Below, in pieces: positions 1 to 32,000 of a DNA stretch of 32,000 nucleotides. The stretch covers positions 1,710,001 through 1,742,000 of the forward strand of contig NZ_LT671858.1 of assembly GCF_900083515.1 (NCBI RefSeq), read 5' to 3'. The notes beneath the pieces are model-generated. The model did not search any database and had not been told where the DNA came from. It was given only the letters and a program-made list of their open reading frames with translations. Each line of letters starts with the position of its first letter. Within the stretch, counting starts at the first letter, position 1. A program made the position numbers and the translations under genes. The stretch comes from Cuniculiplasma divulgatum. Lineage in GTDB: Archaea; Thermoplasmatota; Thermoplasmata; Thermoplasmatales; Thermoplasmataceae.

Positions 1-1279
1 TGGTCGCAAGCATTACATTATAGGTACCATTTTTGAATTTATCTATACCTTCCCTCTGAGAACTCTGAGACATTCCCTTATCTCCTTCCCTGTTTCCCTG
101 GCCAACAAACCTGATTGCCCTAATGGTTGCTGAATTTTCTTCCAGATACTTCAAAAGAATTTCTGATGTTTTCCTGTAATGTGTGAATACCAGACACCTT
201 GACTCTGGATGTTCCTTTATTAGAAGTTCTGCCATTTCCTTAACTTTTTTGAATTTAGGGTTTTCATAATTTTCTGAGGCTGTTTTAATAAGTGTTTCCA
301 CCTGCTGAAATGTCGAATTTCTCTTCCACAGGTTCAGGGTCCTGATCAGAGACTTATCTTCTGAACTTTCCATTTCCTGCAAATAATTATTTCCTATTTC
401 TATCCCCTGTGTTTCTATGTATTCCATCAACACATCAAGTCTGATTACTGCGGTAAAATATGGAATGGATGTAAATAATGACTTGTCTCCAGAAGTTGCC
501 CTTTTTGATAGATCACGAATGTATTCACTCATCTCTGATCTTGATGCACCTTTCTTAACATAACTGAATTTCTTCTGGATCTGGTCCATAAAATCCTTCT
601 TGGTTTCCCTGAGAAGTGAAATACACTTTTCCTGTTCTGGGCTGATCCTTATGAAAACGGGTTCTGTGTCCGAACCCTTAACATAAGGAGCAATATCAGG
701 ATCTTCATCGGTTCTGATCATTACACTATTAATTTTCAGATTCTCCTTGATCTCGTCAACTTTCTCATTTTTAGAGCCTGGACTTGCGGTCATTGCAAGG
801 ATTCTCCTGTCGGGTAGATTGTGAAATTCCTTAGCCACGTTAACGTAGGCATAGTTACCAGTTGCCCTATGTGCCTCATCCACAATGAGAAGGTAAAAAT
901 TGTTCATAAAAACTATTTCACGCTTAATGTCCTTTTCCACCGTCTGAGGAGTTGATATTATGAACTGTCCTTCTGCCCATTCACTCATTCTCTTATCCAC
1001 AGGGTCATGCCCCGTAAGGCTTCTTATTTTGATATTCTGTCCTTCAAATAGCTTCGTCATAGTCTGAAAATGCTGGTCAACAAGTGGCCTTGTGGGTGAA
1101 ATCATAATGACTTTTTTGTTTTGCTTAATGTATGTATATGCCAGCATGGCAGAAACTAAAGTTTTTCCAAGTCCGGTTGGGAGTATCAGTAAAAGATTTG
1201 ATCTCAGTGCTTTCCTATATGCTTCTACCTGATATGGTCTTGGCCTGAGATCGTTAAATTCTGGTATGTCTTCGTCCAT
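1..1279 (-). CDS. hef: Hef/FANCM-type DEAH-box helicase, N-terminal helicase part. The gene continues beyond window position 1.
   Basis: I translated the minus strand from the ATG at complement 1277-1279. It reads MDEDIPEFNDLRPRPYQVEAY...LPTGLGKT (Walker A)...IVDEAHRATGNYAYV (DEAH box in the Hef-typical context)...MTASPGS and stays open to the window edge. It is absent from the ORF track because it is truncated. A TATA-like atttaaatat lies about 25 nt upstream on the minus strand (around 1300-1309). Confidence 0.8.
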   Translation of the reverse strand, partial: MDEDIPEFNDLRPRPYQVEAYRKALRSNLLLILPTGLGKTLVSAMLAYTYIKQNKKVIMISPTRPLVDQHFQTMTKLFEGQNIKIRSLTGHDPVDKRMSEWAEGQFIISTPQTVEKDIKREIVFMNNFYLLIVDEAHRATGNYAYVNVAKEFHNLPDRRILAMTASPGSKNEKVDEIKENLKINSVMIRTDEDPDIAPYVKGSDTEPVFIRISPEQEKCISLLRETKKDFMDQIQKKFSYVKKGASRSEMSEYIRDLSKRATSGDKSLFTSIPYFTAVIRLDVLMEYIETQGIEIGNNYLQEMESSEDKSLIRTLNLWKRNSTFQQVETLIKTASENYENPKFKKVKEMAELLIKEHPESRCLVFTHYRKTSEILLKYLEENSATIRAIRFVGQGNREGDKGMSQSSQREGIDKFKNGTYNVMLAT

Positions 1280-1434
1280 TCCTCAGGTACATCCTGAGAG
1301 ATTTAAATATTCTTTCCTTCCTTTGTGCCAAGTATGTGGCAGTTTTTAATTGGTATAGAACCACTTTGATATGCTATATTTTATGATAAAAACTGACTAC
1401 AAATTATAATAACTTTGATTAAATGCTGAATGAA

Positions 1435-1506
1435 GGGCCGGTAGATCAGGGGTAGATCGCTTGCTTCGCAAGCAAGAGGCCTCGGGTTCAAATCCCGACC
1501 GGTCCA
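1435..1506 (+). tRNA. tRNA-Ala, anticodon CGC
   Basis: The cloverleaf folds by hand. Acceptor GGGCCGG/CCGGTCC with a G3:U70 pair (the alanine identity element), D arm GATC-AGGGGTA-GATC, anticodon arm CTTGC-TTCGCAA-GCAAG (anticodon CGC at 1467-1469), variable loop AGGCC, T arm TCGGG-TTCAAAT-CCCGA, discriminator A. No CCA is encoded. Confidence 0.95.
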
Positions 1507-1507
1507 T
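1488..1507 (+). repeat. attL: direct repeat formed by the 3' end of tRNA-Ala
   Basis: tcaaatcccgaccggtccat here matches tcaaatcccgaccagtccat at 20701-20720 (19/20). Confidence 0.85.
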
Positions 1508-1527
1508 TTAATCTATTAATCGAATAC

Positions 1528-1534
1528 TTTTTAT
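1528..1534 (+). promoter_or_regulatory. TATA box candidate for the integrase gene (leaderless-type spacing)
   Basis: TTTTTAT is centred about 25 nt upstream of the ATG at 1556. Confidence 0.4.
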
Positions 1535-1555
1535 CCCGGCACCCGTTATGTTCTC

Positions 1556-2848
1556 ATGACCATGCAGCCGAAGTACCAGGAACTGCTTCTTGATGATGAT
1601 GTGAGAAGGTGGTACGAGAACCTCAGGGCAAAGTCGGTTCTTACTGCGACAGTTGCATTGAGGAATCTGGGCCACTATTGTGAGCTTACCCACACAAATC
1701 CAAAGGGCATATTGAATAAAGCAAGCGCCAGCGAGAAGGATTTCAGGTACGAATTCACGGATTTTGTCAGGAGGATGGAAAAGGAAGGCAAGGCAGGATC
1801 ATACATAGCGAGATTCAAGAAGGTCATTATCTCTTGGCTGAAGTTTAACGGTATTGGTTTGCAGTTAACCGTTAACATATCCGGGGAAAACGAAACACCG
1901 ACAATCGTTAACGAGAGAGTTCCAAGCAAGGAAGAACTGGGTAGAATACTCAGGAAAGCCACATCAAGAGGGAGAGTTGCCATAGCCATTATAGCGTTTT
2001 CAGGCCTCAGACCGGAATCCCTGGGAGATTACGAAGGCACAGACGGATTGAAACTTGGCGACATCAAAGAATTACGTATATCTGATGAAATACAGTTCGA
2101 AAAGACTCCTGCAATGATTGTGGTGAAGAACAAGCTGAGCAAGGCAAGGCATCAGTACTTCAGCTTCATCGGAGAAGAAGGCGCAACCTACATAAAGGAA
2201 TATCTTGAGGAGAGAAGGAAGCTGGGCGAGGAGCTGACCTACGAGTCTCCATTGTTGCAGTTCGATGTCAGAGGAGTTAAGAAGAACGCATTCCTGAGAA
2301 CCACTCTTGTTACCAGGGATATAAGGGAAGCAATAGAAAACTCAGGCCTGAAGATGCGTCCATATGTCCTGAGAGCGTATTTCTCAACGGCATTGGATAT
2401 TGCAGAGGCAAAGGGCCTGATATCCCATCCATGGAGACAGTTCATCATGGGCCACAAGGGAGACATAGAAGCCCGATACTCTACGAACAAACGGCTACTA
2501 CCTCCTGATGTAATTGAGGAGATGAGGGAGGCATACAGGAAGAGCACGAAATTCCTTGAGACCAGATACAGCGAGCTTGAGGAGGACAAGGCCCGGTTGT
2601 ATCTGCAGCAGCAACTCCTATCAGCAGTTGGCTACAAACCGGAGGAGATTGACAAAATGGATCTCACCGACATAAGCAGCGACGACTTCCAGAAGCTACT
2701 CAGGGACAAGGTCGCGGGAGCCATGGCCAGCAACGGCTCGAAACAGAGGCTTGTTCCAATGAATGAGATAGAGAAGCTCCTGAGCGAAGGATACGAGTTC
2801 CAGGCAGTTCTGCCCAACGGAAAGGCTATAATGAAAATGCCGTTTTAG
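1556..2848 (+). CDS. int: Tyrosine recombinase / integrase of the integrated element
   Basis: 430-aa ORF directly downstream of the tRNA target. The catalytic-type motifs appear in order: FSGLRPESL (Arg I), LRAYFSTAL, FIMGHKGDIEARY (His...Tyr nucleophile region). Confidence 0.85.
   Translation: MTMQPKYQELLLDDDVRRWYENLRAKSVLTATVALRNLGHYCELTHTNPKGILNKASASEKDFRYEFTDFVRRMEKEGKAGSYIARFKKVIISWLKFNGIGLQLTVNISGENETPTIVNERVPSKEELGRILRKATSRGRVAIAIIAFSGLRPESLGDYEGTDGLKLGDIKELRISDEIQFEKTPAMIVVKNKLSKARHQYFSFIGEEGATYIKEYLEERRKLGEELTYESPLLQFDVRGVKKNAFLRTTLVTRDIREAIENSGLKMRPYVLRAYFSTALDIAEAKGLISHPWRQFIMGHKGDIEARYSTNKRLLPPDVIEEMREAYRKSTKFLETRYSELEEDKARLYLQQQLLSAVGYKPEEIDKMDLTDISSDDFQKLLRDKVAGAMASNGSKQRLVPMNEIEKLLSEGYEFQAVLPNGKAIMKMPF
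2811..2848 (+). repeat. Copy 1 of a 38-bp direct repeat (the authentic 3' end of int)
   Basis: tgcccaacggaaaggctataatgaaaatgccgttttag. A 31-bp stretch is identical to 4804-4834 and the repeat is 36/38 overall. Confidence 0.9.
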
Positions 2849-3013
2849 TTGGGCTATCTAGGGGTTTCGATAAATGAAGTTAGATAGAGTTATAGGCTCT
2901 TGTTCGCATTATGCGTGAAGGTAATAAATATAATTCGATTAGCTAAACTGATAAAAGCAGAAGCCTGCGATCATTTCTATGCTCTTATGTCGCCCTAGTT
3001 AATAGGGTCAACA

Positions 3014-3022
3014 TTTTTATAA
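3014..3022 (+). promoter_or_regulatory. TATA box candidate for the cysteine-rich protein cassette
   Basis: TTTTTATAA is centred 25 nt upstream of the ATG at 3043. Confidence 0.45.
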
Positions 3023-3042
3023 CATGATTTTATTCATAAATT

Positions 3043-3684
3043 ATGAGCTGCAGTAATTGTTTTGACGCAAAGGGGAGGAAGATTACCAAAATAAGCGTGC
3101 CACACACAGAGACCTATAAGGTGGGAGCAACAAACGTAACCGAAGGAGTTACGGTTGTGCAATTTAAAGAGGGCCCTGGAGCGATCCTTAACTGGAAGTA
3201 CATTATCGAAGGAGAAACTTCATCAAATGCCTCGATTACATACGTAATACAGCATAGCGGAAAAACAATAACCAATAAATTCAGGACAAAGTACATTGAC
3301 ACAATCAACGGTAAGAAAATTGTTCATGTTGAGGGAAGCGGACTGAACTCGAACGGCAGGGTTACGACTGCTAACCAAGATGTCGCTCTCTCGAACATAA
3401 AATCGGACCCAAATACCATCGAGTGTCTTATCTGCCATGCTCTTGGAACGGTGCTCTGTACACTTCTCGCAGATGGAGTTTCTGAGGACTTGGCTTGCGA
3501 GGAGGCATCGGGTATTGTATGCCTGGAATTCATAGAAGACCCTATTGTTTATGTCGTCTGTTTTGGAGTCGTGGCATCTATTTGCGATGTTGTCCTTCAA
3601 ACGGTAGTAGATATTGGCGTTCACGTAGCGTGTGAACTTGGTGCAGATTATATATGCGAGAAAGCAATCGGTTGTTCTCTATGA
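3043..3684 (+). CDS. Cysteine-rich protein with a beta-rich N-terminal half and a ~90-aa hydrophobic C-terminal domain carrying 10 Cys (halocin C8-like framework). Candidate archaeocin precursor.
   Basis: 213-aa ORF. The C-terminus is DPNTIECLICHALGTVLCTLLADG...VCLEF...VCFGVVASICD...VACELGADYICEKAIGCSL. It is clearly paralogous to 29180-29800. I saw no N-terminal Sec or Tat signal. Confidence 0.75.
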   Translation: MSCSNCFDAKGRKITKISVPHTETYKVGATNVTEGVTVVQFKEGPGAILNWKYIIEGETSSNASITYVIQHSGKTITNKFRTKYIDTINGKKIVHVEGSGLNSNGRVTTANQDVALSNIKSDPNTIECLICHALGTVLCTLLADGVSEDLACEEASGIVCLEFIEDPIVYVVCFGVVASICDVVLQTVVDIGVHVACELGADYICEKAIGCSL

Positions 3685-3727
3685 TGTATTTAAATAGTTA
3701 CACCCATATATATAGCGAGGTAGTTCT

Positions 3728-4255
3728 ATGAGATACAGACTTGCGTTAATCGTTGTTGGGATCACAATAATATCTGTTGATACTGTAGTCTCTCTCAGAT
3801 ATCCAAAAATTCTAATTTACAGTTATTGGGGGTCCTTCCTTGGATTCTTCGTCCCCTTTGGGATTGGCCTGTCAGTTCTCCTGTATGGCATATTTAAGGC
3901 ACGTGATTATGGAATAAATCCGATTATTGGGACAATCGGATCAGGAGGCTTTACAAGAGTGATGAGACAAAATAGGATTCAGGGCACAAGAATGTGGAAA
4001 TCCGACCACGACATTCTTTCTGATCTGCCTGGGGCGGTGAAATCACCGGATGGTAAGACTGTAGAATACACTAACATGTTCATAAGAAAACCATATGGGA
4101 CAACGAAATATTCTAGAATGCTTAACGAAGCGGCGAATAAATACCTTAGCGGTGAATTAGATGAGGAGGGCTTTTACAACTACGTCGGAAAACATGGAGC
4201 GAAAGAGGAGCAAATGCTCGAATTCATTAAGAAATTCAAAAATGACTATAAATGA
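3728..4255 (+). CDS. Membrane-anchored protein of unknown function (two N-terminal TM helices plus a soluble domain)
   Basis: 175-aa ORF, 44 nt after the upstream gene on the same strand. The N-terminus is hydrophobic (LALIVVGITIISV..., FLGFFVPFGIGLSVLLYGI). Cassette 2 has no counterpart. Confidence 0.6.
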   Translation: MRYRLALIVVGITIISVDTVVSLRYPKILIYSYWGSFLGFFVPFGIGLSVLLYGIFKARDYGINPIIGTIGSGGFTRVMRQNRIQGTRMWKSDHDILSDLPGAVKSPDGKTVEYTNMFIRKPYGTTKYSRMLNEAANKYLSGELDEEGFYNYVGKHGAKEEQMLEFIKKFKNDYK

Positions 4256-4264
4256 GATGATAAA

Positions 4265-4519
4265 ATGGTTAAATTTCATCCGATAAACAAAGTAATGACC
4301 GTGGGTACCTTTCTGTTCTTCGCTTCTCTTATTGTTTTAGCTATAGGGACAATTTTTCATTCTAACGGTCCAATATTGGCAGATACTTTTCTGTACGGAG
4401 GATTAGCTTTCCTAATTTCTATCATTCTCCTGACAATAGGTGTACTCACCGGTGCACGAAGTGGTAAACTCAGACAGAGGACAGACGAGATATTTGGCAA
4501 GAAACAGAAAAGAGAATAA
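4265..4519 (+). CDS. Small two-TM membrane protein with a basic C-terminal tail. Candidate immunity or export partner.
   Basis: 84 aa. Paralogous to 29821-30072: MVKFHP vs VVKYHKP at the N-terminus, two TM segments, then SGKLRQRTDEIFGKKQKRE vs SGSRQERMRELFENSKRK. Confidence 0.65.
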   Translation: MVKFHPINKVMTVGTFLFFASLIVLAIGTIFHSNGPILADTFLYGGLAFLISIILLTIGVLTGARSGKLRQRTDEIFGKKQKRE

Positions 4520-4556
4520 GGTGTTAAAGTGAGCATTCAAGGAGCTGTAAATCCAA

Positions 4557-4781
4557 TTGCTGAGTAAATACCCACATCATTTGCTCTTTGTCATTTTAGT
4601 CTCTATCGTGACACTTATAGTCAATGTCCTTGCATTCTACACAAGGAATGTCTCTAACTATCTCTATCTTTTCGACATAGCTTATGTAATTGGAAACAGT
4701 GCCCATTTTGTTGCATTGTCCATCTCATCAAATGGCATTAGTGTTGAGGATGAAAGAGACCAAGATAGCCTTGGTTTCTGA
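4557..4781 (+). CDS. Small two-TM membrane protein (TTG start)
   Basis: 74 aa with GGAG 13 nt upstream. The N-terminus MLSKYPHH matches MVSKHVHRY of 30076-30285, and the two proteins share position in the cassette and TM architecture. Confidence 0.55.
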   Translation: MLSKYPHHLLFVILVSIVTLIVNVLAFYTRNVSNYLYLFDIAYVIGNSAHFVALSISSNGISVEDERDQDSLGF

Positions 4782-4803
4782 AACTCCTGACTAAATTGCA
4801 GGA

Positions 4804-4841
4804 TGCCCAACGGAAAGGCTATAATGAAAATGCCTTTCTAG
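4804..4841 (+). repeat. Copy 2 of the 38-bp direct repeat (relic 3' end of an integrase gene)
   Basis: tgcccaacggaaaggctataatgaaaatgcctttctag still encodes PNGKAIMKMPF-stop. The two differences from copy 1 are synonymous (ccg/cct, ttt/ttc). Confidence 0.9.
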
Positions 4842-4845
4842 AATT

Positions 4846-5475
4846 GTGCTTCTTTCTACGCCCATAGATTACCGCCTTCCCGAAGATAAGAATGCGGAGA
4901 TGGTGCTGAGGACCATTCAGGACAGAGAAAGAAGTTTTGAGAGGACTTACACCACAGACTTATACATGATGTTTTCAGACAAAATGGAGGATGAGATTAC
5001 TTCCACCAACGAGCTCAAGCACGAGTGGATCGATAAAGCCATTAAAAGGCTCAAAAAGAGAAACTTCATCGACAGAATTCAGGATGAAAAAGATAGGCGA
5101 AGGGTAGAGCTCAGAACCAGGTCCGAGGAAATATACACCCATATGATCAAAAGGGACCCCATGCTCTTCTGGAAGCTGATAGAGAAGGGTCACTTTTATT
5201 TCATAGTCAGGTTCAGGAATTCCGGTGGCAATGTGATATGCCCGGAATGCGGCCGCCGCAGGCCTCTTATTGCCGATATAACCGGCAACAGGGCCGCAAG
5301 ATACGTGGTGAATGACGATCTGCACATAGATGTAACAATCAGGCACCTTGCCATCAGATTCGACTGCGGATGCGGATATTCCTACTCGGATGAGGTTGAT
5401 ATGTTCGATCCTCTGACCGTGGAGGACTTTTCCAGACTTCATGATGCCGCAGACAACCGTCGTAATCCAGTGTAA
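4846..5475 (+). CDS. Putative DNA-binding protein: winged-helix-like middle region plus a C-terminal Cys cluster (zinc-ribbon-like). The start codon is uncertain.
   Basis: 209-aa ORF with a GTG start in the track; internal ATGs are possible alternatives. Motifs are KAIKRLKKRNFIDRIQDEKDRRRVEL and CPECG...CGCG. Confidence 0.55.
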   Translation: MLLSTPIDYRLPEDKNAEMVLRTIQDRERSFERTYTTDLYMMFSDKMEDEITSTNELKHEWIDKAIKRLKKRNFIDRIQDEKDRRRVELRTRSEEIYTHMIKRDPMLFWKLIEKGHFYFIVRFRNSGGNVICPECGRRRPLIADITGNRAARYVVNDDLHIDVTIRHLAIRFDCGCGYSYSDEVDMFDPLTVEDFSRLHDAADNRRNPV

Positions 5476-5508
5476 ATCGACGTATTATCCTGAAAGCCAT
5501 CGTTAAGC

Positions 5509-5691
5509 ATGGGAGAGCACGCCAGAAAGATTGATATTTCCGGAGTTAAAGTAGCTTTTGTGCGCAATTTTCCCTCGCATCCATTGTCAAAAATACTGCT
5601 TTCTGAGCCGGACAGCGTAACAGGTGAGGAATTGCTTGCGAAAGCCCAGACCTGGCTAGCTTTCTTCCATGGAGAGAAAGAAAATGAGTAG
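5509..5691 (+). CDS. Hypothetical small protein
   Basis: 60-aa ORF on the operon strand, overlapping the next ORF by 23 nt. I recognised no motifs. Confidence 0.3.
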   Translation: MGEHARKIDISGVKVAFVRNFPSHPLSKILLSEPDSVTGEELLAKAQTWLAFFHGEKENE

Positions 5692-6043
5692 AAGGCAGAG
5701 AGTAATTTTGGGTGAAAACGAGCCAGAATACGCAGGAACTGTCCAACCGGAGATTGTGCGTTATGAGATAGCGAATCCCCGAAAGAAGGGCACAATAGAG
5801 AGACTCCAGGAGACAATCATTGAGAACACCGTGAATCAATACGAAATCGAAGACCGGAGGCAGATAGCAGCCATACGGGATTTCATGGAGCGGAATCCCG
5901 ATATTAGTTATGTAGAATATGAGTCTAACCCCGTGTTGAGCATGGACCTTGTGATTACAAGACGTGGTCTCATATTCAAGCGTGAAGAAGCCTCGATATC
6001 GGCAACGCTCACCCCTAACAGGAGATTCAGGGCACAGAGGTGA
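5669..6043 (+). CDS. Hypothetical protein
   Basis: 124-aa ORF. Its stop lies 3 nt before the next start, consistent with operon packing. The start may instead be the ATG of MSRRQRV. Confidence 0.5.
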   Translation: MERKKMSRRQRVILGENEPEYAGTVQPEIVRYEIANPRKKGTIERLQETIIENTVNQYEIEDRRQIAAIRDFMERNPDISYVEYESNPVLSMDLVITRRGLIFKREEASISATLTPNRRFRAQR

Positions 6044-6046
6044 ATT

Positions 6047-6454
6047 ATGGAAGCCGAAGATCTGTTCACTGAGGTGTTTCCCGCCATGGCGCTGATCATG
6101 ATTATTGCGGGTTTCCTTGACCCCACATTCTGGCCAATGCTCCTTCAGTGGCTGGTATCGGGAAAGGCATTCCTGATGGTTCTTGCAGCTTCAGCATTCC
6201 TGATAGTTATTGTTGGAGGCGTTGTTCTGATCTACTATGCAATCGTTGCTCTCATCTTCATAGCGATATTTTCTATTTTTGTCCTGGCTCCCCTGTATTT
6301 TCTTTATCTGGTTCTGGGGCTCACATACTCTGTGATTCTGGGGGCTGTTGTCGGTGCCGTTATCCTGCTGTATCTCGTGGAAACCAGGACGGTGAGGATC
6401 GAGCAACACACCATAACACTCTCCGTGCACAGGAAGTACATTGTCAAAAGGTAG
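6047..6454 (+). CDS. Polytopic membrane protein (about 4 TM)
   Basis: 135-aa ORF that is strongly hydrophobic throughout and sits immediately upstream of the ATPase gene. Confidence 0.65.
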   Translation: MEAEDLFTEVFPAMALIMIIAGFLDPTFWPMLLQWLVSGKAFLMVLAASAFLIVIVGGVVLIYYAIVALIFIAIFSIFVLAPLYFLYLVLGLTYSVILGAVVGAVILLYLVETRTVRIEQHTITLSVHRKYIVKR

Positions 6455-6459
6455 ACAGA

Positions 6460-8235
6460 ATGGATAAATATTTGCGATGCGAAGACAGAAATATGCGGGA
6501 AATGGGCTTTTCCGATCTCATCAAGGCACGAAAGGTCCTATCCAGACCAATAATAGAATTGCCCATAAGGAACGAGGAAAGACTATTCTATCATCCAGAG
6601 AAAAGGCTCAAAAGGTTCACAGGTAGAACTGCAATTGCTTACGCAATAATCCCTGACGCCGAGAGAGGGAAATTCAGGAGAGAAGAATGCTCTCCAAAGG
6701 CGTCTTCCCTCGGGGACTATATCATCCACAAAGGCAACAGGAATGTGTCAATAACGGGAGTATCAGGACAGGGCAAGAGCTATCTGACCACTCACCTAAT
6801 ATCGATATTCAGCGACAAGGAGATAATCATTTTCTCATTCAAGCCAAACGACCACGAATTGCACCTTGGAATTCCGGTCATAGATGCAAAGGAGTGTCTA
6901 CCCAACCCATTCAGCGATATGAACGCCTTTTCTGAGGCATACATGACCGCATTCTTTGGTGACAAGACCTCATCCGGAATACAGCTTCAGCAGACTCCAG
7001 GATTCCTGCAGGAGCTTGCTTCCGATAGCAACAGCTGGAAGGATTTCATGAAGAGGCTGAAAGATAGGAAGAGATCTGCATCCAAGAACCAGGTGGAGGC
7101 ACTGAACGCCATAGAACAGAACGTGAAGAGCCTGGTTATCGAGGATATGGGAAGCGTAGCTCTTGATGATGGAAGTGTTGTTTTCGACTTCTCATCCTTA
7201 CCGACAAAGCAGGCTCAGAACTTCTATGCCGAGCTTGTGCTGAGGCAGATATACAGGGAAATGGAAGAGCGCAAGAGGAATGATGTTCTTATCCTGATCG
7301 ATGAAGCCCATCGCCTGACCAAGTCATATCATACAATCCTTGATGTCATGTCCCGCGAGATAAGAGACAAGGGGATGCTCTGGATCATCACACAGAACCT
7401 TATCGACATACTGCCTGAGATGAGGGCAAACTTCGGCACGAAATTTACATTCAGGCTGGGAGACTCCGATCTCAACCTTCTGTCATATAACCCGCTCATG
7501 AGATACGCCGTCGAGGTGCTGCAGCCAAGACAGTTCATTGACATAGAATTTCCTGAAGGGTCATCATTCTCGCCTGTGTTCACGTACGTTTCCAATGGTT
7601 CGGAGCACAGAGATATACAGAAGGTCGTAGCGGTGGTATCAGAGCCAGGAAGGGAAGAGGGAGCCGGAGGGAGAGGAGAGGCTATCGACTACAGGAGGGA
7701 GGCCCTGGAGATACTCAGCGACAGGATGTCCTATGCGACGGAGATGGGAAAGATGATCGCCGAGAAGTACGGCGTCACGAAGGACCAGGCAAAGCTCAAG
7801 CTGAAATCCGCTCTTGAAGAACTTAAGAACAGCAACGAGGTCGGCAGGGTAAAATACATCAGGGACGGAAAGCCAATAGTGATGTACTATTCTAGGAGCC
7901 CGAACCTCTCCAACCTACATACGGGGATGCAGAGTCAGGTCGTTGGGATACTGAACGATTTGGGCGTCAACATAAACAGGATATCCGCCACAGGTGAAAG
8001 AAGCGCATTTGACATTGAAACCGACTTCTTCATGGTAGAAATCGAGACTGGCCTGAAACACAGCATGGAAGACCTGAAAGATAGGATTCGCAACACAAAT
8101 CTGAGAGTAATAATTGTGGTTCCAAACAAAGAGCTAATGGAGAAATATACAGGATTAGGAGAGAACGTCGCTGTTGCTACCATAGACTCCATCAAGTTCC
8201 TTCTTGAGGAGCCTCAAAAGAATAGAGGCTCATAA
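6460..8235 (+). CDS. HerA/FtsK-superfamily P-loop ATPase with a C-terminal wHTH-like region and a possible PD-(D/E)xK-like module
   Basis: Walker A is ITGVSGQGKSYLT and Walker B is VLILIDEAHRL. I moved the start from 6148 (track) to the in-frame ATG at 6460 (MDKYLRCEDRN...) because 6148-6454 overlaps the membrane gene and reads as low-complexity Cys/Ser/Arg text. Confidence 0.75.
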   Translation: MDKYLRCEDRNMREMGFSDLIKARKVLSRPIIELPIRNEERLFYHPEKRLKRFTGRTAIAYAIIPDAERGKFRREECSPKASSLGDYIIHKGNRNVSITGVSGQGKSYLTTHLISIFSDKEIIIFSFKPNDHELHLGIPVIDAKECLPNPFSDMNAFSEAYMTAFFGDKTSSGIQLQQTPGFLQELASDSNSWKDFMKRLKDRKRSASKNQVEALNAIEQNVKSLVIEDMGSVALDDGSVVFDFSSLPTKQAQNFYAELVLRQIYREMEERKRNDVLILIDEAHRLTKSYHTILDVMSREIRDKGMLWIITQNLIDILPEMRANFGTKFTFRLGDSDLNLLSYNPLMRYAVEVLQPRQFIDIEFPEGSSFSPVFTYVSNGSEHRDIQKVVAVVSEPGREEGAGGRGEAIDYRREALEILSDRMSYATEMGKMIAEKYGVTKDQAKLKLKSALEELKNSNEVGRVKYIRDGKPIVMYYSRSPNLSNLHTGMQSQVVGILNDLGVNINRISATGERSAFDIETDFFMVEIETGLKHSMEDLKDRIRNTNLRVIIVVPNKELMEKYTGLGENVAVATIDSIKFLLEEPQKNRGS

Positions 8236-8376
8236 ATGTAGCATGAAGAGGATGGCCAAAACTATAACGAATGCGATACCTGCCTTGACTAGACTCTTGA
8301 AAATAACGAATAGAATGAAGAATACAATCAGTGCTCCTCCAATCGAGGCTTCAATTGGTGAAATTGGAACTGCCAT
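8230..8376 (-). CDS. Possible 48-aa small membrane protein (below the ORF-track length cutoff)
   Basis: My translation is MAVPISPIEASIGGALIVFFILFVIFKSLVKAGIAFVIVLAILFMLHL, with two hydrophobic segments. It looks more protein-like than the plus-strand ORF 8204-8428 that it overlaps. Confidence 0.3.
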   Translation of the reverse strand: MAVPISPIEASIGGALIVFFILFVIFKSLVKAGIAFVIVLAILFMLHL

Positions 8377-8422
8377 GTTTTATATTGGTAGAAAGGGGAT
8401 AATAATCTTCCATTCTAACAGA

Positions 8423-8465
8423 AGTTAACCGCTAACCGTTATTCCAAGAGAGTTAACCATAAACT
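8423..8465. promoter_or_regulatory. GTTAAC-containing repeats upstream of parA (candidate centromere or operator)
   Basis: GTTAACCGCTAACCGTTA (8423-8440) contains the reverse complement of TAGCGGTTAAC, which occurs at 9516-9526. GTTAACCATAAACTT (8451-8465) matches GTTAACAGTAAACTT at 9521-9535 (13/15). Confidence 0.45.
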
Positions 8466-8490
8466 TTTAACTCTTTCCACACAAGCTTGA

Positions 8491-9246
8491 TTGATGATCA
8501 TATCCATCGCCAACCAGAAGGGAGGATGCGGTAAGACAACCACCGCAGCCAACCTCGGAGCATTGCTTGGGAAGAAACATCGCGTACTCTTAGTGGACAT
8601 AGACCCGCAGGGAAATCTGACCACTCATTTTGGTATCAACAAAGCGGAGCAGAAGCATACAATCTATGATGTGATGCTCAACGGAAGGATTGAGGACGCA
8701 ATCCTACAGAAAGACGGAATCGACATAGTGCCCAGCACCATCGATCTTGCGGGCGCAGAGGTGGAGCTAACCGGAAAAATTGGCCGTGAATACATCCTGG
8801 ATAACGAGCTAAAGAAGGTAGCGAGGAAATACGACTTCATCATCATTGATACGCCGCCCAGCCTTGGGATATTCACCATCAACTCGCTGGTTGCATCCGA
8901 GTACGTTCTAATACCTGTACAGGCTGAATTCTTTGCCCTGGAGGGATTGACGCAACTCATGAGAGTCATAAAACTCGTGAATTCAAGGCTTTCAAGAAAC
9001 CTGAAGCTGCTGGGATTGGTCATAACGATGTTCAATTCAAGAACAAGGTCTTCCAGGGAAGTTCTTGATGATGTCAGGAAGCATTATTCAAAGAACCTGC
9101 TTAAGACAATTATTCCAAGAAACGTGACCATAACGGATTCCACCATGGCAGGTTCTCCTATTGTAAAATACAGGAAAAATGCCCCTGCGTCAAAATCCTA
9201 TGTTGCGCTTGCAAATGAAATAGAGAGAATAGTCCAGGTGAAATGA
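8491..9246 (+). CDS. parA: ParA/Soj-type partition ATPase
   Basis: Deviant Walker A NQKGGCGKTT, then LLVDIDPQGN, then IIIDTPPSLG. 251 aa. Confidence 0.9.
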   Translation: MMIISIANQKGGCGKTTTAANLGALLGKKHRVLLVDIDPQGNLTTHFGINKAEQKHTIYDVMLNGRIEDAILQKDGIDIVPSTIDLAGAEVELTGKIGREYILDNELKKVARKYDFIIIDTPPSLGIFTINSLVASEYVLIPVQAEFFALEGLTQLMRVIKLVNSRLSRNLKLLGLVITMFNSRTRSSREVLDDVRKHYSKNLLKTIIPRNVTITDSTMAGSPIVKYRKNAPASKSYVALANEIERIVQVK

Positions 9247-9518
9247 TGGCAGATATTAAGAAGAGAGGCTTGGATAGTCTAATATCACAGAATTCCAGCA
9301 CCACTGCTGAAACAAGCGAAACACCAGAGAGATATACAAAGACCATAGGCTTCAAGGTGACGGAAAGGCAATATGAGACCTACAGAAGGTTTGCTAAATA
9401 CTTCGGAAATGAGGAACTCATAAAGAAGTGGCGTTCCGATCTTGACCACATAGCGCAGGAGAAGGGCAAGGATATGGAAAGCGTGGAAACTGAAATCAGG
9501 AAACGGTTAACAAAGTAG
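9243..9518 (+). CDS. Small ParB-like or centromere-binding adaptor candidate
   Basis: 91-aa ORF whose start overlaps the parA stop (ATGA). The N-terminal KKRGLDSLI resembles the ParA-stimulating GLGRGLDALI peptide of ParB proteins. The rest is unassigned. Confidence 0.55.
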   Translation: MMADIKKRGLDSLISQNSSTTAETSETPERYTKTIGFKVTERQYETYRRFAKYFGNEELIKKWRSDLDHIAQEKGKDMESVETEIRKRLTK

Positions 9519-9535
9519 CGGTTAACAGTAAACTT
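9505..9535. promoter_or_regulatory. GTTAAC-containing repeats downstream of the par genes
   Basis: GGTTAACAAAGTAGCGGTTAAC followed by AGTAAACTT. It is related to the sites at 8423-8465 and 10023-10042. Confidence 0.45.
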
Positions 9536-9552
9536 GGATAAAAGGGAGGTAT

Positions 9553-9993
9553 ATGACCTTGGTAAAAGCTAAAGAGAAGGAAAACACGTATTGGTACTTC
9601 TCCGATGGAGGTGGAGTAAGAATGATAACATATTCCGGCAAGCTGTTCTGGGTAACCTTTTTCGTAGTATTTGTCTTATTTTGGTTGTTTGTAGGAATTG
9701 GTGGCGCTATAGGTGGCGCGATTACTGGTGGAATAGTCAGTATTGCTTTCGAGGCCGTTGTAAGTTCACCAAAAGTAAAAAGATGGGATAGCATGCCCTT
9801 GAAACAACTTGAGGGTGAGGAAAAAAGCAAAACCCTTCCCTGGTCAAGCATGAAGAAGGTGACATTTAACGCGCCAGAACGGTTGGAGGTCACAGTGGAC
9901 GAACGGGTGCATAAAATGAAGGTTCTAACGGATGTGGAAGTGACTCAGAAACTCCTAAAGGACCATTTGGGAAGTAGATTTTCAGAGATTTGA
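9553..9993 (+). CDS. Membrane protein of unknown function (two Gly-rich TM segments plus a soluble C-terminal domain)
   Basis: 146-aa ORF with GGGAGG 6 nt upstream of the ATG. The hydrophobic stretch is FWVTFFVVFVLFWLFVGIGGAIGGAITGGIVSIAF. Confidence 0.6.
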   Translation: MTLVKAKEKENTYWYFSDGGGVRMITYSGKLFWVTFFVVFVLFWLFVGIGGAIGGAITGGIVSIAFEAVVSSPKVKRWDSMPLKQLEGEEKSKTLPWSSMKKVTFNAPERLEVTVDERVHKMKVLTDVEVTQKLLKDHLGSRFSEI

Positions 9994-10022
9994 AGAGTGT
10001 GGAGCCCGTTATCGAAAAACTA

Positions 10023-10042
10023 TTAACAAAGTCATGGTTAAC
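10023..10042. promoter_or_regulatory. Third copy of the TTAACAAAGTnnnGGTTAAC motif
   Basis: TTAACAAAGTCATGGTTAAC matches TTAACAAAGTAGCGGTTAAC at 9507-9526 (17/20). Confidence 0.4.
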
Positions 10043-10089
10043 CGAAAACCTCATTCGGAGAGACAAATTCGATATCATAAGGCGATAGA

Positions 10090-10260
10090 ATGGTCAAGTT
10101 GGATGAAAATCTATTCCAGTGCGAAATTTGCAAGCTCCACTATGAGAACAAGACCGATGCTGGTAAATGCCAAGAATGGTGTAGCCAGCATAATTCATGC
10201 AACCTAGAGATAACTTTCAGGTCCATTGAAGCTTCAAGAAGTAGGCGAACATTATCCTGA
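10090..10260 (+). CDS. 56-aa Cys-rich (zinc-ribbon-like) small protein, below the ORF-track cutoff
   Basis: My translation is MVKLDENLFQCEICKLHYENKTDAGKCQEWCSQHNSCNLEITFRSIEASRSRRTLS, with a CxxC...CxxxC...C pattern. Confidence 0.45.
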   Translation: MVKLDENLFQCEICKLHYENKTDAGKCQEWCSQHNSCNLEITFRSIEASRSRRTLS

Positions 10261-10267
10261 TTTTTAT

Positions 10268-10319
10268 GTCACTAAACTTGTAATTTTAGTAACGCCGCTA
10301 AACACAGGATTTTAATAAC
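10268..10319. promoter_or_regulatory. Two tandem inverted-repeat sites upstream of the resolvase gene (res-like or autoregulatory)
   Basis: GTCACTAAA-N8-TTTAGTAAC (10268-10293) and GCTAAA-N8-TTTAATAAC (10297-10319) share the same arm-spacer-arm geometry. The second overlaps a TATA-like TTTTAATAA about 30 nt before the ATG at 10348. Confidence 0.45.
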
Positions 10320-10347
10320 GTATGCGCCCCTAAATTCTATGAATTAA

Positions 10348-10953
10348 ATGACACTCGCTTTTGCCTACGTAAGAGCCAGCACGCAGGAAGAGGTCAGGCA
10401 GGGCTCAAACGAGAGACAGAAGGAGGTAATCAGACAGTGCGCCGAGCCCAGAGGCTACGAGCTTGAATTCTTTGAAGACAAGGCAAAATCCGGGAAGAAT
10501 ACGCAGAGGCCCGAATTCGAAAGGATGCTGAAATCCCTTGACCTGAGGCCTAAAGTGGTCATAGTATCAAAGATCGACAGGTTTGCCCGATCCTTATCCG
10601 ACCTGTTAAGAACGCTTGAATACCTTGACCAGAAGGGCGTAGGATTCGTCAGCGTCAATGACCCGGGCATAGATACCACCACCCCAAATGGAAGACTCCT
10701 GCTGCAAATTCTGGGCGCCTTTGCTGAATTTGAAAGGAACATAATCAATTCCCGCACCAAAGCTGGCAGAGAGCAGGCAATGAACAAGGGAGTTAAATTT
10801 GGAAGGCCTGCACTGAAAACCAGGAATGGGAACTTCATAGACAGGAGAAAGGTTCTAGAGCTGAAAGGAAAAGGTCTGTCCGCCAGAGCTATAGCGAAGT
10901 CCATGGAATGCTCAGTAACCCCGATACTGAGCATTCTTAAGGAAACCCCATAG
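10348..10953 (+). CDS. Serine recombinase (resolvase/invertase family)
   Basis: AFAYVRASTQEE carries the catalytic Ser context. It is followed by VIVSKIDRFARS and FAEFERNIINSRTKAG, and a C-terminal HTH (GKGLSARAIAKSM). 201 aa. Confidence 0.9.
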   Translation: MTLAFAYVRASTQEEVRQGSNERQKEVIRQCAEPRGYELEFFEDKAKSGKNTQRPEFERMLKSLDLRPKVVIVSKIDRFARSLSDLLRTLEYLDQKGVGFVSVNDPGIDTTTPNGRLLLQILGAFAEFERNIINSRTKAGREQAMNKGVKFGRPALKTRNGNFIDRRKVLELKGKGLSARAIAKSMECSVTPILSILKETP

Positions 10954-11214
10954 TCTCACGGAAAGAGAGAGAGTCGCCGAACGCGTCAGTGTCCTTCTTA
11001 TATATTATATAACTAATACAATAGACATAACATACCAGAAAAATGGAATTTAGTTATCTTTTGAACAGCATTATCCTATCTGGAAGCCTCACTCGTTTTC
11101 TGACACTCTCTCTCCAAAATGTGAAATTACCATTTTACAACACTGCAATATTCGGCTTGTTCGGAAGTCTTAAGAATTTTGCGTGTCCAATAAAATAGTT
11201 GCAAGGGTAATTCT

Positions 11215-12258
11215 ATGTCAATGAAAGACCCCATATCGTTTGTGGAGGCAAAGGTGAAGGAACGAGCCAAGGAGACGAGCAACATAAAGAATGCAATCAT
11301 CTTCGACATGGACTTCAAGCCACCAAGAATACTCATAAGAAGCGAATTGAACAAGGTAACAAACGACCTTGCTGATTACGTTAACCTGAATCTTCCAAGG
11401 CACATAATCATCTATGGTTCCAAGGGTTCAGGAAAAACCCTTAGCGCGCTAACAATAGCATCCGCCTTCAGGGAGAGCAAATCCATGCCTTTCTTCTATG
11501 TGAATGCCAGAGAGAATCCCACTTCAACAAAGATCTATAGAAAGATGACAAGAATAGACAGCCGGGGTCACGACATAGACGAGGTGAAGAGCAGGCTCGA
11601 TTCCATGCTCTCTGGGAAATCCATCGTCATTCTTGACGAAGTCGATTTCCTCCAGGATTATGACGTACTGTATCACTTATCCAGACACACAAAGGCCAAT
11701 CTTATCCTATTAACGCAGAAGGTCTACTGGTACAAGGACATGAACGACGAAAGTGTCAAGAGTTCGATGCAACCTGACCACATAGTGTTCCATGAATACA
11801 ACGCTGACGAGATTCGCGAAATATTGAAAATGAGGGCAGAGGAAGGCCTGAACAAGTTTGACAGGGAAGCTTTGGGACTGCTTTCGGCAATGCTCGTCAG
11901 GGAATACAGGAGCGATGCAAGAATAGGGATAAAAGCTCTTGAGATACTGGGCAGGATCAACAAATGGAACGATGACGCAGTTAAATCAGCATTAAGGCAG
12001 GCTTACGTTGAAGTGGAAGGCGAAACCCTCAGGAACCTTGGCGGCAGAGATTTATTGATTCTCGCCTCGTTGATCAAGAATCAGGACACCAACAAGGCAT
12101 ATTCAGAAGTAACAAATATCAACAATTTCCTTGTAAAGGGAATGAGCAAGTCAACATTCTTCCAGAGTGTCAACTACCTGCAGAACCTTGGCCTTGTCAC
12201 GCTGATAAAGAAGAAGATAGGCAGATATTATACTATGGAGTCGCAAATATTATTATAG
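11215..12258 (+). CDS. Orc1/Cdc6-family replication initiator
   Basis: Walker A IIYGSKGSGKT, Walker B IVILDEVDFL, an AAA+ lid and a C-terminal winged-helix-like region. 347 aa. A TATA-like AATAAAATA sits at 11189-11197. Confidence 0.85.
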   Translation: MSMKDPISFVEAKVKERAKETSNIKNAIIFDMDFKPPRILIRSELNKVTNDLADYVNLNLPRHIIIYGSKGSGKTLSALTIASAFRESKSMPFFYVNARENPTSTKIYRKMTRIDSRGHDIDEVKSRLDSMLSGKSIVILDEVDFLQDYDVLYHLSRHTKANLILLTQKVYWYKDMNDESVKSSMQPDHIVFHEYNADEIREILKMRAEEGLNKFDREALGLLSAMLVREYRSDARIGIKALEILGRINKWNDDAVKSALRQAYVEVEGETLRNLGGRDLLILASLIKNQDTNKAYSEVTNINNFLVKGMSKSTFFQSVNYLQNLGLVTLIKKKIGRYYTMESQILL

Positions 12259-12301
12259 GATGAGTCTATAGTATCAGGAGAGCTGAAAAAGAGGTTGTGA
12301 A

Positions 12302-14842
12302 ATGGTCAGAAATGAAGATGAATTTTACCAAGACTTAAAGAATATTTTTATTGGTGCCAAAGTTGAGGGAAATTCTGGCTTTGTAAATTTAATGAAGATA
12401 AAGTCGACATATTTTGAAAAGATTCTCAAATTTTTGAAATCTGATATTGAAAAGGAAACGGCTGAATTCCCAGAATTCAAAGAAGAGTTATTTACTAAGC
12501 TCCATACATTCTTCAGAACTTACTTTTCAGAATCAGGAAGTATATATTTTAGTTATACGCCGTTAAAATCAAAAGTATATGAAAAAATATATACCAACAA
12601 TCAGGACGTTATGCTTTTTTGGAAAACCAACATGCTTTACTATGTTAAGACTGACAATCTATACAAGACTTTATCAATTAGTTGCGAAATAGAAGGTTCA
12701 GAATATACAATCAAATTTGATGCAACTCAGATAGAGGGGAAGAGGTCTAACGAGAAAAGGGTACTAATCTTTGAGCTTGAGAGCATAAACGATAGAACCA
12801 TAACGTTCAAACCGCAATATTCAGAACATGGAAAGGAAACAAAGGTATCTGAGATTTTAAAAGAGTTCTATAGAAACAACATAAATATAACTGAAGATCA
12901 ACTAGATGGATTGTTCAAGACGTTTAAGAGACAGACAGAAGTCGACTATTTTATCAATAAAGATGCAAAGGCATTTTTGAGAGAGCAATTCGATCTATGG
13001 TTAAAGAATTACATTTTTGATGATGAGAGCGATTATTCGGAAAAGAGACTTAAACAGTTAAAAACCTTAAAATATATTGCTTACAAAGTAATTGATTTTG
13101 TTGCCCAATTTGAGGATGAACTGGTAAAAATATGGAATAAGCCTAAATTCATTCTAAACTCGAACTATGTCGTAACCTTAGACCGGATTGTGCAACAGGA
13201 GGGTGGTTACCAACTCCTTCGTGAAATAATAAGTCATGCTAATTTTTCTGAACAGGTTAAAGAATGGGTAGATTTAGGAATAGTCAAAGATGATTTTAAA
13301 GAGAATTCGATTATAGTTGCGGAAGGTTCTTCAATCAGTGTAAACAGCAAGTACGAAACCCTCCCCATCGATACCAAATATTTTAAAGATATGGAGCTAA
13401 AGATAATACAGCTATTTTCTAATTTAGACGCGGAGCTTGATGGGTACTTAATACACGGCGAAAATTATCAGGTTCTTAGGACAATTTTTCCCAAATGGAG
13501 GGAAAAAGTCGAATTGATTTATTTAGACCCCCCATTTAATACAGGTAACGATTTTATCTTCCTAGATAACTATCAAGTATCTTCTTGGTTGACAATGATC
13601 AAAAATAGACTTGACATTTTATATCCTTTCCTCAATCCACAAGGCAATCTATATCTACACCTTGACCACATATCAGAGCATTATGCGAGAATCTTGTTGG
13701 ACAATACTTTCGGAGCTGATAACTTCAGAGCGAAGATAACATGGAATACGGGCGAAAATATATCTGGATTTAAGTCACAGGCATTAAACTGGATCCGCCA
13801 AGCTGACTTTATACACTACTATGTAAAAGGACCATCACCAGTTTTTCATAAAGCATATGAACTGCTAAATCGAGAAGATGCCAACATAGGTTGGTTGGAT
13901 GTTATTGGCGATAATAAAAAGTCACTTTACGTAGAAAAATGGAACAACGGAAGCTTTGTTCGTGATAGTGTTAAGTATAGAGTTAAAGCCAAAGGTACGG
14001 TCTGGAACGACATCTATTCTTTCCAGTATAGCGAGCCCAGGATCACAGAGAGTTTATCATTTGCCAGTAACCAGAAACCGGAGAATTTGCTCAGACGGAT
14101 TGTTCAAACTTCATCCAACCCACAAAATTTAGTGTTAGATTGCTTTCTTGGGAGTGGTACTACAACCAGTGTAGCTCAGAAGCTTTCAAGAAAGTGGATA
14201 GGAATAGAAATGGGAGACTACTTCAACGAAACCTACTTAGACGTGGTAAAAATAAGTAAAACAAAGGCTGAGGAGGATTCTGAAAACAATGAAGAGCTAA
14301 TAGAACGAAATAATCTATCTATCATAAAAGTGATTTCTGAAACAAAGAATGAAATGACCGTTATCATGAGAAAAATTGGGGCACTTGGAAGAATGAAAAT
14401 CGTATTGCATGGAGACAAAGAGTTCCGAGCTATCCATAGCCCTGTTGTCAGGCGGCCACATCTAAGCAAAGATGTAAATTGGAATGGGGGAGGATTTTTC
14501 AAGTACTATGAGGTGGAACAGTATGAGCAAGCACTAAAAAACACCCATTACAGTGATTCTGAGCCCTTTTTTAAGTTGAATACTGATGATGTTTACAATC
14601 AATATGTTTTCCTAAAAGATAAAAAAATGATTGACAGAATGGAAGTAGATTACAAGAATAATAAAATAAAGATCAAGTACGATGAGATTTATCCTAATAT
14701 CGACCTCGCGGAGACTCTGTCTAATATTAAGGGAAAGTTCATCAAGCGAATAGAAAAAGATGCAGTTATCTTTGAGGACGATGAAAAAGTATACTTCTCA
14801 GAAATAGATTTCCAAACAATTAAACCCCTAATTTGGTGGTAG
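12302..14842 (+). CDS. mod: Type III restriction-modification methyltransferase (Mod, beta-class N6A/N4C) with a long N-terminal extension
   Basis: Motif IV (ELIYLDPPFNTG) precedes motif I (LVLDCFLGSGTTTSVAQKLSRKWIGIEMG), with NQKPENLL between them. 846 aa. The stop lies 1 nt before the res start. Confidence 0.85.
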   Translation: MVRNEDEFYQDLKNIFIGAKVEGNSGFVNLMKIKSTYFEKILKFLKSDIEKETAEFPEFKEELFTKLHTFFRTYFSESGSIYFSYTPLKSKVYEKIYTNNQDVMLFWKTNMLYYVKTDNLYKTLSISCEIEGSEYTIKFDATQIEGKRSNEKRVLIFELESINDRTITFKPQYSEHGKETKVSEILKEFYRNNINITEDQLDGLFKTFKRQTEVDYFINKDAKAFLREQFDLWLKNYIFDDESDYSEKRLKQLKTLKYIAYKVIDFVAQFEDELVKIWNKPKFILNSNYVVTLDRIVQQEGGYQLLREIISHANFSEQVKEWVDLGIVKDDFKENSIIVAEGSSISVNSKYETLPIDTKYFKDMELKIIQLFSNLDAELDGYLIHGENYQVLRTIFPKWREKVELIYLDPPFNTGNDFIFLDNYQVSSWLTMIKNRLDILYPFLNPQGNLYLHLDHISEHYARILLDNTFGADNFRAKITWNTGENISGFKSQALNWIRQADFIHYYVKGPSPVFHKAYELLNREDANIGWLDVIGDNKKSLYVEKWNNGSFVRDSVKYRVKAKGTVWNDIYSFQYSEPRITESLSFASNQKPENLLRRIVQTSSNPQNLVLDCFLGSGTTTSVAQKLSRKWIGIEMGDYFNETYLDVVKISKTKAEEDSENNEELIERNNLSIIKVISETKNEMTVIMRKIGALGRMKIVLHGDKEFRAIHSPVVRRPHLSKDVNWNGGGFFKYYEVEQYEQALKNTHYSDSEPFFKLNTDDVYNQYVFLKDKKMIDRMEVDYKNNKIKIKYDEIYPNIDLAETLSNIKGKFIKRIEKDAVIFEDDEKVYFSEIDFQTIKPLIWW

Positions 14843-14843
14843 A

Positions 14844-23534: not shown

Positions 23535-24057
23535 ATACAACATGGAGAAGAGACTTGGATCACTGTTTACCTATTACTCATATCCGATCCAGATAAGAAG
23601 GTCAATACACTCTTCAAACATAATAGAGAGGATGAATAGGGAGATCCGTAGAAGGATCAAGGTCATTGACTCACTGCCAACAGAGAACAGTGCAATGAAA
23701 ATTGTATACCTGAGAGCAGCAGAATTGAATGAGAGGTGGTCACACATTGTGATTAGAGACATTGTCAAAAAATAGTTGAAAAAATACTGATAGACTTCAG
23801 TTGAGAATTTGTCACTTCTCGACAGAGCCCCTAAAGAATGTAGTTTATACAATTTGTCAATTGTTAGCTCTGCGTATATTACCCGTGAAAATCAACTAAA
23901 AGTTGACAATGTCTGATTAGAGGATATTATAAATGCAAGGACGGGATCAGGGAAATGTTCCAGGAGAGGTATCCTTAAGTTTACACAAGATTCTGGACGG
24001 TATGGACAGACCTCTCAGAATGGAGAGATTCTTCTTTGTGTAACCTGAGAAATCCAT

Positions 24058-24491
24058 TCACAGGCGGTACGATTGATCTCTAATCCTGTTCTTTATTGCT
24101 GTCCTCTGCCTTACGAGGAAATTACGATTCCTGCAAATGTTCCTCGATTCGCCTATTTCTCCAGACGGAAGATAGGATTCAGGCGTGTATTCCTTCGTGT
24201 ATAGATCCAGCAATATATGTGCATCGTTTTTGCCCGTCTTGTTCATAGATTCTGCGATCAGTCTCACCTTCAGTGGATTGGCCACTTTGATCGTGTGGCG
24301 GGTAAGAATGAGACTAACTCGTCTATAGTGGGGGAGGCCTCCACTATAATCGTAGCTTCACTTATACTCTCAAGGAATCTGCTGAACTCCTCTCTGCTGG
24401 TAAGTACACACCCCTCCTTCACTATCTCACCATCCTTGTCGATTATTCCGTACGTTTTGTATTTCCCTACATCCATAGCTATGCTATACAT
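24058..24491 (-). pseudogene. IS110-family transposase, N-terminal fragment, frameshifted and truncated by the IS256 element
   Basis: MYSIAMDVGKYKTYGIIDKDGEIV... (24270-24491) and ANPLKVRLIAESMNKTGKNDAHILLDLY...RNRNFLVRQRTAIKNRI (24058-24285) lie in different frames. The coding sequence stops near the IS256 right end at 24009. Confidence 0.7.
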
Positions 24492-24580
24492 TTCTTATCA
24501 CCTTACCATGAGCTGCAGCATTATCTGACTTGCTGCAACTTCAACTAAGGGAAAAATCGAGCATCTCAGTCTAAAAACCA

Positions 24581-25398
24581 TTAACCGAAGACAATTTCCA
24601 GCTTGGGTATCCAATCTTTGATGACCCCGTATCGAGCGCATCTCATCCCGCCGAAATTCTCGTTGATAGATCCGCCCACAGTGGCTACGCTCACGTTGGA
24701 GGGATCAGGAGGAAAGAAGAAACCATGCTTCCTGCATCGGAAGTTCCACGAAAATTAAAAGGAGTTACCTACAAAAATGGCTTGTGTTACTATTTCCCTC
24801 GTTTATGATTCAATTTTTTTTTTCGTGGGTACATGCGTGCCGGTGTGCTGGATTGCCTCTGGTATGAACACTATATGAGATACATGGAACGCCATAAATA
24901 TTTCGTATGTTCGTGAGCATGTATATGAAGCGTTCAAAATATAACTTATTAAGTTGAATACAGGGAATTATGATAGTTTTCTATGGAAAATCTGATGGAA
25001 CTTCCGCTGCATGCTGCATCGGCTTCGAATAGAGTGGTGCCCGCTTCCGCGACCATGTAACCGTTCTCAATCGAGACCTCGATCCTGTTCATGCGTTTCA
25101 TGTCCAGCACTATCACTCCTTCCACCGGGACCACGGCACCGGTGGTGCTCAAGCCTCCACCCCTGACGACCACCGGAATCTTATGTCTTGCCGCGATGCC
25201 CATCGCTACGGTTACCTGGCCTGCGCTTTGTACCTGAAGCACTATCTCTGGCAGATGCTCGTAGCGATCTATGCTCCCTTTGCTGTAGAGGGACAATCTT
25301 GTTCTGTCCAGAAACACGTTCTCGCTCCCAAGCAGTTTTTCAAATGCAACTATGACCTTTTTCGAAATCATGTATTCTCCATCCCAAAGAGTTGGCAT
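24581..25398 (-). pseudogene. FAD-binding oxidase (GlcD-like, FAD_binding_4-type N-terminus), split by a MITE and 3'-truncated
   Basis: The N-terminal fragment is ...PEIVLQVQSAGQVTVAMGIAARHKIPVVVRGGGLSTTGAVVP...AEAGTTLFEADAAC. Removing 24738-25012 restores the frame into RKHGFFFPPDPSNVSVATVGGSINENFGGMRCARYGVIKDW..., which then stops prematurely at 24581-24583. The start codon is uncertain (25371 or 25398). Confidence 0.7.
24738..25006. mobile_element. 269-bp MITE, a non-autonomous derivative of the IS1634-family element
   Basis: It has the same 11-bp termini as the full IS (CGGAAGTTCCA at 24738-24748, TGGAACTTCCG at 24996-25006). A 6-bp target duplication CTGCAT lies at 24732-24737 and 25007-25012. 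An internal T-run (gattcaattttttttttcgtgg) resembles the subterminal region of the IS right end. Confidence 0.8.
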
Positions 25399-25675
25399 CT
25401 TATAGCTTTTATTTGGGATATAACCATTCGATGATTGCCGGAAAATTTCTCTATGTTTTCCCAAGAGTGCCATGGTTTCCACGCTTAGCGATGGAGAACT
25501 TTGTTAATTATGGGCCTGGTTTCCAGTTGGATCTGCATTCAGGGGGATGTAAAAGGGTGCGAATATTGTTTCCCCCGGTTGCAGGAAGAGAGCAATCAGC
25601 ATAGGACTCACCTGATCCGATCGCACGTCTTTACATGTACAACGTGTACAAGTGGCCATTCGTAACCCCATTGCC

Positions 25676-26152
25676 TTAAATGGAAGCTTTCCCTCGCGGG
25701 AGGATAGCCGCTGAATAGACTAGGAAAAAGTATGAGATTACTGCCACGATGAATCCAATTGACATAGCAAAGGAGAAGACGTTATCCTGAAAGCCGGAAA
25801 AAAGGAACAGAAGGCCGCTTATGCCTGCCAAGAGGATTGAGAGTGATGCAACTGCGCTTATGGCAGCCGACCTGAAATCTGCCCTCATGATAGCCAATAC
25901 AAATATCATCAGGGAAAGGAGCCCGATGAGGACGCCATTCATCATATGAATCATTAGCTCGGGCACCGATATCATAACAGTCATCATAGCATAGGGTTGA
26001 AACGCTACCCGAGCGGTAGGGAACGGTGCGAAGAGGTTCATCCATATCCCGAACACAAACTGCACGGCGAGAAGCAACAGTTCTATCGCTATGACCACTA
26101 TAAAGAAACTCATGCCCTGCTCGTTTACAGAATTTGCATGCGTCCCTGACAT
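25676..26152 (-). CDS. Polytopic membrane protein of unknown function
   Basis: 158-aa ORF with 4-5 hydrophobic segments. The overlapping alternative-frame ORF 25782-26165 is Arg/Cys-rich and implausible. Confidence 0.55.
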   Translation of the reverse strand: MSGTHANSVNEQGMSFFIVVIAIELLLLAVQFVFGIWMNLFAPFPTARVAFQPYAMMTVMISVPELMIHMMNGVLIGLLSLMIFVLAIMRADFRSAAISAVASLSILLAGISGLLFLFSGFQDNVFSFAMSIGFIVAVISYFFLVYSAAILPRGKASI

Positions 26153-26196
26153 CGGTTCTAGCCATGCTTCAAATATTAATAAGGATTCCCATTAAC

Positions 26197-27691
26197 CGTA
26201 ACTGGTCAGTCTGATGTGCCCGATCCTTTCATCCCGGTTTAGCACTCCTTTTTATTACGGATGACGTATCTGTAATGAAGCTTTTTCCCCTCAGCTTTGA
26301 TGTGTAATATACGGAAAAGATCTTCGTATAGATATCAGCGCCTCTATCTGATCTGGATCCGCCTGATATTTTCCTGTATATGACCGAAGGTCTCAGTGCC
26401 CTCTCTGCCCTGTTGTTTGTCGCTTCAACATCAGGATCAATGACGAAACGGAACAACCACTCCTTCTTCCGTTTCAGAAGATTCTTAACAAACTTTCTCG
26501 ATCTCGCGTTTTCATAATCTGTATCCAGGAGGAAGACAAGTCTGTGGTAAAGATTCTCAACATCATCCATGGTGCCATGGCCATGGAATCCCTTTGCCTC
26601 ATCATATACTGATTGAATGGATCTCTTTATTCCTGATCCCTCCTCACCGTAGAACTGTTCCAGTTCCTTTGCATCACAGATTATGTGAGACCAGCAGTAC
26701 TGCTGATTGTTGCCTGTCTCTTTGGCAAGTGTTTCGAATGCGGAATGCCTGTCATGAACATCGGTTCCATTATGTTCACCGAGAACCTCCATGGGAACAT
26801 CATGGCCGTTTCCCCTGGATATGTGGAATATGGCCTCTGTCTCTGTGAGAAATGTCCAGAGGTTGTAATTATCGCCGTCAATCCTCCATGAAGTGGAATC
26901 CATGTGGCGGTAGGATGATTCCCTGATACTGTCCAGCAACCTGGTATATTCATCTCCAAGTGCATTGGAGAGTTGTGACAGGATATTCTGTATCTCCCCT
27001 TCTGATACATGGATGCCGAATACCTCTTTCATCATCCTCGAAACGTTCTCAATGCTTATTCTCATGCCTATGCGGAAGTAGGCAACGGTGATCATTGCCC
27101 TCAGTGATAATGTTGCATTGGGAAATGCATCGGGTATTTCTGGTTCATATACCCTGTGGCATTTTGTGCAGTATAATCGATCCATACTGTACTCTATGAT
27201 ATCAGGTTTTATGACCGGGATATCCTCTATGATCCTTGACCTTGATCCCTTTCTCCTCAGGGGGGAATGGCACTCGGGGCATTCCTTCAGATCCAGGTGG
27301 ATCCTTATGCTTTCTGTTGGCTTTTTTCTGATCCTGAAGTGCCCGGGGTGACCTTCCTGTGATCCCGGTTCTCTCTTCCCAGGGTTTTCATGATCCATGA
27401 TGTCAGGTTTTACATCCTGTGGTACTGCAATGTCATAGGTCTTTCCATTCTTCACACCTACGGTTGCAGGATGTCTCTTTTTGTATTCCTCAAGTTCCCT
27501 GTTTTTGTCCTCCAGACGTTTTCTCAATTGATCGAAGGCCCTGAGAATCTTATCAATCATGTCCTGGTCTCCGGGTGTTTCGGCAAGTAATTTAATCATT
27601 CTAATAATATAATGCATTACTTATATATAGACCTTTCGGTTCATAACACTGCGTCAGAATAAAAGTGTGGCACAAGGGACTGAACTGTTAC
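26197..27691 (-). mobile_element. IS66-family insertion sequence (single-ORF type, 1495 bp)
   Basis: Terminal inverted repeats GTAACTGGTCAGTCTGATGTGCC and GTAACAGTTCAGTCCCTTGTGCC (18/23). An 8-bp target duplication CATTAACC lies at 26189-26196 and 27692-27699. Confidence 0.85.
26229..27617 (-). CDS. IS66-family transposase
   Basis: 462-aa intact ORF with an N-terminal coiled coil, a zinc-finger CPECHSPL...CTKCH, a DDE region (HMDSTSWRIDG..., VHDRHSAF, CWSHIICD) and the C-terminal ATNNRAERALRP motif. Confidence 0.85.
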   Translation of the reverse strand: MHYIIRMIKLLAETPGDQDMIDKILRAFDQLRKRLEDKNRELEEYKKRHPATVGVKNGKTYDIAVPQDVKPDIMDHENPGKREPGSQEGHPGHFRIRKKPTESIRIHLDLKECPECHSPLRRKGSRSRIIEDIPVIKPDIIEYSMDRLYCTKCHRVYEPEIPDAFPNATLSLRAMITVAYFRIGMRISIENVSRMMKEVFGIHVSEGEIQNILSQLSNALGDEYTRLLDSIRESSYRHMDSTSWRIDGDNYNLWTFLTETEAIFHISRGNGHDVPMEVLGEHNGTDVHDRHSAFETLAKETGNNQQYCWSHIICDAKELEQFYGEEGSGIKRSIQSVYDEAKGFHGHGTMDDVENLYHRLVFLLDTDYENARSRKFVKNLLKRKKEWLFRFVIDPDVEATNNRAERALRPSVIYRKISGGSRSDRGADIYTKIFSVYYTSKLRGKSFITDTSSVIKRSAKPG

Positions 27692-27699
27692 CATTAACC

Positions 27700-29131
27700 C
27701 ACACTCTCCGCATGTCCAACCGGATCAGACATGCATAATTCATCGGGAATGTAGTTTATTACCATACAAAAGGTTCTCATTATTTATTTATCCTGGCAGA
27801 CGACTTAAAATTAGGGGGATTAATATTGTATTATGAAGACACAAAATAACGCCCCGTTGTGTAATGTAAAGGATACAAAAGAATTTTTCTCCTCAGCCTT
27901 GAAGAACATGTTCGCACCTGTCATTAAGGAACATTCCATCTATACTGAAGGCGATGTATCAGGAACACTGAGGAATACCATTGCAGATCATCTGTACATT
28001 GAAACATATGTGAGAAATTACGGAGATACAGGAACACCATCAGGTGATACCATGTTCAGGCTGTTGAAGGGAATTGCCTCTGAATCAGGTTCACACAGGA
28101 GAAAAGGATCTGACAGGAATAAGAAGAGGAAAACAGTGAGAACTGGAATACAAACGATAGAGTCACTGCTGGATCTCATCGTTAAGAAGGCAATCTCCAT
28201 GGGTGCCTTCTCAACAGCCGTGAATGTTGCAATAGACGAACATGACCATCCATATTATGGTGCTGACAGCAGATATCTCATGGGTGTGGGATCAAAGAAG
28301 TTCAGGGGTACAGACAGGGCATACAGATTTGCAACACTGGAATCTGTGAAGAGGGGTGAGAGGTCTGTACTTTCAGTCATGCGACATGATCAGCCTGACG
28401 GTATTGACAGTTCCAGGGAGGTAGAGACACCTATTGAACATGCGGTGGAACCTGGAATAAAGATCAACATCATTCTCATGGATCGTGGCTATCTGGATGC
28501 AGGTGTGATGAATAATGTGGATACCATGGGGATGAAATACATTGTACCTGCAAGGGACAGTCCAAGGGTGTTGAGATTAAAGAAAAAGGATACGAATTAC
28601 TCTGAAAGGAGAGAGGTGGCTAAGGCCAGCTTCGTACATGTGAAATACCATAAGGACGGTAAACTTCATGATTTCTCATTTTATACAAACATTGAGGTCA
28701 CTGAAGACCTGTTGAGAATCTTGCAGAGATATACCGGGAAAGGTGGAGTATTGAGAATGGTTATGGAGAGAAGATGGTACTTGAGGAGAAGAGACATTCC
28801 CCTGACATTGGCGTGAGATATTTCATATTCTATTTTTCAGTGCTGATCTATAATTTATGGACTCATAAATCTCATGAGAAGTCTTTCAGGACTGGAATGG
28901 ATCATATTCATGGATTTCGTAATAGACATGAAAATGGGGAGATGGGGATCAATAACCGGTGATTTTGGATAAAGTTGAAATCAAATTCAGGTCCTGGAAG
29001 GATAGAGAAGGAAGATCAACAGCCATGGCTATGATCATGAATCACATGAAGAGATGCTGTCATGAAAAGTGAAATAAGATTGGTGAAACTAGAAAATTAA
29101 GTGTCAGTTATCAACACACGCGGAGAGTGTG
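27700..29131 (+). mobile_element. ISH3/IS4-like insertion sequence (about 1.43 kb) with a degraded transposase
   Basis: Terminal inverted repeats are CACACTCTCCGCATGT at the left end (27700-) and CACACTCTCCGCGTGT as the reverse complement of the right end (ending at 29131). I found no clear target duplication. Confidence 0.7.
27833..28962 (+). pseudogene. DDE transposase (ISH3/IS4-like), frameshifted
   Basis: Frame 1 contains VAIDEHDHPYYG and IILMDRGYLD. The third catalytic block, EIYRERWSIENGY...VRYFIFYFSVLIYNLW, lies in the frame of ORF 28774-28962. A frameshift therefore falls at roughly 28700-28740. Confidence 0.7.
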
Positions 29132-29147
29132 AATGAATAGGAATATG

Positions 29148-29154
29148 TATATAT
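29148..29154 (+). promoter_or_regulatory. TATA box candidate for cassette 2
   Basis: TATATAT is centred about 29 nt upstream of the ATG at 29180. Confidence 0.35.
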
Positions 29155-29179
29155 GGTGTGGTGATTTGTTTTTATTATT

Positions 29180-29800
29180 ATGGCAAAGAGAATAAATAGT
29201 ATAAAGGTTGTCCATTTTGATGAAACTACTGAAAATGGTGTCAGAACACAGCAAGCATCTGTACTTATTGAAATTGAAGGCGAAAGACCTAAATTAATTC
29301 AGGGAACGCAAGTATTGAAAGGAGATGTAAACGGTAAACACACTATCAGCTATACTATATTCAATGGAAGAAATATTGGGAAAGCAACCTACTCCATAAA
29401 TACAATGGAAAAGAATGAAAATGATTCAAAACTAAAAATTGTGGGCATTAGTGAGGGAAAAGTTTGTTGCGGGAATAGTAAACCGATAGACACAACATTA
29501 GTGGTACCTAATAAAACATACTCAAGCAATGATCCATCTATTCAATGCGACATTTGTCAGGAATTAGTTAAGGAAATATGCGAGGAATTGGCAGACGGCA
29601 TACCTTCGGATGAGATATGTGCGGACGTATGTGTTGCGGGAGCAGGAGATATTTGCTTATTATTTGTTGAAACCTTAATCGGTTACCTTATCTGTCTATC
29701 AATTTGCGCCTCTCTCTGTGCACTGGCAATAGAGGAAATAACAGATTACGGTTGTAGCGTGGGAGCCGAGTACATATGCCAAAAGGTAGGTGTATGCTAG
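29180..29800 (+). CDS. Cysteine-rich protein, paralogue of 3043-3684 (halocin C8-like C-terminal domain, 12 Cys)
   Basis: 206 aa. The C-terminus DPSIQCDICQELVKEICEELADG...ICLLFVE...GYLICLSICASLCALAIEEITDYGCSVGAEYICQKVGVC aligns with cassette 1 through DP..I.C.IC, LADG, and GA.YIC.K..GC. Confidence 0.75.
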   Translation: MAKRINSIKVVHFDETTENGVRTQQASVLIEIEGERPKLIQGTQVLKGDVNGKHTISYTIFNGRNIGKATYSINTMEKNENDSKLKIVGISEGKVCCGNSKPIDTTLVVPNKTYSSNDPSIQCDICQELVKEICEELADGIPSDEICADVCVAGAGDICLLFVETLIGYLICLSICASLCALAIEEITDYGCSVGAEYICQKVGVC

Positions 29801-29820
29801 ATGGTTTACATTAACGTGGG

Positions 29821-30072
29821 ATGATTATAGTGGTAAAATATCATAAACCAGTTAGTTATTTGAGTCTTATCGCAGGTTTCCTCTTCATAGCGTTTTTATT
29901 AATCGGAGCAATTGCGATAATAGTCATACATTCACATGTTCTGGCCTTTATTGATCTGGGTTTGTTACCGGTAATCGTAATTGTGGGAACAGTAGGATAT
30001 ATAAAAAGCCTAAAAAGCGGTTCAAGACAAGAGAGAATGAGAGAACTCTTTGAAAATTCAAAGAGGAAGTGA
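29821..30072 (+). CDS. Small two-TM membrane protein with a basic tail, paralogue of 4265-4519
   Basis: 83 aa with the same position, length and topology as its paralogue, and a conserved SG..RQ.R..E.F tail. Confidence 0.65.
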   Translation: MIIVVKYHKPVSYLSLIAGFLFIAFLLIGAIAIIVIHSHVLAFIDLGLLPVIVIVGTVGYIKSLKSGSRQERMRELFENSKRK

Positions 30073-30075
30073 AAA

Positions 30076-30285
30076 ATGGTTTCAAAACACGTTCACAGGT
30101 ATATCATAGGAGGGGTGGCCATATTTTTCATAGTTTATGTGCTAGTAGCAAATGCCTATCTTAGTTTCAGGGACTTTGCATTGTATGCAGCGTTGCCTTC
30201 ATTAGTGATAATGATTGCTCTTGCCTTTTTTTACCGCTATCTTGAAAACAGTATCAAATTTGAGCGGAGGACAGGAACTCAATAA
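30076..30285 (+). CDS. Small two-TM membrane protein, paralogue of 4557-4781
   Basis: 69 aa starting 3 nt after the upstream stop. The N-terminus is MVSKHVHRY vs MLSKYPHH. Confidence 0.6.
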   Translation: MVSKHVHRYIIGGVAIFFIVYVLVANAYLSFRDFALYAALPSLVIMIALAFFYRYLENSIKFERRTGTQ

Positions 30286-30417
30286 CCCGAAAGAAAAGTA
30301 TGAGGGGTTGGGGAAAGAGATGGTATTATAGTCTTTATCATAACATTGTACCCTTATTATACATAACGTAATAATTACTGCCGCATATATTTAAATATTC
30401 AAAATTGTTATATAATT

Positions 30418-30918
30418 ATGAAACGGCTTGAAATAAACAACGCAAAGGAGATGTCTGTTGCTATACGGAATGAGATATTCCGTTCTGAGGAATCAAGGTA
30501 TGATCACCGACTGCACGGCCTTCTGCTCGTCAGTGAGGGAATGAGCTGCTATGAAGCTGGAAATATATTCGGGGAAGATCCCAGAACCGTAGAGAGATGG
30601 GTTAAGAGATTCAACGAGAAAGGTTTCAACGCCCTCAGGGAAGGAGTGAGATCCGGACGGCATTCAAGGCTTACGCCTCAGCAAATGGATCAGATAGGCA
30701 GCGATCTGAGAAAGAATCCGGGAGAATTCGGATATGATCAGAATCTCTGGGATGGGAAACTTCTCATGCACCACATATGGGAGAAGTTTCATGTGAAGAT
30801 TGGTGTAAGGACATGCCAGCTCATATTTCACAGGCTTGAATTCAGGAGGAGAAAACCAAGAGGAATCATAGCCAAAGGCGATCCTGATGAACAGTACGCT
30901 TTTAAAAAAACTCTCTGA
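30418..30918 (+). CDS. IS630-family transposase, N-terminal HTH part (ORF A)
   Basis: The sequence EAGNIFGEDPRTVERWVKRFNEKGFNALREG...LWDGKLLMHHIWEKFHVKIGVRTCQLIFHRLEF shows the paired HTH architecture. It ends just after an A7 run. Confidence 0.75.
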   Translation: MKRLEINNAKEMSVAIRNEIFRSEESRYDHRLHGLLLVSEGMSCYEAGNIFGEDPRTVERWVKRFNEKGFNALREGVRSGRHSRLTPQQMDQIGSDLRKNPGEFGYDQNLWDGKLLMHHIWEKFHVKIGVRTCQLIFHRLEFRRRKPRGIIAKGDPDEQYAFKKTL

Positions 30919-31453
30919 GGATCTGAAGAGAGGCGATACGGATATATGGTCACTGGATGAATGCCATTTCTACCAGCATGGAACCACCCTGGCCATGTGG
31001 ATACCACCTGAAGACAAGGATCCAACAGTATTACAGTATCCCACAAGGAAAGGTGTCAGCGTATTCGGTGCAGTGAACATCAGGACGGGAGAATTCGTTG
31101 GCATGATGTCTAATGTATTCAACGCCATAACTTTCAGCAGATTTCTTACCGTCCTGATGAAAAGGGGGAAGGGAAAGAAGATGCAGATCATCCTGGACAA
31201 CGCCAGGTACCATCATGCAAAGTTGATCCTTCCATGGCTGGAGGAACACAAAGATCAGCTGTTCCTTGACTTTCTACCACCATACTCACCGAAACTGAAT
31301 CCCATAGAGAGGGTTTGGAAGCTCCTGAAAAAATTGAGGTTACATAACCAGTATTTTCCTGACCTGAAAGGAGTTATAAGAGTGGTTGCAAAACAGTTCC
31401 TGTTATGGAATGGGGAGAATGGAACCCTCAGAACACTATGCTACATGGAATGA
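30887..31453 (+). CDS. IS630-family transposase, DDE catalytic part (ORF B, +1 frame relative to ORF A)
   Basis: DIWSLDECHF (D), ILDNARYHHA (D) and PPYSPKLNPIERVWKLLK (E) are present. It overlaps ORF A across the A7 run at 30904-30910. Confidence 0.75.
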   Translation: MNSTLLKKLSEDLKRGDTDIWSLDECHFYQHGTTLAMWIPPEDKDPTVLQYPTRKGVSVFGAVNIRTGEFVGMMSNVFNAITFSRFLTVLMKRGKGKKMQIILDNARYHHAKLILPWLEEHKDQLFLDFLPPYSPKLNPIERVWKLLKKLRLHNQYFPDLKGVIRVVAKQFLLWNGENGTLRTLCYME

Positions 31454-31481
31454 TTGTGTGTATGCGGTAATACTTATTTCG

Positions 31482-31802
31482 TTATGTATAGTTAACAAAC
31501 ATCTCCACCCATCTTTTACAGAAGGATTTGCTTTTTGAGAATTCAATGAAGCTTGCTTTAACAGTATCAACCATCATTTCCTGGTCTTTCGCAAATGTAT
31601 GTGACACTACTTTCTTGATGAATTTCCATATGATTTCTATTGGATTCAGTTGTGGTGAATACGGAGGAAGAAATACCAGTTCAATGTCCAGTATCTCTGC
31701 GGTTATTGCAACATTCTCTGTTCTGTGGGCAAAGAAGTTATCCAGTATGAGAATGATATGATTGAACGGATTACTGTATCTTATCTCATTCAGGAAATCC
31801 AT
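31482..31802 (-). pseudogene. Fragment of a second IS630-family transposase (C-terminal DDE part only)
   Basis: ILILDNFFAHRT...FLPPYSPQLNPIEIIWKFIKK. No N-terminal half lies upstream, and the 3' end abuts the inverted repeat of the neighbouring IS630 element. Confidence 0.65.
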
Positions 31803-32000
31803 GACACTTTCCCGTTTTGAATTAAAAACGTGTTCACTGTACCTTTACACCGTTAGGCATATTTTATAATCTATATAGCAAACCACGGTGTCGGTTATCG
31901 CTTTTCTGTATGAGTAAAATAGGTGTAGGAATCAATGAATTCAAAACCGGCCATTTTCCGTCAGTTCTGTGATTTTGTTAATAAAGTCCATCTAACGCTC

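Follow-up and report, generated by a model that had tools for sequence, protein, structure and literature searches.

In the genome of Cuniculiplasma divulgatum S5, the 3′ end of an integrase gene is found a second time 2 kb downstream of that gene, on the far side of a cassette that encodes a cysteine-rich protein. Where does this second copy come from, and what keeps it next to the cassette? We analyzed a stretch of 32,000 nucleotides containing the locus (hereafter, the window) and compared it with related elements. The tRNA, the att cores, the integrase gene, both repeat copies, the cassette leader, the genes of both cassettes and the slot gene described below all lie on the forward strand.

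The host element and the repeat

The window carries a ~19.2-kb element integrated at tRNA-Ala(CGC) (1435–1506; found by ARAGORN and matched to Rfam RF00005 with 68.6 bits). The 3′ end of the tRNA gene forms the attL core (1488–1508), and a copy of it, the attR core (20701–20721), marks the right end of the element; the two make up a 21-nt direct repeat with 20/21 identical positions. IS-type transposase genes start just beyond the attR core. With a recombinase gene and bounding tRNA 3′-end direct repeats, the element is of the tRNA-integrating tyrosine-recombinase type. The integrase gene int (1556–2848) is intact and encodes 430 residues. It was assigned by its homologs, of which there are more than 2000 in Thermoplasmatales, many with PF00589, and by a match to phrog_1 (integrase, E=6e-5) in PHROGs; matches to XerA/XerD in NCBIfam were weak, and the window protein itself is under the Pfam reporting threshold. 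We found no tblastn match to int in PLSDB plasmids or INPHARED phages, and no match to the 26-mer core of the repeat in IMG/VR. The element also encodes a second recombinase, a serine resolvase (10348–10953). It belongs to a large family of Thermoplasmatales integrative elements whose common layout is int, a variable regulator slot, o60-o124-o135, a VirB4/HerA-like ATPase and ParA.

The repeat consists of the final 12 codons and stop of int (copy 1, 2811–2848) and an int-tail stub that is non-coding in the window (copy 2, 4804–4841). Its sequence is TGCCCAACGGAAAGGCTATAATGAAAATGCC(G/T)TT(T/C)TAG. As a sequence-only reading of the window had described, 36 of 38 positions are identical, the first 31 without exception; translated, each copy gives PNGKAIMKMPF*, and neither of the two substitutions (ccg/cct, ttt/ttc) changes an amino acid. 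In copy 2, the preceding base makes an ATG, which opens a 12-codon mini-ORF. Four ORFs lie between the copies, also as proposed: cys (3043–3684), o175 (3728–4255), o84 (4265–4519) and o74 (4557–4781). With up to 3 mismatches allowed, the window contains the 31-mer exactly twice; the expectation from 100 shuffles is 0.00. The order int-cassette-38-mer-gene recurs in an independent complete genome (L092, CP133595.1, ~95% nucleotide identity) and in the contigs L093 and L097; the layout is not an artefact of assembly. With no match expected at random and the layout reproduced in a complete genome and several metagenome contigs, the probability that the repeat reflects chance similarity or misassembly is negligible.

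The 38-mer is not similar to the att core of the element. It is also not tRNA-like, since a single tRNA was found in the window, and an Rfam search returned nothing besides that tRNA. A palindrome of the form AACGG-N14-22-CCGTT occurs three times in the window against 0.08 expected, and one occurrence (AACGG-N19-CCGTT) lies within copy 1. We discarded it as a property of the 38-mer, given that its CCGTT half is conserved neither among alleles nor in copy 2.

The int stop codon as a module boundary

The gene that follows the stub (4846–5475, 209 aa) occupies the regulator slot and encodes a winged helix-turn-helix protein with a C-terminal Zn-ribbon; its weak resemblance to MarR is a sub-cut-off Pfam match (E=1e-3). 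It starts with GTG at 4846, leaving a gap of 4 nt to the stub; among the relatives, slot types b, d, e and f are homologous to it. The sequence-only reading had proposed to check whether int is followed directly by this gene in some elements. We found this state in seven elements (L014, L015, L019, L024, L039, L044 and L056), where int, the same 4-nt spacer and a homolog of the 4846 gene follow each other with no cassette between them. In pairs of empty and filled elements, the downstream homology begins no more than a few bases from the int stop or the stub end: from nt 1 in L006/L035 (97.8% downstream identity) and L015/L112 (85%), from nt 7 in L004/L011 (76%) and from nt 5 in L039 and the window (69%). 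Modular exchange, which had been proposed from the letters of the window, is supported by these cassette-less relatives and exact junctions.

The slot itself is variable. Integrase genes 93–94% identical to that of the window precede slots of type f (L001), d (L002/L003), e (L004/L005) and a (L039), and slot genes start between 1 nt before and ~23 nt after the int stop. The int stop codon is a module boundary, with conserved coding sequence upstream and alternative, barely alignable slot alleles downstream. Between the same flanking genes the cassette is present or absent with exact junctions, as in a moron-type module. The exact slot protein was found in eight contigs, all of which have the cassette or end at the repeat, and no deletion variant was among them; neither an excised circle nor an insertion event was observed.

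Stubs in related elements

Across ~1.1 Mb of related loci, int 3′ ends and the position after o74 are the only places where the 38-mer is present; it is not a generic repeat. Where a stub is present in relatives, it comes after o74. A stub of ~36–38 nt ends at least three types of cysteine-rich cassette on the right: cys-o175-o84-o74 (the window, L011, L082 and L009/L070), cys2-o84-o74 (L100–L103 and L112–L114) and cysX-134-75-o74 (L038). It stands ahead of at least five distinct downstream contexts. L038 has two stacked cassettes with a stub between them, and in L111 the element contains o84-o74-stub (36/36 identical) although its 399-aa integrase is unrelated. The cassette is also found without any 38-mer, in L090/L091. 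Stub lengths are 23, 32–38, 51 and ~300 nt, a variation that would be expected of joins made by homology or illegitimately and not of joins at a fixed site. The ~300-nt stubs (L009, L070, L071 and L104) follow o74 and cover codons ~329–430 of a diverged int with about 65% amino acid identity. Because such long stubs exist in L009, L070 and L104, the second copies are int-derived. The claim that copy 2 is the stub of a diverged integrase allele holds in this respect, with the refinement that the stub is specific neither to this element nor to this cassette: several cassette types have this old right end in common.

The stubs are better conserved than their neighborhood. Their mean pairwise identity is 0.84, whereas that of the adjacent o74 nucleotides is 0.66 and that of o74 third codon positions is 0.46. 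The stub of the window ends in CCTTTCTAG, like the int alleles of L010, L012, L017 and L040, and the resident int differs. In L011 and L007, the stubs carry rare variants of the resident int tails (AAG, and AAAAGC with CCATTCTAA). L038 and L087 are 93% identical in o74 and 84% in the stub, a mismatch which suggests that the stub may have been replaced in one of the two. In L035, the 3′ 23 nt of the stub, TATAAT among them, are perfectly preserved next to a decayed 5′ half. The shared right end keeps its similarity to int tails instead of decaying. The int genes themselves are mosaic, with the best match shifting along the gene in a sliding-window comparison; the same comparison gave no clear switch and no 3′ segment that tracks the cassette carriers. 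The only tandem duplication, in L007 (100% identical over 1992 nt), was set aside as evidence because its copies are fully identical and the MAG contig has ~5x coverage, so that it may be an assembly artefact.

How the stub may arise and persist

We hypothesize, with somewhat more confidence than doubt, that the stub is a portable homology arm and a module boundary, and that the cassettes are exchanged by homologous recombination. The sequences show the anatomy, the empty and the filled state, the exact junctions, the conservation of the stub and the rare variants it shares with int tails; that homologous recombination is the likeliest mechanism and that the cassette is mobile at present is what we infer. 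In some elements, one or several such optional cassettes, each with a halocin C8-like cysteine-rich protein and small membrane proteins, stand between int and the slot gene. On the left side, recombination could proceed through the body or the tail of int; on the right side, the stub would pair with the int tail of the recipient. Cassettes could be inserted, deleted, stacked or transferred in this manner between related elements that are co-resident or tandemly integrated, and the junction to the sequence after int would be left exact. The non-coding stub would escape decay through recurrent recombination and gene conversion with int tails, which are under protein constraint. A homology arm of 38 nt is short.

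The stub could instead be a one-off relic. Two related elements would have integrated in tandem at tRNA-Ala, and a deletion would have taken away the distal portion of the first element together with all of the second int but its last 38 nt, leaving a neutral scar with no further role. The long stubs after o74 in L009, L070, L071 and L104 are true fragments of foreign integrase genes, and the window stub matches int alleles of other elements instead of the resident one. However, the o74-stub junction is common to the window, L011 and L092 and to cassette types whose o74 is only 46–70% identical. The stub therefore predates the window element, and a neutral scar of that age should have diverged as far as the third codon positions of o74, but it has not. 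Its presence in L111 beside an unrelated integrase does not fit either. We consider this explanation unlikely for the stub in general; tandem integration and deletion may still account for the origin of the long stubs. Of the two mechanisms offered by the sequence-only reading, a recombination-delimited unit fits the data better than a single tandem integration and deletion. About as unlikely, in our judgment, is a functional retention of the stub, in which the int tail would carry a BRE/TATA-like promoter (GGAAAGGCTATAATG) or another expression signal for the abutting gene, and an insertion between int and slot would be tolerated only with a copy of the tail before the slot gene. Because slot genes start −1 to ~23 nt from the int stop, any separate slot promoter must sit inside int. 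Copy 2 contains TATAAT at 4820–4825, i.e., at −26 to −21 relative to GTG 4846; the TATA-like boxes of cys and int are at −29 to −21 and −28 to −22, and across 546 upstream regions A/T-only hexamers peak at starts of −30 to −26 (19% vs ~5.5% background). The part that L035 retains is the part with TATAAT, and L022, L038 and L087, with no stub before the slot, have an independent A/T box in the o84-slot spacer. Yet conserved stubs also stand before an inverted slot gene (L082, L100), before a cys leader with its own putative promoter (L038) and 75 nt from an unrelated membrane-protein gene (L111). Synonymous diversity falls only a little from the gene mean (0.42) to the last 12 codons of int (0.31). 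The positional weight matrix score is unremarkable, at the 40th percentile of upstream regions; the Thermoplasmatales matrix derived from the 546 regions is too diffuse for the 38-mer, and only the position profile of A/T hexamers was informative.

Site-specific capture appears considerably less probable than these two. The 38-mer would then be an att-like site, used as in integrons by the integrase or the serine resolvase. The left boundary of the stubs lies within ~2 nt of TGCC despite unrelated upstream sequences, the element encodes two recombinases, the L038 cassettes are stacked with an intervening stub, and copy 1 contains AACGG-N19-CCGTT. These observations are opposed by the variable stub length, by the lack of resemblance to the att core, by the promoter-like box of the cassette itself and by the L090/L091 cassettes that have no 38-mer; the 5-bp inverted repeat is unconserved, CCATT and CCTTT being common among alleles, and copy 2 does not have it intact. 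In its strongest form, the int tail would be the dedicated site of an integron-like platform on which a recombinase of the element itself captures, stacks and excises archaeocin and immunity cassettes at the 3′ end of int, with o74-stub as the half-site carried by the cassette, and we give this proposal equally little credence. Returning to the homology arm, several points weigh against it. Neither a circle nor a deletion or insertion event was seen, no 3′ segment of int goes with cassette carriage, and the arm is short. The high conservation of the stub could reflect selection for some other function, and the same left boundary (~2 nt) despite unrelated upstream sequences also fits a site-specific process.

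Comparison with known systems

Mosaic tailed phages and prophages have morons as well as linker sequences at their module boundaries, as described in the modular-evolution model. Like a moron, the cassette is an optional unit with a promoter-like signal between genes that are adjacent in relatives, with exact junctions, and like phage modules it would be exchanged at short conserved border sequences. In contrast, the border is here a duplicated integrase coding fragment that travels with the cassette, and the host is an archaeal integrative plasmid-like element that has no match among phage, plasmid and IMG/VR records. Tandem genomic islands at tRNA genes share the tRNA integration, the tyrosine integrase and foreign int fragments downstream (the ~300-nt stubs of L009 and L070). 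The short stub differs in being conserved, common to cassette types and always linked to o74, and it is not a randomly decaying pseudogene.

SSV-type archaeal integrases are split into int(N) and int(C) upon integration. The window is reminiscent of this in that a detached piece of int borders inserted DNA, but here int is an intact 430-aa ORF, the att site lies upstream of it at the 3′ end of the tRNA, and the repeat spans only 12 codons and is not tRNA-derived. A partitioned integrase was rejected on these grounds. L038, with small cassettes stacked beside an integrase gene and a short sequence recurring between them, resembles integron arrays, from which the present arrangement differs by the variable repeat length, the promoter-like boxes of the cassettes and the lack of a conserved attC-like palindrome. 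An attC site of defined extent was likewise rejected: the only inverted repeat is 5 bp long and unconserved, and the extent of the repeat varies. An insertion by a transposon or IS with target-site duplication was also set aside, the cassette ORFs having no transposase domain, the flanks no inverted repeats, and the repeat a length of 23 to ~300 nt in relatives.

Cassette exchange bounded by the stub is ordinary mosaicism, and current views of mobile-element mosaicism are not overturned. The short int-tail copy travels with the cassettes and marks a point of module exchange. If recombination does take place at the stub, it would provide a simple, recombinase-independent route for stacking and transfer of archaeal cassettes. 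The comparison indicates how accessory "weapon" modules, made up of halocin C8-like genes and small membrane proteins, may pass between the integrative elements that are abundant in acid-mine Thermoplasmatales. The sequence between an int tail and its downstream copy can serve as a search handle for more cargo.

The cassette genes and the second cassette

The cassette leader (2849–3042) contains the island TATGC-N5-6-GGTAATA, which is conserved in an alignment of eight leaders. A TATA-like box, TTTTTATAA, at 3014–3022 takes up the −29 to −21 positions from the cys ATG and is conserved in leaders. The cys protein (213 aa) has a C-terminal halocin C8-like domain with 10 Cys. Its match to TIGR04449 covers the full profile (1–69 of 69) at 19.6 bits, which is under the cut-off of 24, and all seven aligned members of the cys family match the profile (E≤0.01). 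By eye, neither an RR motif nor a hydrophobic signal is evident in the N-terminus (MSCSNCFDAKGRK). The family profile had no match among PDB sequences, and TIGR04449 does not match the 310-aa Cys-rich protein of L038. When metagenomes were scanned with the cys protein, only two loci were retrieved; exact-protein look-ups were more productive.

To the extent that the halocin C8 (ProC8) archaeocin locus of Natrinema is described in bioRxiv 10.64898/2026.07.27.741052 (citing Sun et al., 2005), cys appears similar to it in having a hydrophobic C-terminal domain of ~70–85 aa with 10 Cys after a longer N-terminal part in one precursor-like protein. Relative to that description, cys, a putative archaeocin gene, differs in that no Tat/Sec signal is evident at the N-terminus and its neighbors are small membrane proteins instead of HalR and ABC transporters; it belongs to the mobile-element genes of an acidophilic, wall-less host.

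The other three genes encode a membrane-anchored protein (o175; ORF list and domain searches), a small membrane protein with two transmembrane segments (o84; with a homolog in the second cassette) and another small membrane protein (o74; comparison with relatives). Pfam and PHROGs gave no function for any of them. In relatives without the halocin domain o175 is kept, and it is a candidate immunity or export component. Such repeated loss of the toxin domain with retention of the membrane genes may hint at archaeocin immunity in wall-less acidophiles.

The sequence-only reading had noticed a similar cassette elsewhere in the window between IS elements, and this proved correct. The second cassette (29180–30285), identified by homology to the first, has three genes between transposase genes and is without an int-tail stub. 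It encodes a halocin C8-like protein of 206 aa (29180–29800), which has 26% identity to cys (E=3e-19) and reaches 52.9 bits against TIGR04449, an 83-aa homolog of o84 (E=2e-8) and a 69-aa membrane ORF. In L068, this gene cluster sits directly after the first cassette.

The integrase-tail repeat

The 38-nt repeat of the int 3' end reported by the sequence-only reading is present as described: positions 2811-2848 (copy 1) recur at 4804-4841 (copy 2, the stub) with 36/38 nt identical and the first 31 exact. The 31-mer has no further match in the window at up to three mismatches and none in 100 shuffles. Copy 1 comprises the final 12 codons and stop of the 430-aa integrase ORF (int, 1556-2848). 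The coordinates also confirm that both mismatches are synonymous in the int frame and that a four-gene cassette (cys, 3043-3684; o175, 3728-4255; o84, 4265-4519; o74, 4557-4781) lies between the copies. A 209-aa ORF, the slot gene, starts with GTG at 4846, 4 nt past copy 2. Copy 2 is non-coding save for an in-frame 12-codon mini-ORF (4803-4841; MPNGKAIMKMPF and a stop), opened by an A just before the copy and ending 4 nt ahead of that GTG. The equivalent ATG in the related locus L011 is one codon farther upstream. The mini-ORF ATG is probably a coincidence; the mini-ORF could allow termination-reinitiation coupling with the slot gene.

The integrated element

The last 21 nt of tRNA-Ala(CGC) (1435-1506) recur at 20701-20721, marking the bounds of a ~19.2-kb integrated element. 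Its cargo comprises int, the cassette, the wHTH/Zn-ribbon slot gene and three small ORFs; it also encodes a VirB4/HerA-like ATPase, ParA, a serine resolvase, an Orc1/Cdc6-like AAA protein and a methylase and Res-helicase pair, and IS genes lie downstream of it. Integrase homologs number >2000, almost all in acidophilic Thermoplasmatales, and no family member was found in the plasmid, phage or IMG/VR collections searched. The int genes are mosaic.

The int stretch most conserved at synonymous sites is 1832-1880 (codons ~93-108), where synonymous diversity is 0.08 against an int mean of 0.42 (22 alleles). It holds a palindrome, TTAACGGT-N11-ACCGTTAA, and may conceal a signal acting at the DNA or RNA level (binding site, internal promoter or antisense element). 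Between the Res-helicase gene and a 490-aa ORF, positions 17834-18400 (~560 nt) appear non-coding: the sole ORFs are Arg/Pro/Leu-rich, local GC is raised, cttcgc-type motifs are repeated, and an Rfam search gave no match.

A variable slot behind the integrase gene

We compared 67 genome loci with int homologs and ~45 more found via the cassette proteins. Cassette-less relatives, which the sequence-only reading had proposed as a check, were found in seven loci (L014, L015, L019, L024, L039, L044 and L056), where exactly 4 nt separate int from the slot-gene homolog. Empty and filled loci, lacking or carrying the cassette, were paired by downstream sequence. Homology in these pairs begins at, or a few bases from, the int stop codon or the stub end: from nt 1 in L006/L035 (97.8% identity) and L015/L112 (85%), from nt 7 in L004/L011 (76%) and from nt 5 in L039/window (69%).

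The gene that comes after int occupies a variable slot. Slot types a, b, d, e and f, together with an inverted 207-aa form, are diverged homologs that have a wHTH and a Zn-ribbon; type c is distinct. Four different slot types stand behind ints 93-94% identical to the window int. Because such similar ints precede these four types and pair homology starts there, the int stop codon is, on this comparison, a recombination boundary in the Thermoplasmatales element family. Each of the eight contigs encoding the exact slot protein carries the cassette or breaks at the repeat.

The slot gene of two loci lies on the opposite strand, converging on the cassette (L082, 3811-4434; L100, 5315-5938; both minus strand). 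It encodes the 207-aa form, homologous to types b, d, e and f, indicating that the regulator module was inverted in some lineages; this element family also encodes a serine resolvase/invertase.

The stub as a shared cassette end

The int-tail copy follows o74 in every stub-bearing locus and ends three cassette types: cys-o175-o84-o74 (window; L092, a second complete genome with the same layout; L011; L082/L007; L009/L035/L070), cys2-o84-o74 (L100-L103, L112-L114) and cysX-134-75-o74 (L038). The order in L112 is int-cys2-o84-o74-stub-4 nt-slot a. L038 has a second cassette (cys-o175-o84) after the stub, with slot a behind that cassette. In L111, o84-o74-stub sits in an element whose 399-aa integrase is unrelated, and the stub is 36/36 identical to the window int tail.

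Stub length is 32-38 nt in most loci, 23 nt in L035, 51 nt in L007 and L082, and ~300 nt in L009, L070, L071 and L104. In the ~300-nt stubs, an older remnant of 16-23 nt runs into a diverged int at codon ~329; the stubs are thus truly int-derived, and new joins to int genes have arisen repeatedly. The earlier proposal that copy 2 is the stub of a diverged integrase is thereby backed as to its int origin.

The whole cassette of L007 occurs twice in tandem (3408-7448; 100% identical, period 1992 nt), the same 51-nt int tail delimiting each copy, and L082 is the single-copy counterpart. Either unequal crossing-over really produced the tandem, or it points to a circular form, or it arose in assembly (MAG contig, ~5x coverage).

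Across seven stub lineages, mean pairwise identity is 0.84 for the stub; the adjacent o74 reaches 0.66 over the whole gene and 0.46 at third codon positions. A neutral scar co-inherited with o74 should be far more decayed. Rare variants are common to the stub and the resident int tail in L011 and L007, and between L038 and L087 o74 is 93% identical but the stub only 84%. All this is consistent with stubs and int tails having exchanged sequence repeatedly, by recombination or conversion. Synonymous diversity in the last 12 int codons is 0.31 against the gene mean of 0.42; given this mild depletion, we make no claim that the int tail is strongly constrained at the DNA level.

Possible mechanisms of cassette exchange

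We think it somewhat probable that homology-driven modular exchange, the explanation covering most of the facts, accounts for the arrangement. The int body or tail would serve as the left arm; the right arm would be the stub, pairing with the int tail that a second related element carries (co-resident or tandemly integrated). Such pairing would insert cassettes, delete them cleanly, stack them or move them to new slot alleles, and the join to the following gene would stay exact. Exchange via the stub and int tail is inferred rather than observed. Of the two mechanisms in the sequence-only reading, recombination-delimited exchange agrees with the empty/filled pairs and stub conservation, whereas a single tandem integration and deletion may explain the origin of long stubs but not the short stub, which is conserved and widely shared.

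Alternatively, the int tail may be retained as a promoter-like signal for the next gene. The copy-2 TATAAT lies at -26 to -21 from GTG 4846, within the empirically enriched A/T-box window, and the L035 stub is decayed 5' but perfect 3'; however, conserved stubs are also found ahead of the slot gene in its inverted form, of a leader that has a promoter-like box of its own and of an unrelated gene. Site-specific, integron-like capture at the int tail is disfavoured, as stubs vary in length and no palindrome is conserved. Overall, the initial observation holds and its interpretation as modular exchange is supported. Neither the repeat nor the cassettes are described in the papers surveyed on Cuniculiplasma and on genomic islands of acidophiles (PMC5155288, PMC12302457). 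The arrangement is a variant of the familiar mosaicism of mobile elements, in which moron-like cargo occupies a module boundary. What sets it apart is the boundary sequence itself, a conserved integrase-gene fragment travelling with the cassette.

Halocin C8-like cargo

In the first cassette protein, as in its paralog at 29180-29800, the C-terminal part is a halocin C8-like domain containing 10 Cys. They score 19.6 and 52.9 bits, respectively, against TIGR04449 (cut-off 24), which is matched by 7/7 aligned family members. No signal peptide is evident in the first cassette's protein. Halocin C8 is an archaeocin whose precursor confers immunity through its N-terminal part (bioRxiv 10.64898/2026.07.27.741052); given this biology and the domain, the cassette is plausibly an archaeocin/immunity module.

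As the sequence-only reading had noticed, a cassette of the same type recurs between IS genes: the second cluster (29180-30285; 206, 83 and 69 aa) lies ~8.5 kb past the attR copy at 20701-20721. Comparison suggests IS-mediated relocation of this cluster in S5. A near-identical cluster stands directly behind the first cassette's o84 in a metagenome contig (L068, 2807-3981).

In some genomes (L079, 4523-7380; L081; L107-L110), only int, intact or degraded, and the cassette are left beside chromosomal genes, the remaining element being lost; these remnant islands keep the putative archaeocin/immunity genes. Relatives repeatedly show a truncated or missing halocin C8-like gene next to intact downstream o175 and o84. 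It is reduced to residues 1-130 in L011 (3379-3768), 1-116 in L069 (5001-5348) and 1-37 in L022 (11448-11558), internally deleted in L035 (1154-1340), cut by an IS in L090 (5863-6420) and absent from L036 (~12020-12257). This loss of the putative toxin gene with o175/o84 kept resembles orphan-immunity retention in bacteriocin loci.

Follow-up and report, generated by a model that had tools for sequence, protein, structure and literature searches.

A divergent halocin C8-like protein with a predicted saposin-like domain in an integrative element of Cuniculiplasma divulgatum

Introduction

The founding member of the halocin C8 family is a secreted toxin (bioRxiv 10.64898/2026.07.27.741052), which in Natrinema sp. 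AS7092 is made as the larger precursor ProC8 (Sun et al. 2005, as summarised in the same preprint). The effector is a hydrophobic domain of about 76-90 aa at the C-terminus of this precursor, with a 10-Cys framework that starts with CxxC. For homologues of C8 in bacteria, that preprint cites Makarova et al. 2019. The circular and leaderless bacteriocins of Gram-positive bacteria (e.g. AS-48, enterocin 7A/7B, lacticin Q and aureocin A53) adopt a saposin fold and act on membranes, and some of them are made without a signal or leader (PMC7559574). Killer toxins are also encoded by mobile elements, in which case the producers are protected by element-encoded functions (PMC8628083).

Here, we analyse a stretch of 32,000 nt from Cuniculiplasma divulgatum S5 (contig NZ_LT671858.1, positions 1,710,001 to 1,742,000; hereafter the window), in which a 213-aa protein (CSP5_1776) and its paralog (CSP5_1806) head two cassettes with genes for membrane proteins. 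The C8 family is reportedly extended to diverse archaea as well in the work of Makarova and colleagues. Both proteins carry the arCOG best-hit label ‘Halocin C8 family bacteriocin’ and were detected in the S5 proteome, whereas CSP5_1775, CSP5_1777-1779 and CSP5_1807-1808 are absent among the rows of the proteome table that are listed (PMC7285479, Table S2). The paralog is named ‘halocin C8-like domain-containing protein’ by NCBI, and the 213-aa protein ‘Predicted metal-binding protein’ by UniProt. The first-pass annotation of the window had proposed an undescribed module, which does not hold given that the exact protein is already labelled in arCOG and the paralog is named by NCBI. The family link was thus previously in databases, whereas the saposin-like fold and the unusual wiring of the locus appear to be undescribed.

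Results

The cassette lies within a 19-kb plasmid-like integrative element at a tRNA-Ala gene, common to several Thermoplasmatales genera (all features given here are on the + strand). The integration target, tRNA-Ala(CGC), is located at 1435-1506 (ARAGORN, Rfam, repeat and sequence reading), and the attL core at 1488-1508 is a 21-nt att repeat that pairs with attR at 20701-20721, where 21 nt of the tRNA-Ala 3′ end recur with 1 mismatch (repeat search). The tyrosine recombinase (integrase) of the element, 430 aa, is encoded at 1556-2848 and was assigned on weak XerA/XerD matches in NCBIfam. These features confirm the placement of the cassette on a mobile element, as first annotated. The integrase adjoins the 213-aa gene in every integrated copy, and its 3′ end holds copy 1 of a 38-nt direct repeat (2811-2848; repeat search), copy 2 of which is 95% identical and lies at 4804-4841. 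This second copy delimits the cassette on its right side in this window alone, a single copy being present at other loci, and the backbone type switches past it. Besides the integrase, the genes around the 213-aa gene encode three membrane proteins and a wHTH protein. The element further encodes ParA, a resolvase and Orc1/Cdc6, as in a plasmid, together with an AAA_10/AAA_22-like ATPase, polytopic membrane proteins and many ORFs without known function; no transfer apparatus is recognisable in PHROGs/Pfam profile searches. For the loci of relatives, in which close homologues stand in for the exact window protein, the element is found almost unchanged among Thermoplasma, Acidiplasma, Ferroplasma-type, I-plasma and Cuniculiplasma genomes, and such near-identical copies in several genera imply that transfer is frequent. 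Upstream of the 213-aa gene, a TATA-like box (TTTTTATAA; sequence reading) at 3014-3022 has its centre 25 nt ahead of the ATG, the leaderless spacing that had been noted earlier, and would fit a leaderless transcript from the 213-aa gene.

The ORF at 3043-3684 translates into 213 aa, the last 92 of which, from DPNTIEC, carry exactly 10 Cys, as originally counted. A C-terminal halocin-C8-like domain of five predicted helices, the putative toxin, spans aa 122-213 (3406-3684; TIGR04449, Cys conservation and AF2/Foldseek) and follows an N-terminal domain of aa 1-121 (3043-3405). The cysteines of the C-domain are C128, 131, 139, 152, 160, 173, 181, 197, 205 and 211, in a framework that opens with CxxC-x7-C, correcting the CxxC-x8-C given previously, and closes with C-x5-C (ICEKAIGC). 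Two more Cys at the N-terminus of the protein (MSCSNC, a CxxC at residues 3-6) give a total of 12. As the Cys content of the 22 other window proteins is 0.54%, the probability of at least 10 Cys in 92 residues by chance is ∼1e-10. The C-domain combines a hydrophobic character (GRAVY +1.06) with a highly acidic composition (15 D/E vs 1 K/R), and in its acidity resembles those lysosomal saposins that function at low pH. For the basic N-domain, an all-beta structure with eight strands is predicted (AF2 at low confidence, composition), in agreement with the beta-rich half first described, and the profile matches of this domain are to Big_9, cadherin-like and MucBP repeat proteins. The full-length AF2 model (pLDDT 62.8) has no Foldseek match in the PDB below E 0.1 and was therefore set aside.

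A hydrophobic N-terminal stretch, a twin-arginine motif and an upstream extension of the ORF are all absent from the 213-aa protein. With neither the hydrophobic stretch nor the extension there is no Sec or Tat signal, and the earlier statement to this effect is borne out by sequence and hydropathy. As the locus also has no ABC transporter or protease in Pfam/NCBIfam searches, export of a five-disulfide domain is unexplained. Thus, unlike ProC8, the 213-aa protein is without a Tat signal, and its N-terminal half, predicted all-beta, is without PF22862 (HalI, Hac8_like_N), to which neither the target nor the paralog has a Pfam match at E ≤ 1; the analogy drawn previously between this half and HalI fails on this search, the only test available. 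Further differences are that halR, halU and the halT1-3 ABC genes of the Natrinema halC8 locus are missing, with small membrane-protein genes present instead, and that Cuniculiplasma, unlike the host of ProC8, is an acidophile without a cell wall, in which the cassette resides on an integrative element.

The TIGR04449 profile of NCBIfam aligns over positions 1-69 of 69 with residues 128-211 of the 213-aa protein (E 1.3e-3), although at 19.6 bits the match is below the curated cutoff of 24 bits despite the full-length alignment. The paralog at 29180-29800, a protein of 206 aa with the same two-domain architecture and 12 Cys in its C-domain (TIGR04449, BLASTP), is above this cutoff (52.9 bits, E 5.7e-14) and is related to the target over the full length at 26% identity (BLASTP, E 3e-19) with every cysteine in register. 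A joint profile of the target and paralog clades found 24 proteins in 1.84 billion representatives, including P0060, P0061, P0062 and P0066, all of which are above the TIGR04449 cutoff. P0062 (E 7.4e-6 in this search) is a 282-aa precursor with a Tat signal and 37.5 bits on TIGR04449, and the target clade alone aligns with it in hhalign at E 1.1e-4 and a probability of 56%. Across 14-23 sequences the 10 Cys show little or no variation, down to about 22-23% identity and including the Tat-signal haloarchaeal-type precursor. The resemblance to halocin C8 that the first-pass annotation had raised by analogy is therefore upheld at the profile level, by the full-length TIGR04449 match and the strong link to a cutoff-passing paralog, as is the conservation of its Cys framework among homologues. 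Judged by these sequence comparisons, the 213-aa protein is a divergent, distant but true homologue within the halocin C8 domain family, and it shares with halocin C8 the CxxC start of the 10-Cys framework and a hydrophobic putative effector domain at the C-terminus of a larger precursor.

When compared with PDB sequences, a profile of the C-domain retrieves almost solely saposin-like proteins, led by saposin A (E 6.7e-5 and 1.8e-4) and followed by surfactant protein B, amoebapore A and saposin C. In the HMM alignment to saposin A (E 6.7e-5), the six canonical saposin Cys (CxxC ... C ... C ... Cx5C) all align, falling on C128, C131, C160, C173, C205 and C211. The AF2 model of the C-domain (pLDDT 90, pTM 0.79) superposes in Foldseek on saposin A (2dob; TM 0.72/0.80, rmsd 2.5 Å, prob 1.00), and the other top matches are saposin C and NK-lysin (2gtg, TM 0.64/0.73; 1nkl, 0.50/0.56), with Foldseek E-values that are weak (0.5 or worse) because the domain is small. 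The structure prediction proposed in the annotation thus places the modelled C-domain on saposins. The domain is predicted to form a saposin-like bundle of five helices held together by five disulfides, comparable with the closed four-to-five-helix bundles of saposin A/C, NK-lysin, amoebapore A and surfactant protein B, and we infer a pairing of its Cys into disulfides that, unlike in saposins, would comprise two extra pairs (three in the paralog clade). Pfam SapB_1/SapB_2 match 0/16 family members at E ≤ 1 and hhalign against one eukaryotic saposin-repeat protein gives only 16% probability; hence, common ancestry with saposins is unproven. The predicted compact helical bundle is also reminiscent of AS-48, enterocin 7A/7B, lacticin Q and aureocin A53; however, AS-48-type peptides are cationic, disulfide-free, 40-70 aa long and without a two-domain precursor, and no sequence relationship between them and the C-domain was detected.

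Three membrane-protein genes follow on the same strand. The first (3728-4255) encodes p175, 175 aa, with two TM helices and a basic soluble tail of ∼115 aa (hydropathy), a candidate accessory or immunity protein, and the second (4265-4519) encodes p84, 84 aa, with two TM helices and a basic C-terminal tail (hydropathy, p83 homology), the best immunity candidate. The third, p74 (4557-4781; 74 aa, TTG start), shows two hydrophobic segments by hydropathy, of which one is strong and the other weak. The description of three small two-TM proteins is accordingly correct as to three same-strand membrane-protein genes, but p175 is long-tailed and one segment of p74 is weak. Given their basic tails, p84 and p175 would be expected by the positive-inside rule to have most of their mass on the cytoplasmic side. 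None of the three gave a useful match in Pfam, PHROGs or NCBIfam; DUF2614 and holin-type matches of p84 were weak, covered TM segments only and were rejected.

Homologues of p175 form 34 clusters at 68-95% identity, all within the same taxa, and those of p84 follow HalC8-like genes or pseudogenes at two loci (L024 and L030). Those of p74 (58-88% identity) lie upstream of the 213-aa gene in related elements (L007, L028), so that p74 cannot count as a constant member of the operon. The paralog is followed by p83 (29821-30072), an 83-aa two-TM protein identified as a p84 homologue by sequence comparison (33% identical, E 2e-8), and by a 69-aa two-TM protein (30076-30285; ORF/hydropathy reading), which has a homologue in L024 and no significant similarity to p74. 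This second cassette is outside the element, in an IS-rich region. Six diverged lineages in total have a gene for a membrane protein immediately after the HalC8-like gene, such that the co-occurrence of the Cys-rich gene with trailing membrane genes, suggested at the outset from one locus, extends beyond it. No such gene was seen adjacent to the Tat-type P0062, and p175 has no similarity to the 192-aa two-TM protein after P0051. The genes of circular and leaderless bacteriocins adjoin small membrane-protein immunity genes. In L028, p175 seems to be cut short next to an intact toxin gene, but this coincides with a run of N in the scaffold and was discarded as evidence.

Relative to divergent alleles, the C-domain has 4 nonsynonymous vs 40-42 synonymous differences (dN 0.019, dS >1.2), whereas dN is 0.17 for the N-domain; the C-domain is under extreme purifying selection. 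The Cys domain has been removed in independent alleles of 119, 121 and 136 aa, in one frameshifted copy and by one 55-aa internal deletion, and one of the losses is a clean 320-bp deletion. Where neighbour genes were seen, p175 and p84 are intact beside the 119-aa and frameshifted copies.

Discussion

The best explanation of the cassette, to which we give about an even chance, is that the saposin-like C-domain is a toxin carried by a mobile element and accompanied by downstream membrane proteins for immunity or export. Outside the cell, the C-domain would act as the effector by attaching to the membranes of nearby wall-less Thermoplasmatales without the element and making them permeable, and a saposin-like fold gives this proposal a concrete mechanism in direct membrane permeabilisation. 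The downstream membrane proteins would protect carriers and/or release the toxin, with p84 as the leading candidate and p175 as an accessory, and the cassette, as cargo at the integrase end of the 19-kb element, may aid persistence and spread by penalising element-free cells. Export, cleavage, killing and immunity are the functions that we infer for the cassette. A mobile-element toxin of this kind would favour carriers as do those of colicin plasmids and of a chronic Sulfolobus spindle-shaped virus (PMC8628083), although the proteins are unrelated and the carrier here is a Thermoplasmatales integrative element with a putative toxin.

The same genes might instead constitute an addiction module acting from inside, in which the saposin-like domain enters the membrane of the host, the small membrane proteins neutralise it and loss of the element kills, with no secretion involved. 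A protein without signal peptide or exporter, at the integrase end of an integrative element and with partners whose basic tails are predicted to face the cytoplasm, is consistent with such a module, as is its detection in cell-pellet proteomes (in the listed part of PMC7285479). However, the conservation of five Cys pairs of disulfide type is in keeping with an oxidising environment outside the cell, the founder of the family is secreted, and the toxin-domain deletions that keep their partners suit external killing equally well, and we regard action from inside as unlikely. The hosts of the element, the Thermoplasmatales, are wall-less acidophiles, which together with the predicted saposin-like fold also raises the prospect of a membrane-remodelling or fusion factor that, like saposins with their fusogenic and lipid-perturbing activity at acid pH, helps the element to move between cells and is no weapon. 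The ATPase and polytopic membrane proteins of an element with no recognisable transfer apparatus, its frequent transfer among genera and the extreme conservation of the C-domain, as for a generic lipid target, would be in line with this. Nevertheless, the homology of the C-domain is to a bacteriocin family, the second paralogous cassette is outside the element, the small partners of variable type resemble immunity genes more, and we know of no link between saposin-like proteins and DNA transfer in prokaryotes; a fusion factor is, in our estimate, quite unlikely.

The UniProt name would make the 213-aa protein an intracellular metal-binding protein, a role to which twelve cysteines with two CxxC motifs and a cytoplasmic location, assumed by default because there is no signal, would lend themselves. 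Yet the C-domain is strongly hydrophobic and matches TIGR04449, no metal-binding family of Pfam or NCBIfam matches the protein, and we reject metal binding as highly improbable because the Cys pattern fits the disulfides of saposins within a predicted helical bundle. An equally far-fetched assignment would place the protein among the structural components of virions or vesicles of an integrated membrane-enveloped virus, a view for which several small membrane proteins, an NTPase and the many function-less ORFs of the element might speak. Against it, PHROGs and Pfam reveal no capsid, spike or packaging genes beyond weak ATPase-type matches, no relatives were found in viral and plasmid collections (IMG/VR, INPHARED, PLSDB, BFVD), and ParA, resolvase and Orc1/Cdc6 are plasmid-style. 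Homologues within virion or structural modules, which the annotation had named as evidence against an archaeocin, were thus not encountered.

Returning to the toxin carried by a mobile element, a bolder version, which we consider unlikely, would treat C8-type archaeocins as prokaryotic saposin-fold membrane toxins, of which the Thermoplasmatales have a signal-less, acid-adapted branch whose downstream proteins release the toxin and protect the carrier, the killer trait driving a cross-genus element through acidophile communities. At a pH of about 1, the 15 acidic residues would be protonated outside the cell, and acid alone may suffice to cleave the conserved Asp-Pro bond shortly ahead of the first Cys, which would free the toxin from the N-domain without a protease. 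The Thermoplasmatales variant would then be a C8 domain, of putative function, able to work without Tat, HalI or ABC partners, and the saposin-like fold, if true, would structurally tie an archaeal toxin family to the pore-forming saposin-like proteins of eukaryotes. If non-carriers were killed, the locus would clearly exemplify the spread of a mobile element by means of an archaeocin in acid mine communities. The retention of p175 and p84 beside deleted toxin domains is to be read with caution, as cargo genes that simply decay would be expected to lose the toxin domain too. Finally, no other genes of the element evolve as fast as the putative immunity genes, whereas the toxin domain is almost invariant, a pattern that departs from the co-diversification usually seen in pairs of toxin and immunity genes; a recombination breakpoint is located at the stop codon of the 213-aa gene.

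A halocin C8 homologue without a signal peptide

The ORF at 3043-3684 (+) of Cuniculiplasma divulgatum S5, an acidophilic member of the Thermoplasmatales, encodes a 213-aa protein (SIM83303.1 / UniProt A0A1N5WDS6; CSP5_1776 in the published proteome table, PMC7285479) and, as described in the first-pass annotation, is followed by three genes on the same strand. Residues 1-121 are basic, with an all-beta structure predicted, and the last 92 (the C-domain) are hydrophobic and strongly acidic (15 D/E vs 1 K/R) and contain exactly the 10 cysteines counted earlier (P ~1e-10 by chance, given the 0.54% Cys frequency of the 22 other window proteins). The reported absence of a Tat or Sec signal also stands, with no signal peptide present and upstream extension of the ORF impossible; a TATA-like box, TTTTTATAA, is read from the sequence 25 nt before the ATG. 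A CxxC near the N-terminus (MSCSNC; residues 3-6, window 3049-3060) is conserved in the clade of this protein only.

The suspected resemblance to halocin C8 proves to be homology on running the profile check. The NCBIfam halocin C8 domain (TIGR04449) covers residues 128-211 over its full profile length at a sub-threshold 19.6 bits (cutoff 24 bits), and the connection is made by a 206-aa paralog of the same two-domain build (29180-29800 (+)), which scores 52.9 bits and aligns to the 213-aa protein at E 3e-19 with the cysteines in register. Searched exhaustively with a profile, 1.84 billion representatives yielded only 24 relatives, among them a 282-aa precursor bearing a twin-arginine signal (P0062), and several short-form relatives score above the TIGR04449 cutoff; the target clade alone matches the Tat-type precursor at hhalign E 1.1e-4. 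The 10 cysteines are invariant or nearly so throughout, and most relatives carry one additional pair. Judged from these profiles, the protein belongs with halocin C8 by homology.

Makarova et al. 2019 reportedly extended the family to diverse archaea. The archaeocin reading stands in its observation and in its homology but not as an undescribed system, the family assignment being known and already recorded in databases. In a 2020 proteome paper (PMC7285479), ‘Halocin C8 family bacteriocin’ is the arCOG best-hit definition given for CSP5_1776 and for the paralog, CSP5_1806, and both proteins were found in cells, making up ~0.01% and ~0.11% of protein amount, respectively; the NCBI name of the paralog family is ‘halocin C8-like domain-containing protein’. 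According to a 2026 preprint, homologues number 82 in archaea and 26 in bacteria, with earlier detection of the bacterial ones credited to Makarova et al. 2019 (bioRxiv 10.64898/2026.07.27.741052).

Predicted saposin-like fold

A profile of 16 C-domains matched saposin A among PDB sequences (E 6.7e-5 and 1.8e-4), followed by surfactant protein B, amoebapore A and saposin C, and all six saposin cysteines align to C128, C131, C160, C173, C205 and C211. The AF2 model of the C-domain is confident (pLDDT 90, pTM 0.79, five helices), and its top PDB structure match in Foldseek is saposin A (TM 0.72/0.80, 2.5 Å), then saposin C and NK-lysin. Given weak Foldseek E-values, the lack of any single-sequence match to the Pfam SapB models, and a probability of 16% in hhalign of the family against one eukaryotic saposin, we claim a shared predicted saposin fold and do not claim common descent with saposins as proven. 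None of the papers covered by a literature search links halocins with saposins; one family member is named ‘Saposin B-type domain-containing protein’ in UniProt.

Trailing membrane-protein genes

The three genes that follow were described as encoding small two-TM proteins. All three are membrane-protein genes, but only p84 (4265-4519 (+)) fits that description, with two TM helices by hydropathy; p175 (3728-4255 (+)) has two TM helices and then a soluble tail of ~115 aa, and p74 (4557-4781 (+)) has a TTG start and two hydrophobic segments, of which one is strong and the other weak. Co-occurrence with the Cys domain was seen in the homologue survey, a membrane-protein gene lying directly 3′ of the HalC8-like gene in each of six diverged lineages: p175 and p84 after the 213-aa gene, two-TM proteins of 83 aa (29821-30072) and 69 aa (30076-30285) after the window paralog, four small membrane proteins after P0045 (L024), an unrelated 192-aa protein with two TM and a soluble tail after P0051 (L032), a multi-pass DUF6159 protein after P0049 (L033) and a 69-aa two-TM protein after P0054 (L034). 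The 83-aa protein is homologous to p84 (E 2e-8), and a further p84 homologue comes after an IS-disrupted HalC8-like pseudogene (L030). No membrane-protein gene of this kind lies beside the Tat-type P0062. ProC8 carries a Tat signal and, N-terminally, the HalI immunity domain (PF22862), with genes for an ABC transporter downstream; the present locus lacks the signal, a PF22862 match and the transporter genes.

In one distant lineage, the DUF6159 gene (L033 698-1600) overlaps the stop of the HalC8-like gene, and this arrangement hints that DUF6159 proteins may be immunity or export partners. The paralogous cassette (29180-30285) is housed in an IS-dense stretch (20800-31800, at least six transposase-like ORFs) just beyond attR; in L019-L023 it is found inside the element, where a truncated 213-175-84 cassette immediately precedes it.

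Carriage on a mobile element

The proposed location on a mobile element is corroborated by a tRNA-Ala target (1435-1506), the tyrosine recombinase gene that comes next and a copy of the tRNA's last 21 nt (20701-20721), which together bound a 19.2-kb element. Also encoded on it are an AAA_10/AAA_22-like ATPase, ParA, a resolvase, Orc1/Cdc6 and a low-GC type III restriction-modification pair. The 19-kb tRNA-Ala element recurs in Thermoplasma volcanium GSS1, two Acidiplasma and three other Thermoplasmatales assemblies (L011-L018) with the order integrase, 213, 175, 84 in every copy; the 213-aa protein is identical among them and 96–98% identical to the window copy, and this shared cargo indicates that the element moved from genus to genus recently.

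A Metallosphaera sp. (Sulfolobales) assembly contains a homologue of p175 together with a decayed paralog, the result of transfer across phyla or else of a binning error. A 38-nt direct repeat of the integrase gene 3′ end (2811-2848 and 4804-4841) flanks the cassette from integrase stop to p74, its second copy being present in this window only; beyond it the backbone changes to a type with a 209-aa wHTH gene (4846-5475), found elsewhere only in the divergent elements L007 and L028. The repeat pair looks like a recombination scar left by a cassette or integrase swap. The restriction-modification pair (12302-17819; 846-aa N6/N4 methylase and 991-aa ResIII helicase/endonuclease) has 35–37% GC vs 42–50% for the surrounding element and was acquired separately, as a defence insert. 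A 135-aa polytopic membrane protein (6047-6454), highly divergent between elements (32–39% identity), precedes the 591-aa ATPase (6460-8235), whose frame stays open upstream to 6148, overlapping it; the two may form a minimal DNA-transfer or secretion pair.

Allelic variation and proposed role

Against the divergent alleles L007 and L028, the C-domain shows 4 nonsynonymous and 40–42 synonymous changes (dN 0.019, dS >1.2) vs dN 0.17 for the N-domain, and its identity is the highest across the element (95–98%; integrase 87%, ATPase 75%, p84 45–67%). Compared with the common allele, dS is 0.2–0.3 in the 213-aa gene and 1.4–2.4 in p175, with divergence beginning immediately past the 213-aa stop codon; the downstream alleles have therefore been exchanged by recombination. 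The Cys domain is missing from at least five decayed alleles (119, 121 and 136 aa; one frameshifted; one with a 55-aa internal deletion), one being a clean 320-bp deletion found in five assemblies. Both p175 and p84 remain intact in the two neighbourhoods examined, those of the 119-aa copy and the frameshifted one, as expected from toxin loss with immunity retention; ordinary cargo decay is also a possible source.

In the most likely mechanism, to which we give an even chance, the C-domain would be a membrane-active toxin against wall-less neighbours that lack the element, and the trailing membrane proteins, p84 foremost, would shield the carrier and might also offer the toxin an exit route; we infer the export route, disulfide formation and any cleavage. 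An addiction module acting inside the cell is unlikely, and an aid to membrane fusion for element transfer slightly more so. Far less probable are a metal-binding role for the Cys-rich protein and a virion protein, family profile searches having found no recognisable virion genes within the 19.2-kb element. We regard the signal-less architecture, membrane-protein partners, predicted saposin-like fold and mobile-element carriage as a variant worth testing. An Asp-Pro directly before the first C-domain Cys (window 3403-3411) occurs in most of the acidophile proteins in both clades, P0045 and P0056 being without it, and in 0/5 of the most distant relatives; it could serve as an acid-labile site for processing or simply cap a helix. 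The target clade has a second EDP in the helix 2-3 loop.

Follow-up and report, generated by a model that had tools for sequence, protein, structure and literature searches.

The 32,000-nt stretch analysed here, referred to as the window (Cuniculiplasma divulgatum, contig NZ_LT671858.1, positions 1,710,001 to 1,742,000), holds two small gene cassettes, each of which starts with a gene for a cysteine-rich protein (Table 1). Cassette 2, the subject of this report, consists of Ha, M2a and M3a, and its three open reading frames were found on the plus strand exactly where the preliminary description had placed them, separated by 20 nt (Ha to M2a) and by 3 nt (M2a stop to M3a start). Ha is identical to RefSeq WP_148690163.1 (CSP5_1806 of strain S5), and its reading frame cannot be extended upstream. 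The described IS flanks were confirmed by terminal inverted repeats on both sides. The short region between the upstream IS element and Ha probably acts as the promoter of the cassette. It contains a TATA-like AT-rich stretch at about 29143–29155, 25–37 nt 5' of the Ha ATG, a distance that implies a short or absent leader.

Table 1. Features of the window (positions counted from its first letter).
Feature	Position	Strand	Remarks
tRNA-Ala(CGC)	1435–1506	+	ARAGORN, Rfam; 3' end (1488–1506) is the attL core
Putative tyrosine-type integrase	1556–2848	+	phrog_1 integrase, E=6e-5; adjoins tRNA and att repeats
Hb, halocin-C8-family precursor, 213 aa	3043–3684	+	CSP5_1776, RefSeq "hypothetical protein"; paralogue of Ha
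P175, 2-TM protein with ~110-aa soluble domain	3728–4255	+	Partner of Hb-type toxins
M2b, 84 aa	4265–4519	+	Paralogue of M2a
M3b, 74 aa, TTG start	4557–4781	+	Motif GNSAHFVALSIS; positional analogue of M3a, not a homologue
attR	20701–20719	+	Repeats the tRNA-Ala 3' end in direct orientation, 1 mismatch; 0 matches expected by chance
IS element	27700–29131		Terminal inverted repeats CACACTCTCCGCATGT / ACACGCGGAGAGTGTG; right end abuts cassette 2 promoter region
Cassette 2 promoter region (probable), retained	29132–29179	+	Conserved with L008 and L002 exactly from the IS end onward
Ha, halocin-C8-family precursor, 206 aa	29180–29800	+	TIGR04449 match, AF2 model, proteome peptides
Ha N-domain, residues 1–117	29180–29530	+	7 predicted beta strands
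Ha Asp118-Pro119	29531–29536	+	Within low-confidence linker of the model
Ha C-domain, residues 123–206	29546–29797	+	Cys-rich, helical, 12 Cys
M2a, 83 aa, two TM segments	29821–30072	+	Basic C-terminal tail SGSRQERMRELFENSKRK; proposed immunity protein
M3a, 69 aa, two-TM	30076–30285	+	Optional third gene
IS630-family element	30360–31488	+	Flanking TA duplication; HTH domains; DDE_3, 4.7e-32

The C-terminal part of Ha belongs to the halocin C8 family. It was matched by TIGR04449 (halocin_C8_dom) over residues 123–206 and the whole 69-position model, with 52.9 bits (E=5.7e-14) against a curated cutoff of 24 bits, so that the bacteriocin-like nature suggested in the preliminary description can now be stated as membership of an archaeocin family. 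"Halocin C8-like" is the existing RefSeq name of the protein, arCOG likewise puts it in the halocin C8 family, and it is listed in a 2026 survey (bioRxiv 10.64898/2026.07.27.741052). The cysteine count reported earlier (12 within the domain and, in addition, a CC pair) was right; the last 84–88 residues hold 12 cysteines in Ha and 10 in Hb, and eight cysteine columns are invariant in an alignment of 15 family sequences. Judged by hydrophobicity and by the AF2 model, the cysteines of Ha sit inside hydrophobic helices. Pfam, PHROGs and PADLOC returned nothing significant for any cassette protein; NCBIfam alone recognised the toxin domain. UniProt gives the name "Predicted metal-binding protein" to the Cys-rich proteins and labels one Acidiplasma homologue as containing a "Saposin B-type domain", which Pfam did not reproduce. 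The AF2 model has a pLDDT of 77 (58 in linker residues 111–120), and Foldseek found no usable neighbour for it (best PDB match E=0.17, best BFVD match E=1.4e-3, TM below 0.4). A profile search against PDB sequences gave no match.

The N-domain of Ha has no Pfam match of its own; over a motif of ~45 residues it weakly resembles the final strands of Big_9/cadherin-like Ig repeats. An interpretation as RHS/YD repeats was rejected, because the giant proteins that matched belong to the Big_9/cadherin-like repeat type and are similar in that motif only. A Sec or Tat signal is absent from Ha (the N-terminus, MAKRINSIKVVHFDETTENG, lacks an RR motif, and no hydrophobic segment occurs upstream of residue 145), and no transporter gene is nearby. 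The gene is expressed: in the published proteome of C. divulgatum (PMC7285479), which was prepared from an extract of the cell pellet rather than from supernatant, CSP5_1806 was detected with 5 peptides and CSP5_1776 (Hb) was also detected.

Cassette 1 had been described as the model that the three genes of cassette 2 mirror. For the first two genes this is correct, and their similarity is more than compositional. Ha and Hb align with 26% identity in BLASTP (E=3e-19) and over their full length in hhalign (99.4%, E=1.3e-21), and M2a and M2b share 33% identity (BLASTP E=2e-8). Hb scores 19.6 bits against TIGR04449, under the cutoff, and is assigned to the halocin C8 family by arCOG. The third genes agree only in position and size: homology of M3a and M3b was rejected on the basis of BLASTP (E=21) and hhalign (probability 0.1%), and M3b, previously described as a two-TM protein, has a single strong hydrophobic segment. 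P175 has no counterpart in cassette 2 and no family match in Pfam, NCBIfam or PHROGs; relatives with 73–84% identity occur in L003, L007, L014 and L022, and relatives of M3b with 55–65% identity in L002, L003, L008 and L009. The view that the paralogues are old and kept by selection was borne out. Purifying selection acts on all cassette gene families (dN/dS 0.03–0.29), with values of 0.16–0.17 for Ha, 0.14 for M3a and 0.07 for P175.

An M2 gene (~85 aa, two-TM) was found downstream of every H gene in 12 of 12 non-redundant loci. Orphan copies of M2b are present in L010/L011 and L016/L017, and in L013, L014/15 and L003 the toxin gene has decayed while the M2 gene next to it is intact. The third gene is of two unrelated types and at times absent; loci L012 and L023 carry toxin and M2 without it. 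Two genes therefore make up the conserved core, instead of the three proposed as a minimal unit, and the expected conservation of the trailing small genes with the Cys-rich gene in other genomes was observed for M2 and fails for M3a in those two loci. Elsewhere M3a is conserved (97% identity in L001/L002; 48% in L003, E=2.5e-16), and it is possibly an accessory immunity protein or membrane partner. In the same database M2 forms 86 clusters at 90% identity, compared with 18 for H. No significant match to M2 was found in Pfam, NCBIfam, PHROG or PADLOC. NCBI names some M2 members DUF2614 (PF11023), and the two-TM hairpin region of that family does align weakly with M2b (20.6 bits against a cutoff of 21). 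However, M2a gives no match to it, M2 scores 23 against a cutoff of 108 for NF002796, and the zinc-ribbon half of DUF2614 is missing from M2, which has no Cys. The label looks like an over-annotation.

The location of cassette 2 outside an integrated element, as described earlier, was verified by the repeat of the tRNA-Ala 3' end at attR. The element spans 1488–20719 (~19.2 kb), and Hb lies within it, adjoining the putative integrase, which has no Pfam match. A conserved right-end sequence of ~24 nt (20677–20700) precedes attR, and the same right end with att is found downstream of cassettes in L001, L002, L008 and L009. Att repeats together with tRNA-Ala adjacency were observed in L004, L008, L009, L012, L013 and L023. 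The upstream IS element of cassette 2, labelled ISH3-like in the preliminary description, carries a frameshifted DDE transposase (27833–28962) with a weak DDE_Tnp_1 match and has no target-site duplication at its ends; on its left side it is bordered by DNA with no relation to what lies 5' of the cassette in L008. The IS630-family element, 72 nt 3' of M3a, has 43-nt inverted repeats (30358–30400 and 31448–31490). The IS-flanked layout of cassette 2 was seen again in several metagenome assemblies, and in related genomes the same cassette lies right next to tRNA-Ala without IS. These comparisons point to a family of tRNA-Ala integrative elements as the vehicle, with the IS elements inserted later. 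The unit is mobile, as had been suggested, and the IS elements around it are not what carries it. A scan of viral contigs found no relatives of the cassette and so offers no evidence for a viral carrier.

Comparison of the loci suggests how the cassette has evolved. The window is 98–100% identical to L008 over the promoter and the N-terminus of Ha, after which identity is 60%, dropping to 40%, from codon ~120; with L002 the identity is 97–100% from codon ~120 through the end of M3a. By domain, the values are 91% (N-domain) and 67% (C-domain) for L008, and 85% and 99% for L002, with the breakpoint between the two domains at codon ~120. Ha is a mosaic in which the toxin domain and the membrane genes were swapped as one block in the style of polymorphic toxins. 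In Mantel tests on nine Ha loci, M2 identity followed that of the C-domain (rho 0.71, p=0.004) and not that of the N-domain (rho 0.36, p=0.12); proximity is a confounder, and the signal could reflect only the physical nearness of the C-domain to M2. The coupling is broken in L022, where identity to the window is 99% for the Hb C-domain, 84% for P175 and 67% for M2b, with the break directly after the toxin stop. An array of partner genes is found in L003, in the order Ha-M2c-M3a-M2a-X73-P131-M2d-M3b-(Hb pseudogene)-P175-M2b.

One of the closest known systems is halocin C8 with its precursor ProC8, of Natrinema sp. AS7092. ProC8 has a Tat signal and an N-terminal HalI immunity domain (PF22862), is cleaved to release an active peptide of ~76 aa that kills related archaea, and is encoded near halR, halT1-3 and halU (Sun et al. 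2005, cited in bioRxiv 10.64898/2026.07.27.741052). According to the same 2026 survey no neighbour of halC8 has a characterized function, and the in-cis HalI domain is the sole form of immunity known (bioRxiv 10.64898/2026.07.27.741052). As in ProC8, the TIGR04449 Cys-rich hydrophobic domain ends a precursor of 200–290 aa whose N-terminal part exceeds the mature peptide in size. However, Ha has no signal peptide, its neighbours are IS elements (for cassette 1, integrase and P175/M2/M3) in place of the hal genes, no ABC transporter is encoded in the window, and small membrane proteins are encoded separately, by one or two genes after the toxin gene. At the sequence level PF22862 (Hac8_like_N) gave no match at E<=1 in 15 of 15 family members. 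As an equivalent of HalI the N-domain was therefore rejected at this level, and the idea is further disfavoured because the N- and C-domains recombine independently; a domain that recombines apart from the toxin domain is a poor fit to a cognate in-cis immunity domain.

In Nitrolancea hollandica, halocin C8 domains are noted as fusions to RHS proteins (Makarova et al. 2019, cited by bioRxiv 10.64898/2026.07.27.741052). With polymorphic toxins the cassettes share a constant N-terminal part, an exchangeable C-terminal toxin domain, partner genes right downstream, orphan partner genes and arrays (L003), and a setting in mobile islands. In contrast to those systems, the N-terminal part of Ha is only ~117 aa and without RHS/YD or filamentous repeats, the cassettes include no secretion system, the partners are membrane proteins, and the coupling is imperfect (L022). 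The small hydrophobic immunity proteins of class II, leaderless and circular bacteriocins have 50–90 aa and 1–3 TM segments; their genes directly follow that of the bacteriocin, and orphan copies are frequent in non-producers. M2 resembles them in its small size, TM segments, position after the toxin gene and orphan copies, but has no sequence relationship to them and is accompanied by no ABC transporter or DUF95-type partner.

We propose, with a probability of about 0.6, that cassette 2 is an operon for a toxin and a membrane immunity protein, carried as cargo by tRNA-Ala integrative elements and evolving in the manner of polymorphic toxins. That Ha is toxic and exported, and that M2 and M3 confer immunity, is inferred. 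Ha would be a leaderless precursor composed of the ~117-aa beta-rich N-domain and a hydrophobic helical domain of ~85 aa with 12 Cys, the latter presumably a membrane-active toxin, as its family suggests. M2a, with two TM segments and a basic cytoplasmic tail, would be the conserved partner that most likely guards the membrane of the producer, and M3a may be an optional accessory membrane protein. The toxin domain and the downstream membrane genes would be exchanged by recombination at the domain junction, and orphan or toxin-less M2 genes persist in other genomes. The cassette may first have been carried by an element targeting tRNA-Ala, beside which it lies in relatives. A newer element of 19.2 kb with cassette 1 would then have integrated into the same tRNA in S5, and several IS insertions would have followed. 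Cassette 2 would thus have been left behind at a distance of 27.6 kb, its promoter undamaged and its gene still expressed. The two diverged sets could arm the strain with a pair of weapons, and protect it with a pair of immunities, where wall-less acidophilic archaea compete.

A different role for the small membrane proteins, which we consider unlikely, is that of an export or maturation device (a holin-like or insertase-like pair) for a leaderless toxin. Such a device would suit a toxin with no signal peptide and no transporter nearby, the invariable position of M2 as the next gene, and L022, where M2 is at 67% while the toxin domain is at 99%, as might be seen for a non-specific helper. The very weak similarity of M2b to Phage_holin_3_6 (E=0.048) also fits, but this match is far under any threshold. 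Orphan M2 genes, and those whose neighbouring toxin gene has decayed, would serve no purpose in export, and in the Ha loci M2 tracks the toxin domain. There is a rather small chance that the cassette is an addiction module that stabilises the tRNA-Ala elements, its toxin hitting the cell's own membrane from inside and M2 neutralising it. The cassette does adjoin an integrase or element end, in L008 and L009 it alone remains between attL and attR, as a module hard to lose might, and the protein without a secretion signal is present in cell extracts. However, the 12 conserved Cys and the homology to a secreted disulfide-rich archaeocin point to an active form outside the cytoplasm, intact M2 genes without a toxin are common, and a C-domain diversifying with its partners, together with arrays of orphan partners (L003), is typical of weapons used between strains.

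It is very improbable that the Cys-rich proteins are not toxins and instead bind metals or act in redox reactions, which could be useful in metal-rich acid mine water. Their Cys content, the acid mine drainage habitat and the UniProt name could suggest this, but the pattern and spacing of the Cys fit the halocin C8 model with a score that exceeds the curated cutoff, the helices that hold the Cys are hydrophobic, and a metal chaperone would explain neither the mobility and polymorphism nor the pairing with small membrane genes. We regard as least probable of all that cassette 2 is a decaying, non-functional relic caught between IS elements. It does sit in 8.4 kb of IS debris, and the lack of a target duplication at the upstream IS suggests rearrangement. 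Against this stand three intact frames, dN/dS of 0.14–0.29 relative to the closest relatives, the retained promoter region and the recurrence of the IS-flanked layout; detection of CSP5_1806 in the proteome largely refutes the relic reading.

The toxin-immunity operon favoured here admits a more specific and rather doubtful version, in which these proteins are archaeocins adapted to acid (pH ~1). Export would be unconventional, either by vesicles or aided by the small membrane proteins; no protease would be needed to free the toxin domain, since the Asp-Pro bond would be hydrolysed by acid; and M2 would replace the in-cis HalI. Five diverged sub-lineages (Ha, Hb, P0106, P0108 and P0112) have conserved this bond, at a distance of 4 residues from the first Cys on its N-terminal side. 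If this version is true, M2 would be the first membrane-embedded immunity protein in the halocin C8 family.

Few antimicrobial proteins of archaea are backed by experiments, halocin C8 being one of them, and the literature searched contains no activity data for any family member from a non-halophile. Nor did it contain, Makarova et al. (2019) not being part of that search, a description of partner genes, shuffling or tRNA-Ala carriage. The Cys-rich toxin gene was already annotated; what seems new are the partner genes and their dynamics, and the gain lies there rather than in a new kind of system. C. divulgatum S5 is a cultivable wall-less acidophile that expresses two diverged predicted toxins, each with a candidate trans-acting membrane immunity gene, so that export, maturation and self-protection of the producer become directly testable for non-halophile members. 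Such putative weapons move among archaeal genera of acid mines, even into Metallosphaera, as cargo of tRNA-Ala elements. The cassette was found at >=90% identity in Ferroplasma, Acidiplasma, Thermoplasma and I-plasma, and a metagenome scan with a narrow alignment gave 5 loci. The 293-aa Hc type aligns only weakly with Ha (hhalign 8.9%, E=0.004) and is therefore treated as a counterpart in position that has a similar Cys-rich tail, rather than as an established homologue. All 86 M2 clusters come from acidophilic archaea. An exhaustive profile search reached P0139 (E=1.6e-4), a haloarchaeal-type precursor of 282 aa with a Tat-type RR signal, which scores 37.5 bits against TIGR04449, above the cutoff.

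The 206-aa product of the first gene of cassette 2 (Ha; CSP5_1806, WP_148690163.1) has the RefSeq name "halocin C8-like domain-containing protein", and its accession is included in Table S2 of a 2026 archaeocin survey (bioRxiv 10.64898/2026.07.27.741052). The NCBIfam model TIGR04449 (halocin_C8_dom) covers Ha residues 123–206 with 52.9 bits (cutoff 24); Hb, the 213-aa protein of cassette 1 (CSP5_1776), labeled "hypothetical" in RefSeq, scores 19.6 bits, under that cutoff. In the supplement of the published C. divulgatum proteome, based on cell-pellet extracts, CSP5_1806 is listed with 5 peptides and CSP5_1776 with 4, and the arCOG column gives "Halocin C8 family bacteriocin" for both. From these labels and the proteome detection, both Cys-rich genes are expressed and had already been assigned to an established family. 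That the IS-walled cassette 2 is a dead copy is ruled out by the detection of CSP5_1806. The bacteriocin-like system proposed in the preliminary description is thus upheld as far as the family membership of Ha goes. The data establish membership, expression, conservation, linkage, orphan genes, mosaicism and genomic context, whereas toxicity, export and immunity we infer. The toxin gene annotation and the cataloguing of the family in Thermoplasmatales were already known. The literature searched, which did not extend to Makarova et al. (2019), contained no description of M2 as a partner family, of a core of two genes, of exchange in blocks, of mini-cassettes flanked by att repeats, or of the missing Tat signal and HalI domain.

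Features of the two cassettes and their surroundings (positions in the window)
Feature	Coordinates	Strand	Size or match
Cassette 1, Hb	3043-3684		213 aa
Cassette 1, P175	3728-4255		175 aa
Cassette 1, M2b	4265-4519		84 aa
Cassette 1, M3b	4557-4781		74 aa
Mutator-family fragment	20847-21464		
DDE_Tnp_1 gene	21835-23481		
Truncated FAD-binding gene	24949-25482	minus	
IS66	26229-27617	minus	
IS	27700-29131		
Cassette 2, gene 1 (Ha)	29180-29800	+	206 aa
Cassette 2, gene 2 (M2a)	29821-30072	+	83 aa
Cassette 2, gene 3 (M3a)	30076-30285	+	69 aa
IS630 element	30360-31488		
Putative integrase of the ~19.2-kb element			phrog_1, E=6e-5

The three open reading frames of cassette 2, separated by 20 nt (genes 1 and 2) and 3 nt (genes 2 and 3), have the coordinates and sizes first assigned to them, all on the + strand. 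The claim that they mirror cassette 1 has to be divided, since the alignments of the three pairs support homology for two genes and a match in position and size only for the third. Ha and Hb share 26% identity (E=3e-19), and their profile-profile comparison (99.4%, E=1.3e-21) spans both domains. The 83- and 84-aa proteins are 33% identical (E=2e-8), and no similarity between the 69- and 74-aa proteins was detected by pairwise alignment (E=21) or hhalign (0.1%).

Gene families were mapped by tblastn across 26 related loci collected from other genomes and metagenomes (L001 and similar handles). An M2 gene, encoding a basic-tailed protein of ~72–87 aa with two TM segments, comes after every H (halocin-C8-like) gene in 12/12 non-redundant loci having downstream sequence, either immediately or after an intervening P175 or P131 membrane gene. 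M2 also occurs without a toxin gene (Ferroplasma acidiphilum, L010/11; L016/17), and intact beside a frameshifted Ha (L013), a 37-aa Hb remnant (L014/15) and an Hb pseudogene (L003). At 90% identity, the same database holds 86 M2 clusters and 18 H clusters; the M2 clusters are all from acidophilic Thermoplasmatales except one bin labeled Parvarchaeota. Because the third gene is of two unrelated types (M3a with M2a and M2c, M3b with M2b and M2d) and is absent from L012 and L023, the conserved core is H plus M2, and not the three genes earlier taken as the minimal unit. The selection proposed for the cassette genes is borne out by dN/dS values below 0.3 in all families with unsaturated dS: Ha 0.16–0.17, M2a 0.29 (few substitutions), M3a 0.14, M2b 0.03, M3b 0.18–0.27 and P175 0.07. 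The last is the most conserved cassette gene, with 73–84% identity from Cuniculiplasma to Metallosphaera, and is found with Hb-type toxins only; its product has two TM segments and a ~110-aa soluble domain, with no family match in any library searched. The M2b at 3501–3755 of L010 (F. acidiphilum CP015363) and other M2b members are named "DUF2614 family zinc ribbon-containing protein" by NCBI. This looks like over-annotation, since the 84-aa M2b proteins have no Cys and match the DUF2614 TM hairpin only, just under the family cutoff. A frameshift interrupts M2a in L001 (6642–6891, an I-plasma MAG), whereas L002, nearly identical, has the intact gene; the break reflects either misassembly or a gene inactivated recently.

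Comparison with L008 and L002 revealed mosaic structure in the window Ha. Over the promoter and the first ~30 codons it shares 98–100% identity with L008, while past codon ~120, where the halocin domain starts, identity to L008 drops to 60% and then 40%, and the stretch from there to the end of M3a is 97–100% identical to L002. In L008, L004 and L012 an Ha-type toxin is paired with the cassette-1-type M2b. Across nine Ha loci, M2 identity tracks that of the C-domain (Mantel rho 0.71, p=0.004) and not the N-domain (rho 0.36, p=0.12), a signal that proximity could also yield, as the C-domain lies physically closer to M2. The mosaic, with M2 following the C-domain rather than the N-domain, argues that the N-domain is not a cognate immunity domain. 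The swapping seems to be that of polymorphic toxin-immunity loci, where toxin domain and partner are exchanged as a block. Such coupling is probably frequent, but it is not strict: in L022 the Hb toxin domain shares 99% identity with that of the window (whole Hb 96%) and is accompanied by an M2b of 67% identity (P175 84%), the identity break sitting directly after the Hb stop.

The AlphaFold2 model of Ha (pLDDT 77) has a seven-strand beta N-domain (residues 5–110) joined through a linker of low confidence to a C-domain of five helices, with no significant structural neighbors in PDB or BFVD. An exhaustive profile search of 1.8 billion cluster representatives returned only 43 relatives, among them a 282-aa precursor (P0139) with a Tat-type signal that passes TIGR04449, a form with a Sec signal, and others that are short and consist of "leader + domain". 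The N-domain has no Pfam match of its own, and profile searches gave weak resemblance to the last strands of Big_9/cadherin-like Ig repeats, which hints at an Ig-like beta-sandwich and falls short of a classification. The family profile of this region (29180–29530) matches repeated ~45-residue stretches of giant Big_9/cadherin-like repeat proteins with the motif NG..TISYTI.DG. The Acidiplasma cupricumulans Ha homologue is labeled "Saposin B-type domain-containing protein" in UniProt, which Pfam did not reproduce; a saposin-like, disulfide-stapled helical bundle would suit a membrane-active toxin. An Asp-Pro bond four residues ahead of the first Cys is conserved in five diverged sub-lineages and falls in the flexible linker of the Ha model. 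Asp-Pro bonds are acid-labile and, speculatively, hydrolysis at an external pH of ~1 could free the toxin domain without a protease. The halocin C8 precursor, ProC8, carries a Tat signal and, at its N-terminus, the HalI immunity domain (PF22862; bioRxiv 10.64898/2026.07.27.741052), whereas Ha has no signal peptide, its ORF cannot be extended upstream, and PF22862 matched 0/15 family members in a Pfam search.

The IS flanks of cassette 2 are confirmed, but they are not the vehicle. The 8.4 kb from attR to the cassette (20723–29131) is mostly IS debris, with broken transposase genes (Mutator-type, IS4-like and IS66) followed by an IS without target-site duplication, which suggests IS-mediated rearrangement. 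The IS630 transposase lies in two overlapping frames (HTH part 30418–30918, DDE_3 part 30887–31453), either because of programmed frameshifting or because a mutation has inactivated the gene. In L004, L008, L009, L012, L013 and L023, Ha starts ~100 nt past tRNA-Ala, and the homology of these loci to the window sets in exactly at the IS end, 29132. The IS elements are therefore late insertions, with tRNA-Ala elements carrying the cassette; cassette 2 was once tRNA-adjacent and was displaced upon integration of a newer element.

This picture is supported by the arrangements in L008/L009, L001/L002 and L022. L008 (3848–5192) and L009 (108–1453) have a lone Ha-M2b-M3b cassette with an intact tRNA-Ala on one side and, on the other, a conserved right-end sequence of ~24 nt followed by the att repeat. 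This 1.25-kb att-flanked remnant lacks an integrase; either the rest of the element has decayed or the cassette was mobilized in trans. L001/L002 have two cassettes at the right end of a similar element, and L022 (1078–3978, ACXJ01011341.1) has both window-type cassettes, Hb-P175-M2b (no M3b) and Ha-M2a-M3a, in direct tandem ~320 nt apart, compared with 24 kb in the window. In L003 (1487–5535; GCA_023270075.1, WOZZ01039367.1) ten cassette-family genes stand in a row: Ha, M2c, M3a, M2a, X73 and P131 form the first half, and M2d, M3b, the Hb pseudogene, P175, M2b and an M3b fragment follow, resembling the orphan-immunity arrays of polymorphic toxin loci. Copies at ≥90% identity occur in Ferroplasma, Acidiplasma, Thermoplasma and I-plasma. 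In L007 (1382–4823, Metallosphaera cuprina CP002656), two tRNA-Ala genes are followed by decayed remnants of P175 (73%), M2b (63%) and M3b, by a truncated Ha (73%) and by fragments of M2a and X73; their presence in a crenarchaeon implies transfer between phyla of acidophilic archaea.

We give a probability of about 0.6 to the reading in which Ha is a halocin-C8-family archaeocin, M2, perhaps with M3, shields the producer, the cassette evolves by swapping toxin-domain-plus-partner blocks, and tRNA-Ala integrative elements disperse it. A less likely rival is that M2 and M3 act as an export device. In its favor, ProC8 has halT1-3 among its neighbors, with halR and halU (bioRxiv 10.64898/2026.07.27.741052), whereas domain annotation of the window genes found no transporter near the cassettes; against it, intact M2 genes stand without a toxin gene. 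Also less likely, the cassette would be an element-addiction module, a reading favored by the tRNA-Ala-bounded home of cassette 1 and by the lone cassettes without integrase, or the Cys-rich protein would bind metal, which its Cys content favors and the TIGR04449 match of Ha opposes.

The 3' end of tRNA-Ala(CGC) (1488–1506) recurs at 20701–20719, and these repeats bound the ~19.2-kb element. Besides cassette 1 it carries two mad8-like/AAA ATPases, ParA, a serine resolvase and a type III restriction-modification pair (methylase 846 aa, res 991 aa), in segments 6148–8235, 8491–9246, 10348–10953, 11215–12258 and 12302–17819. The element is both a carrier of the toxin and a defence island. Within it, 420 nt without a clean ORF (17862–18281) are 86% identical to the region directly upstream of the tandem cassettes of L001/L002. 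CTTCGC/GCGAAG motifs abound in the segment, which has no Rfam family, and both of its strands fold much better than their shuffled versions (z −5.05 and −5.70). Candidates for its role are a structured RNA, a cluster of palindromes, and a site of replication origin or partition.
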